DNA of 64,000 nucleotides from an uncultured Pseudomonadota bacterium (GCA_963847705.1 CAWKBC010000021.1:1-64000), one strand, 5' to 3'. Positions 1 to 64,000 are shown, numbered from the stretch's first letter. The notes: a model not told the origin generated them from the letters alone. A program made the numbers and translations.

Positions 1-938
1 GTGGCCAATCCGTTCAGCGGCTCGCAGCCGAACCCGCGCCCGGCGGCGCCGCTGCAGGCGGCGTTCGCCTTCGGCGACGTGAACTGGGCCAGCCCCGCGG
101 CGGGGACCAGCATGACCGACCTGGGACCGCTGCTGTTGCAGGTGACGGAGTCGGACACCACCGACGCCGGTGGTCCCCTGCCGCTGTTCGCGCTCTCGGT
201 CGCGCAGCAGCTCTGTTTCTGGGGCAACTCCAACGCTTGCTCCCCCAGCGACCCGGCCTTCCGCAGCGTCGTGGCCGACTTCGTCAGCAGCAACTACAAC
301 TTCCCGTCTCTGGTCAAAGAGCTGTTCTCGTCGGCGCTCATGACGGGCGCCGCGGCCACCGCCACCTATCCCGCCGACTCCAGCGGCAACGCGACCGTCC
401 CCATCAGTATCTCGCGGCAGTCTCACCTGTGCGCCGCGCTCTCCAACCGGATGGGCGTCAGCGACGTCTGCGCGCTGACGGCGGCGGTGCCGACCTCGGC
501 CCAGTCGACCACGCTGACCATCGCCGGCAGCGTGGCCGCCGACGCGTTCAGCCGCGGCTCGCAGACGCCGGTGACGCCGGCCTACCCGGATCTCTTCTAT
601 CGTGCGGCGACGGAGGAGCTCTGCGAGAACGTCGCCAAGCTGGTCGTCGACGCGACGGGCGGACCGTACACCAGCAGCAGCACCAGCTGCGCCGACGGCG
701 ACGGCCTGATGACCAGTTCGTCGAGCAGGTCATGGGCCTCAACCCCAGCGACACCCTCCACAACGGCGCGGTGACCATTCTCGAGAACCATTGCGCCGCC
801 GCCGCCAAGGTCAAGACGACCACCACGGGCGGCGGGTTCAGCGGCGGTACGACCAGCACCTCCGCTCAGACGAACTCGGTCCGTTCGACGTTCGTCCTGG
901 CCTGCGAGTCCCCCTCCTCCCTCGGAATCGGTCTTTAA
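1..938 (+). CDS. 5'-truncated Cys-rich exported protein, partner of downstream DUF1501 gene (DUF1585/DUF1588-like C-terminal region); one frameshift near 710
   Basis: ORF 1..774 (…FVSSNYNFPSLVKELFSS…) continues sensibly in ORF 237..938 frame (DQFVEQVMGL…FVLACESPSSLGIGL) if one base is added at ctgat^gaccag (~710); stop TAA 936-938 followed by AAGGAG RBS of next gene. Confidence 0.6.
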   Translation, partial: GQSVQRLAAEPAPGGAAAGGVRLRRRELGQPRGGDQHDRPGTAAVAGDGVGHHRRRWSPAAVRALGRAAALFLGQLQRLLPQRPGLPQRRGRLRQQQLQLPVSGQRAVLVGAHDGRRGHRHLSRRLQRQRDRPHQYLAAVSPVRRALQPDGRQRRLRADGGGADLGPVDHADHRRQRGRRRVQPRLADAGDAGLPGSLLSCGDGGALRERRQAGRRRDGRTVHQQQHQLRRRRRPDDQFVEQVMGLNPSDTLHNGAVTILENHCAAAAKVKTTTTGGGFSGGTTSTSAQTNSVRSTFVLACESPSSLGIGL

Positions 939-951
939 AGGAGCTTGCCCC

Positions 952-2394
952 ATGTCCATCTCCAAGCCAGTGACACGACGGGAAAGCCTCCTCGCCGGGC
1001 TCTTCGGGACCGGCTACATCGGCCTGCGCGCCCTCGCCACCGGGCTGCCCCCCTGGTTCCTGCTGAACCCGCGCCGGGCCACCGCGCAGGATCTGCAGTG
1101 CATGCTGAACGCGCAGAACAACAACCAGTATCTGATCCTCAGCACCTCCAGCAACGGCGATCCGGTCAACTGCAACTGTCCGGGGACCTACGAGAACACC
1201 AACCTCATCCACCCGTCGGTCGACGAGATGACCGCGACCAAGGTGTGGGTCGGCGGCCAGATGCTGGGGGCGGCGCTGCCCTGGGCCGATCCGTCGGTGA
1301 CGACCAGCGGCGGCAGCAAGGGGTGCCTCAATTCGTCGGTGCTGGCGCGGGCCTCGTTCTTCCACTACATGACCGGCACCGTGGTGCACGGCGACCAGCC
1401 CAAGGTCATGAAGATGCTGGGCGCGACGGCGGGCGGCGAGATGATGGTCTCGGCCTTCGCCAAGCACCTGGCGGCCTGCTTCGGCACCGTGCAGACGGCG
1501 CCCATCGCCGTCGGCGCGGGCGGCAACGCCGGCGAGCTGGTCAGCTTCTCCGGGCGGACACTCCCCTCGATCACGCCGATGCAGCTCAAGACGCTGCTGA
1601 CCGGGACCAAGAACGATCCGCTGGTGAGCCTGCAGACACAGCGGGACACTGACCTCGACAGTCTGAACACGCTCTTCAAGAGCGAGTACCCGGCGGGGAG
1701 CGTGCAGGCGCAGTTCCTCGACGCGCTGTCGACGTCGCAGACACAGGTGCGCTCGCTGGCCAGCCAGCTGGCGACCACGCTCGGCAACATCACCGCCAAC
1801 GACCTGAACGGCCAGCTGTGGGCGGCGGGCGCGCTCATCGCCGCCAAGGTGACGCCGGTGGTGACCGTCCACATCTCGATGGGGGGCGACAACCACTCCG
1901 ACAGCAACCTGCAGGCGGAGTCGGATCAGCACGTCAGCGGCATCACCGCGATGAACAAGCTGCTGATGAACGACACGGCCAACGGCGTCCTGGCCAGCCT
2001 CGGCCTCCTCGACCAGGTGACCTTCGCGTTCTGGAACGTCTTCGGCCGCAACCTGGCGGGGATCTCCAAGGTGACGTCGCGGACCGGGAGGGACCACTGG
2101 GGGAACCACAACGTCTCGGTGATGGTGGGCAAGAACTTCAAGTCGTCGGTGATCGGCGGGGTGGCCGCCGACTCGAGCAACGACGGCGGCTACTCGGCCA
2201 GCGACATCGCCTCGGCGACGGGCGCGGCGACGAAGGGGGGCGACATCCCGGCCGCACAGACCATGGTCGCCGCGGCCAAGACGCTGGGCGCGGGCCTGGG
2301 TATTCCGGACAGCGTCCAGACGGCCGACTGGATCGCCTCGGCGGGCGGCAAGACCGTCACCGCCGCGCTCACAACCGTCCCCACCACTGCCTAG
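952..2394 (+). CDS. Tat-exported DUF1501 family protein
   Basis: AAGGAG RBS; twin-arginine motif TRRESL plus hydrophobic stretch; C-terminal FGR…GRDHW…VIGG motifs typical of DUF1501. Confidence 0.75.
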   Translation: MSISKPVTRRESLLAGLFGTGYIGLRALATGLPPWFLLNPRRATAQDLQCMLNAQNNNQYLILSTSSNGDPVNCNCPGTYENTNLIHPSVDEMTATKVWVGGQMLGAALPWADPSVTTSGGSKGCLNSSVLARASFFHYMTGTVVHGDQPKVMKMLGATAGGEMMVSAFAKHLAACFGTVQTAPIAVGAGGNAGELVSFSGRTLPSITPMQLKTLLTGTKNDPLVSLQTQRDTDLDSLNTLFKSEYPAGSVQAQFLDALSTSQTQVRSLASQLATTLGNITANDLNGQLWAAGALIAAKVTPVVTVHISMGGDNHSDSNLQAESDQHVSGITAMNKLLMNDTANGVLASLGLLDQVTFAFWNVFGRNLAGISKVTSRTGRDHWGNHNVSVMVGKNFKSSVIGGVAADSSNDGGYSASDIASATGAATKGGDIPAAQTMVAAAKTLGAGLGIPDSVQTADWIASAGGKTVTAALTTVPTTA

Positions 2395-2470
2395 CGCTCT
2401 CGTCTCGTGCGCTCGTTCGCTCCTCGCTCGCTCCTCGCGACGATTCGCTCGCTCGGCTTTTACGGCGAGG

Positions 2471-2580
2471 GCGGAGGGGGCAGGTGTGTCCCCCCGCCGC
2501 TCGCGAGAAGGAATCCTCGGCCGCGAACGATCAGAGCGGCCTGTGGGCAATCGGCTGGGAGACACCCCTGCCCCCTCCGC
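2471..2580. repeat. 110-bp element bounded by 24-bp imperfect inverted repeats (REP/MITE-like), within a repeat-rich intergenic region 2395-2700
   Basis: gcggagggggcaggtgtgtccccc (2471-2494) vs gggagacacccctgccccctccgc (2557-2580): reverse complements with 2 mismatches; adjacent direct repeat agcggtcgcggagggc at 2623-2638 and 2645-2660. Confidence 0.65.
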
Positions 2581-2710
2581 GCTTGCCTGCCAGCCTCGGC
2601 TCCGCTTCGCGGGGCGGTGGGCAGCGGTCGCGGAGGGCAGGGGTAGCGGTCGCGGAGGGCGGTGGGCCACCCATTTTCGAGCGACCGGGGCGGTCGGAAG
2701 GCCTCACACG

Positions 2711-2741
2711 AAAAAACCCCGGCCGCGCGAGCGACCGGGGT
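2711..2741 (-). terminator. Rho-independent terminator of the 60-aa gene
   Basis: Minus strand accccggtcgc-tcgc-gcggccggggt stem (11 bp, one G-U) followed by a T run. Confidence 0.85.
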
Positions 2742-2789
2742 CATTGACCTGTTCCGGCGAGGCTGAAGCCTCACCAGGTGAGGGCGGTG

Positions 2790-2972
2790 TTACTTGGCGG
2801 CCTTGTCGTCGGCCTTGTCGGCCTTGTCGGCCTTCTTGTCCTTCTTGGCCTTCTTCTCCTTCTTGGCGCCGTCGGCCGAGTCAGCGGCGGGGGCGTCAGC
2901 GGCCTTGGCAATCGTCCAAGAGGTCGGGAGGGCAACGGCGAGCACGACGAGAATGGCGCGAACGAGCTTCAT
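2790..2972 (-). CDS. Small secreted Lys/Asp/Ala-rich protein (60 aa)
   Basis: AGGAG RBS, N-terminal signal peptide ending AKA-A, low-complexity KADK repeats, own promoter and terminator. Confidence 0.8.
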   Translation of the reverse strand: MKLVRAILVVLAVALPTSWTIAKAADAPAADSADGAKKEKKAKKDKKADKADKADDKAAK

Positions 2973-3034
2973 GGGAGACTCCTGATTTGGGGTTGACGCG
3001 GCAGCTCAGTTACGACGCCGCGCCGCCAGAGGAA

Positions 3035-3050
3035 TGCACCGCACATGCCA
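3035..3050 (-). promoter_or_regulatory. Sigma-54 (-24/-12) promoter for the small secreted protein
   Basis: Minus strand TGGCATGTGCGGTGCA = GG-N10-GC; AT-rich tract 3052-3098 upstream (IHF-like). Confidence 0.6.
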
Positions 3051-3217
3051 GTATGAATCTAAACAAACTCGAAACAATTCCATGCATTTGAGAACTTAGC
3101 CCCGATCTGCGCGACAGATTTGTGGGGCGATCCTGCGCGCGAGGCCTACCTCATGGTGCGAACTGCCCCACGGCGCACACGCCTGTTCCAGATTGCGTGT
3201 TCTGGTCTGTGTGAACG

Positions 3218-3688
3218 CTATTTGGTCGGCGCGGTGAGGATCGCGATGTGGCTGGCGCCGGCCTTCTTGGCGGTGGACATGATGTCGACCGCGGCGCCGA
3301 GATAGACGTTCTTGTCGCCGCGGATGAGCAACGTCTCCGAGCTGACCTCCGTCAGCGCCTTCCGGATCTCGGCTTCCAGGTTGGCCGGATCGACCTTGCG
3401 CGCTCCCAGATAGAGCTCGTTGGCCTTGGTGACCGTCAGGACGGGATCCGTGTGCCGCTGCGAGACCGGCCCGGCGGCGTTGGCCTTGGGAAGGACCACC
3501 TTCATCCCGGCGCGCGACGCGACCTCGGATTCGACCAGCGCCGTCGAGGTGACCATGAAGATGATCAGCAAGACCAGAAAGACGTCGGTCAGCGGCGTGA
3601 TGTTGATTTCGGCGACGACGGTCTCGTTGCCGACGTCGGCGTCGTCTCCGCCGCTGCCGCCGTCATCGAGCTGAACGGTCATTCCCAT
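3218..3688 (-). CDS. exbD: ExbD/TolR family biopolymer transport protein
   Basis: EINITPLTDVFLVLLIIFMVT motif with conserved TM Asp; IRGDK motif. Confidence 0.92.
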   Translation of the reverse strand: MGMTVQLDDGGSGGDDADVGNETVVAEINITPLTDVFLVLLIIFMVTSTALVESEVASRAGMKVVLPKANAAGPVSQRHTDPVLTVTKANELYLGARKVDPANLEAEIRKALTEVSSETLLIRGDKNVYLGAAVDIMSTAKKAGASHIAILTAPTK

Positions 3689-3697
3689 GGTGAGACC

Positions 3698-4376
3698 TCA
3701 GGAGACCGCGCCGGCGGCGTCGGCGGGCGCCGGCGCCGGGACGGCGGGGCGCGGTTTGGAGGCCGACTCACCGAGCGTGGCCAGAAACTCCTCGCAATAG
3801 AGCCGGTACTGCATGGAGCTGCCGTTGATCGCGCGACGAAGTAGTTGTAGGCGATGACGGCATAGATGGCGACCAGCAGGCCGGCCGCGGTGGCCACCAG
3901 CGCGGCCGCGATCCCCTGTGAGACGACCTTGAATCCGCCGGTGCCGGCCACCGACATCGACTGGAAGGCCTTCAGGATGCCGACCACGGTGCCGAACAGG
4001 CCGACGAACGGCGCCGAGGAGCCGACGGTTCCCAGCGCCCAGAGATAGCGTTTGAGCGACAGCACCGTGGCGCTTCGCTGGGAGGTCACCGCCTCCGTCG
4101 TCTTTTGCGGCATCTTCTGGAAGACCTGCAGGCCGCGCTCGAAGACGTCGGCCAGCGGCACCTGCGACATCTCGGAGAGCGCGGCCGCCTTGCCAGATCG
4201 CCCTTCTCGATGGCGTCGATGACGCGATCCTTGAACGCCTCCGACTTGGGAATCAGGTTCCACAGCGCGTAGCAGCGCTCGCAGATGACGGCCAGCCCGG
4301 CGAGCGACCAGGCGAGCAGCAGCGACAGAATGAGCCACTCATCGCGAACCAGATTGCGGATGGTTTCCCAGGACAT
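3698..4376 (-). CDS. exbB: MotA/TolQ/ExbB proton channel protein; two frameshifts (~4193, ~3830)
   Basis: N-terminus in ORF 4086..4376, core [20 protein letters not shown]…[13 protein letters not shown] in ORF 3679..4338, C-terminus [17 protein letters not shown]…AVS-stop (TGA 3698-3700) in a third frame. Confidence 0.85.
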
Positions 4377-4463
4377 GAGCCCGAAAGGATAGCCCGGAAA
4401 TCCGGCGCGCGCTTCTCCGGTCGGTCGCCATCTCCTCTTGTGTTCAACCTATACTGGGGCCGC

Positions 4464-6773
4464 ATGACGACGGCGGCGGCAGAGGCCTCGCGCACAGCCT
4501 CGGCCGCTCCACGGCTGGGCTTTGCCGGACGGCTGATCGTGGTCGAGGCCGCGCTCACGGTCGCCGAGGCGATCCTGGTCATCGGCCCGACGCTGGCGCT
4601 GGCGGCGAAGTCACTGCGGGCGAGCGGCGAGTCGTTTCGGGTCGGTGCGCTCCTGGCTGCGCTCATGATCGTGGGCTGGGTGCGCGCCGCCGATCTCCTG
4701 CGGCCGCTCCTGGCGGCGCGCGACGCCAAACGGGCCGGGATCGCGCTCGACGACGCCGAGCTGGCCGCCTGCGACAGGGCCATCCGCCGCGCGCCCGTCG
4801 AGGTGGCCATGACCCGCTGGCTGATCTGGACGGGCGCGGTCGGCTACCTGGTCCTGCGGCTCGGTCCCCGGGGATTTTTGGCCTGGCCCTCGACGATCGG
4901 GCTCGGATGCATCGGGATTCTGCACGCGGGCGGGGCGGCGGCGGCGCGCGGCGCGCTCTGGGAGCGGAACCTCGAACGCGCCCGGCGGCTCATCTTGCCG
5001 AACTTCGACGCGCTCCGCGGATTTGCCGCCAGCTATCGCCGGCGGCTCTGCCAGACCGCCTGGGCGCTGCTGGCGGCGGCGCACGCCTTCAATGCCGCGC
5101 TCATCGCCGTGTTCACCAACATGACCTCGGCGCAGTCGGGGACCCTGCTGGCGTTGACGGTGCCGGCGCTGCTCTTCCCGATGCTGGTCTGGTACCGGTC
5201 GCTGCGGCGCCGCACCGGTCCCATCGAGCGTTACCTCGACGTCGCCGTCCGCCGGCCGCCGTCGCGCGGTCCGGCGCGCGAGGATCCGGACGCCGTGGCG
5301 GCCTTCCGCGCGGCGCAGAGCCTCCCCTACCGGTTGGCCGGATACCAGGCCCTCGGCTGCGCGTTCGCCATGGTGGCGGTGGTGGTGGTCGGCCGCCGCC
5401 TGTGCGGCTTCGACGCCGCGACCGCCGGGCGGCTCCTCGGCGCCAGCGCGCTCATGTTGCTGGCGATGGCGCTCTACGAGACGCTCCTCTTGCGCGACGT
5501 GCTTCGCCCGCTGCTCGGACAGCTGGGGGCGCGGCATCGGCTCCCCGTCGCCCAGATTCGCGCGCCGATCACGCTGCGGGCCAAGCTGGTCCTGTTCTTC
5601 TCCAGCGTCACGATCTTCACCTCCGGGCTGGTGCTGCTGTTCGCGCTGTCGCCCAGCCACCCGCTCTCCAAGATGCTCACCTCGATCGGGCTGGCGCTGG
5701 CGCTGGCGCTGGGGCTGGTGGTGTTCATCGTGCGCGACATGGTGTTGCCGGTGGTCGCGCTCGAGGAGCGCTCCGACGAGATGGCGCGCGGCGAGCTGGC
5801 GCGTCCGGTGCCGCCGGCCGGCGAGGCCGACGAGATCGGCCGGCTGTCGTTCGCCTTCGAGGAGATGCGGCGCGCGCTGCGCGACAAGCTCCGCTCGACG
5901 GAGTCGCTCAACATCGACCTCGAACGCGAGGTGCGCCGCCGCACCGAGGTGCTCGAGCAGCGCAACCGCGAGCTGCACGACGCGCTGGAGAAGCTGCGGC
6001 GCGCCCAGGACGATCCGATCCGCTCCGAGAAGCTCGCCTCCATGGGGCGCCTCGTGGCCGGGATCGCCCACGAGATCAACAACCCGGTGAACGCGGTCAT
6101 CAACACCCTCGGTCCGCTCGGCGAGGCGCTGCAGACGATGGCCGCCGCGCCGAACCCGGCCGCGGCGGCACACGCGGCGGCGGACGCCGAGGAGATGCTG
6201 CGCGTGGTGAGCCGGGGCGCGGCCCGGACCAAGGCCATCGTGCAGGCGCTGCACAACTACTCGCGCGGCGACGAGCAACGCCCGCGTGAGCTCAGCGTCG
6301 CCCGCAGCGTCGACGACACGATCGATCTCCTGCGCCACCACCTGCGCCACGTGCAGATCGAAAAGCAGATCGACCCCGACCTGCGGATCACGGGGTTCCC
6401 CGGGCAGATCGATCAGGTGTTCATGAACCTCATCACCAACGCCGCGCAGGCGGTCGGCGCGCGCGACCAGGGCGGCACGGTTCGGGTGGCGGCGGTCGCG
6501 CGCGCCGACGACGTGGAGATCACCGTCTCCGACGACGGGCCCGGGATCGCCGCCGATGTCATTCCGCGCATCTTCGATCCGTTCTTCACCACCAAGGACG
6601 TGGGCGAGGGGTCGGGGCTCGGTCTTTCGATCGTCCACGGGATCGTCGATCGACATGGTGGCCGCATCGAGGTCGAGAGTCAGCTCGGGCAGGGGACGAC
6701 GTTCCGGATCACGCTCCCCGCGCGGCAGCCGGCGGCGCCACCGGGCGCGCGCGATCTCGAACGGCCGTCGTGA
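4464..6773 (+). CDS. Multi-TM HAMP-domain sensor histidine kinase
   Basis: HAMP (ADEIGRLSFAFEEM), H-box AGIAHEINNP, N-box QVFMNLITNA, DDGPGI, FDPFFTTK, GSGLGL; start chosen at ATG 8 nt after TATACT. Confidence 0.93.
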   Translation: MTTAAAEASRTASAAPRLGFAGRLIVVEAALTVAEAILVIGPTLALAAKSLRASGESFRVGALLAALMIVGWVRAADLLRPLLAARDAKRAGIALDDAELAACDRAIRRAPVEVAMTRWLIWTGAVGYLVLRLGPRGFLAWPSTIGLGCIGILHAGGAAAARGALWERNLERARRLILPNFDALRGFAASYRRRLCQTAWALLAAAHAFNAALIAVFTNMTSAQSGTLLALTVPALLFPMLVWYRSLRRRTGPIERYLDVAVRRPPSRGPAREDPDAVAAFRAAQSLPYRLAGYQALGCAFAMVAVVVVGRRLCGFDAATAGRLLGASALMLLAMALYETLLLRDVLRPLLGQLGARHRLPVAQIRAPITLRAKLVLFFSSVTIFTSGLVLLFALSPSHPLSKMLTSIGLALALALGLVVFIVRDMVLPVVALEERSDEMARGELARPVPPAGEADEIGRLSFAFEEMRRALRDKLRSTESLNIDLEREVRRRTEVLEQRNRELHDALEKLRRAQDDPIRSEKLASMGRLVAGIAHEINNPVNAVINTLGPLGEALQTMAAAPNPAAAAHAAADAEEMLRVVSRGAARTKAIVQALHNYSRGDEQRPRELSVARSVDDTIDLLRHHLRHVQIEKQIDPDLRITGFPGQIDQVFMNLITNAAQAVGARDQGGTVRVAAVARADDVEITVSDDGPGIAADVIPRIFDPFFTTKDVGEGSGLGLSIVHGIVDRHGGRIEVESQLGQGTTFRITLPARQPAAPPGARDLERPS

Positions 6774-6916
6774 CAAACTGGCAGCTCGGCCAGGCGTCCT
6801 GACGGCAAGATGTCAGGTTGACATCGGATTGGCGGCGCCGGCCAATTTGTCGTAACATCGACTGTAGTGAATTCATATAGTTATGCCGATTCGCCCAACA
6901 TGGCATCCCAGTTGAA
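6771..6916 (+). promoter_or_regulatory. Putative sigma-54 promoter with upstream bEBP binding sites for the response regulator gene
   Basis: TGACAAACTGGCA 6771-6783, CGGCAAGATGTCA 6803-6815, GGCCAATTTGTCG 6840-6852; AT-rich spacer; TGGCATCCCAGTTGAA 6901-6916 (GG-N10-GA, imperfect -12). Confidence 0.5.
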
Positions 6917-6928
6917 GGTCCATGGGGG

Positions 6929-8413
6929 ATGGAACTGATGCCTACGCGTCCTCCCACCCAACCTGGGGCACCGACGGTTCTGGTGGTGGACGACGAGCCG
7001 CCCATCGTCGATTCGTTGCAGAAGATCTTCGAGCGCGAGTCGCTGCGCGTCCTGACCGCGGGCTCCGGAGGCGAGGCCCTGGAGATCTTGCGGCGCGAGC
7101 CGGTCTCGGTGCTGCTCACCGACCTCATGATGCCGGGGATGTCGGGGATGGACCTCTTGCGGGCGAGCAAGAGCATCGCCCCCGAGACCGAGACCGTGCT
7201 GATGACCGCCTACGGGACGGTGGAGAACGCCGTCGAGGCGATGAAGCAGGGGGCCTACGACTTCGTCACCAAGCCGATCAAACGCGCGCACCTGGTCCGC
7301 GTCGTGGGAAAGGCGATCGAGAAGCGATCGCTGGTCCAGGAGAACCGCTCGCTGCGCGCCCAGCTGGCGGCCGAGCAGCGCCGCGCGCTCATCGGACAGT
7401 CGCTGGCCTGGCGTCGGACGATGGAGATCGTCATGCAGGCGGCGCCCTCGCAGGCCACGGTGCTGCTGCTGGGGGAGTCGGGCACCGGCAAGGAGCTGCT
7501 GGCGCGGGCGATCCACGACAGCTCGCCGCGCGCCGGCGGCCCGTTCGTGCCGGTCAACTGCGCCGCGCTGCCCGAGACGATCCTGGAGGCAGAGCTGTTC
7601 GGATACGAAAAGGGGGCCTTCACCGGCGCGACCCAGCGCCACGACGGGCGGTTCGTGCAGGCTGACCGTGGCACGCTGTTCCTCGACGAGATCGGGGAGA
7701 TCCCGACGCACGTCCAGGTGAAGCTCTTGCGCGTGCTGCAGGAGGGGGAGGTCGAGCGGCTCGGCGGGCGGACCTTGAAGGTGGATCTGCGGCTGGTGGC
7801 CGCCACCAACCAGGACCTGCGCGCCGCCGTGCGCGAGGGGCGCTTCCGCGAAGATCTCTACTACCGCCTCAACGTCATCGCGGTGCCGATTCCGCCGCTG
7901 CGCGATCGGCGCGACGACATTCCGCTTCTGGCCGAGCACTTCCTGCAGCGCTACGCCGCGCGCAACAACCGCCACCTGTCGGGGTTTTCACGCGCCGCCG
8001 CGGAGGCGCTGGCCCGGCACGAGTGGCCGGGCAACGTGCGCGAGCTGGAAAACACCGTCGAGCGGGCGGTGGTGCTCTCGCGCGGCACCGCGATCGAGAT
8101 CGATGATCTGCCGCCCGAGGTGCGCAGCGGCGGCGGCGTCGCGGGCGACGGGAGGACCCTCTCCTTCGTGGTGGGAACGCCGCTCGAGGAGATCGAGCGG
8201 CGGGTCATTCACGCCACCCTGGCGCACGTGGGGGGGGACAAGCGCCTCTGCGCGCAGCTGCTGGGAATCGCCACCCGCACGATCTACCGGCGGCTCGAGG
8301 AGGAACGGGTCGATCTCGAGCCGGCCCCGGCCGCCGAAGGTGCGGTTCGAGACGCGGGGTCCAGTCGAGACGTGCCAAATTGGCAGGCCTCCCTGGTCGG
8401 CGGCTCTCGATAA
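6929..8413 (+). CDS. NtrC-family sigma-54-dependent response regulator (REC-AAA+-HTH)
   Basis: VLVVDDE…TDLMMP receiver, GESGTGKE Walker A, GAFTGA loop, [11 protein letters not shown]-terminal Fis-type HTH. Confidence 0.95.
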   Translation: MELMPTRPPTQPGAPTVLVVDDEPPIVDSLQKIFERESLRVLTAGSGGEALEILRREPVSVLLTDLMMPGMSGMDLLRASKSIAPETETVLMTAYGTVENAVEAMKQGAYDFVTKPIKRAHLVRVVGKAIEKRSLVQENRSLRAQLAAEQRRALIGQSLAWRRTMEIVMQAAPSQATVLLLGESGTGKELLARAIHDSSPRAGGPFVPVNCAALPETILEAELFGYEKGAFTGATQRHDGRFVQADRGTLFLDEIGEIPTHVQVKLLRVLQEGEVERLGGRTLKVDLRLVAATNQDLRAAVREGRFREDLYYRLNVIAVPIPPLRDRRDDIPLLAEHFLQRYAARNNRHLSGFSRAAAEALARHEWPGNVRELENTVERAVVLSRGTAIEIDDLPPEVRSGGGVAGDGRTLSFVVGTPLEEIERRVIHATLAHVGGDKRLCAQLLGIATRTIYRRLEEERVDLEPAPAAEGAVRDAGSSRDVPNWQASLVGGSR

Positions 8414-8465
8414 GTCATCGATAAGTAAGGATTTGCAAGCACGGCCGGGTGGTCTCGGCGTTGCT
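8373..8465 (+). promoter_or_regulatory. Sigma-54 promoter and upstream palindrome of the T2SS operon
   Basis: Palindrome TGCCAAATTGGCA 8373-8385; AT-rich 8410-8438; TGGTCTCGGCGTTGCT 8450-8465 = GG-N10-GC with TTGCT. Confidence 0.65.
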
Positions 8466-8487
8466 TTGAGCCTTACGCCGGACGTCC

Positions 8488-9411
8488 ATGGAGACCCTGC
8501 TTCGCAAGTACCTCTCGCTCGTCGATCTCGCGGTGGTCGCGTTGTGCGCGATCTTCGCCGCGCGGGCGACCGCCACGGCGATCGAGGCCGGGTTCGTCAG
8601 CAGCATCCCGACCGCCAAGCACGCGTCCAAGCCGCCCGCCTCTCCCGCCACGACCACGGTCTACTCGAAGCAGGTCGAGGAGATCCTGAATCGGAACATC
8701 TTCTGCTCGACCTGCCCGCCGATCCTGGGTGACAAACAGGAGGCGACGACCGAGCCAGTGATTCCGCCGCTGCAACGGACCAGCCTGCCTCTGAAGCTGC
8801 TGGCGGTCATGTACGCTCCGAGCGACTCGCGCTGGTCGATGGCCATCATCCGCGACAACGACGACAAGTCGGTCGGCCCGTACGGCGTCGGCTCGCATAT
8901 CCGTGACGCGACCATCGACCAGATCGACGAGACGCGTGCCTATCTGGACTTCGGTGGCGGGAAGCGGGAGTACCTGGAGCTGCTCGACCAGCCGGCCACG
9001 CCCGCCGCGGCGCCCGCCGCGGCCGCGCCGCCGCCGGGCCCCAAGGATCCGCTGGCGGAAGCGCTCGACAGGGGGATCAAGAAGACGGGACCCAACAGCT
9101 ACGAGGTCCAGCACTCCACCCTCGACGCGCTCCTCGGGAACATGGGCGCGCTGTCGAGGGCGGCGCGGATCGTCCCCGAGATGAAGGACGGAAAATCGGC
9201 CGGCTTCCGGCTGCTCTCGATCAAGCCGGACGGGCCGTTCGGGAAGATCGGTCTGCAGAACGGCGACATCATTTCAGCCATCAACGGTCTCGAGATGACC
9301 AGCCCCGACAAGGCACTCGAGGTCTACACCAAGCTCAAGACCGCGAACCACCTCTCGGTCGGGCTCGAACGCAACGGCCAGAAGATCACCGAGGACTACA
9401 ACATCCGATGA
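8488..9411 (+). CDS. gspC: Type II secretion protein GspC (TM-HR-PDZ)
   Basis: N-terminal TM, HR domain, C-terminal PDZ (IGLQNGDIISAING); first gene of gsp operon. Confidence 0.88.
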   Translation: METLLRKYLSLVDLAVVALCAIFAARATATAIEAGFVSSIPTAKHASKPPASPATTTVYSKQVEEILNRNIFCSTCPPILGDKQEATTEPVIPPLQRTSLPLKLLAVMYAPSDSRWSMAIIRDNDDKSVGPYGVGSHIRDATIDQIDETRAYLDFGGGKREYLELLDQPATPAAAPAAAAPPPGPKDPLAEALDRGIKKTGPNSYEVQHSTLDALLGNMGALSRAARIVPEMKDGKSAGFRLLSIKPDGPFGKIGLQNGDIISAINGLEMTSPDKALEVYTKLKTANHLSVGLERNGQKITEDYNIR

Positions 9412-12002
9412 AAACCAATATGCGAGCGGTTGGACTGATGCTGGGCGCGGGGGCGTTGCTGGTCGGGATCTCTCTGGCGCATGCCGCCGTCGTCGAAGGA
9501 GGGGATCAGAAGGCGGTCAAGGTCCCGCCGGGTGGCCTGGCGCAGAGCTCGAACGGCCCTGCCCGGCGCCGCCGCGATTCGCAGCCGGCCCCCACGCCGC
9601 CCCCCGCCGTCGGGGCGCCCGTGGTCGCCGGGGCCGCCACGGCCGGCGGGGCGGTCATCGGGGAGAAGGAGTTCAACTCCTGCAAGAAGTTCCCTTCCGG
9701 CAAGCGGATCGTGAAGCTCAATCTCAAGCCGGACACCGAGCTCGGCGATCTCATCTCCTGGATCTCGTCGATCACCTGCAAGCAGTTCTTGCTGCCGGGA
9801 ACCATCCCCGCCAACAGCAAGAAGGTCACCATCGTCGCGCCTGAATTGATCACGCCGGAAGAGGCCTACCGGCTTTTTCTGGGAGCGCTCGATTCGGTCG
9901 GGCTCACCGTGCAGCCCTCCGGCAAGGTTCTGCGCATCATCGAGACGGTCAAGGCGAAGTCGGGCCCCATTCCGCTTTACGGCGAGGACTCCGACGTCCC
10001 CCAGAACGAGAGCTACGTGACCCGCCTCATCCGGGTGGAGAACGCCGACCCCAACGAGGTGGCGCAGGTGCTCGGCCGCCTCAAGGGGGAGCAGGGGGAC
10101 GTGATCGTCTATGCGCCGCAGGGGGCGCTGATCGTCACCGATCTCGCCTCGAACATCACCCGCATGATGCACATCCTGAAGGAGATCGATCAGCCGGGAA
10201 GCGGCGAGAAGGTCTGGATCATCGGGATCAAGAACACCTCCGCGGGCGAGATGGCCCAGAAGCTGGGCGAGATCTTTCAGGTCGCCAAGCTGGGCGGGAA
10301 GGGGGGGACCACCGCCAGCACGCCGCCGCCGCCGGGCGGGACGCGCCCCAAGCCCGGCGATCTGACGACCGAGATGATGATCTCCAAGATCATCCCGGAC
10401 GAACGATCAAACCAGCTGATCGTGATCGCCAACGAGCGGGCCTACGCCCGCGTGCTCACGCTGGTGAAGAAGCTCGACGTCCCGATCGAGGGGGGCGACG
10501 GTCGGATCCACGTCTACTACTGCGAGAACGCCAACTGCGACGAGCTGGCCCAGACGATCGGGGCGGTCACGGGGGTGGTGGTCACCGGCGCCGGCAGCTC
10601 GCGCTCGCGGACCTCGTCGCGCAGCTCCACGCCGGCGCCCACGCCCACGCCGACCAGCGGCACCGGCCAGCCGCTGACGGGGCCCAACCTCCTGTTCGAG
10701 GGGGAGGTGCGTCTCAACTTCGATCGCCCCACCAACTCCCTGATCATCGTCTCGTCGCTCAAGGACTACCAGTCGCTGCGCCGGGTGATCGAGCTGCTCG
10801 ATTCGCCGCGCAAGCAGATCTTCGTCGAGGCGATGATCCTGGAGGTCACGCTCGACAAGGAGCGCGATCTCGGCGCCTCCTGGCACGGGGTCAAGCCGGA
10901 GAACCTGTTCGGGCTCAGCGATCCCAGCCTGATCGTCGGCGGCCTCAATCCCGCCAACACCTTGCAGCCGACCAACGCGCTCGGCGACACCATGCTGGCG
11001 GGGATCCTGGGGCCGGTGCTGACGCCGGCGGAGGCGGCGGGGCTCGGCTCCGCGGCCACGGCGACGGTCGACATCCCGTCGTTCGGCGTGCTCATCAAGG
11101 CGCTGCAGACCAACAGCGACGTCGACGTGCTGTCGAACCCGCACATCCTGATCATGAACAACGAGGACGGCGAGATCTCGGTCGGACAGAAGATCCCCTT
11201 CCCGGTGAGCACGCTCGGCCTCGGCGGGGCCGGGAGCACCGCCAGCCCGCTCGGCCTCGGTCTCGGCGGCTTGTTTCCGCAGGTGCAGCGGGAGAACGTG
11301 GCGCTCGAAATCAAGCTCACGCCGCACGTGAACGAGCACGACGTCATCCGGCTGGAGGTCGACGTCAAGGACTCGGAGCTGGCGGCGGGCGGCAGCCCCA
11401 CCCTGGGGCCGTCGACCTCCGAGCGCTCGGCCAAGTCGATCGTGGTGGCCAAGGATCAGCAGACCATCCTGATCGGCGGCCTGATGTCGGACAAGGTCAT
11501 CAACAGCGTGGTCAAGATCCCGCTCCTGGGCGACATCCCGATCCTGGGGTTCTTCTTCCGCAACACCACCAAGCACATCGTGAAGACGAACCTCATCATC
11601 GCGCTCACGCCGTACGTCATCAACGACCAGTCCGATCTCCGTCGGGTGCTGGAGAAGAAGATGAAGGAGCGGCGCGAGTTCGTGGAGCGCTTCGGTGGCG
11701 AGGAGCGGCCCAATCTGGAGGCCAACATCGACTATCGCCGCAAGCGCGGGATGCTCGAGGAGATCAACCGGGCGGCGCGCGACATCGAGAAGGAAGAGGC
11801 GGAGATGGACGCCATCCGCCTCAAGGATGCGATGGACGAGTCGGGGCCGGTCGACCTTCCGGTCGGGCCGGGGTCGGACTCCATGCCGGCGGCTTCGTCG
11901 CCAAATGTGGGCGCCGGCACGGCGGCTCCACCGCCCGGTGGGACCTCGGCGCCGGGCGGCGCTCCGTCGCCCAGCGCGCCCGGCCCGGCGCGGAGCCCCT
12001 GA
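9408..12002 (+). CDS. gspD: Type II secretion secretin GspD
   Basis: N0-N3 domains (DERSNQLIV, DRPTNSLII), QIFVEAMILEV, secretin signature KIPLLGDIPILGFFFR. Confidence 0.95.
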   Translation: MKTNMRAVGLMLGAGALLVGISLAHAAVVEGGDQKAVKVPPGGLAQSSNGPARRRRDSQPAPTPPPAVGAPVVAGAATAGGAVIGEKEFNSCKKFPSGKRIVKLNLKPDTELGDLISWISSITCKQFLLPGTIPANSKKVTIVAPELITPEEAYRLFLGALDSVGLTVQPSGKVLRIIETVKAKSGPIPLYGEDSDVPQNESYVTRLIRVENADPNEVAQVLGRLKGEQGDVIVYAPQGALIVTDLASNITRMMHILKEIDQPGSGEKVWIIGIKNTSAGEMAQKLGEIFQVAKLGGKGGTTASTPPPPGGTRPKPGDLTTEMMISKIIPDERSNQLIVIANERAYARVLTLVKKLDVPIEGGDGRIHVYYCENANCDELAQTIGAVTGVVVTGAGSSRSRTSSRSSTPAPTPTPTSGTGQPLTGPNLLFEGEVRLNFDRPTNSLIIVSSLKDYQSLRRVIELLDSPRKQIFVEAMILEVTLDKERDLGASWHGVKPENLFGLSDPSLIVGGLNPANTLQPTNALGDTMLAGILGPVLTPAEAAGLGSAATATVDIPSFGVLIKALQTNSDVDVLSNPHILIMNNEDGEISVGQKIPFPVSTLGLGGAGSTASPLGLGLGGLFPQVQRENVALEIKLTPHVNEHDVIRLEVDVKDSELAAGGSPTLGPSTSERSAKSIVVAKDQQTILIGGLMSDKVINSVVKIPLLGDIPILGFFFRNTTKHIVKTNLIIALTPYVINDQSDLRRVLEKKMKERREFVERFGGEERPNLEANIDYRRKRGMLEEINRAARDIEKEEAEMDAIRLKDAMDESGPVDLPVGPGSDSMPAASSPNVGAGTAAPPPGGTSAPGGAPSPSAPGPARSP

Positions 12003-12015
12003 GGAGAACGACCCG

Positions 12016-13786
<1,771 letters not shown>

Positions 13787-13790
13787 CGCG

Positions 13791-15050
13791 GTGCCGGTCT
13801 ACAGCTGGAAGGGGCTCAACACCGCCGGCAAGTCGGTGACCGGGACCCGGGACGCCGACGGACCGAAGGCGCTGCGCCAGGCGCTGCGCAAGGACGGCGT
13901 CTTCATCACCGAGCACCGCGAGGTGCTGGCCGGCGGCCAGCGGGCCGCGGCGCGCCCGGGCGGCTCGAACGTCTCCGTTCTCAATCGCCAGATCGACTTC
14001 AAGGCGATGCTCGAACGGGTGCAGCCGCAGGAGGTGGCGGCGTTCACGCGCCAGCTCGCGACGCTGATCAAGGCGGGGATCCCGCTGGCCGAGTCGCTGG
14101 GCGCGCTGGCCGAGCAGGGGGACAACAAGAAGCTGCAGCGGGTGCTGGCCGAGATCCGGCAAAAGGTGAACGAGGGGAGCTCGCTGGCCGACACGCTGGG
14201 CGCGCACCCCACCATCTTCCCGGAGCTCTACACCAACATGGTTCGCTCCGGGGAGGCGGCAGGAAACCTGGACACGGTGCTCTCGCGGCTGGCCGACTTC
14301 CTCGACGCGGAGCACACCTTGCGGTCCAAGGTCTCCGGCGCGCTCACCTACCCGATCATCATGGTGGTCCTGGGAACGATCATCATGGGCGTGCTCATGG
14401 TGGTGGTCGTCCCCAAGATCACCTCGATCTTCCAGGACATGGGCAAGACGCTCCCCTGGAACACCCAGCTCCTGATCTTCATGTCCGACCTCATCGGCAG
14501 CTACTGGTGGGCGTTGATCATCGTCTTCGGGTTCACTTACTGGCTCTACCGCCGCTGGTCGCGGAAACCCAAAGGGCGCGCCGTGGTCGATCGGGTCCGG
14601 TTGAAGTTGCCGCTCATCGGGCCGCTGGTGCGCTTCGTCGGCGTGGCGCGGTTTGCCCGCACGCTGGCCACGATGCTGGCGGCGGGGGTCCCGGTGCTGG
14701 CGGCGCTGGAGATCACCAAGAAGGTCCTCAACAACACCGTGCTGGAGAAGGTGGTGGAAGAGGCGCGTGACGCCATCCGCGAGGGCGAATCGATCGCCAC
14801 GCCGCTCAAGCGCTCGGGCCAGTTCCCCTCGCTGATGGTGCACATGGTGGCCGTCGGCGAGCGCTCGGGTCAGCTGGAGGCCATGCTGGAGAACGTCGCC
14901 ACCGCCTACGAGCGCGACGTCGAGGCGAAGGTCTCCCGCCTGACCACCATCTTGTCGCCCATGCTGATCGTTTGCATGGCGCTGGCCGTGGTGTTCATCG
15001 TGTTCTCGGTTCTTCAACCCATCATGGACATGCAGAACTTCGTGCAGTGA
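13791..15050 (+). CDS. gspF: Type II secretion inner-membrane platform GspF
   Basis: FTRQLATLIKAGIPL, GEAAGNLD, ALTYP, GERSGQL motifs. Confidence 0.95.
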   Translation: MPVYSWKGLNTAGKSVTGTRDADGPKALRQALRKDGVFITEHREVLAGGQRAAARPGGSNVSVLNRQIDFKAMLERVQPQEVAAFTRQLATLIKAGIPLAESLGALAEQGDNKKLQRVLAEIRQKVNEGSSLADTLGAHPTIFPELYTNMVRSGEAAGNLDTVLSRLADFLDAEHTLRSKVSGALTYPIIMVVLGTIIMGVLMVVVVPKITSIFQDMGKTLPWNTQLLIFMSDLIGSYWWALIIVFGFTYWLYRRWSRKPKGRAVVDRVRLKLPLIGPLVRFVGVARFARTLATMLAAGVPVLAALEITKKVLNNTVLEKVVEEARDAIREGESIATPLKRSGQFPSLMVHMVAVGERSGQLEAMLENVATAYERDVEAKVSRLTTILSPMLIVCMALAVVFIVFSVLQPIMDMQNFVQ

Positions 15051-15061
15051 GGAGAAAAGTC

Positions 15062-15487
15062 ATGAACGAAACAGAGCGAGATACGAACGGAGCGATTGCT
15101 CGGGTGGGGCGCGCCGTCGAAGCTGGATTCACGCTGCTCGAAATCATGGTCGTGTTGGCCATCATCGCGCTCCTGGCCGGTGGCGTCGGGGCGGCGGTGT
15201 TCCGAAACTTCAAGAAGGCCCAGGTCTCCACGGCACGGCTGCGGGTGAAGGCGGTGCGCGACGCCACGTCGCAGTACATGATCGACAACAGCAGCAACTG
15301 TCCGCGCGGGGTCGATGATCTGGTGTCGCAGAAGTACCTCGATCGGAGCAACGCCAAGGACCCCTGGGGGAAGGACTTCATCTTCCACTGCCCGGGGACC
15401 CAAGACACCGACAGCGCCGACATCTCGTCGGCCGGCCCCGACAAGCAGGAAGGGACCCCGGACGACGTCAAGTCCTGGGAGATGTAG
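15062..15487 (+). CDS. gspG: Major pseudopilin GspG
   Basis: GAGGAG RBS; prepilin site AG|FTLLEIMVV; DPWG and SAGPD…GTPDD C-terminal motifs. Confidence 0.92.
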   Translation: MNETERDTNGAIARVGRAVEAGFTLLEIMVVLAIIALLAGGVGAAVFRNFKKAQVSTARLRVKAVRDATSQYMIDNSSNCPRGVDDLVSQKYLDRSNAKDPWGKDFIFHCPGTQDTDSADISSAGPDKQEGTPDDVKSWEM

Positions 15488-15514
15488 GCCCCGGCGCCGA
15501 CCGAGGAGACCGCC

Positions 15515-16300
15515 ATGCTCTCGACGCCACAACGTGACCCCGTGAGATCGGCGCGACGCCGCTCTCGGGGCTTCACGTTGATCGAGGTCATGGTGGCGAT
15601 GATGGTGATCGCGCTCATCGCCACCATCGGGGTCAAGGGGTTCCGGACGGTCACCAAGGGGAACCTGCGGGAGGGGAGCGCGCACATGTCGGGCGCCATT
15701 CGCTTCCTGTTCGACCGCGCCTCGATCACCGGCAAGTACCACCGGCTGGTGATCGATCTGAACGAGGGGCGCTACTGGGCGGAGGTGTCGGACGATCGCT
15801 TCTTCGCGCCGAACCAGGCGGAGAGCGAGTCCGACCGGAAGAAGCGAGAAGAGAAGGAGGACGCCGCCGAGGAGGAGGAGCGCAAGCGGCAGGAGAAGCA
15901 GCAGCTGCTCTACGGCGGTAGCTCCTCCTCGAGCTCGTCGTCGTCGAGCAGCTTCGACATGTCGAAGATGGAGGTCGGGGAGTTCCGTCCCCGGCGGGCG
16001 CGGTTCGCGGCGTTCAAGGAGACGGCGCTCAAGCCGGTGACGCTCAAGAAGGAGGTGCGCATCAAGAGCGTCTACACGCCGCGCATGACCGAGCCGGTCA
16101 CCGCGGGACGCGCCTATCTCTACTTCTACCCGCTCGGGCAGACCGAGCCCGCCATCATCACGCTGACCGACAAGTCCGGCGAGAACGTCTTCTCGCTGGT
16201 GGTCCACCCGATCACCGGGAGGGTCCGGATCTACAACGAAGAGGTCAGGCCGAACCTCGGCGTCCGCTACGACGACGACGGGAACCAGGTGGTCCAGTGA
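15515..16300 (+). CDS. gspH: Minor pseudopilin GspH
   Basis: RG|FTLIEVMV N-methylation site; FYPLG and HPITGRV C-terminal motifs; position after gspG. Confidence 0.8.
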   Translation: MLSTPQRDPVRSARRRSRGFTLIEVMVAMMVIALIATIGVKGFRTVTKGNLREGSAHMSGAIRFLFDRASITGKYHRLVIDLNEGRYWAEVSDDRFFAPNQAESESDRKKREEKEDAAEEEERKRQEKQQLLYGGSSSSSSSSSSSFDMSKMEVGEFRPRRARFAAFKETALKPVTLKKEVRIKSVYTPRMTEPVTAGRAYLYFYPLGQTEPAIITLTDKSGENVFSLVVHPITGRVRIYNEEVRPNLGVRYDDDGNQVVQ

Positions 16301-16950
16301 GAAAGACCGATTCTGGCTTCACGCTGCTGGAGATCATGGTGGCGGTCGCCATCTTGGCCTCGACGCTGGTGGTGCTGCTGTCGATCGTGACCAACAACGT
16401 GCGGTCGACCAACCACGCCAAGATGACCACCGCGGCGACCTTCCTGGCCCGTACGAAGATGGTCGAGATCGAGGACGAGATCCTCGACAACGGCTTCACC
16501 GACAACGACGAGGTCAAAGCGGGGACGTTCCGCGATCTCGGCTACCCCCAGTTTCGCTTCGACACCTTGATCGAGCGGATCGAGCTCCCCTCCGACCTGG
16601 CCCAGAAGGCGCGCGACCAGTCGACGACCGACACCAAGGACGCCAAGGACCCGATGTCGATGCTGACCGGGTTCATGGGCGGCATGATGGCGAGCTTCAT
16701 CGACCCGGTGCGGCTCGGCCTCCAGGAATCGGTCCGCAAGGTCACCGTCCGCGTGCTCTGGGATGAGCATGGGCGGCGCGATCAGAGCCTCGAGGTGGTC
16801 CAGTACCTCACCGATCCCGCCAAGCTGGACCTGGCGCTCAACCCGGGCGCCGGCGCCGGGTCGGGGACCGGCGGCTCGACGGGCGCCACGGGCGCGGGGA
16901 CCGGTCCGTCGCTGAACAGCTTGCAGGGGCTCATCGGAGGCGCGCATTGA
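16297..16950 (+). CDS. gspI: Minor pseudopilin GspI
   Basis: SG|FTLLEIMVA; GTGA overlap with gspH. Confidence 0.8.
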   Translation: MRKTDSGFTLLEIMVAVAILASTLVVLLSIVTNNVRSTNHAKMTTAATFLARTKMVEIEDEILDNGFTDNDEVKAGTFRDLGYPQFRFDTLIERIELPSDLAQKARDQSTTDTKDAKDPMSMLTGFMGGMMASFIDPVRLGLQESVRKVTVRVLWDEHGRRDQSLEVVQYLTDPAKLDLALNPGAGAGSGTGGSTGATGAGTGPSLNSLQGLIGGAH

Positions 16951-17654
16951 GGCGCCAGCGGCTCCCGCGCCCCGCACGGGCCCCGGCGGGGTTCACGCTG
17001 ATCGAGGTGATGCTGGCGCTCGCCATTCTCGGCTTCGTCACGACGATCATGTGGGGGTCGTTCAGCCAGACCGTCGCCAACAAGAAGGCGATCGAGTCGG
17101 CGCAGGAGCGGACGCACAACGTCCGCGTGGCGCTCATGCGGATCGTGCGCGAGATCGAGATGGCCTACCTCTCCGCTTCGGAGAACACCGCCCTCTCGGA
17201 GCGCCGGACGTTCTTCCTCGGGTCGTCGCACGGCGACGTCGATGAGCTGACGTTCTCCAGCTTTGCTCACCAGCGGCTGCGGGCCGGTCTCGCCGAGGGG
17301 GACACCTCGCTCATCTCCTACTTCGGGGAGCGCGATCCGGACGACCGCCGGGTCCTCAACCTCATGCGACGCGAGACGCGGCGCCTGCAGGCGGAGAACC
17401 CCAGCACCATCATCGGCGAAGCCTACATCCTCTGTCCCGACGTGAGCCGCCTCAAGATCCAGTACTACGACCACAAGCTGAAGGAGTGGGTCAACGAGTG
17501 GAGCACGCTCAACGCCAGCGGCAACCAGTACCTGCCGACCCACGTCCGCGTCACGCTCACGGTCATCGATGAGCGTGGCGAGGAGGTCTCCTACTCCACC
17601 GACGCCCGCATCCAGATGACCGAGAAGGTCGACTACAAGCCGGTGAAGCAGTGA
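16947..17654 (+). CDS. gspJ: Minor pseudopilin GspJ
   Basis: AG|FTLIEVMLA; C-terminal W…W…LPTHVRVTL. Confidence 0.85.
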   Translation: MRRQRLPRPARAPAGFTLIEVMLALAILGFVTTIMWGSFSQTVANKKAIESAQERTHNVRVALMRIVREIEMAYLSASENTALSERRTFFLGSSHGDVDELTFSSFAHQRLRAGLAEGDTSLISYFGERDPDDRRVLNLMRRETRRLQAENPSTIIGEAYILCPDVSRLKIQYYDHKLKEWVNEWSTLNASGNQYLPTHVRVTLTVIDERGEEVSYSTDARIQMTEKVDYKPVKQ

Positions 17655-19132
17655 GGTTCTTCCGCCGCTTCCGCGGCTCACAATCCCCCCCCGGCCCCCC
17701 TTGCCCCAAGAGGGGCGCCGGCTCTCGCCGTGCCTCGCTCCGCGCAGCGAAGCTGCGCTCCGCTGGGAGGCCTCCTCTGTCCCGGAAGGAACGTGGCGTC
17801 GCCATGTTGATCGTCTTGACCTGGTTGGCGCTGATGATCTCCGTCATCGGCGAGTTCACCTACGGCACCAGCGTCGACGCCGCCCAGGCGGCCAACGCGC
17901 GCGACGAGCTGCGGGCGCACTATCTGGCCCGCTCGTCGGTCAGCCTGTCGCGCCTGCTCATCAAGATTCAGCAGCAGTTCATCGACCCGGTGATGGGACA
18001 GGTGCAGAAGATGCTGACCAGCGCGATGGGGTCGAGCACCTCGAACAACGGCACCGGCGGCGCCAGCGGGTCGAGCGCCCCCCCCACGCTCGGCTTCTCC
18101 CTGCGCGTGACCGACTACGCCAGCTCGCTGATGGGGTTCTTCAGCGGCTCGAAAGACGAGGTGGCCGGCCTGGGGAGCCTCATCGGTATCGACACCAGCA
18201 ACGTCAAGGGGCTGGGGCTGAAGTCCGGTAACTTCGACGCCGAGATCACCTCCGAGGACGGCAAGATCGACATCAACTGCGGGGGCGGTGTGGCCTCGGA
18301 TCGCAGCAAGCAGCTGATCGTCTACCGGCTGCTGATGGGGCTCATGTACTCGCGCCGCTTCGACAAGCTCTTCTCCGAGGCGGACAACACCGGCAACTTC
18401 GCGCTGCGCACCGATGTGGCGCGGGCGATCATCGACTGGGCCGACGGCGACGAGCAGATGTTCTCGCCGGAGGGGGGCTCGAACTCCGAGGACTACCGCT
18501 ACGACGCCCACGCCGATCACTACCGCGCGCACGACAACAGCTACGACACCATCGAAGAGGTGAAGATGGTGCGCGGCGTCTCCGACGGGTTCATGGAGGC
18601 GTTCCAGCCCTTCCTCACCGTCTACGCCTCGGATCCCAACTGCAAGGTGAACCTGGGCGCGATCAGCAACAAGGAGAGCGGCGATTGCACGCCGCTGGTC
18701 ATGGCCGTCATCCGCGCCGCCGCCACGCCCGATCCCCTCAAGCCCCCCGCCGATCCGACGGTGTTCGACGACGCCATCCTTTATCCGCTGGCCAGCATCC
18801 TGTGCGACCGGGCCTCGACCGCCGGCTTCGACAGCCTCAACACCATCACCAGCCTGCTGGCCAACCCACAGACCGCGGTGCTCCCCGACGATCCGCGCTA
18901 CCGGATGTTCCAGGGGATGAAGCCGCTCACCGTCGACGCGGGGGCGCTGGGGAGCGTGGCCTATGTGGGATCGCCGCGCGTCTACCGCGTCGCCGCCACC
19001 GGCGAGTCGGGGCGGGTGAAGAAGAAGATCACCGCCATCGTCGACACCGGGCGCACCCTGGAAAACCCGCTCACGCTGACCCCGCAGTCCGAAAAGGCCG
19101 CCGGCGTCCTGCAGTACTGGCGCGAGGAATAG
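17651..19132 (+). CDS. gspK: Minor pseudopilin GspK
   Basis: ERG|VAMLIVL (no Glu5, typical of GspK), EDGKIDIN, AIIDWADGD, TIEEVKMVRGV. Confidence 0.9.
   Translation: MRFFRRFRGSQSPPGPPCPKRGAGSRRASLRAAKLRSAGRPPLSRKERGVAMLIVLTWLALMISVIGEFTYGTSVDAAQAANARDELRAHYLARSSVSLSRLLIKIQQQFIDPVMGQVQKMLTSAMGSSTSNNGTGGASGSSAPPTLGFSLRVTDYASSLMGFFSGSKDEVAGLGSLIGIDTSNVKGLGLKSGNFDAEITSEDGKIDINCGGGVASDRSKQLIVYRLLMGLMYSRRFDKLFSEADNTGNFALRTDVARAIIDWADGDEQMFSPEGGSNSEDYRYDAHADHYRAHDNSYDTIEEVKMVRGVSDGFMEAFQPFLTVYASDPNCKVNLGAISNKESGDCTPLVMAVIRAAATPDPLKPPADPTVFDDAILYPLASILCDRASTAGFDSLNTITSLLANPQTAVLPDDPRYRMFQGMKPLTVDAGALGSVAYVGSPRVYRVAATGESGRVKKKITAIVDTGRTLENPLTLTPQSEKAAGVLQYWREE
17681..17775. repeat. Palindromic REP-like insert inside the GspK leader peptide
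   Basis: C-rich/G-rich ATCCCCCCCCGGCCCCCCTTG…AAGAGGGG plus perfect hairpin GCGCAGC-GAA-GCTGCGC (17742-17758); atypical codons. Confidence 0.55.
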
Positions 19133-19141
19133 AAAAGGATC

Positions 19142-20746
19142 ATGGCTCACACCGTCTGCGGCATCGATCTCGGCGCGTACTCGATCAAGTTGGCCTTTTT
19201 GGAGGCTGGCTTTCGCGCCACCACGCTGCGCGGCCTGGAAGAGATTCCGGTGCCGGCCGGCGAGGCCCCGCTCCTCGACCGCCAGATGGCGGCGGTGCGC
19301 GAGGGGCTGGCCCACCTGCCGGGCGAGGTGACCCCCTACCTGGCCGTGGCCGGCGATCAGCTCTCGGTGCGGGTGCTCGAGCTCCCGTTCACCGATGCCC
19401 GCAAGATCGATCAGGTGGTCGGCTACGAGCTGGAAGGGCAGATCGTCAACGCCATCGAGGACGTGGTGTTCGATCATCTGGTGGCCGCCGAGAAACCGGA
19501 GGGGACGACCATCCTGGCGGCCGCCGCCAAGCGCGAGGATCTGGCGGCCTTGATCGCGGCGGCCGAGGCGCAGGGGATTCATCCCCGTTCGTTGTTCGCG
19601 GCCCCGGTCATCTACCGGACCCTGTTCCCGGCCGTGGCGTCGGTCGGCGACGAGACGCCCGCCTCCTGCCGGGCGGTGCTCGACTTCGGTCACGAGCGGA
19701 CCAACGTCTGCATCATCCGCGGCGGCAACGCCATCTACGCCCGCACCATCCGGCGGGGCGGGGCGCACCTGACCGCCGCGATTGCCAAGGCGTTCAACGC
19801 CGACCCCACGCGGGCCGAGCAGGCCAAGCGCGGCGAGGCGTTCATCGCCAGCGCGGGGAAGGTGCCGAGCACGCCCCTCCTGGTCAAGCTCGACGCCGTC
19901 TTGCGGGAGGCGCTGGCCCCCACCATCCGCGAGCTGCGGCAGACGCTGGCCAGCTTCGCGGCCAGCGCCAAGCTGGAGATCGACGCGCTGCTGGTCGTCG
20001 GCGGCGGCGGGCGTCTGGCGGGGCTGCTCCCGTTTCTCGAGGGGGAGCTGGGGATCCCGGCGCGCCATCCCAGCGTGCGCGACGTGATGGAGAGCGGTGG
20101 TCGCCACCTGACGCGCGATCCGGCCGACATCGAGGAGGCTGCGCCCGAGGCGGAGGTGTATACGCTGGCCGGGGCGATCGCGGTGGCGGCGGCCGCCGGC
20201 TCGCGCGAGATCGACTTTCGCCGCGGGCCGTTCGTCTACCGCGCGAACTTCTCGATCCTCCGGCAGAAGGCCGGGCACCTGGCGATGCTGGCGGCGTCGC
20301 TGGTGCTGGCCGCCGGAATCGACCTGGGGGCCAAGTCTTCCAGCCTGGGGGCGGAGCGGAAGGCGCTCGACAAGGAGCTGAGCAGCGCCACGCAAGAGCT
20401 GTTCGGCAAGCCGCGCGACGACGCCCCGGCGGTGACCGAGCTCATGCGCAAGGGCTTCCGCGAGGACCTGGCGCCCCTGCCCAAGGCGACGGCCTTCGAT
20501 CTGCTCGATCAGATCTCGCGCAAGGTGCCGCCGGCCGACAAGGTCAAGCTGGACGTCTCCGAGCTGGAGATCCGCCCCAAGAAGACCTTCATCAAGGGGA
20601 CCGCGGACACCGCCGCCGCCGTCGACGAGATCGCCGGCAAGCTGAAGGAGATCGATTGCTTCGAGGAGGTGACCAAGGGGGCCATCACCGAGGTCTCGGA
20701 CGGCGGCAAGCAGTTCACCCTCAACATCACCTCCAAGTGCCCGTGA
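19142..20746 (+). CDS. gspL: GspL: PilM/FtsA-like actin-fold domain fused to TM and periplasmic domain
   Basis: GIDLGAYSIKL, VLDFGHERTN, LVVGGGGRLAGL actin-fold motifs; TM segment and periplasmic domain in the C-terminal part; position between gspK and gspM. Confidence 0.85.
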   Translation: MAHTVCGIDLGAYSIKLAFLEAGFRATTLRGLEEIPVPAGEAPLLDRQMAAVREGLAHLPGEVTPYLAVAGDQLSVRVLELPFTDARKIDQVVGYELEGQIVNAIEDVVFDHLVAAEKPEGTTILAAAAKREDLAALIAAAEAQGIHPRSLFAAPVIYRTLFPAVASVGDETPASCRAVLDFGHERTNVCIIRGGNAIYARTIRRGGAHLTAAIAKAFNADPTRAEQAKRGEAFIASAGKVPSTPLLVKLDAVLREALAPTIRELRQTLASFAASAKLEIDALLVVGGGGRLAGLLPFLEGELGIPARHPSVRDVMESGGRHLTRDPADIEEAAPEAEVYTLAGAIAVAAAAGSREIDFRRGPFVYRANFSILRQKAGHLAMLAASLVLAAGIDLGAKSSSLGAERKALDKELSSATQELFGKPRDDAPAVTELMRKGFREDLAPLPKATAFDLLDQISRKVPPADKVKLDVSELEIRPKKTFIKGTADTAAAVDEIAGKLKEIDCFEEVTKGAITEVSDGGKQFTLNITSKCP

Positions 20747-20759
20747 GCGAAAGACGATC

Positions 20760-21398
20760 ATGAGCGCGCTCAGCAACCTTCGTGAATCGGTGACCCGGCT
20801 GGTCCGTCGCCCGGCTGCGTTTTTCGTGGGCGAGTGGGAGCGGCTCGGCCCCCGCGAGAAGCGCTGGGTGACGGTGCTGGGCGCGGCGGTGGCCACCGTG
20901 GCCGTCGCGCTCTTCGTCATCTACAAGCTCAGCGACATCAGCGATCTCGAGGAGGGCAACGCCGCCATCCGGGAGGCGCTGTCGGAGATCTCCAAGCATC
21001 GCGACGAGTACCTCGACGCCAAGGCCCGCAACTCGGTCCAGGAGGCGCGCATCGGCGATGCGCCGCCCCAGCTGGCCGGCGATCTGGAGGCCGCCGCGCG
21101 CGCCGAGAACATTCAGATCGCCGAGTCGAGCGAGCGCCCCACCGTCCCCGCCGGACGCCGCTACCTCGAGCACGACACCGATCTCAAGATCCGCGAGGCC
21201 GACCTGCAGAGCGTGACCAACTTCCTCAAGCGGGTGGAGACCGGTCCGCGTCTCATCTTCTTCACCCGGCTGGCGCTCAAGCACCCCTACGCGGCCGATC
21301 CGGGCAAGCTGGACGTGGAGGCGACGGCGACGGCGTTCGAGAAGGTGCACGAGGACAAGAGCAAGAAGAAGACCGCCGGGCAGGACAAGAAGGAGTAG
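20760..21398 (+). CDS. gspM: Type II secretion protein GspM
   Basis: WERLGPREKRW followed by TM (GspM hallmark), operon position. Confidence 0.8.
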   Translation: MSALSNLRESVTRLVRRPAAFFVGEWERLGPREKRWVTVLGAAVATVAVALFVIYKLSDISDLEEGNAAIREALSEISKHRDEYLDAKARNSVQEARIGDAPPQLAGDLEAAARAENIQIAESSERPTVPAGRRYLEHDTDLKIREADLQSVTNFLKRVETGPRLIFFTRLALKHPYAADPGKLDVEATATAFEKVHEDKSKKKTAGQDKKE

Positions 21399-21401
21399 CG
21401 C

Positions 21402-22694
21402 ATGGTCACCCTCTCGCCAGATCTGCTGCGTCGTCTGCGCCGTCCTCTGCTCTCCGGCCTTTTCGGCCTGGTCGTCTTCATCGTCGCGCTCTACTTCTCA
21501 TTCCCCTCGGAGCGCGCCAAGGAGGTGGCGATCCGGACGGCCGCCGCGCGCGATCTCGATCTCGAGATCGGCTCGGCCAGCCCCGCGTTCGGGCTGGGGG
21601 TGGTCTTTCGCGACATTCTCGTACGCACCAGGCCGGCCACGGGAAAACCGATCCGCTTCACGATCGAGTCGGCCCGGCTCTCGGTCTCCCCCTGGTCGCT
21701 GCTGTCGTCGTCGAAGACGATCACCGTCTCTCTCGAGGCGTTCGGCGGCCACATCGACGTCACCCAGACCGGCGCGGCTGGAAAGAAGGGGCCCTTCGAG
21801 CTGCAGATCCGCGCGCATGACGTCCGGTTGGGCGATCTTCCCGGCGTACGCGACGCCATCAACCTGCCGCTCTCCGGGACGGCCAAGCTCGATCTCAGCA
21901 TCCTTTCACCGAGCGGCAAGCTGGCCGAGGCCAACGGCGAGATCACCCTCTCTTGCGACAACGTGGTGATCGGCGACGGGAAGACGCCGCTCAAGGTGGC
22001 GGGCAATCCCTTCCTGAGCGGCGGCCTGACGCTGCCCAAGCTGCGGCTCGACGATTTCGGCGGTCACGTCGCGATCGACAAGGGGCTGGCCAAGCTGCAG
22101 GAGATCGCCGGGAAGTCTCGCGACGGCGAGGTGGCCCTGGAGGGGGAGGTGACGCTGCGCGATCCCTTGCCGACCTCGACGGTCAACGCCTACCTGCGCT
22201 TCAAGTTGTCCGACGCGTTCCTCAAACAGGCCTCCGCGGTGGCCACCATGCTGCAGATGGTGGGCGCTCAGGGGAAGCGTCCGGATGGGTTTTACGGGAT
22301 GCGGCTTTCCGGGCGTCTCGGCCAGTTGAATCCGCCGGTGCTGTCGCCGACGTCGCCGATCATCGGCGCGCCGCCCCCGCGCTCCGGGACGCACGCGGCG
22401 ATCACCCCGGCGTTCCGGCCGCCGGTTCCGGCGCCGTCCGCTCCGCCGCCAACGCCCGCGCCGGCGGCGATCGTCGCGGCGGCTCCTCCGCCCCCGCCGC
22501 CGGAGCCGGCTGCTCCGCCGCCGCCGCCGCCGGCCCCGCCCGCGCCGCCGGCCGCCGCGGCGACCTCCTCGCCCACGCCGGGGGCGGGAGGCTGGCATCC
22601 CCCGGGACCAGCCGTCGCCGATGGCTCACCCGCCGCCGCCGGCGAGGCGCCGCCGGCGCCGCCACCGGCTCCCCCTCCCGCCGACCAGCCGTAG
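21402..22694 (+). CDS. gspN: Type II secretion protein GspN with Pro-rich C-terminal tail
   Basis: N-terminal TM ending YFSFP, beta-rich body, last gene of gsp operon. Confidence 0.75.
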   Translation: MVTLSPDLLRRLRRPLLSGLFGLVVFIVALYFSFPSERAKEVAIRTAAARDLDLEIGSASPAFGLGVVFRDILVRTRPATGKPIRFTIESARLSVSPWSLLSSSKTITVSLEAFGGHIDVTQTGAAGKKGPFELQIRAHDVRLGDLPGVRDAINLPLSGTAKLDLSILSPSGKLAEANGEITLSCDNVVIGDGKTPLKVAGNPFLSGGLTLPKLRLDDFGGHVAIDKGLAKLQEIAGKSRDGEVALEGEVTLRDPLPTSTVNAYLRFKLSDAFLKQASAVATMLQMVGAQGKRPDGFYGMRLSGRLGQLNPPVLSPTSPIIGAPPPRSGTHAAITPAFRPPVPAPSAPPPTPAPAAIVAAAPPPPPPEPAAPPPPPPAPPAPPAAAATSSPTPGAGGWHPPGPAVADGSPAAAGEAPPAPPPAPPPADQP

Positions 22695-22705
22695 AGGCGC
22701 GGCCT

Positions 22706-23707
<1,002 letters not shown>

Positions 23708-23762
23708 GCACACCTTGTCGGTCTCGCACCGACGCCTGTTGCTAGGAAAACCCGTTGGGCGG

Positions 23763-24443
23763 CTACGCCCCGAGGCCGACCCAGGCTTCGCCGCTCTCGC
23801 CGATCTCCTTCTTCCAGATGGGCGCGCGCAGCTTGAGGCGATCGATCGCCGCGCGGCAGGCCTCGAAGGCCGGCGCGCGGTGCTCCGCCGCCGCCGCCAC
23901 GACGACCGCGACCTCACCGACGGCCAGCGCGCCGGTGCGGTGATGGATGGCGACGCGCACGCCGGGCCACTCGCGCTCGATCTCGACCGCGATCTCGGCG
24001 AGGACCGCCTCGGCCATCTCGCGGTAGGCCTCGTACTCCAGACGGACGACGTCGGGCAGATGGTGGCCACGCCGCCGGACGATCCCCGCGAAGGTGACGA
24101 CCGCGCCCGCATCGCCGCCCGCATCGCCACCTGCGACCGCCGCGATGGCCGCGGCGAGCGTCACCGGCGCCGCCGAGATCCGGATGGCCTCGGGCGCCGA
24201 GCCACCGGCAACGGGCGGCAGCAGCGCCAGCTCGTCACCGTCGGCGAGGGTCCGCGTGTCGGGGGCCACCACGCGGTTGACGGCGAACTGCACCCCCGGC
24301 AGGAGCGCCGCCACCGACGGATGTCGGTCCGCGATGGCCACGCGTGCGTCGCGCACCGAGGCGCCCGCGGGCAGCTCGACCGTCTCGTGGTCGAGCTGAG
24401 TTCGCTCGCGCAGCACCGCGAAGTAGAGGACGTCGACCTTCAT
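23763..24443 (-). CDS. moaX: Fused molybdopterin synthase MoaD-MoaE
   Basis: MKVDVLYFA…LLPPVAGG (MoaD) followed by GAVVTFAGIVR, LEYEAY, HRTG, PIWKKE (MoaE). Confidence 0.93.
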   Translation of the reverse strand: MKVDVLYFAVLRERTQLDHETVELPAGASVRDARVAIADRHPSVAALLPGVQFAVNRVVAPDTRTLADGDELALLPPVAGGSAPEAIRISAAPVTLAAAIAAVAGGDAGGDAGAVVTFAGIVRRRGHHLPDVVRLEYEAYREMAEAVLAEIAVEIEREWPGVRVAIHHRTGALAVGEVAVVVAAAAEHRAPAFEACRAAIDRLKLRAPIWKKEIGESGEAWVGLGA

Positions 24444-24561
24444 TCGCCTAGACTATGCGGGCGAAGGCGCCGCATCAAACCCGCCGAAAACGCCGTATTT
24501 TGCCCTGGCCGGTATCAGTTATTCACAGGTAAAGTCAAATAACGGCGGACACGTAGCTATT

Positions 24562-25488
24562 TTGCGCTTGCACGCGGCGGTTGATAGGCTTTTCCCCGCT
24601 CAACCGAGGGAGCATGCTGATAGTGAGGCCCATTTGAAGCGTCCCCTGACGTCCCCCCAGGCTCCGGCTCCGTCCCTTCCCCGTCGTCAACTCTCGCTTC
24701 CGTTCAATGCGGACGCGGCGCCGGAGCTCGAGGTCGGAAGCCGTTCCCGGCGCGCGCTGCGGCGCGAGGCCGCCGCGCGCGAGGTTCGCCTCGCGCCCAC
24801 CCTCGAACAGACGACCGACCAGATGGCCGCGGCGCTGGCGCTCTACCTGCCACCCGGCAAGACGCTGGAGCTGCGGTTGACCAACAACCACTACAGCATG
24901 ATCTCCGTGCGCCGGAAGGCGGATGGCTACCGACTGCGGCTGCACCAGATGTTCGTCGGCGCCGAGCCGCGGGTGGTGCGGGCGCTCGCCCGCTATGTCG
25001 TTCACAACGACCGGCGCGCGTCGACCTTGCTGGGCGAGTTCATCGAGCAGCACCAGCACATCATTCGCCAGCAGGAACGCCGGCCGCGCCACCTCACGGT
25101 CCGCACGGCCGGGCGCTACCACGACCTGCAGGCGATCTTCGACCGCCTGAACGGCGAGCGGTTCGGCGGCGCGCTCGACGCGCGCATCACCTGGGGGCCG
25201 GTCGCCTCGCAGCGGCAGCGGCGCCGGTCGATCAAGATGGGGAGCTTCGCGGTCGAGGATCGCGTCATCCGCATCCACCCGGCGCTCGACCAGGCCTGCG
25301 TCCCCGACTACTTCGTGGCCTGGATCGTCTTCCACGAGATGCTGCACGGCAAGCACGAGGTCAAGCGTGAGAACGGCCGCCGCCGCTTCCACACGCCGGA
25401 GTTTCTCGAGGAGGAGCGCCAGTTCTCTGACTATCGCCGCGCCTGTGCCTGGGAGAAGCAGAACCTCGATCGCCTGCTCCGCTCGTAG
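24562..25488 (+). CDS. SprT/YgjP-like zinc metallopeptidase domain protein (true start may be ~24634)
   Basis: IRIHPALD…WIVFHEMLH…RFHTPEF: HExxH plus downstream His. Confidence 0.75.
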   Translation: MRLHAAVDRLFPAQPREHADSEAHLKRPLTSPQAPAPSLPRRQLSLPFNADAAPELEVGSRSRRALRREAAAREVRLAPTLEQTTDQMAAALALYLPPGKTLELRLTNNHYSMISVRRKADGYRLRLHQMFVGAEPRVVRALARYVVHNDRRASTLLGEFIEQHQHIIRQQERRPRHLTVRTAGRYHDLQAIFDRLNGERFGGALDARITWGPVASQRQRRRSIKMGSFAVEDRVIRIHPALDQACVPDYFVAWIVFHEMLHGKHEVKRENGRRRFHTPEFLEEERQFSDYRRACAWEKQNLDRLLRS

Positions 25489-25549
25489 CTCATCGTCCGG
25501 GTTGTCGCTCGCTTTCGGCGGGATTCCGAGATACCTATGACCGGAGCAG

Positions 25550-26650
25550 ATGAGCGACCGCATGGGGCGGCGAAGCCAGTTCATCGACGCCAGCAGGGGC
25601 CTTGCGATGCTGCTGGTCTTCCTGTCGCATTTTGCGATTACGTACCTTGGCGTGTTGACCGATCCCCGTCCGGGTCGGATCGCCGCCTTGCTCGCCAGGC
25701 CGGCCACACCGACCTTCGTTTTGCTGAGCGGGTTGCTGATTGGATTCCTCAGCGTCGAGCGCCCCGGTTCGTTCCCCGGTCTGGTCGTCAAGCTGGTGGA
25801 TCGCGGGCTGTTCCTGCTGGGCCCCGCGCACGTGATCATCGCGCTGGCGCACCTCGTGATATTCGGCCACGCCCGTTTCATCTTCATCACGGACGCCATC
25901 GGGGTCAGCATCTTGATCGGTCCCTGGATGGTGACCCGGTTTTCGTCGGGTGGGCGAGCGCTGCTGGGGCTCGCGCTGGTGGCCGTGACCTGGCGGTTCC
26001 ATCTCACCTGGAATCCCACCACCGCCGCGGGGCGCTGGATCCACACAGCCTTCGTGGGCGACGAACCCTTCAAGTACGGCTGGCTGACGTTCCCGTTTCT
26101 GCCCTGGTTGGGCGTCTATCTGCTGGCGACCCCGCTGGGAGAGGCCCTTGGTGAGTGGAAGCGCTCCGGCAACGGCTTCGTTCTCCGGCTGGCGATGATT
26201 TCAGTCGCCTCGATGAGCGTTGGGCTGGCGCTGGTTTTCATCGGCCGCCGATGCAGTCCGGAGCTTCGTTCGTTCTTCAGCCCCAATCAGAAGTACCCGC
26301 CGAGCCCGGCCTACGTTCTGAGCTGGGGTGGCTTGGGGCTGGCCGTCATGACGTGCTTCGCCTGGCTCGACGAGCGGGGGCGCGCTTCCGCGTTGCTGTC
26401 TGCGCTTGCCTTGCTGGGCCGTGCCTCGTTGGTGGCGTTCGTCGTGCAGTACTTCGTCTACTACGTCGTGGTGTATTCCCTCCATTTGCCGGCCTCGGGT
26501 CTGTGGCCCGCGTACCTCTGCCTGTCGGTGCTGGTCATCTACGGCGTCTCCGCTTTCTGGGATCGCTACCTGGGCAACGACTACCTCACCGTGGGGATTC
26601 CCCGCCTGATTCAAGCGCGCGAGCGGGCGGCGCTCTCCCGGCAAGTCTGA
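25550..26650 (+). CDS. Polytopic membrane acyltransferase-like protein (DUF1624/HGSNAT-OpgC-like, acyltransferase-3 clan)
   Basis: IDASRGLAMLLVFLSH, PTFVLLSG, FPFLPWLG, KYPPSPAY, LGRASL motifs; about 9-10 hydrophobic segments. Confidence 0.75.
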   Translation: MSDRMGRRSQFIDASRGLAMLLVFLSHFAITYLGVLTDPRPGRIAALLARPATPTFVLLSGLLIGFLSVERPGSFPGLVVKLVDRGLFLLGPAHVIIALAHLVIFGHARFIFITDAIGVSILIGPWMVTRFSSGGRALLGLALVAVTWRFHLTWNPTTAAGRWIHTAFVGDEPFKYGWLTFPFLPWLGVYLLATPLGEALGEWKRSGNGFVLRLAMISVASMSVGLALVFIGRRCSPELRSFFSPNQKYPPSPAYVLSWGGLGLAVMTCFAWLDERGRASALLSALALLGRASLVAFVVQYFVYYVVVYSLHLPASGLWPAYLCLSVLVIYGVSAFWDRYLGNDYLTVGIPRLIQARERAALSRQV

Positions 26651-26725
26651 GCAGGGGCTGAGCGGCAGGTCGCCGCCGGGCGACCTTTGGCTCGAAAAGG
26701 GGATTCTCGCGGGCAGTTCCGGCGC

Positions 26726-26747
26726 AAATGTGATATGTATCACCGTA
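26726..26747. promoter_or_regulatory. CRP/FNR-family binding site upstream of the NRPS
   Basis: AAATGTGA-TATGTA-TCACC matches AAATGTGA-N6-TCACA with one mismatch in the right half-site. Confidence 0.55.
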
Positions 26748-26814
26748 TCTGATTGCGGAGGTCGAGGAGCGCGGAACTCCTTCCCGATCGACGCACGGCC
26801 TCCATCTTCTTCCC

Positions 26815-29443
26815 ATGGCTTTCTCCGCTGAATCCGTGACCCTGGCGGCGGCCCGCGGACGTGATCCCGGGATCGACGCACCTGATTTCGTCGAGATCAT
26901 CGCGGCGAGCACGGTGCGGCGTCCCCATCACCCGGCGGTGGAGGGGCCTGACGCGACCCTCACGTACGCCGAGCTGGATCGGCTCTCCAATCAGCTGGCC
27001 CGGCGCTTCGTCGCCGCGGGGGTCGGGCGCGACAGCTGCGTCGGCATCTCGCTTCCGCGCGGGGCGCGCGAGCTGGTTGCGATGTTGGCGACCAGCAAGG
27101 CGGGCGGCGCTTACGTCCCGCTCGACCCGTCGCACCCCATCGATCGTCTGCAGCTCGTTCTGGAGGACGCGGCCCCCCAGGTCATGGTGATCCATCCGGG
27201 CTCGCCGCTGGCGGGTGCAACCAAGGCGGCCAACGTCATCGTCCTCGACGACCTCGGACATGTGACCGAGGGCTACGATTCGACACCTCCCCTCGTCGCG
27301 CACGATCCCACCCAGCTCGCCTATGTCCTGTTCACCTCGGGGTCGACCGGTCGACCGAAGGGGGTCGAGGTCCCGCGCGGCGCGTTCTCCAATTTCCTGC
27401 GCTCGATGGCCCACGAGCCTGGGCTGTCGGAGGCCGAGCGGCTGCTGGCGGTCTCGACGACCTCCTTCGACATCGCGGGTCTCGAGCTGTTCCTGCCACT
27501 TTACGTGGGGGCCACGACGGTCATCGCCGATCGCGCGACGGTGATGGATCCGCGCCTGCTCCGGCTGCGCCTGGAGGCGGACGACATCACGTTCATGCAG
27601 GCGACCCCGGCGACCTGGCGGTTGCTGCTGGAGGCGGGATGGAAGGGCCACCCGAGGCTGCGGATGCTGTGCGGCGGGGAGGCGTTGAGCAGAGCCCTGG
27701 CGGATCGACTGCTCGCCTGCGGAGGTGAGCTCTGGAACATGTACGGTCCCACCGAGACCACCGTCTGGTCCTCGTTGCAGCGGATCGCGCCTGGCACCCA
27801 GCGGATCAGCATCGGAAAACCGATCGACCGCACGCAGATCTACGCCGTCGACGATCAACGCCGGCCCGTCCCCCTCGACGCGGTGGGGGAGCTCTGCATC
27901 GGGGGCCATGGCCTGGCGCGCGGGTACCGCGGCCGGCCCGACCTCACCGCCGAGCGCTTCGTCCAAAATCCCAGCGGGCCGGCGGGCGACCGCATCTACC
28001 GCACCGGAGACCTTGGGCGCCTGTCGGCAGATGGAACCTTCGAGTGCCTCGGCCGCATCGATCACCAGGTGAAGATCCGGGGATACCGGATCGAGCTCGG
28101 CGAGATCGAGTCGGTCCTCCGCGGGGTGGAGGGCGTTCGCGAGGTCCTGGTGGTCGCCGAGGACCAGGAGGGCGATCCCAGGCTGTCCGCCTACTGGGTG
28201 GGCGCGGCGGAGCGCGATGCGCTGGTCCGGGCGGCGCGTCGCACGCTCCCGCCCTACATGGTCCCTGCCAGCTATGTCCGACTGCAATCGTTTCCGCTCA
28301 CGCCGAACGGCAAGATCGACCGCAAGAGCCTCCCGCGCGGGGTGGCCGTCGCGTTGCAGTCGCCGCGGCTGAAGCCCCCCAGCGACGACACGGAGACGCG
28401 CCTGGAGGCGATCTGGTGCCAGGTGCTGGGGGTGGATCGTGTCGGGGTGGATCAAGACTTCTTCACGCTCGGCGGAACGTCGGTCCTGGCGGTTCAGACC
28501 TGCGTGCAGATCGAGAAGGAGACCGGCGTGGAGATCTCGCTGGCCTCGTTCTACGCCTCGCCCACGATCGAAGGCCTGGCGCCGTACGTCACCCGCGTCC
28601 GTGAGGCGTCATCGCCCGACGCCCCCATCATCGTCGACCTGCGCCGGAGCAACAGTCGACGCACGCCGCTCTTCTGTCTGCTGGGGGTGTCGCTCTATCA
28701 CGAGCTGGCGCTCGCCCTCACCGAGGATCGAACGGTCGTCGGAATGCATGTTCCATTCAGGCACGTTCCCGGCACCGATCCGCGGCCGACGGTGGCCGAG
28801 ATGGCTGCCGGATATCTGGCCTTGATCCGGGACCGGCAGGCGCACGGGCCCTACTACCTGGCCGGCCTCTGTTTCGGAGGGGATCGTCGCCTTCGAGGTC
28901 GCCCGACAGCTCGAGGCTCAGGGCGAGGAGGTGGGCCTGGTGTCGGTGATTGACGGGGCCTTGCCGCTCGGGATGGAGACCAATCCCCTGCGCAACCTGG
29001 CGGGATACCTTCGCTTCGCTCTCCAGCGGCCCGAGTCGATCGCGGGCGCTGTCCGCAAGAATCTGGGGAAGCTGCGCGCGCGCTGGCAGCCGAGGCCGTC
29101 GACGGGCGCGGTGAGGTCCCTGTTGCCGGTCGAGGTGGAGATCGACGGCCCCGAGGCCGACGCCGAGGTGGCCCGCTTCGCCTCGAGCGTGAGGGGCATC
29201 CGTGGCCGCCTGTTGATCATCCGGGCGTTGTCCCAGACGCTCCCCAGCTGGAGGATTCAGCCGCCCCATCTCGGTTGGCAGGGGTTTTCAGAGCGCCTGA
29301 CGATCTGCGAGGTGCCGGCCTCCCATCTGGGGCTTCTGAAGGACCCTCGCGTTCGTGTCGTGGCGAAGGCCCTCGCCGGAGCCATCGCTGCGGACGAGGC
29401 TGCGCGGGCGCAGCTCGACCCGCGTGAAGCAGCCTCCGGTTGA
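26815..29443 (+). CDS. Stand-alone NRPS A-PCP-TE, predicted glycine-activating; frameshift near 28880
   Basis: YVLFTSGSTGRPKG, YGPTE, YRTGD, QVKIRGYRIELGEIE, NGKIDR; PCP FFTLGGTS; TE GLCFGG continues IVAFEVARQL…VIDG…SHLG in ORF 28931..29443 after removing one G from ggagggga. Confidence 0.9.
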
Positions 29444-29482
29444 CCGTCTCGCCCACGCGGAGCCCGGCGCGCGGAGCAGCGG

Positions 29483-30529
29483 TCACGCCGCGAAGAGATC
29501 CAGCGTTCGTTCGATCTCCTCGGGGTCGATCCAGAAATCGTCGCCGCGTGGCAGACCCACCACGAAGCCGAACTGCTGCTGGTCGCGATCGGTCAGATCC
29601 TTGAGGATCGCGGAGAACCGGTTGGGCGGTTGCAGGACCAGGACCCCGCCCCCGCTCTCCAGGACCAGGAGGCCGTGCACGAGGCCGCTCCCTTCGACCC
29701 CCACCACGACTCTGGCGCCCGCGCAGGCCTGGACGATGGCAGGGACATCCTGTTTGCCCGGATCGACGATGGTGAAGCCCCGGCGGTCGCGCAGCTGTTC
29801 GGCGATCTCGGTCTCGTTGCGAAGGACGCGCCGGGATCCGGTCGCTCCGCGCATGATGAACACGCCGGCGTGAGGGCGTGGTTGCACCCGCCGCCGCAGC
29901 CGTTCGCCCAGTGAATGAAATCGAGCGCGCTTGCTCCGGTTCTGCCCGATGTCGTCGAAGACGACGAGCTCGCGGAAGAAGGCGCCCTCGGTGCGGACCG
30001 GTCTCATCTCCAGCCAGGCCTCGTATCCGGGGGTGTGGTTGTTCACCTTCTGCGCGGTCGTGACGGGGACGCCCTCGGCCAGGGCGAGGGCATACGTGAC
30101 GCAATCGTCCATCAGCCATTGCCCAAAGAACCGATTCCCACCGGGGGTGCAGTAAAGGGCCCCGCGTTCGATCTCCTGTTCGACCCGCAGGCGCGGAATC
30201 CTCCCGGTTCGAGGGTGCAGGTGCAGGGAGGCTCCGCCTTTGTAGAGCACCCCGTCGACCAAGACCGCGTCCCGAATTCGAAAGGCGCGCGACGCGGCAT
30301 GGACGCTGGTGTTTCCGCCCCGTACCATCGACAGATCTCCGTCGCGCGAGCTGAACTCGCTGAAGCCGGTGATTCGCTCCCACTGATCGGGCAGGAACAG
30401 CGCCGGCGGGGCGACCCGCTGGTGGGCCGGCGCGAGCTCCCACGACTGCGAGGCGACCTCTTGCAGGTTGCGGGCGGGCCCTCGCGCCAAGCGTCGCAGC
30501 CGCTCGACCACGGGCAAAGCGGTCCACAC
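29483..30529 (-). CDS. Glycosyltransferase family 61 (DUF563-like)
   Basis: FFGQWLMD, FIMRG…RRVLRNETEI, ARVVVGVEGSGLVH motif; GTG start 7 nt after TATAGT. Confidence 0.8.
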   Translation of the reverse strand: MWTALPVVERLRRLARGPARNLQEVASQSWELAPAHQRVAPPALFLPDQWERITGFSEFSSRDGDLSMVRGGNTSVHAASRAFRIRDAVLVDGVLYKGGASLHLHPRTGRIPRLRVEQEIERGALYCTPGGNRFFGQWLMDDCVTYALALAEGVPVTTAQKVNNHTPGYEAWLEMRPVRTEGAFFRELVVFDDIGQNRSKRARFHSLGERLRRRVQPRPHAGVFIMRGATGSRRVLRNETEIAEQLRDRRGFTIVDPGKQDVPAIVQACAGARVVVGVEGSGLVHGLLVLESGGGVLVLQPPNRFSAILKDLTDRDQQQFGFVVGLPRGDDFWIDPEEIERTLDLFAA

Positions 30530-30591
30530 GGGCGGCACTATATCGAAAATCGTGAGGCGATGAATGTGGGCCGCACTACCATCGGAGGGCA

Positions 30592-31539
30592 TTGAACGGG
30601 CCGGACGCTTTGGTACGCTGCCGTTCGGTGGACAGGCCGACCAATCAGTCATGCGCGTCTGGCCTCGCGGCGCAGGGGCGGATCGCCCTCGGCATCGTCG
30701 CATTGCTTTCGGCGTCGGGCTGCCACCGCCACTCGTTCGCGCCGGCCCCGGCGCCGTCCAAGCCGCACTGGTCGGCGCCGGCTCCCATTCGCGACGGCGA
30801 CGGCGTTTTCTTCGTGGGGAACAGCTTCTTCGGGTGGCAGGGGCGCTCGTTGCCAGCCTGGGTCACGGCGCTGGGTCAGGCGGTCTCGCCACCGATCCGG
30901 ATCGTCACCGGCTCCGATATCGTCTTCGGCAACCATCCGCTGGCAGAGTTCTTGGACCACGCGGCGACCCGGGAGGCTCTTGCCTCGCGCAAGTACCGGG
31001 TCTTCGTGTTGCAGGCCGAGGAGCTCGAGGCGGTCGACCACAAGGCGGACTTCCAGCAGGCGGTGCGCGACTTCAACCGCGCGGTCGTCGCGGCGGGAGG
31101 GCGGACGATTCTCTTCATGACCTGGGACTTTTCCTGGCGTCCGTTCATCGAGAAGCTCGCCGCGTCATACGACGAGATCGGGCGCGAGCTCGGGATCCCG
31201 GTCATTCCGGTGGGGCTCGTCTACCGGGACTGCGGCGACCGGCCCTATGCGCACGGAATGCCGCCCCACTGGTTGATCGCCGACGCCCAGCACGCGCTGG
31301 GGGATCTGCACCCGAACGAGAAGGGTGCCGCGGTCGACGCCTACGCGACGTTCGAGATGCTGACCGGGATCAACCCGCACGGGCGCAACTTCACCGCCCC
31401 TGGCAACACCAATGACGACGACATCATGAAGTATCTCTCCGCCATGTCGTGGGCCCGGGTGGAGCCCCGGCTGCGGACCGACACCGACACCCCGGCCGTC
31501 CGGGTCAGCGCAATCGCCAGGCCCGCGCCTTCTCTGTGA
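30592..31539 (+). CDS. SGNH/GDSL-fold lipoprotein (DUF4886-like)
   Basis: Lipobox ASG-C; block I VFFVGNSF, VLQ, FMTW, IPVG, block V GDLHPN. Confidence 0.72.
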   Translation: MNGPDALVRCRSVDRPTNQSCASGLAAQGRIALGIVALLSASGCHRHSFAPAPAPSKPHWSAPAPIRDGDGVFFVGNSFFGWQGRSLPAWVTALGQAVSPPIRIVTGSDIVFGNHPLAEFLDHAATREALASRKYRVFVLQAEELEAVDHKADFQQAVRDFNRAVVAAGGRTILFMTWDFSWRPFIEKLAASYDEIGRELGIPVIPVGLVYRDCGDRPYAHGMPPHWLIADAQHALGDLHPNEKGAAVDAYATFEMLTGINPHGRNFTAPGNTNDDDIMKYLSAMSWARVEPRLRTDTDTPAVRVSAIARPAPSL

Positions 31540-32038
31540 GCCCGGCCAGCGCGGGCGCCTTCGCGGCTGAATAGGCGAGCAACGTCGTCGCGCCGCCGGC
31601 GATCGCCGCGCGCTTCGCCGCCGCGTACGCCGCTGCCTCCTCGGGGTGCGCGCGGAGGTAGTCCCGGAGCGCGAGGTTGTCGCGCCAGCGCCGGCCGCCC
31701 TCTTCGACCAGCGCCAGGTTGAAAGCGCGGAGCGCGGTTCGCTTGCGGAAGTAGATCCGGCCGGAGACGCCGGCCTCGCCGAGGTCTTCATAGCCGAGCG
31801 CCACCACCCTCGGGCGGAGCTCCTCGAGGGCGGCCCAGACGGTCGGCGAAGCGCCGAGCATCAAATCGACAATCGGTTTGCCCGCCAGCCCGGGGACGGC
31901 GGTGGAGCCGATGTGCTCGAACTTCAGCGACGCGGTGGCCAGGCCGAGGCGGACGCGATCGCGCTCGGCGCGGTAGCGGCCCTCGTAGTGGGGGTCGGGG
32001 TCGGTGATCTCGACGGGCTCGTCCACATTGGCGCTCAC
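31505..32038 (-). CDS. GrpB (UPF0157) family protein
   Basis: EHIGSTAVPGLAGKPIVD, LRDYLRAHP…YAAAK…YSAAK. Confidence 0.92.
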   Translation of the reverse strand: MSANVDEPVEITDPDPHYEGRYRAERDRVRLGLATASLKFEHIGSTAVPGLAGKPIVDLMLGASPTVWAALEELRPRVVALGYEDLGEAGVSGRIYFRKRTALRAFNLALVEEGGRRWRDNLALRDYLRAHPEEAAAYAAAKRAAIAGGATTLLAYSAAKAPALAGLTEKARAWRLR

Positions 32039-32141
32039 GGGCGCGCATGATAGCGCGCGCTCGCCCGATTAAAAGAGGCCGCCGCGCGCGGCCCGTGAGG
32101 CGGCCGCCTCCGCGCCCATGGCCTCGCGAATCGGGCGGGGT

Positions 32142-34040
32142 CTATCTCTTGAGCACGCCGGCCAGCCGGCCGGGGAGCTCCATCTCCTCGATCTCCTCGA
32201 GCGGCTTTTCCAGCGCCAGTGACCAGTTGGGCCACTCGTTGACGGTCCCCGGCAAGTTGGGGCGCTCGGGCGCAGCGACCGCGTCGTCGAGCGTGGCCAG
32301 AAGGACGCGCGACGGCGCCTGCGCCAGCGCCCGGTGGGTCGATTCGATCACCGCCTCGACGGGCGCCTGCTCGTCGAGGTTGCCGAGCAGGCGCAGCTTC
32401 TCGCGCAGCGCCTTGGTCCCGGCCTCGTTGGGGTCGATCCCGATCTGTTTTTGCGCCCTGGCGTCGAAGCCGCTCCAGAGGCCGGCGATGGTCGGCAGAT
32501 CGTGGGTGGTGACGCTGGAGAGCGCCAGCTCCGGGAAGTGGTGCGGCGGCGCCGGCTCGAAGTAGAGCAGCCGGTACGACATCATCCGGTGGTGGTGCAG
32601 CCGCTCGCGCACGCCCGGCTCGACGGTGCCGAGATCCTCGCCGATGATGAAGGCGCGCGCCCGCTCGCTCTCGAGCGCCACGATCGCCATCAGCTCGTCG
32701 GCGCGCGCACGCACGTAGCTCCCCCGCTTGGTCCCGAGCGCCCGTGGGATCCAGAACAGGCGGAAGAGACCCATGACGTGGTCGATCCGCAGCCCGCCGA
32801 CGTGCGAGAGCATCCCGCGGATCGTCTCGATGAAGGGCTGGTAGCGGGCGGCGCGCAGCCGGTGCGGGATGAAGGGCGTCAGCCCCCAGTCCTGGCCGGC
32901 CGCGTTGAACTCGTCGGGCGGGGCGCCGACCGAGACGTCACGCGCCAGCAGGTCCTGCCAGCACCAGGCGTCGGCGCCGGCCACGTCGAGGCCGATCGGC
33001 AGGTCGTTGATGATGGCGATCGTCTGGGCGGCGCGGGCCAGCTGCGTGTCGAGCTGCCACTGCAGCCAGCTGTGAAAGGCGATGCGCCCGCCGTTGGCCT
33101 TGCGAAACACGGCGGCGCCGTCCCCGTCGGGTCGCCGCAGCGGCTCCGGCCACCTGCGCCAGTCCTTGCCGTGCAGCTCGGCGATCGCGCAGTAGGTGGA
33201 GAAGTCGGTCAGCGCCTGGCCTCTCCCCCGGCGGAACCAGTCGAACCCGTCTTCCTGGCCGCCCCGCTTTGCGAAGTCGGCGAAGATCGCCTCCAGCGCC
33301 TCCGTCTTCAGCTTGAAGATCGCGTCGCGGTCGATCTTGCGGGTGGCGTTCAACGCGCGCCCGGCGTTGCCGAGCCGTTCGCGCGTCCCTGCCTCCAGCC
33401 GCTCCCACCCCGGCACCTCCTCGACGCGCAGGAAGAGCGGGTTGGCGAACCGGCGGCTCGACGGGTAGTAGGGGGAGGGCTCGATCGGCAGCACCGGCGT
33501 CGGCGCCACCATCGGGTTCACCATCACCACGCCGCCGCCGAGCCGCCTGGTGAAGCGCCCGATGCGCGCCAGGTCGGCCAGGTCGCCGATCCCCCAGCTC
33601 TGCCGAGAGCGCGCGGCGTAGACCTGCGCCGCGAAGCCCCAGGTACGCAGGTCGTGGGGCAGGAAGCAGTGCCCCGGGCTGACGATCAGCGAGACGTCGC
33701 CCCCCTCGCCGTGCCCCTCGGGATGCAGGCGGTGGTAGCCGTGGGGCAGATCCCCCGGCAGCTCCCCCTCGACGACGCGGTGGCCCCCGTCCTCCAGCAC
33801 CAGATCGGCGCGGCCTTGCCACCTGCGGTCGCTGCCGGGGACCAGGACGCGCACCGCGTGCGAACCGTCGTTTTCGGGCGCCTCGGCGTGCGGATCGGCC
33901 CACATCGCGGCCTTGAGGGCGGCGCGCGTCTCGTCCGAGGTGGTGTGCGCGGCGCCGGCCGCGTCGTGGAAGCCGGCGACGATGCCGAACGGATCGGTCT
34001 CCGGGTGCTTGCGCCTGTCTTTGTCTTTATCTAGGGCCAT
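32142..34040 (-). CDS. malQ: 4-alpha-glucanotransferase (GH77)
   Basis: WGIGDLADL, PSPYYPSSR, DLPIG, GAPPD…GQDWG, LRIDHVMG, GEDLG, THDLPT, NLPGT…PNW. Confidence 0.95.
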   Translation of the reverse strand: MALDKDKDRRKHPETDPFGIVAGFHDAAGAAHTTSDETRAALKAAMWADPHAEAPENDGSHAVRVLVPGSDRRWQGRADLVLEDGGHRVVEGELPGDLPHGYHRLHPEGHGEGGDVSLIVSPGHCFLPHDLRTWGFAAQVYAARSRQSWGIGDLADLARIGRFTRRLGGGVVMVNPMVAPTPVLPIEPSPYYPSSRRFANPLFLRVEEVPGWERLEAGTRERLGNAGRALNATRKIDRDAIFKLKTEALEAIFADFAKRGGQEDGFDWFRRGRGQALTDFSTYCAIAELHGKDWRRWPEPLRRPDGDGAAVFRKANGGRIAFHSWLQWQLDTQLARAAQTIAIINDLPIGLDVAGADAWCWQDLLARDVSVGAPPDEFNAAGQDWGLTPFIPHRLRAARYQPFIETIRGMLSHVGGLRIDHVMGLFRLFWIPRALGTKRGSYVRARADELMAIVALESERARAFIIGEDLGTVEPGVRERLHHHRMMSYRLLYFEPAPPHHFPELALSSVTTHDLPTIAGLWSGFDARAQKQIGIDPNEAGTKALREKLRLLGNLDEQAPVEAVIESTHRALAQAPSRVLLATLDDAVAAPERPNLPGTVNEWPNWSLALEKPLEEIEEMELPGRLAGVLKR

Positions 34041-34789
34041 GGGCGCGGGCGGCGGACGCGGAACGAGAGCTCGGTGAACAGCAGGCCGCGGAAGACCATG
34101 GCCCAGTTGATGAAGATCAGCATGACCGGTTCCAGCCAGCGGGGAATGGTGTTCAGCGTGCCGGTCAGGCCGTCGAGCGAGAACAGCGACTGGAAGGCCA
34201 TCAGCCGCATCGCCAGCGGTCCGTGCTGGATGAGGCCCGTCGGCGCCAGCAGCACCGCGGCCATGAGGACGCTCGGCGCCAGCCACTCGGGCCAGTGCGC
34301 GGAGATGAACCGCGCCGCCTCCATCAAGAGCCCGAACGAGCGGGTGCGTCCCCCGCCCAGGTAGATCATCTCGGGGATCGGGTTGAAGAAGACCACCATC
34401 GTCAGGTCGACCAGGACGAAGATGATCGTGCCGCGATCGCCGAAGCTGCGGGCCACCACGCTGACGACCAGCTGGATGACCCAGGTCGCGAACATGACGC
34501 TGATGACGTCGCTGAAGTGCGCCAGGAAACTATCGCGAAAGTCGCCGAAGCCGATCTTGCGTCCGGCCACCGCCAGCCCGACCAGGTTGAGATAGCTGGA
34601 GGCGAGAAAGGCGATCAGGAACGCCAGCAGGAAGCCGCCCAGCATTCCCCCGCCCCCACCCAGCGAGCCCAGCAACCCACCTCCGATCTGTAGGAGCGCC
34701 GCATACAGCGGCAACACCACGGCCGCCGGCCAACCCCGCAACGCCAGGCGGATCGCTTTTCCCGCGAGGCGTGCGTAGAGCTTCAGCAT
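34031..34789 (-). CDS. Hypothetical integral membrane protein, co-transcribed with malQ
   Basis: 3' part of ORF 34031..35947 (MLKLYARL…) with ~6 TM segments; ATG 6 nt after TATCAT; stop overlaps malQ start. Confidence 0.75.
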   Translation of the reverse strand: MLKLYARLAGKAIRLALRGWPAAVVLPLYAALLQIGGGLLGSLGGGGGMLGGFLLAFLIAFLASSYLNLVGLAVAGRKIGFGDFRDSFLAHFSDVISVMFATWVIQLVVSVVARSFGDRGTIIFVLVDLTMVVFFNPIPEMIYLGGGRTRSFGLLMEAARFISAHWPEWLAPSVLMAAVLLAPTGLIQHGPLAMRLMAFQSLFSLDGLTGTLNTIPRWLEPVMLIFINWAMVFRGLLFTELSFRVRRPRPWP

Positions 34790-34816
34790 CGGGGGATGAT
34801 ACCTTAGCCGGCGCTC

Positions 34817-36844
34817 ATGGCGTCGCACGGCCGATACACGATCCTCGGAAAGCTGGCCGACGGCGGCATGGCCGAGATCTTCCTGGCCGTCCAGCACGGG
34901 GCCGAGGGGTTCGAGAAGCAGGTCGTCCTGAAGCGCATCCTCACCCAGTATTCCGCGGATCCGCAGTTCCGCAACATGCTGCTCGACGAGGCGCACATCT
35001 CGATGACCCTGCAGCACGGGAGCATCGTGCAGGTCCTGGATCTCGGGGTGGCGGCCGGGCGCTACTTCCTGGCGCTGGAGCTGGTCGACGGCTGGGACCT
35101 CGAGAAGATCCTCCAGCGCGCCTACAAGGCGGAGATGGTCTTTCCGACCGCGCTCGGCCTCTATGTCGTGGCCGAGGTCTGCCGGGCGCTCGCCTACGCC
35201 CACGGCAAGAGCCGCGACGGCAAACCGCTGGGGATCGTCCACCGCGACATCAGCCCGAACAACGTGCTCCTGAGCGGCGAGGGGGAGGTGAAGCTGGCCG
35301 ACTTCGGCATCGCCAAGGCCCAGCGCAAGCGCGAGCAGACTGCCGCCGGCGTCATCAAGGGCAAGGTCGCTTACATGTCCCCGGAGCAGGCTCGGGGCGA
35401 GGCGATCGATCGCCGGTCGGACATCTTCTCCGTCGGGTCGATGCTGTACCGGATGATGACCGACCGGCTGCCCTTCGAGGCCAACAACGACCTCGAGTCG
35501 CTGCTGCGGGTGCAAAAGGCGGAATTCCCCCCGCCCGAGGAGGCCAAGCCGGGCCTCGGCGCCTCGGTGGCGGCGATCATCCGGCGGGCGATGCGCCTCC
35601 AGCCGGCGGAGCGTTATCAGACGGCCGAGGAGATGCTGGTCGAGGTAGAGCGGGTGCTGCGCACCGAGTTCCACTCGGCCGGACAGACGGAGCTCAAGTC
35701 CTGGCTGGTGCAGCTGGGGCGCCGCGACAACGCGCCGTCGATCGGGCGGGCGCCGCGCGACGAGGCGGGCGTGGTGAAGGACATCGTGGGGACCGATCTG
35801 TCGATCGGGACCTCGTTCGAGCTGCGCGATCTCGATCTGTCGTCCGAGCAGACCGAGCTGCAACGCGGGCGCACCCCCTCGCCCGAGCCCAAGCCCTTCC
35901 CGGGGGGAAGTCTCAAGGAGCCGCCGCCGCTGCCCCGCAGCGGCCACACCGCCGAGATCGCCAAGCCGGGGGCGAACCCGCCCGCGCGGAGCCGCTCAGG
36001 CGGGTTCTGGTTGGGCGTCATCCTCACCCTCGGCGCGGTGGTGGGGGCCCGGTACGTCTGGGTCTGGGCAGAAAACAGGGGCGTGATGACCGCGCTCGGC
36101 CTTGGTGGAAAAGACGGCAGTGACGGCAAGGCGCGGGCGCCGTCCGCGCCGGCGCCCGCACCTGCGGAACCGGTGGGACCGTCGGCATCGCCCACACCGC
36201 CGTCGAACGCGGCTCAGCCCGGGCAGCCTGCGCAGCCGGCACAGGTCCCTTCGGCCCCGGCGGCCACTGCGGACAAGACGCTGGCCGACGCCGCCTCCCC
36301 GGCCGTTACGGCGCGGGCCGTCGCCGGGGGCTCCCCGGACGCGCATCCGGCCGCTGCGGAGGCGCAGGCCGCCGAGCAGAAGCCGTTGCCCTCGGGTCCG
36401 CCGGCGGAGAAGACCGGGGAGGGGGCGGACACCGACGAGGAGGCGCTGCTCCGCAAGGCGGTGCCGAACGCCGAGAACGCGGTCATCGGCGAGGACGAAG
36501 CGGAAGCAGAGCCGACGACGGCCGCCAAATCGAAGCCGGCCGCCAAGTCCCACGCCACGCCTGGAAAACCGGCTCCCGAGGTCCCGCGGGTCGAGACCGC
36601 GATCCTGCATTTCACCAGCGTGCCGGCCGGCGCGGTGGTGAAGACCAAGGCGCGCGTGCTCGGCCGCACGCCGATCGCGCTGCACTTCAAGACCGGCAAC
36701 ACCTACGAGATCGTCCTCGTCAAGCGCGGCTACGAGCCGGCGACGCGCAAGGTGGCCGTCCGCGACACGAAGGATCGCAAGCTGGCCGTGACGCTGAAGA
36801 AGACGCCGCCCCCCAAGCACACGTTCTTCCACCCTCACCGATGA
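34817..36844 (+). CDS. Hanks-type Ser/Thr protein kinase with TM, Pro/Ala linker and C-terminal PEGA domain
   Basis: GGMAEIF, VVLKRI, HRDISPNN, DFG, YMSPEQ; TM WLGVILTLGAVVG; SVPAGAVV…GRTP…GY. Confidence 0.95.
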   Translation: MASHGRYTILGKLADGGMAEIFLAVQHGAEGFEKQVVLKRILTQYSADPQFRNMLLDEAHISMTLQHGSIVQVLDLGVAAGRYFLALELVDGWDLEKILQRAYKAEMVFPTALGLYVVAEVCRALAYAHGKSRDGKPLGIVHRDISPNNVLLSGEGEVKLADFGIAKAQRKREQTAAGVIKGKVAYMSPEQARGEAIDRRSDIFSVGSMLYRMMTDRLPFEANNDLESLLRVQKAEFPPPEEAKPGLGASVAAIIRRAMRLQPAERYQTAEEMLVEVERVLRTEFHSAGQTELKSWLVQLGRRDNAPSIGRAPRDEAGVVKDIVGTDLSIGTSFELRDLDLSSEQTELQRGRTPSPEPKPFPGGSLKEPPPLPRSGHTAEIAKPGANPPARSRSGGFWLGVILTLGAVVGARYVWVWAENRGVMTALGLGGKDGSDGKARAPSAPAPAPAEPVGPSASPTPPSNAAQPGQPAQPAQVPSAPAATADKTLADAASPAVTARAVAGGSPDAHPAAAEAQAAEQKPLPSGPPAEKTGEGADTDEEALLRKAVPNAENAVIGEDEAEAEPTTAAKSKPAAKSHATPGKPAPEVPRVETAILHFTSVPAGAVVKTKARVLGRTPIALHFKTGNTYEIVLVKRGYEPATRKVAVRDTKDRKLAVTLKKTPPPKHTFFHPHR

Positions 36845-38511
36845 GAACGGCGGGCTGGAAGGCCGCGCCGCCACGCGCGCCCTCGGTCGGCCTGCTGGCG
36901 GTCGCCGTCCTGGCGGCGGCGCTGGTCGGTCCGGCGCGCGCGGACGGCGCCCAGGGCTCGGAGGCCGACATCGATGCCCTGCGCGCCTCCGCGCTGGCGG
37001 CGATCGCGCGTGCGCGTGCCGCCGGCGGGTCGGAGGTCGTCCGCGAGGTGACGCTGCCGTCGATCGAGCGCCTGGTGGCCGACGCCGATCTCCGCCGCGC
37101 GTCGATCACCAAGCCGGCCCGCGACGAGGCCTTCGTGCGCGACACGCTGACGACCGCGCGTGCCTACGCCGAGCGGGTCGCCAGGGGGGACGATCCTTAC
37201 CGGACGGCCACCGGCGAGCTGGTGAAGGCCTACCGCGCCGGCTGGGACGGGACGCTGCAACCCTACGCGCTCTACGTGCCGCGCGGCTACGACGGCCCCA
37301 GAAAGAATGCAGACAAGACTGCAGACAAGAAGGCGTCCGCTCCGGCCTCCTGGCCGCTGGTCGTGGCGCTGCACGGCGCGCTGTCGGACCACAAGCACAA
37401 CCTGCGGCGGGTGTTCGGGCTCGACAACCGGCCGGGCGAGACGGACGCCGAGGCCTCCCGCAACCAGCTCCCGCTCCCCGACGTCCCGGCGTTCGTCGTC
37501 TCGCCGCTGGGCCGCGGCGAGATGATGGGCTACGACGGCCTCGGCTACGACGACGTCATGCGGGTGATCGCCGACGTTCGCCGCGCCTATCCGATCGATC
37601 CGGACCGGATCACGCTCACCGGCCTTTCGATGGGGGGCGGCGGGACCTGGGCGATTGGCCTGCGCCATCCCGAGCTCTTCGCCGCGCTGGCGCCTGTCTG
37701 CGCCGTCGCCGACTTCCGGCGCATGGTCCAACCGGCCGACGCCGCCCTCTACGATCTGGCGCGGCTCGCCGCGCTGTCGCCGCCGGAGCTCGCCGCGAAC
37801 GCCGCTCACCAGCAGGTCTTCATCTTTCACGGCGACAAGGATCCGATCGTCCCGGTCGAGGATTCGCGCCAGATGGCCGCGCGCTTCGAGGCGCTCGGCT
37901 GGCTGGGCAAGAACGTCCACTACACCGAGTATCCGGGCGTCCAGCACGCGGCCTGGATTCCCGCCTACAAGGACGCCGAGCTCTTGAAGATGCTCGCCAC
38001 GATCAAGCGCGATCCGGCCGCGCCCAGGACGCCGCTCTCGCCGCCGCCCCCGGGCGAGGCGATCCCGGGTCTGGCCAGCAAGAGCGTTCCCCGCCAGCAC
38101 CCGCACCTCTACGTCTACGGCACGAACGGTCCGCCCGAGGCGGTGGCCGCGGCGCGCGCGCTGGCCAACGCCCTGGCCGACTGGGGGCCGATGATCGCGG
38201 CGAAATTCGCGGTCAAGAGCGACCGGGAGGTGACGGCCGGCGATCGCGCGCGGTTCAACCTGGTGCTGGTCGGCGCGGCGCCGCTCAACACGCTCGTCCG
38301 CGGGCTCCCCCTCCCGATGCAGGACGCGCGCCCGCTCGGCGATCGCGCCTTCCGGGCCCAGGTGCCCGACGCGCGCGCCCCCAGCCGGTACGGGCTGGTC
38401 TTTGGCGCCCTCACGCCACGCGGCTTCGCGCGGCTGCAGCGCTTCGCCCGCCACAACCGCGACGCCTGGACCCCCGAGAGCAACCGTTCGTTCACGTTGT
38501 TCGACAACTAG
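36841..38511 (+). CDS. Secreted alpha/beta-hydrolase (esterase/S9-like)
   Basis: Signal peptide; PLVVALHG, GLSMGG nucleophile, FHGDKDPIV, YPGVQH; ATGA overlap with kinase. Confidence 0.88.
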   Translation: MRTAGWKAAPPRAPSVGLLAVAVLAAALVGPARADGAQGSEADIDALRASALAAIARARAAGGSEVVREVTLPSIERLVADADLRRASITKPARDEAFVRDTLTTARAYAERVARGDDPYRTATGELVKAYRAGWDGTLQPYALYVPRGYDGPRKNADKTADKKASAPASWPLVVALHGALSDHKHNLRRVFGLDNRPGETDAEASRNQLPLPDVPAFVVSPLGRGEMMGYDGLGYDDVMRVIADVRRAYPIDPDRITLTGLSMGGGGTWAIGLRHPELFAALAPVCAVADFRRMVQPADAALYDLARLAALSPPELAANAAHQQVFIFHGDKDPIVPVEDSRQMAARFEALGWLGKNVHYTEYPGVQHAAWIPAYKDAELLKMLATIKRDPAAPRTPLSPPPPGEAIPGLASKSVPRQHPHLYVYGTNGPPEAVAAARALANALADWGPMIAAKFAVKSDREVTAGDRARFNLVLVGAAPLNTLVRGLPLPMQDARPLGDRAFRAQVPDARAPSRYGLVFGALTPRGFARLQRFARHNRDAWTPESNRSFTLFDN

Positions 38512-38617
38512 CGCGCCAGGTGGCCTCGCCAAGCGGCCAGCTGAGAGAGGCAAGCTTGTGAACAATCGCATATTGACCGCAGCCGGGGAGGACGAAACAA
38601 TGCTGACAGGAGGCCGA

Positions 38618-39994
38618 ATGATGGCGTCGAGAGGCGTACTGGTGGCGGCTCTGGCCGCGGGCGCGCTGGCCGGGAGTGGTTGCGGCAGCGGTGGCCACGA
38701 AGCCGTGGTGATGGTGATCGACGAGGGGATCGATCTCACCGCAGCCGATCTGCAGGGCAAGGTCGTGGCCAGCTACACGGAGACCTGCGTCGACGACTCC
38801 TCGGGCGGCGGAGGCTACGACGCGGGCGCGGTCGACGGCGGTGGTCTCTCGTTCGCCATGCTCAAGCAGATGTACCTGGCGGCCCTGTCGCAGCCTGACG
38901 ACAGCTGCCACTTGAGCTCCGGCATCAGCGCCAAGGCCGATCCGCTGGCCGTCGTCGCCCAGTTCAAGAGCCGCTGGAACGCGATGGTCCGCGCGAACCA
39001 GACGCCCTCCGACGTCTTCAGCGCCAGCGAGATCGCCCAGCTGACGGGCCCCGTCGACGCCGAGCTCTTCGGCGCCTTCAACTATCACGGCACCGCCACC
39101 TCCAGCACCGTCGCCCATGAAAACGGGAACGTCCAGTTGGTGCTGGTCGAGCGCCAGCTGGCGTCGGAGGGATCGCTGCAGACCAACTTCCCCTGCATCG
39201 CGCAGGCGGACATCGACCAGGTGGTCGAGCTGTTGAACGATCCGCAGGTCTACGCCGCCTCGGTCAACCAGCCCGCCCAGATCGACGGCGAGCTGGCAGA
39301 CGCTCAGGCCACGCACCACGTCCAGATCGTCAACGAGAGCTTCGGGGCCGAATCGCGCCAGACGCTGGAGATGTTGCAGCAGCAGAATTGCCCGAACAGC
39401 GTCGACCTCTCGGCCTACTTCGCGCTCATCGACAAGGAGACGATCGACCACAACGCCACCATCGGTGGACCGTCGCTCCTCACCGTTCAGGCGGCCGGCA
39501 ACGACGGGGTGAAGATCGACACCGGCAGCGACTCGCTCTCCTGCGACCTCGGCGATCCGAAGGCGCTGCTGGTCGGCGCCTACAACCCAGAGACGCTGGT
39601 CCAGAACACGTTTTCCAATTACGGCGCCTGCGTGAACGTCTACGCTCCGGGGCAGGCGATCGTCGTCGACTACGCGGGCGGGTGGGTGACCTGGGCCAGC
39701 GGCACCAGCTTCTCCTCGCCGTTGACCGCCCGCCTGGCCTCGATGACGGCGGCCACGCCGTTCGATCCGACGGCCGCGCGTACGGCGATCGTCGCCAAGG
39801 CCGACCCGACGACCCAGTTTCTGCCGGTGGGGCTGTTCCCCGGCGACTTCTTCTACGTCCCGGGGACGCAGTATCCGGAGTTCGCCGTCCCCGCGGTCGC
39901 CGCCAGGGCCGCGCCACCCCACCGTCCCCCCACCGAGTACGAGCTGCACCGGGTCTTCGGACCGCTCAACCGCCTGAAGCGCCTGCGTCCGTGA
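38618..39994 (+). CDS. S8 subtilase-family lipoprotein
   Basis: AGGAGG RBS; lipobox GSG-C; VIDEGID (Asp), YHGTAT (His), AAGNDG (Asn), SGTSFSSP (Ser). Confidence 0.85.
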   Translation: MMASRGVLVAALAAGALAGSGCGSGGHEAVVMVIDEGIDLTAADLQGKVVASYTETCVDDSSGGGGYDAGAVDGGGLSFAMLKQMYLAALSQPDDSCHLSSGISAKADPLAVVAQFKSRWNAMVRANQTPSDVFSASEIAQLTGPVDAELFGAFNYHGTATSSTVAHENGNVQLVLVERQLASEGSLQTNFPCIAQADIDQVVELLNDPQVYAASVNQPAQIDGELADAQATHHVQIVNESFGAESRQTLEMLQQQNCPNSVDLSAYFALIDKETIDHNATIGGPSLLTVQAAGNDGVKIDTGSDSLSCDLGDPKALLVGAYNPETLVQNTFSNYGACVNVYAPGQAIVVDYAGGWVTWASGTSFSSPLTARLASMTAATPFDPTAARTAIVAKADPTTQFLPVGLFPGDFFYVPGTQYPEFAVPAVAARAAPPHRPPTEYELHRVFGPLNRLKRLRP

Positions 39995-40080
39995 GGAGGA
40001 CCGGCCACTCCGTCTTGACCTCGATTTAACCTTCGAGCGGGGTCGAAAAGCTTGGGCGACCGGCCTATACTGCCGCGTCT

Positions 40081-41154
40081 ATGGCGAATCTGAAGCTGAA
40101 ACCTGGGGTCATCACCGGCAACGCTCTCAAGGAGGTCTTTGCTTACTGCAAGGAGGTCCATGCGGCGATGCCGGCGGTCAACGTGATCGGCTCGCACTCC
40201 GCGAACGCCGCGATGGCGGCGGCCAAGGAGGCCAAGGCGCCGGTCATCGTGCAGCTCTCGCACACCGGGTCGCAGTTCTACGGCGGCAAGACGCTGGACA
40301 ACAGCCAGCAGCAGGCCTCGATCGCCGGCTCGATCGCCGGCGCGCACCACGTCCGGACGCTGGCCAAGGTCTACGGCGTGCCGGTCATCCTGCACACCGA
40401 CCACTGCGCCAAGAAGATCCTCCCCTGGGTCGAGGGGGTCATCGCCGCGGGCGAGGAGTACTTCGCGCGCAACGGCGAGCCGCTCTTCAGCTCGCACATG
40501 CTGGACCTCTCGGAGCAGCCGCTGGCCGAGAACATCGACATCAGCGCCCGCACGCTGACCCGCATCGCCAAGATGAACATGACGCTGGAGATCGAGCTGG
40601 GGATCACCGGCGGCGAAGAGGACGGCGTCGACAACTCCGGCGCCGATCACTCCAAGCTCTACACCAGCCCCGAGGATGTGCTGAAGGCCTACGACGTCCT
40701 CAACCCGATCGGCAGCTTCACCGTCGCCGCGGCGTTCGGGAACACGCACGGCGTCTACGCCCCGGGCAACGTCAAGCTGAAGCCGACCATCCTGCGCGAC
40801 TCGCAGAAGTTCATTCAGGAGCAGCGCAAGACCGGTCCCCATCCGGTGAACTTCGTCTTTCACGGCGGCTCCGGCTCGTCGCCCGAGGAGATCAGCGAGG
40901 CGGTCTCCTACGGCGTGGTGAAGATGAACATCGACACCGACACCCAGTGGGCCTTCACCCACCCCATCAAGCAGTTCATGGACGAAAAGGGCGCCTACCT
41001 GATGTCCCAGATCGGCAACCCCGAGGGTCCCGACAAGCCGAACAAGAAGTACATCGACCCGCGCGGGTGGCTGCACATCGGCGAAAAGGGGATCACCGCT
41101 CGGCTGGTCCAGGCGTTCAAAGAGCTGGGCGCCTTCGGCAAGTTCGAGTTTTAG
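40081..41154 (+). CDS. fbaA: Class II fructose-bisphosphate aldolase
   Basis: LHTDHC, SSHMLDLS, EIELGITGGEEDG, FGNTHG, VFHGGSGS, KMNIDTDTQW. Confidence 0.97.
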   Translation: MANLKLKPGVITGNALKEVFAYCKEVHAAMPAVNVIGSHSANAAMAAAKEAKAPVIVQLSHTGSQFYGGKTLDNSQQQASIAGSIAGAHHVRTLAKVYGVPVILHTDHCAKKILPWVEGVIAAGEEYFARNGEPLFSSHMLDLSEQPLAENIDISARTLTRIAKMNMTLEIELGITGGEEDGVDNSGADHSKLYTSPEDVLKAYDVLNPIGSFTVAAAFGNTHGVYAPGNVKLKPTILRDSQKFIQEQRKTGPHPVNFVFHGGSGSSPEEISEAVSYGVVKMNIDTDTQWAFTHPIKQFMDEKGAYLMSQIGNPEGPDKPNKKYIDPRGWLHIGEKGITARLVQAFKELGAFGKFEF

Positions 41155-41158
41155 AACA

Positions 41159-41182
41159 CAGGAACCCCTGGGAGGGTTCCTG
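41159..41182 (+). terminator. Hairpin after fbaA (possible terminator)
   Basis: caggaaccc-ctggga-gggttcctg 9-bp stem, no immediate U tract. Confidence 0.4.
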
Positions 41183-41414
41183 CGACCTCCGCTTTTCAGC
41201 GCGAGAATCGCGGCCATGCGCGGTACGTGTGATCGCCAGCACCTGTAAGTGGAGGTGTTCTTTCAGATTTTTCTATGAGGCGGGTCTGAGTGGGTGAGCG
41301 GACGGGGAACGTGGTCCCGTCCGGCCCCCTCATGAGCCTCGCCTCAATCACACCGTTCGTCCGTCCGATGTCTGGGGCGCGAGGCTCGCTATTTTTTTGG
41401 CGAAGGAGCAGCTC

Positions 41415-42326
41415 ATGTTGACGCGCGCGGGATCGAAGACGGGGATTTTGACGGCCGTGGCGCTGGCCACGCTGGCGGCCGGCTGTCGCAAAGAAGGGGT
41501 CACCGACCAGGGGCAGATCGGCGCCGCGGTGGGCGAGGTGATGGCGAGCGCCGACGAGTCCGCGAACAGCGGCACGACCACCGCGATGCTGCCGGCGCTT
41601 CCGGTCGTTCCGGTCCTGCGCGCGCCCGCCGAGCTGCGGCCGCCGCTCTGGCGACGGGCGATGGGTGCGCTGACCCTGATCCCGCCCGCCTACGCCGATT
41701 CCTGTCTGCCGGTCACGTACTCCGCCTGCACCGCAGGCGTGCGGACCGCGACCTTCAACGGCTGCACCGTCGGCCTCGTCGCCGTCGACGGCTCGGTGAA
41801 CCTCACTTTCAGCGACGCGGCAGCCTGCAACATCGCCACCGTGGGCGACAGCGTGAACCGCACCGGGAGCCTGACGCTGTCGGCGCTCGGCGGCTCGCTG
41901 GCCATCACCGCGCCGGGCGGCGGTCAGACGCTGACCCGCACCGCCACCGGGTTCACCTTCGCGGTGCCGGGGATGGAGCGCGTCCTCACGCTGCCGAGCG
42001 GCCGGACGCTGTTCGACATCAGCACGGCGACCTCCACGCCGCTCACCATCACCGGCAGCTCGCGTGCCGACATGGTGATGGTGGGCGGGACGCTGGTCGT
42101 CACCCACAAGCTCGCGGGCTACTCGGTGGCGCTCACGCCGGACAACCTGGCCTGGACGCCGACCTGCAACTGCGCCTCCTCGGGCTCGCTCAGCGGCACC
42201 GTCTCGGGCGGCGGCAAGGACGACGGCAAGTCGGCCACCGTCACCCTCACCGGCTGCGGCACCGCCGACGTGACCATCGACGGCGACACCGAGAGCGTCA
42301 CGATGGACCGCTGCGCGGCGATCTGA
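41415..42326 (+). CDS. Cys/Thr/Gly-rich beta-strand lipoprotein, unknown function
   Basis: AAGGAG RBS, lipobox AAG-C, multiple Cys, alternating beta-strand pattern. Confidence 0.8.
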   Translation: MLTRAGSKTGILTAVALATLAAGCRKEGVTDQGQIGAAVGEVMASADESANSGTTTAMLPALPVVPVLRAPAELRPPLWRRAMGALTLIPPAYADSCLPVTYSACTAGVRTATFNGCTVGLVAVDGSVNLTFSDAAACNIATVGDSVNRTGSLTLSALGGSLAITAPGGGQTLTRTATGFTFAVPGMERVLTLPSGRTLFDISTATSTPLTITGSSRADMVMVGGTLVVTHKLAGYSVALTPDNLAWTPTCNCASSGSLSGTVSGGGKDDGKSATVTLTGCGTADVTIDGDTESVTMDRCAAI

Positions 42327-42351
42327 GGGCCCGCTGACGACCCCGTCCTGA

Positions 42352-42975
42352 TTAGCGAAGCTCGCGGGCGGGCAGACCCGACCACCAGGAGATGCTCAAT
42401 GTCAGGACGGCGGCGATCGAGCTGGCGTCGCCGCCGGGCACCGCGCGCAGCCCGCAGGCCGGAGTGATCGACCAGCCGCCGCTGGGGCGGCTGGTGAAAA
42501 ACGCGTCGTAGCTCAGGCCGGCGGTCAGCAGCATTCCGTAGGTGCCGTGGGTCTCGTCGCCCACGCGGGCTGGGTCTTTCGCCGAGGCCCCGCCCAGACC
42601 CAGGCCCGCGTGCGCGGCCAGGTGGCGCCAGAGCCGCGCCTGCGCCTCCAGCGTCAGGCCGCCGAGGGCGGTCGTGATGCCCCGGCGCGAGGCGCTCCCG
42701 TCCTCGATGCCCAGGCCCAGGCCCCAGCGATCGGTGAGCATCTCGCCCAGGTGAACGGTGAGGGCGAGCCCGGTCGCCGTGCCGTCGCGCTGCCCTTTGT
42801 CCCAGGTGGCGAGCGCGTTCGCGCCGGCCCCGGCCGAGAGGTAGTAGCCCTGCCGGGCCTCGGGCGCGCGAAGCGCCTGCGCCTGCGCCGCGTGCCCACC
42901 GAGGGCGATGGCCACGACCACCAGCACCTGCCGCCATCGCGAGCACGCCCCTCGGCCTGATCGACGGTGGCTCAT
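42352..42975 (-). CDS. Putative small outer-membrane beta-barrel protein
   Basis: Signal peptide (AQA), amphipathic Gly/aromatic strands, last gene of TonB operon. Confidence 0.6.
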   Translation of the reverse strand: MSHRRSGRGACSRWRQVLVVVAIALGGHAAQAQALRAPEARQGYYLSAGAGANALATWDKGQRDGTATGLALTVHLGEMLTDRWGLGLGIEDGSASRRGITTALGGLTLEAQARLWRHLAAHAGLGLGGASAKDPARVGDETHGTYGMLLTAGLSYDAFFTSRPSGGWSITPACGLRAVPGGDASSIAAVLTLSISWWSGLPARELR

Positions 42976-45667
42976 CTAGAACTCCGCCCGGAGCCCGAGG
43001 AACGGGAGGATGGGCAGGCCCTGGCTCACCTTCGACTGCGTGTAGTCGTAGTTGTAGGCGATCCCCTCGGGGTTGGTGTGGTTGGTGGCGTTCTGCAGAT
43101 CGAGGTAGGCGTCGAACAGCCAGCGATCGAAGACCCATTGCTTGTCCAGGCGAATGTCGAGCTGGACGAAGGAGGGCTGGCGCGCGCTGTTCACCGGGCC
43201 GAACACCGGGTCGTAGGCGTCGGTGACGCTGTTGAAGACGCTGCCGACCACCGGCGTCTCTGGGTTCCCGCTGACGTAGCGGAAGCGCGAAGCGATGCGC
43301 CAGTGGCGCGGCAGATCGTAGGAGGCCACCGCGGTCAGGATGTTGGTCTGGTCGTAGTCGAAGAGGCGCCACTCGGTTTGACCCGAGTCGAGGCGCTCCG
43401 AGCGCGACAGCGTGTAGGCGATCCAGCCGACGAACCCCGCGGCGAGCTCACGCCGGGCCACCAGCTCGAGGCCGATGATCCGGCCGCGGCCGCCGTTGTC
43501 GTAGTGGAGGGGCACCTCGGCGCCGTTCACGACCTGCGTGGCGTCGGTGGCGCTGACCAGGTTCGAGAGGCGCTTGTAAAAGCCGGTCGCGTCGAAGGTG
43601 GTGCGGGACCAGGGGCGCCACTCGGCCCCCGCCGCCAGGTGGACGGCCCGCTCGGCCTTGAGCGCCGGGTTGCCGAACCCGGCGTCGGTCTCCTCGACGT
43701 TGGGCGTTTGGTCGTAGAGACCGAGCGCCCCCTTGACCGCCCAGCGGGGCGACAGCTCGTAGCGCGCCGACAGCCGCGGCTCCAGGACGCCCTGGTGAAC
43801 GACCTGAAAGTAGTCGGCCCGCACCCCGGCGGAGATCAGCAGCGGCTTCGTCGGCCGCAGCTCGAGCTCCGCGAACAGGCCCGGCGACCACCACCAGGGA
43901 TCGTTGAGGTGCGACTCTTCGACGTCGGTCAGATCCTGGTTGCTCATCGGTTGTCCTTCCAGCGGGGGCGCCGGCAGCCGGACGTGCCCGCTGTAGTGCT
44001 CGGCCAGCGCGTCGGTGCCGGCGACCAGCGTCGCCCAGGGCCGGAGGCGCAGGCGCAGCGTGTCCCGGAGCTGGACGGCCCGCCGATGCAGGTCGAGGAC
44101 CAGATCGCCGAGGCTGATCGTCTCCACGTCCTGCCCGGCCGACAGGCGCAGCGTGTTCTCGATCCCCTCGCGCGGCGTGTAGCGGTCGGCGACCAGCGCG
44201 CGCCAGAATCCCGTCCGCGTGTTCAGCTGATTGCCGGTGGCCTGCTGGGAGAAATCAGCCGGGTTCTTGAACAGCAGCGCCAGCCGATCGTCGGCGGCGA
44301 AGGCGATCGCCCGCAGATCGTGCGCGGGGCTGAGCCGGTAGTTCGCCAGCAGCTGCGCGTCGTAGTAGACGGGCGCGGTCAGCCAGCTGACCGGCTGCCC
44401 GCTTCCGGAGGCGGCGGCGCTGATGACGGCGTCCAGGTAGCTGCGCCGCGCGGCGACGGCGATGCCGCCCCGGTCACCCAGCGGCGCTTCGAGGTAGACG
44501 CCGGTGTCGAGCACGCTGACGTCGACGTAGCCGCCGAAGCGCTTGGGCTTGAGCTCCTTGAGGTGCACGTCGACGATGCCGCCGGTGGCGCGCCCGTACT
44601 CGGGCGAGAAGTTGCCGGGCACGAACTCGATGTTGTCGATGATCCCTTCGGGCAGGACGCTGCGCAGGCCGCCGAAGTGGTAGACCAGCGGCACGTCCAT
44701 CCCGTCGACGAAGATTCTGGGTGTCCTCGGGCGCGGAGCCGCGCACGATGAGGAGGCCGCTGCCCGCGGGCGCCCGGGCCACGCCGGCCAGATCCTGGAG
44801 CACCGCCAGCGGATCGCCGGCCGTGCCGGGGACCTTGTCGATGACGTCGGCGGTCAGCACGACGTGCGTGACGTCCTTCTTGGGGCGCGCGGCGGTCACC
44901 GTCACGTCGAGCGGGTTCGCCTGGCCGCGCTCCACGTAGTAGGTCACCACGGTCTTTTCGCCGTGGCGGATCTCCTCGCTGGTGCGGAACGGGAAGTAGG
45001 CGGGGGCTTCGACCTCGACGTGCCAGGCGCCGGGCGCGAGATCGAAGAAGGCGAAGCGACCGTCGCCGTCGGTGGTCGCCTCGTAGGCTTCGGGCGGCGA
45101 CGCGCCCGCCTGGCCTGCCTTGTCGACCTTGTCGGCGTTGTCGGCGTTGTCCTCTTGGCTGACGGTGACGACGGCGCCGACGAGCGGGCTCCGGGTGCCG
45201 CGCTCGCGGAGCTGCCCGGCCAGGCTCTCGCGTGGGGGAGCCTTCGCGGCGGCCGGTGAGGCTGACGCCCGTGGCGCAGCGAACGCCGGCGGCGCCGGCG
45301 TCTTGGCCTGGAGGCGGAACTTCACCTTGTACGCCAGCTCCACCGCGACGGGCTTTCCGTCGCTCTCGGCCGGCTCGAACAGGTAGCCGCCGGCGGCAGC
45401 GACGGCCGCCCTGTCGAACGCCTCGCGCCCGGGCCCCGCGGACGTCGCCACCTCGGCGTGGCCGACGTGTCCGGCGGCGTCGATGGTGAGGTCGAGGATC
45501 ACGTCGGCCTCCAGGCCGGCGGCGGCCGCGTCGGGCGGGTAGGTGGCGTCGACGAAGATGATCTGCTTGGGCAGCTTGCTGGGCCCGCCGTTCGCCGGGG
45601 CGTCGGCGGCTCGGGCCGTCGCGGTCAGGGCGAGAGCCAGCAGGCCAAGCAAGACGGCGCGCTTCAC
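42976..45667 (-). CDS. TonB-dependent receptor with N-terminal TonB C-terminal-like and carboxypeptidase-regulatory-like domains; frameshift ~44716
   Basis: GTG 45667 signal peptide; YPPDA…IDAAG…FDRAAV…FEPA…GKPV; plug PGTAGDPL…LIVRGS joins IFVDGMDVP…GNFSPEYGRATGG after removing one base; C-terminal GLRAEF. Confidence 0.9.
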
Positions 45668-46659
45668 GGCGTCGGCTCCAGCGAGGCGGTGGCGGTGGTC
45701 CAGCCCACGCCGCCCCGGTCGTCGCGGACGACGACGATCAGGCGCGAGGCCGGCCGGGCGTCCACCCGGGTGGCGGGCGGCGTCCACTTGTCGGCGCTGG
45801 CGTCGGCCAGGCTGTTGGCGCCATCAATGAACAGCGTCCGGCTGTCGTGAAAGTCGCCCAGCTCGGCGAACCAGCTGAAGAGCAGCGTCTCGCGGAGCGT
45901 GGCGGTCCCGCCGTCGAGGCCCGGCCCCACGTACGTTTCGGCCTGACCGTCGTCGATGGCGACGTGAAGCAGGCTGTCTTGCACGCGCGGCACCTCCACG
46001 CTGCCCGCGTCGTCCAGCGTCTGCGTCCCCGCCGCCAGATCGACGCTGAGGGCGCCCGGGACGGGGTTGGCGTTCGAGATGGCGCCGGCTTCGATCGGCA
46101 GGTTCACCACGGTCGTCCCCAGCTGCACGGCGGCTCCCTGGGTCACGCGCACCGAGATCCGGATGGGGAAACCGCCGCTGCAGGAAAGCGGCTGGCCGTC
46201 GAATCCAGCGCCGCAGAGCGCGGCGAGCAGGTCGGGCGGAAACGGGTTGGTGAAGGAGACCGTCGGCCCGGTGCCGAGCTCGAAGGCGGGCAGGGGCGCG
46301 GTCAGGCCGGCGGCCGCCAGCATCGTGCTGGCGTCGCCGAAGGAGATCGGGCAGACGTAGCCGTCGTTGGCCTGGCCGACCAGCGGGCACCACGACCAGT
46401 CGAGCTCCAGTGGCGCGTCCGACGGGCTGTAGATGAGCGGCGTCATCGTGGTGGTCTCGCCCTGGGCGGGGTTGACGGGCGCCGCCTGCAGCGCCAGCAG
46501 CCGGAGCTTCGAGAGCAGGATGGGCGAATCGAAGCTGGCGCCGCAGCCGCCGAGGCCGGCGGCGAGCAGGCCGAGCGCGAGCAGGGTGGCGACGGCGCTG
46601 GTGCGGCGAACGAGCACCGTGCGCAAGGCCCAGCAGAGAAAGCGGCGGTCCAGGGTCAT
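45664..46659 (-). CDS. Lipoprotein associated with TonB-dependent receptor
   Basis: Lipobox LGG-C; LRLLALQA…WSWC…C; C-terminal VVVRDDRGGVGW; 4-nt overlaps with both neighbours. Confidence 0.8.
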   Translation of the reverse strand: MTLDRRFLCWALRTVLVRRTSAVATLLALGLLAAGLGGCGASFDSPILLSKLRLLALQAAPVNPAQGETTTMTPLIYSPSDAPLELDWSWCPLVGQANDGYVCPISFGDASTMLAAAGLTAPLPAFELGTGPTVSFTNPFPPDLLAALCGAGFDGQPLSCSGGFPIRISVRVTQGAAVQLGTTVVNLPIEAGAISNANPVPGALSVDLAAGTQTLDDAGSVEVPRVQDSLLHVAIDDGQAETYVGPGLDGGTATLRETLLFSWFAELGDFHDSRTLFIDGANSLADASADKWTPPATRVDARPASRLIVVVRDDRGGVGWTTATASLEPTP

Positions 46660-47576
46660 GGCGTGTCCAGGCGAAAGTGGGCGGTGAAGCTGAAGGTGGT
46701 GGCGACCGGGACACCGTCGCGCAGCGCCGGGCTGAAGCGCTCCTCGCGCGCGGCCTGGCGGGCCGATTCGTCAAAGGCCTCGTCATGGCTGCTGCGGCCG
46801 ACGGTGACGGAGAGGACGCGGCCCGCAGCGTCGAGCGAGATGACCAGCAGGACGTCCGCCTCCACGCCGGAGGCGCGGCGCGCGTCGGGGTAGTGCGGCT
46901 TCACCTCGCGCAAGCGGCGGGGCGGCGTCAGCACGCTGCCCGGGTGGGGGAGGCCGCGGGCGGCTCGGTTGGAGCTGGCCGGCGGCTCGGCGGCCGGGAT
47001 CGACGTGCGCGCAGCCGTCGTCGGAGTCGTTCCAGCCAGGCTGCCGCCGGCGGCGAAGCTCGGTCCCTGTCCCGTTTCAGACGTCGATTCCAGCGACAGC
47101 CCGACGAGCTTGAGCGGCGTGGGTGGCGGCGCGGCGGCCGGCTGGGGCGCTGGCGGCGCGCGCAGGGCCTCGCGCCGGGCCACGTGTGGGACGCTCGGGC
47201 GCGGCGACGCGATCGGCGCCGCTGCCGCCGCCGGGCGGGACGGCAGCGGTGCCTGGTGGGCCCGGACGGTGATTCGGGTGGAGCGCGGCGCGACGGGCGG
47301 TGCGACGCGCGTGCGCCAGACCGCCGCGGCCACGCCGGCGTGGACTGCCACCGCCAGCACCCAGAGCGCGGCGTCGGTCCACCACCAACGGCGGCCCGGC
47401 TTGGCCGCCTCCAGCGCGGCGCGCGCGGCCGTGGCGGTGGCGACTCCCAGCGGCGCCACACGCCCGCGCCGCGCCCGCCGCCGCCGCCGCACGGGTGCGC
47501 AGGGAGCCGCTCGCACGAGGCGCACGTGCGGACCCGGGCGGCGCGGGTCGGATGTCGGCGTCAGGGACCGCGTCAC
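46656..47576 (-). CDS. tonB: TonB energy transducer
   Basis: TM with conserved His (AVAVH), Pro-rich linker, C-terminal PHYPDARR…FDESA…RFSPA. Confidence 0.85.
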   Translation of the reverse strand: MTRSLTPTSDPRRPGPHVRLVRAAPCAPVRRRRRARRGRVAPLGVATATAARAALEAAKPGRRWWWTDAALWVLAVAVHAGVAAAVWRTRVAPPVAPRSTRITVRAHQAPLPSRPAAAAAPIASPRPSVPHVARREALRAPPAPQPAAAPPPTPLKLVGLSLESTSETGQGPSFAAGGSLAGTTPTTAARTSIPAAEPPASSNRAARGLPHPGSVLTPPRRLREVKPHYPDARRASGVEADVLLVISLDAAGRVLSVTVGRSSHDEAFDESARQAAREERFSPALRDGVPVATTFSFTAHFRLDTP

Positions 47577-48031
47577 TGGGCGGGTCCCGGGACGGGGGCG
47601 GTTCCTGGGGTGGCTTCTGGCGCGCGCTCCACGTCCAGCGCGAATCCGGCGAGGCCCGCGCCCTTGACGAGGTCGATGACCTCCATGACCTTGCCGTAAG
47701 GGACGGTGCGGTCCGCCGCGATCACGGCCTGGGCGGCCGGATCGCGCGTGACGGCAGCCCGCAGCTCGGCGCGGACCGCCGCCGGCGTGGTGGGGTGACC
47801 GTCCAGCGCCAGGGCGCCCCCCCGGTCCAGCACCAGGTTCAGCGTCGATGCGACCTTCGCGCCGCCGGCCGCGGCGCGCGGAAGATCGACCTTCAGGCTG
47901 GCGCGGACGATGGCCGCCGAGGTGACGATGAAGATGACCAGCAGGACCAGGACGATGTCGACGAACGGGATGATGTTGATGGACGCGATCGGGCCGTCGT
48001 CTTGCGAGGCCGCTTTCTCCAGGGCTGCCAT
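47573..48031 (-). CDS. exbD: ExbD/TolR family protein
   Basis: INIIPFVDIVLVLLVIFIVT, VDLP, IAADR…YGKVMEVID. Confidence 0.93.
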   Translation of the reverse strand: MAALEKAASQDDGPIASINIIPFVDIVLVLLVIFIVTSAAIVRASLKVDLPRAAAGGAKVASTLNLVLDRGGALALDGHPTTPAAVRAELRAAVTRDPAAQAVIAADRTVPYGKVMEVIDLVKGAGLAGFALDVERAPEATPGTAPVPGPAQ

Positions 48032-48038
48032 GACGCCC

Positions 48039-48725
48039 TCACTCCGCCGCCGCACGCAGCGACGCGCCCTGGGGCTCCGCGGCCGCGAGCTCGCCCTTGA
48101 GGCGGGAGAGCAACATCCGCGACAGCGTCTCGGCGCGCGTGACGCGTGCCTTCACCGCGTTCTTGAAGGCGTTGAACGCCACGACCGCCGGGATGGCCAC
48201 CAGCAGGCCGATGGCGGTCGCCACCAGCGCCTCGGCCAGCGCGGTCATCACACCGGGGTGCGCCTCGGCCAGATCCGCCCCGAGGTTCCTGAACGCGCTG
48301 ACGATCCCCAGCACGGTGCCAAAGAGACCGACGTAGGGCGCGTTGCTGGCCAGCGTCGCCAGGAACGAGAGTCGCAACTCGAAGCGGGCACGTTCGGCGC
48401 CGAGCGCGCCAGCCAGGAGCTCCTCGACCGCGTCTGGCCCCTGGTCGCAGGCGACCAGGCCGCGGAGCAGCACGCGCGCCTCCAGGCTGCGGCGTCCGGT
48501 CAGCGCGCGGGCGGCGCCGTCGTAGTCGCCGCGCCCGAGCGCCGTCTCGACGGACGCCGCGAAGCGCGCGCTCTCGGGGGCGTGCCGCCGGAAGAAGACC
48601 AGGCGCTCGAGGATGACGGCCACCGACGACGCCGAGAGCGCGAAGAGCAGCCAGAAGACCCACTCGGATTGAAAGAGGGGCCACTCCAAAAGACGGTGGA
48701 CGAACGTCGAGGTGGTGGCGTGCAC
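48039..48725 (-). CDS. exbB: MotA/TolQ/ExbB family protein
   Basis: AGGAG RBS before GTG 48725; LATLASNAPYVGLFGTVLGI, AEALVATAIGLLVAIPA. Confidence 0.93.
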   Translation of the reverse strand: MHATTSTFVHRLLEWPLFQSEWVFWLLFALSASSVAVILERLVFFRRHAPESARFAASVETALGRGDYDGAARALTGRRSLEARVLLRGLVACDQGPDAVEELLAGALGAERARFELRLSFLATLASNAPYVGLFGTVLGIVSAFRNLGADLAEAHPGVMTALAEALVATAIGLLVAIPAVVAFNAFKNAVKARVTRAETLSRMLLSRLKGELAAAEPQGASLRAAAE

Positions 48726-48855
48726 GGCCGGCTCTCCTGTTTCGGGTTGCGCCCCGCGAGGCGGGATCGCAGGAGAAACACCGGCGGGGACGATGCGTGT
48801 CACCACCCTCGCGCTTTTTTGCGGCGGCGCCGTGTCATCATCCCCGCCCCACACG

Positions 48856-50103
48856 ATGAACACTCCGATCCCCGCCGCCACCGTCACACCGGGCGCGGCC
48901 TTCGCGCACCGCGATTTTCGTCGCTACGTCGTCTCGTCGCTGGCGCTGAACCTCGGCGCGCAGATGACGAGCGTGGCGGTCGGCTGGCAGATCTACGCGC
49001 TCACCCACCGGGCCGTCTCGCTCGGGTACGTGGGGCTGGTGCAGTTCGCGCCCGTCCTGTTGTTGACGCTGCCGGGCGGGAACGTGGCCGACCGTTTCGA
49101 TCGCGGGCGGATCGTGGCGATCTGCAACGTCACGCTCGCCCTCTGCATCCTGGCGCTCTGCGCGCTGGCGATCGCCCATGGGGGCACGGCGCCGATCTAC
49201 ACGGTGCTCTTCTTCGTCGGCGTGGCGCGCGCCTTCCTGGCGCCGGCGGCCCAGGCCACCGTCCCGGGGCTGGTGCCGCCCGAGCACCTGGCCAACGCGG
49301 TCACCTGGACCTCCACGACCTGGCAGATCTCGACGATCGCCGGCCCGGCGCTGGGCGGCGTGCTCTACGGGTTGGCGCGGGGGCCCATCTGGGTCTACGC
49401 CATCGCGGCGGCGTTGATGGCGCTGGCGGCGGTGGCGGCCTTCTCCATGCGCCCGCATCCGCCTCTGCGCAGCGAGCATCGGGAAGGCGAGCTGGCGCGC
49501 GTCGCCGAGGGGCTGCGCTTCGTCTGGACGCGGCCGGTGATCCTCGAGTCGATCTCGCTCGATCTGTTCGCCGTGCTGCTGGGCGGGGCGACCGCGCTCT
49601 TGCCGATCTTCGCCAGCGACATCCTCCACGTGGGGCCCTTCGGCCTCGGCCTCTTGCGCAGCGCCCCGGCCGCGGGCGCCGCGCTGACCGCCGTCGGCCT
49701 GGCCTACCGGCCGCTCACCCGGCGGGCGGGGCCGATCCTGCTGGTCTGCGTGGCGCTGTTCGGGGTGGCAACCATCGTCTTCGGGCTGTCGCGCCACTTC
49801 GGGCTGTCGCTGGCGGCGCTGGCCGTGCTCGGCGCGACCGACATGGTGAGCGTGGTGATCCGCTCGACGGTGGTGCAGCTCCGCACGCCGCACGAGATGC
49901 GCGGCCGCGTCAGCGCCGTCAACATGGTGTTCATCTCCAGCTCGAACGATCTCGGCGAGCTGGAGTCGGGGCTCACGGCGGCCTGGTTGGGCGCGGTGCC
50001 GGCGGTGATCGTCGGCGGCGTCGGGACGCTGCTGGTGGTCGCGGTCTACACCTTCGCGCTCGGCTCGCTGAGGAAGATCGACCGCCTCGAGTCGGCGCGC
50101 TAA
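48856..50103 (+). CDS. MFS transporter (EntS/MFS_3-like)
   Basis: AFAHRDFR, GNVADRFDRGRI motif A, 12 TM pattern, TPHEMRGRV. Confidence 0.92.
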   Translation: MNTPIPAATVTPGAAFAHRDFRRYVVSSLALNLGAQMTSVAVGWQIYALTHRAVSLGYVGLVQFAPVLLLTLPGGNVADRFDRGRIVAICNVTLALCILALCALAIAHGGTAPIYTVLFFVGVARAFLAPAAQATVPGLVPPEHLANAVTWTSTTWQISTIAGPALGGVLYGLARGPIWVYAIAAALMALAAVAAFSMRPHPPLRSEHREGELARVAEGLRFVWTRPVILESISLDLFAVLLGGATALLPIFASDILHVGPFGLGLLRSAPAAGAALTAVGLAYRPLTRRAGPILLVCVALFGVATIVFGLSRHFGLSLAALAVLGATDMVSVVIRSTVVQLRTPHEMRGRVSAVNMVFISSSNDLGELESGLTAAWLGAVPAVIVGGVGTLLVVAVYTFALGSLRKIDRLESAR

Positions 50104-50112
50104 AAGAGGCGC

Positions 50113-50757
50113 ATGTCCAAGTTGCGTCTCCAGCTCTCGCTGTCGCTGGACGGCTTCGTGGCCGGACCCGACCAGAGCGTGGCCAACCCGCTCGGCCTCG
50201 GCGGGATGCGCCTGCACCAATGGGTCTTCCCGCTCACCGCCTGGCGCGCGATGCATGGCCTCGAGGGAGGCGAGACGACGGCGAGCACGCCGGTGGTCGA
50301 GGAGACCCAGGCCAACCTCGGCGCCGGCATCATGGGGCGCAACATGTTCGGCGGTCACCCCGGGCCCTGGGATCCGCAGCAGCCCTGGAACGGCTGGTGG
50401 GGAGATGAGCCGCCGTTTCACTATCCTGTCTTCGTCCTCACCAACCACCCGCGCGCGCCGCTGGTCGCCAAGGGGGGGACCACGTTCCACTTCGCGACCG
50501 ACGGAATCGAGGCGGCGCTGACCCAGGCGCGCCAGGCCGCGGGCAGCCGCGACATCTCGCTCGCCGGCGGCGCCAGCGCGGCCAGGCAGTTTCTGGCGGC
50601 AGGCTCGGTCGACGAGATGTGGCTGCACATCGTGCCGGTTCTCCTGGGAAGCGGCGAGCGGCTCTTCGACGACGGGCTCGATGATCTGCGCGGCCTCGGG
50701 CTGGTGAAGACGGTGCAGGGAGACGGCGTGATGCACCTGAAGTTCGCTCGCTCGTAG
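50113..50757 (+). CDS. Dihydrofolate reductase/RibD C-terminal family protein
   Basis: SLDGFVAGP, IMGRNMF, GGAS, VDEMWLHIVPVLLGSGERLF. Confidence 0.92.
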   Translation: MSKLRLQLSLSLDGFVAGPDQSVANPLGLGGMRLHQWVFPLTAWRAMHGLEGGETTASTPVVEETQANLGAGIMGRNMFGGHPGPWDPQQPWNGWWGDEPPFHYPVFVLTNHPRAPLVAKGGTTFHFATDGIEAALTQARQAAGSRDISLAGGASAARQFLAAGSVDEMWLHIVPVLLGSGERLFDDGLDDLRGLGLVKTVQGDGVMHLKFARS

Positions 50758-50803
50758 GGCGCCCGCGCGCCGAGCTCCCAGACGCGCGCCGCCCGGTGGG
50801 CGC

Positions 50804-51124
50804 TCAGTTGGCGCCGGTCGCGACGCGAAACCAGATCGCGCGCGTTGCGTGGCACTGCCGGCAGACCATCGCCAGCTCGCGGAGGATCCCGCGCGCGGTC
50901 GAGGTGGCGCGGTCGCCGCGGAGCTCCATCTCGATTGCCTCGCACTGAACACAGGGGATCGCCCGCGCCTTCGTCTCGACGACCGACGCGGCCGGGACCT
51001 CCATCGGGCGCTCGGGTGAGCCGCCGGGCAGCTCGGCGGCGAGGCGTTCCAGCTGGCGGACGGTCTTGCGGAGGGCGCGCTGCTGTTCGCGTTGTTGGCG
51101 GCGTGGGCGGGGAGGGCGAGGCAT
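50804..51124 (-). CDS. Small putative zinc-ribbon protein (CxxC…CxxC)
   Basis: MPRPPRP…LPGGSPERP…CVQC…CRQC…WF; follows MAPEG gene on the same strand. Confidence 0.65.
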   Translation of the reverse strand: MPRPPRPRRQQREQQRALRKTVRQLERLAAELPGGSPERPMEVPAASVVETKARAIPCVQCEAIEMELRGDRATSTARGILRELAMVCRQCHATRAIWFRVATGAN

Positions 51125-51138
51125 CGGAACGGACAGCG

Positions 51139-51555
51139 CTAAATCACGCGCGCGATGAACCGGATCCAGAGCATCAGCAGGACAACGTTGCTGGCGGCGT
51201 AGGACGTCAGCCGCACGAGAATCCGATTGGAGGTCACGTGGACGAGCGAGTGCGCCAACCGCAGCGCCAGATAGACCCAGGCGAGCGTCACCACCCGCAG
51301 CGTCACCTGGTGCGTGACGTAGAAGGCGATGCTCACCACGTAGAACAGCAGCGGCATCTCTAGCAGGTTCATCAGATTGCGGTTCCAGACCGTCACGTCG
51401 TCGGGGACCTCCGGGCTCTCGCCCAGGCGGAAGGCGCCGCGCCGCACGCGCCCGGCCTTCACGGCGCGGATGCGGCTGAAGCCGACCATGAAGACCATGC
51501 ACCCCGTCCAGAGCGCCAGCACGCTCACCGGCACGAAGACCGCCTCCTGTCTCAT
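51139..51555 (-). CDS. MAPEG family membrane protein
   Basis: RNLMNLLEMPLLFY, WVYLALRLAHS; 4 TM; ATG 7 nt after TAGAGT. Confidence 0.88.
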   Translation of the reverse strand: MRQEAVFVPVSVLALWTGCMVFMVGFSRIRAVKAGRVRRGAFRLGESPEVPDDVTVWNRNLMNLLEMPLLFYVVSIAFYVTHQVTLRVVTLAWVYLALRLAHSLVHVTSNRILVRLTSYAASNVVLLMLWIRFIARVI

Positions 51556-51713
51556 GGGACGGACTCTACGCCATCGACGGAGCCCTGGCCGATCGCGACA
51601 TTTCTGTCCGTGCTGGGCGGGCCGGTTGCAAATATTCGTGCCCGAGGCGACGGCCATCGCTCTGAAATCGAGCCATTGCGGCGGGCATGTCGTTTGCTGT
51701 GATCATTCGCATC

Positions 51714-52226
51714 ATGAATCTCCGGTGGTTGGTCCTGGCCGCTCTGTTGGCTGGATGTGGGTCCGAGGGGCTCTCCGATCCAAAAGGCAGCGTCCTCACC
51801 GCCGACGTGACCCAGGTGATCTACTCATCGCTGGGCGGCGGGTTCGGCCCTGCTCCGACCTCCGGGGCGGCCTGCGATCCGGGAAAGTGGTCCTACGCGA
51901 TCTCGTTCGCCACCCGGACCCGCGCGTCGACCAGCTGCACCGTCGATGGGGCCTACGACGATCCCGCCAGCTTCGTGCCCAGCGCCGAGCAGATCACGCT
52001 CGACGATGCGCAGTGGCAGGCGGTCGAGGCGGCGATCGCCGCGGTGACGGTCTCCGCTTCGAACAGCTGCGGGGCAGATCTGGAAACCCGCCAGCTGGAG
52101 GTCGACTCCACGACCGCATCCGTCATCTACGGCGACGATTTCTACGCCTGCCTGCACGACTACGCGTCCTACGTGACCACCGCGAGCCTCGACAACCTGT
52201 GGACGGTTCTCTCTGCCATCCCGTAG
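51714..52226 (+). CDS. Cys-containing lipoprotein, unknown function
   Basis: MNLRWLVLAALLAG-C lipobox; possible sigma-54 site GGGCATGTCGTTTGCT at 51683-51698. Confidence 0.75.
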   Translation: MNLRWLVLAALLAGCGSEGLSDPKGSVLTADVTQVIYSSLGGGFGPAPTSGAACDPGKWSYAISFATRTRASTSCTVDGAYDDPASFVPSAEQITLDDAQWQAVEAAIAAVTVSASNSCGADLETRQLEVDSTTASVIYGDDFYACLHDYASYVTTASLDNLWTVLSAIP

Positions 52227-52236
52227 CGGGGCGCCG

Positions 52237-52314
52237 CTGGGCCGCCTCCGGGCGGCACGTCGTCGGGCATGGTTCGCTGCGCTCACCGTTGCCGTTGCGG
52301 CAACGCCCTGCTAG
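52237..52314. repeat. Copy of the 74-bp palindromic CTAG-bounded repeat
   Basis: Near-identical to units at 60201-60348; ends at CTAG containing the hisC stop codon. Confidence 0.88.
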
Positions 52315-53414
52315 AGCGAGGTCTTCAGCGCGGCGAGCAGGCGGTCGTTGTCGTCGGGCTTGCCGACGCTGATGCGGAGCTTGGTGCGCAGCTCGGGGGC
52401 CGACCACCAGCGGACCAGGAGGCCCACCTGCTTGAGCGCCAGGTAGGTCTCCTCGGCGCGCGCGCCGATCTCCACCAGCAGGAAGTTGGCGGCCGATTCG
52501 GGCCAGGTGAGGCCCAGGTCGCCGAGCGCCGCTTCGAGGCGCGCCCGTTGATCGAGCGTGCGGCGAACACAGTCGTCCAGATAGGCGCGGTCTTCGAGCG
52601 CGGCGATGCCGATCGCCTGCGTCAGCGCGTTGACGTTGTAGCTGTCTTTGACCTTGGTGAGCGCCGCGACGAGCGGCGCGGCGGCGAACAGCAGCCCGAG
52701 GCGGGCGCCCGCCAGGCTGTAGCTCTTGGACATCGTTCGCAGCACGATCAGGTTCGGGTGCTGGTCGAGATAGGGGAGCATGCTGGCGTCGATGCCGGCG
52801 CCCAGCGCGAAGTCGACGTAGGCCTCGTCGACGACGACGATCGCCTCCGCCGCCTGGTCGCAAAGGGCGCGCAGCTCGTCGACCGGCACCAAGGTCGCCG
52901 ACGGGTTGTTGGGGTTGGCAAGGATGATCATCTTCGCCCGCTGGCGCGCCAGATCGACCGGCAGCACGTAGCGACGTCCGCTCTGCACGAACGGCAGGCG
53001 GACCAGCTCCGCCCCTTGCAGCGAGGCCAGCGTCGAATAGAGGCCGTAGGTCGGCCAGGGGCAGACCACGCGCTCGCCCGCGTCGAGGAAGCCGCGGTAG
53101 ACGATGGTCAGGCAATCGTCGGAGCCGTTGCCGGCCAGGACCTGCTCGGCCGCAACGCCGAAGCGCGCGGCCGCCACGGCGCGCAACCCGCTGCTGGTCG
53201 GATCGGGATAGAGGCGCAGCGATTCGTCGGCGATCGCGGCCAGCGCCGCCCGCACGCGCGGCGACGGGGGGAACGCCCCTTCGTTGGTGTTCAGCTTGGT
53301 GAGATCGGCGATCTGCTCGCCCGGCGTGTAGGCGGGCATCGCACGTACAGCCGGCCGGAGGAGCTCGATCGGCGCTTTCTGACCTCGGGAGGGGGGAGCG
53401 GGCTTGTCTGTCAT
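52311..53414 (-). CDS. hisC: Histidinol-phosphate aminotransferase
   Basis: KLNTNE, YPDP, GNGSD, NPNNPS, VDEAY, RTMSKSYSLAGARLG (PLP Lys). Confidence 0.93.
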   Translation of the reverse strand: MTDKPAPPSRGQKAPIELLRPAVRAMPAYTPGEQIADLTKLNTNEGAFPPSPRVRAALAAIADESLRLYPDPTSSGLRAVAAARFGVAAEQVLAGNGSDDCLTIVYRGFLDAGERVVCPWPTYGLYSTLASLQGAELVRLPFVQSGRRYVLPVDLARQRAKMIILANPNNPSATLVPVDELRALCDQAAEAIVVVDEAYVDFALGAGIDASMLPYLDQHPNLIVLRTMSKSYSLAGARLGLLFAAAPLVAALTKVKDSYNVNALTQAIGIAALEDRAYLDDCVRRTLDQRARLEAALGDLGLTWPESAANFLLVEIGARAEETYLALKQVGLLVRWWSAPELRTKLRISVGKPDDNDRLLAALKTSL

Positions 53415-53440
53415 TTTGAGACGGGGGTAGGCTAACCGAG

Positions 53441-54952
53441 ATGGCCCGCATCCTCATCATCGATGACAACGAGACGATGCGGGAGGGGCTCGGCGCCACG
53501 GTCCGCCGGATGGGGCACGAGGCGGTGCTGGCGGCGTCAGGCGAGGCCGGGCTCAAGCAGTTCGCGGCGGGGCGGAACACGGTCGACTTCGTGATCACCG
53601 ATCTCAAGATGGAGGGGAAGGGCGGGCTGGAGGTGCTGAAGGCCGTGGCCGAGCGCGATCCTGACTGCCCGGTGATGATCGCGACCGCGTTCGGCTCGGT
53701 CGAGACGGCCGTCGAGGCGATGCGGACCGGCGCCTACGATTTCATCCAGAAGCCGTTCGCGCCCGAGGTGGTGCGCCTCAAGGTGGCGCGGGCGCTGGAG
53801 CTGCGGGCCGAGCGACGCGCGCGCGAGCGGGCCGAGGCGGAGAGCGCGGCCCTGCGCGACGACGTCGCGCGCGAGTACCGCTTCGCCGAGATCGTCGGCG
53901 AGACGCCCGCCATGCGCGCGCTGTTTCAGACGATCGAGAAGGTCGCGCCGACCGACGCGTCGGTCTACATCCACGGTGAGTCGGGGACGGGGAAGGAGCT
54001 GGTCGCGCGCGCCATTCATGCGCGGTCGAAGCGGGCGAACGGGCCTTTCGTCAAGGTGAGCTGCGGCGCGCTCACCGAGACGCTGCTGGAGTCGGAGCTG
54101 TTCGGCCACGAGCGGGGCGCGTTCACCGGCGCCATCAAGCGAAAGCTCGGGCGGTTCGAGCTGGCGGACAAGGGGACGCTGTTCCTCGACGAGATCGGCG
54201 ACATCACGCCGGGGCTGCAACTCAAGCTCCTGCGCGTGCTGCAAGAGCGCGAGCTCGAGCGGGTGGGTGGCGAGGAGACCATCAAGGTCGACGTGCGGGT
54301 GCTGTCCGCCACCCACCGGGACATCGCGGTCGAGGCGGCGGCCGGACGCTTCCGCGAGGATCTCTTCTATCGCCTGCACGTGGTCCCCTGCGAGGTGCCG
54401 CCGCTGCGCGAGCGCAAGGAGGACATCCCGCGCCTGGTGGCCCACTTCGTGGCCAAGCTCGCGCCGCGCACGAATGCGGCCATCGACAAGGCGCACGGCA
54501 TCACCGACGCGGCGCTGGCCCGCCTCGGCCTCCACGCCTGGCCCGGCAACGTCCGCGAGCTGGAGAACGTGATCGAGCAGGCGCTGGTGTTCGCCGAGGG
54601 GACGGCCATCGACGTCGGTGCGCTGCCGGCCTCGGTGCGCGGGGGGCTGCCCGAAAATGCGCTGGCGCTCCCCGGCGGCGAGATGTCGCTCCCCGCGCTG
54701 CTCGAGGATCTGGAGCGGCAGCTCATCGAGCGCGCTTATGAAAAGAGCGGCGGCGTGAAGACCGAGACGGCGCGGCTGCTCGGGATCAAGACCAGCGCGC
54801 TCTACTACAAGCTCGAGAAGTACGGCATCGGCACCATCGAGAGCCGCGGCGACAAGGCGCCGACGGGCGCCGAGAGCGACCTCGGCGCCGAGACGCTGCT
54901 GGAGGACGGTCCGCCCGGTGGCGGTGGAGGCGGTCACGAACGTTCGCGCTGA
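53441..54952 (+). CDS. NtrC-family sigma-54-dependent response regulator
   Basis: ILIIDD…TDLKM receiver, [45 protein letters not shown]. Confidence 0.95.
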
Positions 54953-55352
54953 AGCCCGCCGCGCCCGCCTGCGGGTCCTGGTGTGCGTCGCCGTCGCCGC
55001 GACCGGCGTGGCGATCGGCTGCGCCACCGCGGTCGGGGCGCGACGCGGCTCGTCGGCGCGGCGCGTGGAAGAGGGGCGCGCCAGCTATTACGGGCGCGGC
55101 TTCGCAGGCCGCAAGACGGCCTCCGGCGAGCGCTTCGATCCGAACGCGATGACCGCCGCCTCTCCGTCGCTGCCGTTCGGCACGCGCGTGCGGGTCAGCC
55201 GCGCCGACGGACGCTCGGTGACGGTCCGGATCAACGATCGTTGCGGCTGTCCCGGCGGCCGGATCGTCGATCTGTCGGAGGGGGCGGCGCGACGGCTGGG
55301 GATGCTCAAGGAGGGGGTGGTGACGGTCCGGATGGAAGTCCTGGGGGGATAG
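54918..55352 (+). CDS. rlpA: RlpA-family (DPBB) lytic transglycosylase lipoprotein, no SPOR domain
   Basis: GRASYYG…TASGERF…TAAS…LPFGT…VRINDR…IVDLS; lipobox AIG-C; start uncertain. Confidence 0.88.
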
Positions 55353-55377
55353 GCGACGGCGACCTCGCTCCTGGCGG

Positions 55378-56472
55378 TCAGTTGGCGCCGCCGGTGCGGA
55401 AGGCACGCCAGTCGCGGACCACCTCGCCGGCCAGCTGCTTGGCCGTCTCGTGCAGCCAGTGTCCGCGCCGGGCGGCCAGCTGCTTGCGCAGCGTCTCGCG
55501 GATCCGCGGCGTGCCCAGGTGCACGTTCGCCGTCTCGAACCCCATCGCGTAGAGCAACCGCTCCTCGTCGCGGCTCGTCGGCAGATCGACGATCTCGATG
55601 CGCGTGCAGTGCGGCGCCAACCGGCGCACCAGCCAGCCGTCGACGACACGGACGGTCGGATCGGGGACGCGGACGGCGCGGGAGATGATCGCGCTGTAGC
55701 CGTCCCCGGCACTCGCAGCCGTCTCGCTGGCCCACAGCCAGGCCGACGGCGCGGTGGCCTTCGCCTCTCGCGCGACCCAGCCACCGCGCCAGGCGGCGAT
55801 CCCCACGAAGCGGGGCCGGCCGAGGCTCCCCATCCCGGCGACGCGGCGGGCGAAGCGGATCGGCAACCCCGGGGTGGGCATCGACGCAGTGATGACGGCC
55901 GCGGCCTTCCGATCGATGTCGGACGAGGTCCGTAGACCGTTCATCTTCTCCCAGAAGGTCGTGGGGTCGCGCAGCTCGCCCAAAGCGACGCGCCGGAGCC
56001 AGCCATGCGCCTCCTCCAGCACGTAAGGCTGTCCGCCCGTCTCGATGCCGGCGCGGTAGCCCTCCAGGATCGCCTCGCAGGCGATGCGGCGGCGCACCGC
56101 GATGTGCTCGGCGAAGACCGCCAGGTGAACGCTGGCCGCCAGGCGGATCAGATCCTGCGTCCAGGGGAGCGTGGTCGTCTCGTCGAAGTCGTTGATCCCC
56201 CAGATGAGCCGCCCGTCGCTGTCGCGCCAGGTACCGAAGTTCTCGATGTGGAGATCACCCACCGCCGCGACCGGCGCCGCGCTGGCGACCTCGCCCAGCT
56301 CCTTCCGCTTCGCCCGCCAGAGCTGACACCAGCGGTAGAACGTGGCCCGCATGAAGAGGAACGGCCCCAGGCGCATGCGCTGGTGCTTGGCGCGCAGGTC
56401 GGCGCGCACGAGCGGGATGAGTCCACCCAACCACTGCTCGTAATCGCGCGTGGCGCGGTGAATGTCGTCCAT
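55378..56472 (-). CDS. DUF2252 family protein (kinase-like fold)
   Basis: PFLFMRATF, GDLHIENFG, INDFDE, GMGSLGRPR. Confidence 0.85.
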   Translation of the reverse strand: MDDIHRATRDYEQWLGGLIPLVRADLRAKHQRMRLGPFLFMRATFYRWCQLWRAKRKELGEVASAAPVAAVGDLHIENFGTWRDSDGRLIWGINDFDETTTLPWTQDLIRLAASVHLAVFAEHIAVRRRIACEAILEGYRAGIETGGQPYVLEEAHGWLRRVALGELRDPTTFWEKMNGLRTSSDIDRKAAAVITASMPTPGLPIRFARRVAGMGSLGRPRFVGIAAWRGGWVAREAKATAPSAWLWASETAASAGDGYSAIISRAVRVPDPTVRVVDGWLVRRLAPHCTRIEIVDLPTSRDEERLLYAMGFETANVHLGTPRIRETLRKQLAARRGHWLHETAKQLAGEVVRDWRAFRTGGAN

Positions 56473-56489
56473 TCACCCGCTACTCTAGA

Positions 56490-56717
56490 TCAGGACGGCG
56501 TGATCTTTTTTCCGCTCGTCACGCGCAGCGTCGGACCGGTCATGGCGAAGCCCATGGCGTCGCGATCGACCGCGCCGTCGATCTCGACCTTGGCGCCCTC
56601 CTGGTCGATCCCGCGCAGCGCTCCTTGGAGCACGTAGGTCTTGCCGTCGTCGGCCACCAGCTGCCAGTGACCACCTTCGAGATCGTTCTTGCGAACCGTG
56701 CCGCGAAACTTGCCCAT
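56490..56717 (-). CDS. Small beta-barrel hypothetical protein (DUF5818-like)
   Basis: DLEGGHWQLVADDGKTYVL…V.IDG…G pattern; ATG 6 nt after TATACT. Confidence 0.7.
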   Translation of the reverse strand: MGKFRGTVRKNDLEGGHWQLVADDGKTYVLQGALRGIDQEGAKVEIDGAVDRDAMGFAMTGPTLRVTSGKKITPS

Positions 56718-56819
56718 GGGTCGAGTATACGTCTCCGGCGACGCCTGGGCTTGACGGATGGGGCCCGAAGGCCAGGTTCAAGGGTGGGTCAGGCTTCAAG
56801 GATGAGGGGGAGGTGGGCG

Positions 56820-57590
56820 ATGGGGAAGGCGAAGCTCGGCAGTTGGTGGGCGGCAGGGGCCGCGGTCTGCATGCTCGTTTCGGCGGGGGTGGCGGCCCAA
56901 AGTGCTGCGCCCGCCGCGCCTGCTGCGCCTGCGCAAGAGGGAGCTGCGCCGGTGCCGGGAAGCACGGCGCCAAGCGTCGGGCCTCTGGCGGGGGGCCCTG
57001 CGTCAGCGGCGCAGAGTCCGGCGCCCGTGGTGCAATCTCCCTACAACGAGCGCGGCGGCGGCGATCAGACGGCCCTGATGGCGCTGCATCGGCAGAACCA
57101 GCAGACGATCGTCGACGCGGAGATCGCCCAGAGCCGCGGAACGAGCGCGGCGGTGCGCGAGTTCGCCGCGTCGGTCATCAGCAACTGCGCCACCTCCGAC
57201 GCCAGGCTGATGAACTTCGCGAGCCAGCAGGGGATGAACGTCGAGGCGATCCGTCTGGCCGCCGGCGCGCTGCCGAGCGGCGCGCTGACCCGGGTCGATC
57301 TGGTCAACTCGCCGCCGGATCGGTTCGATGCCGACTTCGCCGCGAAGATGGTGGCCAACACCCAGGCGGCGATCGACCAGACGCAGAAGGCGCAGGCCCT
57401 GGCGCGCGCGCCGGGGATGGCTCCGCTGCTCGCCGAGATCGCGCCTTCGCTGGTGCAGCAGCAGGCCGACGCGATGGCGCTGGTCGCGGCGATGCCGAAG
57501 CCACCGATCCGGACGATGCCGTTTGGCCCGCCCGAAGGCCTCGGACGGATGCCCACCGGGATCGACACCAACCCCGGCGTGGCACCCTAA
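56820..57590 (+). CDS. Secreted DUF4142-like (ferritin-like) protein
   Basis: GGAGG RBS, signal peptide, AQSRGTSAAVREFA…FDADFAAKMV pattern. Confidence 0.7.
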   Translation: MGKAKLGSWWAAGAAVCMLVSAGVAAQSAAPAAPAAPAQEGAAPVPGSTAPSVGPLAGGPASAAQSPAPVVQSPYNERGGGDQTALMALHRQNQQTIVDAEIAQSRGTSAAVREFAASVISNCATSDARLMNFASQQGMNVEAIRLAAGALPSGALTRVDLVNSPPDRFDADFAAKMVANTQAAIDQTQKAQALARAPGMAPLLAEIAPSLVQQQADAMALVAAMPKPPIRTMPFGPPEGLGRMPTGIDTNPGVAP

Positions 57591-57615
57591 CGTCGCAGGC
57601 GGCGCCGAAGAGCCG

Positions 57616-58581
57616 CTACGGCGGCGGCTTGACCACGATCAACCGTCCGCCGGCGGAATCGGCGACGAAGGCCGTACCGTCCGCGGCGACCACCACACAG
57701 CGAGCGCCCTGGGCCGTCGGGCTCGACGTCACGGCGCTGAGGGCGCCGGCGCCGCCGACGCGGGCGATGGTCAGCCTCCCGCCCACCCCCGAGGCGACGA
57801 ACAGGAGGCCGCGTTTGCGGGCGTAGTCGATGTTGTCGACACCGCCGGAGGTCTCGAGCCGTCCGACCTCTTTCCCGGCACGAGCGAGGTCGCGGGCGAC
57901 CGCGCCGTCGGTGCAGGCGACGAACAGCAGGCGCCGCCCGTCGTCGAGCGCCAGCCCCCGTGGTCCGGCGGCCCCGCAACGGGCCGGCCAGCTGGACACG
58001 ACCTTCCTGGTTCGCACGTCGATCGCCAGCGTCCGATCTTTGTCCTCGACGTTCGTGTAGAAGAGGCCGCGCTTGGCGTCGACCGCGACCCCTTCAGGAT
58101 CCCCGTCGATCTTGATCGCCACCGGTGGAGCGGCTCCCTGGCCCGAGACGTCGACGACGGTGATCGACCGATCGCCCGGGGTCGTGACCCAGACCTCGTG
58201 CGTGGCGGCGACGTAGGCCAGGCCGTCGGGCATCGACGGCAGGGGGTGGCAGGCGCCGCGCGCCAAGGTCCGCGCGTCGATCGGGCAGATCTCGTCGTTG
58301 GCGCGATTGCCGATCCAGACCACGCCATCGCCGACGGCCGCCGAGCTCGGCCCCATCCTCGGCCGCCCGGGGCGCCGCGCGGGGGCGGTGGGAAAGCCGC
58401 CCACCGCCGTGACCTTGCCGGTGGCGATCTCCACGACGTCGACGTTGCCGGTGTTTCCCGCCGGCACCCAGAGCCGTCCGGTCGCGCCGTCGTAGGCGAG
58501 GTAATCCATCGCGACCGGCGGCCCGCCCGGGAGCGCGACCGCCGCCGCGAGCAGCGTCGACAGAACGAAGGAGTGCAGCAC
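57616..58581 (-). CDS. YncE-like beta-propeller protein
   Basis: Repeated DYLAYD/PDGLAY/PEGVAVD/PRGLALD blades; signal peptide. Confidence 0.82.
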   Translation of the reverse strand: MLHSFVLSTLLAAAVALPGGPPVAMDYLAYDGATGRLWVPAGNTGNVDVVEIATGKVTAVGGFPTAPARRPGRPRMGPSSAAVGDGVVWIGNRANDEICPIDARTLARGACHPLPSMPDGLAYVAATHEVWVTTPGDRSITVVDVSGQGAAPPVAIKIDGDPEGVAVDAKRGLFYTNVEDKDRTLAIDVRTRKVVSSWPARCGAAGPRGLALDDGRRLLFVACTDGAVARDLARAGKEVGRLETSGGVDNIDYARKRGLLFVASGVGGRLTIARVGGAGALSAVTSSPTAQGARCVVVAADGTAFVADSAGGRLIVVKPPP

Positions 58582-58602
58582 GAAGGGGGCGGGTTCGACG
58601 GC

Positions 58603-58872
58603 TCAGGCGCCGAAGCGTTTGATCGAGCGCGCCTTGGCCTTGGCCGCCTCGATGGCGCGATCGCGCGGCGGCGCGTGCGTCACCAGCGAGTCGACCAGCT
58701 TCCGCGCGACACGGAAGGTGTCGTCGACGGCGCGCGCGAAGGCCTTCTCGTTTTCATACGAGGGGTGGGCGAACCCGCTCAGCTTGCGCACGAACTGCTC
58801 GCTGGCCGAACGGATCTCCTCGTCCGTGGCAGGCGGCGCGAAGTTGAACAGCGTCTTGATGTTCCGGCACAT
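58603..58872 (-). CDS. DUF2277 family protein
   Basis: MCRNIKTLFNFAPPATDEEI…QFVRKLSG signature. Confidence 0.92.
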   Translation of the reverse strand: MCRNIKTLFNFAPPATDEEIRSASEQFVRKLSGFAHPSYENEKAFARAVDDTFRVARKLVDSLVTHAPPRDRAIEAAKAKARSIKRFGA

Positions 58873-58920
58873 GCCGGCCAGGCTAGCACGGGCGTTTCGC
58901 GGGATCGCCTCGGGCCGGCG

Positions 58921-60150
58921 CTACGGCGCGACGGTCGTCGTCCCGCCGCCGCCGCACTGCGAAAGGCCGTTGAGCCAGGCCGCGATCGTCGCCACGCCGT
59001 CGGTATCGACCTTGTGGGTGATCGCAGGGGGCATCTGCGTGCCGGTCGGGGTGCCGTCGACGCCGTCGCGGTGGTCCATCCGGTAGTAGGCCGAGCTGTC
59101 GGCGGGATCGCAGGGGGCGAAATCCTCGGGGTTCGTCAGGCCCGTGACCGGGAAGTTCGCGTTCACGCCCATTCCCGTGGTCCAGGTGTCGGTGGTCATC
59201 ACGCTCGTCAGCGTCGCGACGTCGAGCCGCATCAAGAGGTTCGTGTACCCGGCCTCACCGCTGTCGCGGTTGTGGCAGGTGACGCCGCAGTTCATGTGGA
59301 GATAGCCGAGCGCGGCGGTCGCGGTCGCGTCGCCGGGGATCGTGAGCTGGCCGCTGGGCGGGGCGGTGAGGAGGTTGCCGGCGGTGAGGGTCGCCATGGT
59401 GACCCCGGAGGCCTGTGACGTCGACAGCGCCACCGCTTCGAAGCCCAGCACCGCGTCGAGACGGCCACCGTGGCAGTCGTAGCAGTTGCTCTGGGTGGGG
59501 ATCTCGTAGCCGTTCCCATCCGCGTCGACCTCGCCGTCGGTGAGCTCGGTGGTGCTCGTCAAACCGTCAGCCGACCAGCGATAGACCGTGAAGTACCAGG
59601 CGCCGCTCGGCCGCTTCCAGATGAGCCGCGTCTCCAGCCGCGCGCCGCCGACGACGAACTCCTTCCAGACCTTGGTCCCAGGGGGGAACGTCCACTCGTC
59701 CATGTCCGTCGTGTCGATCTTCGTTCCGGGCGGCAGGTAAATCCAACGGGTCTTGCTCGCCCCGTCGCTCCAGAGGTGAAGCCCGGGATCGTATTGCTGC
59801 ACGTTGGAGGCGACGGTCTTCGTGGACCAGTCGGAGTAGAGCCCCGTGCAGCGGAGCTCCGTCGGCTCGCCGTTGGCGCCGGTCTCGCAGTCGGACGGCA
59901 GCGCATCGGTCGCGGCCCCGTCCTTCGCCGAGGCGTCCCTGCTGCCGGCGTCCTGGCCACCGTCGGCAACGGTGGCGTCCTGTCGCAGCGACCTGTCCGT
60001 GCCGCCGTCGCTCCGGGCGCGCATGTCGGCGCCGCCGTCGTGAGACACATCGGATGAGCTGCTGCAGGCCCCGCAAAACAGCAGCGCGAAGGCCGAGACC
60101 TCGCACAGAGAGGCGCTCCACCGAGAGAGCCACCGACAACGCCAATCCAC
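58921..60150 (-). CDS. Lipoprotein, SO2930-like diheme c-type cytochrome
   Basis: Lipobox CGA-C; LWSDGASKTRW…FPPGT…ETRL; CYDCH and CGVTCH heme motifs; QMPP…W. Confidence 0.78.
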   Translation of the reverse strand: MDWRCRWLSRWSASLCEVSAFALLFCGACSSSSDVSHDGGADMRARSDGGTDRSLRQDATVADGGQDAGSRDASAKDGAATDALPSDCETGANGEPTELRCTGLYSDWSTKTVASNVQQYDPGLHLWSDGASKTRWIYLPPGTKIDTTDMDEWTFPPGTKVWKEFVVGGARLETRLIWKRPSGAWYFTVYRWSADGLTSTTELTDGEVDADGNGYEIPTQSNCYDCHGGRLDAVLGFEAVALSTSQASGVTMATLTAGNLLTAPPSGQLTIPGDATATAALGYLHMNCGVTCHNRDSGEAGYTNLLMRLDVATLTSVMTTDTWTTGMGVNANFPVTGLTNPEDFAPCDPADSSAYYRMDHRDGVDGTPTGTQMPPAITHKVDTDGVATIAAWLNGLSQCGGGGTTTVAP

Positions 60151-60200
60151 TGCCTGGCCTTTATAACAGCAAACGCAGCGGTTCCGGGAGAGGCTCCCTG

Positions 60201-60352
60201 CTAGGCCGCCTGCCGGGCGGCACGTCGTCGGGCATGGTTCGCTTCGCTCACCGTTGCCTTAGGGCAACGCCCTCCTAGGCCGCCTGCCGGGCGGCACGTC
60301 GTCGGGCATGGTTCGCTTCGCTCACCGTTGCCTTAGGGCAACGCCCTCCTAG
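60201..60352. repeat. Two exact tandem 74-bp palindromic units separated and flanked by CTAG
   Basis: 60201-60274 = 60275-60348; CTAG at 60201, 60275 and 60349. Confidence 0.92.
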
Positions 60353-61500
60353 CCGTCGAGCTCGAGGCCGAGGAGCAATCGACCGGTCAGCCGGGTCTGC
60401 TGCTTCTCGGGCACGGGGTGGTAGCGGCAGGCCTGGACGTCACGAAACAGACGTTCGAGCCGCGAGCTGCGGAAGAAGCCCGCGCCGCCCGCCACCTCCA
60501 GCGCCTTCTCGGCGGTCCGCAGGACGCCGTTCGCCACCAGCGTTCGCCGGATCAGCATGGCGCTCGACGTCTCGGGGCCCGGCTTCGCCGAGCGTGACAG
60601 GTCGACCATGCTCGCGTGGGCGAGCTGCGCCGAGACGAGCAGGTTCTCCATCTCGCCGGTCAGGTAGGCGACGTTCGGATCGTTCTTTCGCTTGCGCGCC
60701 AGCTCGAGCGCGACGTCGCGCGCCGCCTCGGCGACGCCCAGGTAGGCGGCGTAGATGATGGGGAGGGCCACCAGCGCCGAGGCGTGAACGGCGGGGTGCC
60801 ACTTGCCGGGCGGCCGCCGCACGCCCCCCATGGCCGCGTCGGGCAGGAAGACGCTCTCGAGCTCGATGTCGTGCGAGCCGGTGCCCCGCATCCCGAGCGC
60901 CCGCCAGGTGTCGAGCACCTTCACGCCCGGCGCGTCGAGCGGCAGGCCGAAGTGGATCACCGTCGGGCCGTCCTGGGGATCGTCGAAGATGCCGGTGGTC
61001 ATCAGCAGCTGGCCCCCCGGGGCGCCGCTGCTGAAGATCTTCCGGCCGGTCATCTCGTAACCGCCCTCGACCTTCTCGAGCCGGCCCGATCCGGCCAGCC
61101 AGTCGGAGCCGCCCGAGCTGACCAGCACCAGCCCCTCGGCGGCCACGCGGCGAAGCAGCGGTTCGGGTCCCTTGTTTCCGCTCCGCCACAGGTTGCTCAT
61201 CATCGCGACGGTGTGGGTGTGCATCGAGGCGGCCAGCGCCGTCGAGCCGCAGTGGTGCCCGAGCTCCCGGATCATCCCGCACAGCTCACCGACCGAGGCG
61301 CCCCCCCCACCCAGCTCGGCGGGGACCGCGGCCTTGAAGACGCCGCGCTCCTTGAGCGCCACGTAGTTGTCCGCGACGAAGGCGTCGTTCGCGTCGTAGG
61401 CAGCGGCACGCTCGGCGAACGCCGGCCCCAGCTCCCGCACGATCCCGATCCAGTTCGTGGTGGTTCCCGAATCCGTCGTTCCCAGCTCGGTTGTCGCCAT
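60349..61500 (-). CDS. Acyl-CoA dehydrogenase family / flavin-dependent monooxygenase
   Basis: VPAELGGGG, GRKIFSSG, WRALGMRGTGSHD, GGAGF…LERLFRD; GGGGG RBS before ATG 61500. Confidence 0.9.
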   Translation of the reverse strand: MATTELGTTDSGTTTNWIGIVRELGPAFAERAAAYDANDAFVADNYVALKERGVFKAAVPAELGGGGASVGELCGMIRELGHHCGSTALAASMHTHTVAMMSNLWRSGNKGPEPLLRRVAAEGLVLVSSGGSDWLAGSGRLEKVEGGYEMTGRKIFSSGAPGGQLLMTTGIFDDPQDGPTVIHFGLPLDAPGVKVLDTWRALGMRGTGSHDIELESVFLPDAAMGGVRRPPGKWHPAVHASALVALPIIYAAYLGVAEAARDVALELARKRKNDPNVAYLTGEMENLLVSAQLAHASMVDLSRSAKPGPETSSAMLIRRTLVANGVLRTAEKALEVAGGAGFFRSSRLERLFRDVQACRYHPVPEKQQTRLTGRLLLGLELDG

Positions 61501-61543
61501 GGTCACCCCCCCTTGGCGCTCAGTGAGCCACAGTTTGGCCGCG

Positions 61544-61782
61544 GGCACGGTGAAAGTTTCGCGTGGAGCGAAAATCAGCGCGCCCCGCTGCAGAACATCG
61601 CAGTGCTGGGGCCGGGCGATCTTCTGGCGCTGCGCTCCGACGGTGGCGGCCGGATGGTCTGTCTCGCCGGCCGCCCGATCGGCGAGCCGGTCGCGCGCCA
61701 CGGCCCTTTCGTCATGAACAACGACGACGAGCTCCGTCAGGCGATTGCCGACTATCGCGCGGGCCGCCTGGTTGGCGGCTGA
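61544..61782 (+). pseudogene. Pirin C-terminal fragment
   Basis: IAVLGPG…LAGRPIGEPVARHGPFVMNNDDELRQAIADYRAG is the Pirin_C signature; no room for the N-terminal metal-binding cupin. Confidence 0.75.
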
Positions 61783-61892
61783 GCGGGCGCTCCTGGCGCG
61801 CGCCATCGCGTCGAACACGATGTTCCGCGGCCTCGCTCTCTGGCCCACTTTTGAAGCCGGTCGCGTAAGCTTCGGCGCCGGAGGATTCGCCC

Positions 61893-62324
61893 ATGCTCGG
61901 CTCTGTGCATGACTACGCGCTCGTCATCCGCGAGCAGCACCTCGACACGTTCGGACACGTCAACAACGCCAAGTATCTGGAGATCCTCGAAGAGGCGCGC
62001 TGGGACCTCATCTCGCGCAACGGATACGGGCTGGAGGAGGTGCTCCGCCGGCGGATCGGCCCCACCATCCTCGAGATCAACCTGAGGTTTCAGCGGGAGC
62101 TGCGGAACCGCCAGCCCATCGTCGTCAAGACCTGGATGGACTCGTACGCCGGAAAGATCGGGCGGGTCGGGCAAGAGATCCGCGACCCCGAGGGCAATCT
62201 TTTTTGCCAGGCGATGTTCACCATCGGCCTGTTCGATGTCGCCGCCCGCAAGTTGATCTTGCCGACGCCCGAATGGATCCGGGCGCTCGGGTTGACCGAG
62301 GGCGATCTGGGCGTTCCGGCCTAG
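61893..62324 (+). CDS. Acyl-CoA thioesterase (4HBT/YbgC hot-dog fold)
   Basis: GGAGGA RBS; LDTFGHVNNAKYLEILEEAR. Confidence 0.92.
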   Translation: MLGSVHDYALVIREQHLDTFGHVNNAKYLEILEEARWDLISRNGYGLEEVLRRRIGPTILEINLRFQRELRNRQPIVVKTWMDSYAGKIGRVGQEIRDPEGNLFCQAMFTIGLFDVAARKLILPTPEWIRALGLTEGDLGVPA

Positions 62325-62405
62325 GACCGGCGGCCGGCGACCTCTCCGCCGAATCGAAACAACGTTGTCGCGCGTTTGAAATGGAAAATGCGTACACTCC
62401 CGCCC

Positions 62406-63101
62406 ATGAGCACGATTCATTTCATTGGTGGAGAGAAGGGCGGCGTCGGAAAATCCGTCGTCGCACGGCTGTGCGTTCAGTACTGCATCGATCGGGCGCT
62501 GCCGTTCGTGGCGGCCGACGCGGACGGTTCGCACGGGGCGCTGATTCGCTTCTATGCCGACTACGCGAAGCCGGTCGACCTGACCGATCCCACCGGCGCC
62601 GATCAGATCCTGGCCTTCGCCACCGAGGCCGATCGCCGTGTGGTCGTCGATCTGCCGGCGCAGAGCGACCGGCTCATCGGGGCCTGGATCGACGAGGCGG
62701 GCATCCTCGAGCTGGCGGCCGAGAGCAACGTGAAGGTCGTCTTCTGGCACGTGATCGACGATGGCAAGGATTCGCTGGTCACGCTGGGGCGTCTGCTGAC
62801 GCGCTACGGGCACCGGGCCAAGTACTGCGTCGTGAAAAACGGTGGACGGGCGAGCAGCTTCCCGCTCTACGACGAGTCGCCGGTGCGCGCGCAGGCCGAG
62901 CAGCTCGGCGCGGCGGTCTTCGAGCTCCCCGAGCTCAACGCGGCGGCCATGCAGAAGATCGATCGTTGGGACGCCAGCTTCTGGTCGGCGATTCACGCCA
63001 CGGTCTCGCCCGAGACTTTTTCGCGAATCGAAAAGCAGCGGGTGAAGGTCTGGTTGCAGAGCACGTACAATCAGATCGCCAAGCTCGGCGAGCTGTTTTA
63101 G
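62406..63101 (+). CDS. ParA/MinD-like P-loop NTPase (MobD-like)
   Basis: IHFIGGEKGGVGKS deviant Walker A, DAD, VVDLPA; ATG 7 nt after TACACT. Confidence 0.8.
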   Translation: MSTIHFIGGEKGGVGKSVVARLCVQYCIDRALPFVAADADGSHGALIRFYADYAKPVDLTDPTGADQILAFATEADRRVVVDLPAQSDRLIGAWIDEAGILELAAESNVKVVFWHVIDDGKDSLVTLGRLLTRYGHRAKYCVVKNGGRASSFPLYDESPVRAQAEQLGAAVFELPELNAAAMQKIDRWDASFWSAIHATVSPETFSRIEKQRVKVWLQSTYNQIAKLGELF

Positions 63102-63262
63102 CGTCTGCGCGCAACGGCGCTTGAGCGGCTGCCCGCTCAGCGGCCAAGCCTCTGCGCGCTTCAGCGGCCGAGCGTCTCGCGCCTCGGCGGCTGAGCGCCC
63201 GAGCCTGAGGTGCGCGCACAACGCACACGTCCGAGGTGCGGTCGCGGACCGTACCTGAGGAC

Positions 63263-64000
63263 ATGTCACGCCCGAAATTGAAGCACAGCAATGTCCTCTC
63301 TCTTTCTCTGGCCACGCTGCTCCCGCTCGCTGCGTCTTTGACGATGAGCTGCGCCGGAGGCGCGGGGTCGGGCGGCTCGCAGCTCGACGGCGGTTCCGAC
63401 GTCCCGGTTGACCCGCGAAATGGGGCTGCGACGGGCGGCTCGGCCGGGAGCTCGAGCAAGTCGAACACCACCGCCACGGGTGGCGCGACCGGGACCCCGA
63501 CCACGCCAATCTCATCGACCGGGGGCGCTTCCGGTGGATCGCCGGCAGCCGGGCAAGGGGGGAGCGCCGGCTCGGAGACTGCGACGCCGCCGCCGGCCGC
63601 GACACCGCCGGCCACGACACCGCCGGCCACGACACCGCCAGACACGACATCGCCGGCCACGCCGCCGCCAGACACGACACCGCCGACAATCACTTCGCCC
63701 CCGGCGACCAGCGGGACCGGCGGCACGACCACGCCGCCGACGACCACGCCGCCGACGAGCACGCCCCCGACGAGCACGCCCCCTCCAGTGACGGGCGGGA
63801 CCGGTGGCACGACCGCCGTGACCACGCCGCCGTCGGGAGGTCAGACCAAGTACGTCTTCGTCGTGGCGATGGAGAACGAGGCGGCGAAGTCGGTCTACGG
63901 CAGCAGCGACGCGCCTTACCTCAACGGTCTCATCGCGAAGTATGCGCACGCGACGGCGTTCAACGATCCGTTGCCCGACCCCATCCCCAGCGAGCCGCAC
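63263..64000 (+). CDS. 3'-truncated lipoprotein with Thr/Pro linker and phosphoesterase (acid phosphatase/PLC family) domain
   Basis: Not in ORF track (runs off the end); ATG 63263, lipobox TMS-C, TTPP repeats, KYVFVVAMEN…APYLN…PSEPH. Confidence 0.82.
   Translation, partial: MSRPKLKHSNVLSLSLATLLPLAASLTMSCAGGAGSGGSQLDGGSDVPVDPRNGAATGGSAGSSSKSNTTATGGATGTPTTPISSTGGASGGSPAAGQGGSAGSETATPPPAATPPATTPPATTPPDTTSPATPPPDTTPPTITSPPATSGTGGTTTPPTTTPPTSTPPTSTPPPVTGGTGGTTAVTTPPSGGQTKYVFVVAMENEAAKSVYGSSDAPYLNGLIAKYAHATAFNDPLPDPIPSEPH
63581..63785 (+). repeat. 15-bp coding tandem repeats (TTPPA/TTPPD/STPPT)
   Basis: Units such as acgacaccgccggcc and acgagcacgcccccg repeated in frame. Confidence 0.8.

Follow-up and report, generated by a model that had tools for sequence, protein, structure and literature searches.

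The genes for a single-module NRPS-like enzyme (A-PCP-TE), a GT61 glycosyltransferase and an SGNH-fold lipoprotein form the core of a cassette which likely decorates a Pea-type Wzx/Wzy exopolysaccharide (EPS) encoded on another contig of the same genome. The cassette resides in a window (the whole stretch of DNA analyzed, 64,000 nucleotides; GCA_963847705.1, CAWKBC010000021.1:1-64000) from an uncultured Pseudomonadota bacterium, whose myxobacterial genome is denoted G000. Together with a gene for a membrane acyltransferase, the trio fills positions 25550-31539, between a SprT-like gene on the left (24670..25488, plus strand) and a GrpB-family gene on the right (31505..32038, minus strand), both lying outside the cassette and marking the insertion site. 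As proposed in the initial annotation, the four are real accessory genes set between core-looking ones: sprT abuts grpB in three of the five relatives tested (G072, G078 and G055), and in the other two grpB was not within the fetched flank. The four-gene stretch is not one operon; the GT61 gene, on the minus strand, converges with the NRPS gene and diverges from the SGNH gene. The codon bias noted initially is real only in comparison with the gsp genes (GC3 of 0.80-0.89 vs. 0.87-0.95), as the cassette genes fall at the 16th-54th percentile of 1,690 crude ORF calls from six contigs, and their codon usage is therefore not anomalous genome-wide. Foreign codon usage is a weak marker of the cassette. 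Promoter, terminator and RNA scans gave nothing above chance, and no RNA holder was among the matches listed.

The NRPS-like gene (plus strand) is read in two frames. The first (26815..28881) encodes the A domain, the PCP and the first third of the TE down to the Cys nucleophile, the second (28883..29443; profile and alignment) the TE remainder, where the Asp at codon 28952 and the His at codon 29324 are putative triad members. The Pfam profile search matched AMP-binding, PP-binding and Thioesterase but no condensation domain, in line with the module organization first described. The PCP is fused within the NRPS (residues 529-591, with Ser556 at codon 28480), and a PPTase gene is present in G000. 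The A-domain pocket, DILQLGMVWK, is of the glycine type. The same positions read DILQLGLIWK in 5u89 (DhbF) and DILQLGVVWK in 4zxh (AB3403), the two best PDB matches for the pocket region, and DILQLG[MLV][VI]WK was found in 81 of 120 homologues, 16 being unreadable and 23 different (some are misfires of the pattern). In one report, DhbF module 1 is assigned to glycine and AB3403 is depicted with AMP and glycine (PMC10510592). Both pocket and closest structures agree with the glycine specificity originally suggested, and glycine is the predicted substrate of the A domain.

The TE nucleophile is a Cys, in GLCFG (codon 28870), not a Ser. The Cys was found in 120/120 homologues and in 15/15 of those aligned, the canonical GxSxG serine being present in none. 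A published account (PMC11298585) presents Cys as the less common nucleophile and connects it with the unusual chemistry by which SulM and ObiF release their products. Homologues shorter than 1,100 aa number 108/120, the remaining 12 being longer C-A-PCP-TE proteins. In a quick tree of the A-PCP part (52 rows; four listed loci fell out because their matches were too short, and five others, frameshifted or fragmentary, were not entered) the enzymes without a C domain cluster together (SH-aLRT 98, 34 rows), and the nearest rows outside this C-less group are C-A-PCP-TE proteins, the architecture of AB3403. The GT61 label needs 4 changes on this tree, for which no root test was made, and no order of events is therefore claimed. 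In two GT61-less loci this Cys-TE is joined to FkbH-PCP, and the TE domain thus follows different acyl-loading heads.

The initial annotation took the NRPS without noticing that its reading frame is not intact. A run of G at 28879..28882 (plus strand) is, in the alignment of relatives, one base longer than theirs, and breaks the frame within the nucleophile elbow of the TE: the ORF (26815-28953) changes frame directly 3' of GLCFG, and the rest of the TE lies in the other frame. The copy in the window may therefore be inactive. The extra base may be an assembly error or a recent lesion. That the copy is a recently broken relic of a functional family, its truncated protein lacking the TE His and transferring nothing, is a reading slightly less probable than its opposite; it concerns the window copy alone, and is compatible with any of the mechanisms considered here. 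The extra base is absent in 6/6 aligned relatives, as in a ~91%-identical contig of run X4, and the cassette is patchy, its site being empty in close relatives. No other true frameshift was found in G000 in 79 orthologue comparisons (~30,000 residues), the lone flag raised being a mis-called antisense ORF, and indel errors are therefore rare in this assembly. Yet the base sits in a homopolymer run, the downstream frame is free of stops and 88% identical to the closest homologues (93% upstream), and none of the zero-difference pieces from runs X1 and X2 among the matches listed covers the site. For experiments the window copy is a poor starting point, and the intact relatives G074, G078 and G066 are better.

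The GT61 (DUF563) gene (29483..30529, minus strand) encodes about 348 aa from a GTG start inferred from homologues. The family assignment made initially is borne out both by PF04577 (53.5 bits vs. a cut-off of 27) and by the model fold, which is that of POMGNT2 (Z 14.8, rmsd 6.1, 270 aligned residues; Foldseek E 5e-7); a PDB sequence search gave no significant match, and its close homologues are uncharacterized. The protein has no hydrophobic segment, and is therefore likely cytoplasmic. As POMGNT2 is its sole clear structural relative, the enzyme might glycosylate proteins or peptides likewise, with NRPS and SGNH tailoring that glycan. This is highly improbable: identity is 12-14%, no other GT61 structure was found, the neighbours of bacterial GT61 genes are genes of polysaccharide polymerization and export, and no acceptor protein recurs.

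The SGNH-fold lipoprotein (30628..31539, plus strand; about 303 aa, start inferred) features, by fold and alignment, a lipobox Cys32, a Pro-rich linker, Ser66 (GNSF) and His228 (DLHP). Its Pfam match is below cut-off (18.1 vs. 32.9), but the identity first assigned holds on the fold (pLDDT 81.9; Foldseek E 1.7e-8 to 4s1p) and on a hydrophobic signal ending in Cys, which precedes the SGNH domain in 18/18 homologues listed. At E<=0.001 Foldseek matched the model to 44 structures, with SGNH proteins in the top rows listed, and the nearest folds are 4s1p and the DUF4886 protein 4i8i. In the alignment block I Ser66 is conserved and block V His228 invariant, while the Asp before the His varies. Neither the DltD family nor AlgJ/AlgX/PatB-type Pfam families were among the matches listed; PatB structures are found at ranks 26-36, on a par with plain esterases. 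The cassette SGNH gene was detected in 10/301 class genomes, all 10 within the 25 TE-positive genomes. Transfer confined to the cytoplasm does not account for a periplasmic protein that was never found apart from the NRPS.

NRPS, GT61 and SGNH lipoprotein make up the conserved unit, present in 12/16 GT61-linked genome loci from several myxobacterial families. Nannocystaceae and Anaeromyxobacter-type genomes are among those that gave matches. This GT61 is carried by 5/89 genomes of the same family as G000, in all five near the NRPS. The NRPS is hence linked elsewhere to GT61 and SGNH genes, as had been expected; the membrane gene lies beside it in 4/16 loci. In one draw of 401 class genomes, a Pea-type GT2 is present in 24/25 of those with a TE match >160 bits, vs. 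89/401 overall, a strong TE match being missing in 65 of those 89. The figures are 14/14 TE genomes vs. 38/72 within the family of G000 and 8/9 vs. 29/71 within family f11, kin not being independent, so that Fisher values overstate the association. A polysaccharide marker lies within the fetched locus of 14/19 GT61-less NRPS copies (a Pea-type GT2 in 7), of only 6/22 loci of the GT61-linked group, and of 6/14 in a Ser-TE comparison set, which is not an independent control because it was picked by TE similarity; several markers were taken from the surveyed loci themselves. The cognate Wzx/Wzy Pea-type cluster of G000 is located at 102-135 kb of contig C30, unlinked to the window, and its products are 29-54% identical to those of Pea-order loci. 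The link between NRPS and glycan is supported, and the surface-glycan target suggested initially finds backing in both the GT2 co-occurrence and the EPS genes often surrounding GT61-less copies.

The trio could instead make a small molecule or glycolipid-like product unrelated to bulk EPS, namely a glycyl conjugate glycosylated by GT61 and matured outside by the SGNH protein. MysE, RalA and AtrA are A-T-TE enzymes making small molecules, the C-less group is nearest to proteins with the AB3403 architecture, and polysaccharide markers are missing near 16/22 GT61-linked loci. The trio stands alone in Nannocystaceae-type loci, and four loci have a PPTase gene of their own. But enzymes of the same clade are encoded within EPS clusters, adjacent to the Pea-type GT2, the genome-level co-occurrence is nearly complete, the proteobacterial relatives of this GT61 are mostly found in EPS clusters, and the trio has no recurring transporter or tailoring gene as a neighbour. 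A small-molecule product is accordingly held to be quite unlikely.

For EPS decoration, the substrate, acceptor, compartment and order of steps that we infer would be the following. The A domain would adenylate glycine and load the phosphopantetheinylated PCP; the TE cysteine would then take over the glycyl group as a thioester that is still reactive. The TE, acting as a transferase, would next move it to a hydroxyl or amine of a lipid-linked repeat unit or nucleotide sugar at the cytoplasmic side, where GT61 may attach a branch sugar as part of this pathway, and the SGNH lipoprotein might trim or re-position esters after export. Transfer of glycine by the Cys-TE to a Pea-type EPS precursor in the cytoplasm is the favoured proposal, to which we give an even chance.

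The gene upstream of the NRPS (25550..26650, plus strand) encodes a 366 aa membrane protein of the acyltransferase-3 clan (HGSNAT_cat/DUF1624, OpgC_C), placed there by Pfam, hydropathy and an R-X10-H motif. The DUF1624/HGSNAT-OpgC-like polytopic nature predicted for it is confirmed by PF07786 (HGSNAT_cat, 41.5 bits, cut-off 22) and PF10129 (OpgC_C, 32.1 bits, cut-off 21.4) and by 7 hydropathy segments; PF01757 gave no match in the Pfam profile search. R16-X10-H27 lies in the first helix, and R-X10-H, which we take to be the acyl-CoA-binding signature of acyltransferase-3 proteins, occurs in 41/56 homologues. The known OpgC and HGSNAT members of the clan move acetyl or succinyl groups from CoA, and we know of none taking PCP-bound glycine. 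Distant homologues reside in polysaccharide loci with GNATs; one of five such loci has a nearby NRPS, a distant Ser-TE one. No opgGH or glucan synthesis genes were seen in the annotated fetched loci.

In the initial annotation this protein was to carry glycine across the membrane, as one of the four parts of a fixed system. Widened, that model is a Dlt-like relay. The TE would hand glycine over to a membrane acyltransferase, which is the OpgC-like protein in the window and an MBOAT in other genomes, and an SGNH protein would receive it next and put it on a glycan outside the cytoplasm. The conserved lipoprotein signal of the SGNH protein and its confinement to NRPS genomes (10/10) are in keeping with a relay, as is the membrane gene being upstream of the NRPS on the same strand in the window, G078, G066, G011 and L106. 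An MBOAT gene and a second SGNH-like gene (GNS..H type) lie 5' of the NRPS in G078 and L107, and unlinked MBOATs occur in 3/3 trio genomes of family f11 tested. Comparison of the cassette SGNH profile with the second gene of L107 gave no match (probability 0.2). Against the relay, the membrane gene is beside the NRPS in only 4/35 C-less Cys-TE genome loci, and its profile matched nothing in G610 or G298, two genomes with the trio that are each 95% complete. G074 (85% complete) lacks it at the corresponding chromosomal site; the best genome-wide profile match there, at E 1.6e-5, is not convincing, and MBOAT is lacking too. Moreover, 19 NRPS loci have neither GT61 nor the cassette SGNH gene, and the R-X10-H motif points to acyl-CoA. 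Since the membrane gene is found in 4/16 GT61-linked loci and is absent from two nearly complete trio genomes, the transmembrane relay is poorly supported, and is deemed unlikely; the translocator role was not upheld. The membrane acyltransferase is an accessory to the cassette, dispensable for the trio, and is likely a separate acyl-CoA-type O-acylase acquired in one lineage. The four genes as a fixed unit were discarded, all four being in one locus in only 2/16 GT61-linked genome loci (the window and G011). G066 is probably a third such locus, split over two contig ends.

Dlt (DltA/C/B/D) carries out D-alanylation of teichoic acid. The cassette resembles it in that an A domain and a carrier would activate an amino acid for an envelope polymer, and in its linked extracytoplasmic protein of SGNH fold; two loci related to it also have an MBOAT (TIGR04091, 160.7 bits, below the 375 cut-off). 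It differs because A, carrier and Cys-TE are in one polypeptide, the pocket is of glycine type, the host is diderm and the partner is a GT61. DltA models score the NRPS well below cut-off (TIGR01734, 236.7 bits vs. 559.85; NF003417, 244.5 vs. 476), and MBOAT (PF03062) gave no match in G000 (85% complete) or G074, being beside the NRPS only in G078 and L107. Vibrio AlmEFG, which glycylates lipid A, is alike in the carrier-dependent activation of glycine presumed here for a surface glycoconjugate. AlmG is presented as a glycyl transferase for LPS in PMC12012098. Neither an AlmF-type stand-alone carrier nor an LpxL-type transferase such as AlmG is among the four cassette genes, the predicted transferase being an alpha/beta-hydrolase TE, and the neighbouring genes suggest EPS rather than lipid A. 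AB3403 of Acinetobacter (C-A-PCP-TE, 4zxh), uncharacterized according to two papers (PMC11298585, PMC10510592), has a near-identical A pocket and a Cys TE nucleophile; the window enzyme differs by the lack of a C domain and by its polysaccharide-type neighbours.

Pseudomonas-type loci with this GT61 keep the gene order of Pea of P. putida (PP_3132-3142), VirK included (table in PMC4287175), and C30 of G000 holds the homologues of PP_3135-3142-like genes of Pea-order loci mentioned above; Pea identity stems from gene order and annotation, not from KT2440 sequences. No Pea structure containing glycine was found in the literature, and a search of titles and abstract openings, subscription journals being mostly outside coverage, returned no description of this system. 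Exosortase-associated AMP-ligase/ACP/hydrolase and FkbH-ACP EPS modules share the same EPS clusters or the GT61 neighbourhood, and FkbH-PCP shares the Cys-TE of the cassette, the loading heads being different (acyl-AMP ligase, glyceryl transferase). Both families are annotated by context only. If true, decoration of EPS by the trio would join Dlt and AlmEFG as a third architecture that places amino acids on polymers of the envelope, its transferase being a thioesterase, and a class of 'NRPS-like' genes counted as small-molecule clusters in genome mining would be reassigned. Amino-acid substituents would be predicted on Pea-type EPS, altering polymer charge and therefore biofilm, motility or phage interactions.

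Among 80 metagenome loci of this GT61 family, a GNAT gene is adjacent in 36, VirK/DUF535 in 7 (elsewhere in the locus in 14 more), and the Cys-TE NRPS is present in 9; 21 show none of these partners, 12 of them being <4 kb. NRPS and GNAT/VirK kinds are together in none, a mutual exclusion confounded with taxonomy. The GNAT upstream of proteobacterial GT61 genes owes its label to ESM Atlas clusters (score 0.99) in which 13-15% of the members carry PF13480; Pfam and PDB sequence searches with it found no match, and an ESM Atlas search with DUF535 no usable one. VirK/DUF535 is described as a cytoplasmic GNAT-fold protein of unknown activity (PMC12562796) leaving lipid A unaltered (PMC13109725). 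No DUF535 or GNAT-cluster homologue was found in G000. It is conceivable, if rather doubtful, that the Cys-TE is a general EPS acyl-transfer arm to which glycine A-PCP, C-A-PCP and FkbH-PCP are fitted as exchangeable heads, its glycine form being a non-homologous stand-in for VirK/DUF535 and Fem-like GNATs; VirK/YbjX would then be an aminoacyl (likely glycyl) transferase for surface glycans, which would give a role to a long-unexplained envelope protein family. In locus L143 the VirK gene occupies the exact slot of the NRPS behind SGNH-GT61.

The source genome of the window (contig C21, positions 1-64000) is 6.1 Mb in size and 85% complete, and the named homologues of the window proteins come from Polyangia. 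An SprT-like gene and a GrpB gene bracket here a membrane protein gene (25550-26650, plus strand; PF07786 41.5 bits, PF10129 32.1), an NRPS-like A-PCP-TE gene (26815-29443, plus; frame broken inside the TE), a GT61 gene (29483-30529, minus; PF04577 53.5) and a gene for an SGNH protein (30628-31539, plus; predicted-model fold match). Because the orientation is + + - +, the four genes are not a single operon. As sprT directly abuts grpB in three of the five same-genus genomes tested, the block is an insertion, which bears out the initial annotation of four adjacent accessory genes between core-type genes. The bias in codon usage also reported there holds relative to the gsp genes, GC3 being lower in the block, but is ordinary genome-wide. 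No second close match to the NRPS-like gene turned up in the genome; three further matches share 26-38% identity. To the left of the insertion (13791-24443) lie a type II secretion operon (gsp F-N like, names assigned by reading the sequences), a sigma54-type activator ORF and a MoaD-MoaE fusion. A 4-alpha-glucanotransferase gene right of grpB (GH77, MalQ; 32142-34286) is syntenic in relatives lacking the cassette, and is hence unrelated to it.

GT61 accompanies the condensation-domain-less (C-less) enzyme with a Cys-type TE in 16 non-redundant genome loci, the window included; SGNH is found in 12 of these, the membrane gene in 4, all four genes in 2. The linkage of a four-part system elsewhere, as proposed, is thus supported for three parts but not for the membrane gene. 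Of the 89 genomes in the own family, 5 have GT61, 4 have SGNH, and 9 have the membrane gene (4 of them a close one). All 10 SGNH-bearing genomes in a class sample of 301 also have the NRPS enzyme; in one genome, G645, the NRPS and the SGNH-GT61 pair are located on different contigs. The membrane gene is missing from the same chromosomal site in the relative G074, and a 25-sequence profile of it found no match in G610 or G298, a distant one in G660 (E 2e-20), and weak ones only in G074 and G636. On these locus counts, site and profile searches, NRPS, GT61 and SGNH are the conserved core, with the membrane gene as a passenger limited to certain lineages. The NRPS can occur without GT61 and SGNH, 19 further C-less Cys-TE loci lacking both and the membrane gene too. 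A PPTase gene joins the trio in four loci (L192, L195, L197, L198). Two others (L022:11420-13949, L107:4130-5560) have, directly upstream of the NRPS, an MBOAT gene together with a second GNS..H-type gene that is unrelated and gave no Pfam match. The three-gene module is real and recurrent, and apparently undescribed: full-text literature searches, with limited coverage of subscription journals, turned up no account of this gene combination. The finding carries less weight because the copy in the window is broken and the membrane gene matters less than proposed.

The A-domain pocket reads DILQLGMVWK, and differs at two of ten positions from DhbF (5u89) and at one of ten from AB3403 (4zxh), the best PDB matches for the region. 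Both are linked to glycine in PMC10510592, and the prediction of glycine as substrate is supported by this near identity. Cys is the TE nucleophile in all of the best 120 of 166 homologues; according to PMC11298585 it is the rarer nucleophile, with SulM, ObiF and AB3403 as the solved structures that have it. In a quick tree of 52 rows the C-less enzymes form one group (34 rows, SH-aLRT 98), apart from one row from a contig-truncated sequence and a separate pair. Two members, L079 and L080, have another pocket (D-I-Y...L-I-C) and likely use another amino acid; the L079 locus retains GT61 and lacks SGNH. The predicted GT61 model resembles POMGNT2 (Z 14.8, rmsd 6.1, 270 aligned), and the protein has no hydrophobic segment. 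The predicted SGNH model resembles SGNH hydrolases (best 4s1p, E 1.7e-8), and each of the 18 SGNH N-termini listed carries a hydrophobic segment with a terminal Cys, together with a Pro-rich linker.

It is about an even chance that the Cys-TE transfers glycine, in the cytoplasm, to a precursor of an exopolysaccharide (EPS) of the type made by the Pseudomonas putida Pea cluster. The A domain would adenylate glycine and load it on the PCP, from which it would pass to the TE cysteine and on to the precursor; GT61 would add a branch, and the SGNH lipoprotein may edit esters outside. The membrane protein would be a separate acylase; its R-X10-H motif is presumably the acyl-CoA-binding signature of acyltransferase-3 proteins. 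The Dlt system D-alanylates teichoic acid. The cassette would work like Dlt and like AlmEFG, yet by the membership tests for each it belongs to neither. A Dlt-like relay is rather unlikely; the strict SGNH-NRPS coupling and the MBOAT genes that precede the NRPS in G078 and L107 speak for it to some extent, but MBOAT was not found in G000, the source genome, or in G074. MysE, RalA and AtrA are A-T-TE enzymes making small molecules, and a small-molecule product of the trio, unlikely as it is, would fit the stand-alone, PPTase-linked trios.

The proposed surface-glycan target is supported, EPS being the probable target of the module. Pea-type GT2 genes are found in 24 of 25 genomes carrying the enzyme vs. 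89 of 401 overall, a difference inflated by relatedness. GT61-less NRPS copies have GT2, GT4, WecG, Wzx, Wzy, AsnB and epimerase genes among their neighbours. At least one polysaccharide marker, some markers being generic or derived from the surveyed loci themselves, lies near 14/19 of these copies vs. 6/22 GT61-linked loci (15 genome, 7 metagenome). Such a marker also lies near 11/14 C-A-PCP-TE(Cys) loci and 6/14 in a Ser-TE set, which is not independent. The source genome carries a PPTase gene on contig C7, and a cognate Pea-type full Wzx/Wzy cluster on C30 (102298-134871; L189, L190), with WcaJ, Wza, Wzc, several GT2/GT4, WecG, Wzx and Wzy. At the end of this cluster are a hydrolase-1/2 fusion, a small ORF resembling an ACP, and two hexapeptide genes; the C-A-PCP-TE(Cys) found beside that hydrolase in relatives was not found in the source genome. 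In genomes of f11, another family of the class, GT2 is partnered by a sugar epimerase fusion instead of a full cluster. In EPS loci the Cys-TE follows more than one kind of loading head, as versions with FkbH-PCP and C-A-PCP are found. FkbH-PCP is fused to the same TE in two EPS clusters (L030:12567-15536, L031:4251-7439; Cys nucleophile motif GLCAGG), one GT2 from the glycine enzyme, and is likely its glyceryl-transfer counterpart. C-A-PCP-TE(Cys), adjoining a fused exosortase-type hydrolase 2/1 and GT2 in the EPS loci L039, L047, L048, L049 and L051, could deliver N-acyl amino acids.

The NRPS frame is broken in a G run (28879-28882) directly 3' of the nucleophile motif, the TE Asp and His being encoded in the second frame, beyond the break. 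The extra base is missing from six aligned relatives and from one ~91%-identical contig. Assembly error and real lesion are nearly even: the former, or a very recent event, is favoured because the run is a homopolymer and the downstream frame is free of stops and 88% conserved, the latter because 79 orthologue comparisons in the genome reveal no further true frameshift. Three other assemblies (L037, L067/L191, L089) likewise have this gene divided between reading frames. The C-terminal TE part (28883-29443) is 53-88% identical among close homologues vs. 87-95% for the A domain, which suggests a diversifying or recombining lid region.

Among the best 80 of 174 GT61 metagenome loci, GNAT lies directly upstream in 36, DUF535 is adjacent in 7 and elsewhere in the locus in 14, the Cys-TE NRPS occurs in 9, the membrane gene in 1, and 21 have none of these; the NRPS occurs with GNAT or DUF535 in none of the 80. 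In one 71% GC contig, L143, a DUF535/VirK gene (2725-3171) is convergent behind SGNH-GT61, the usual NRPS position. Exclusion and slot swap are only a lead, because the former is confounded with taxonomy and the latter was seen on one contig. DUF535 occurs in 1 of 89 family genomes, which lacks the enzyme at E 1e-100. VirK/YbjX are modelled as cytoplasmic GNAT-like proteins in PMC12562796, and lipid A is described as unchanged in PMC13109725. The Pea gene order, as tabulated in PMC4287175, is visible in many of the metagenome loci. Paracoccus plasmids (L185:10784-17939, L187:7466-16714) have the order SGNH/GDSL, GT61, acetyltransferase, AMP-ligase, ACP and PLP enzyme, preceded in L187 by gmd, GDP-fucose synthase and DegT aminotransferase genes. 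In 11 Pseudomonas-type loci (e.g. L158, L166, L175) a protein of ~1,280 aa with a ToxA_N domain and LRRs is encoded just upstream of the GNAT-GT61 pair.
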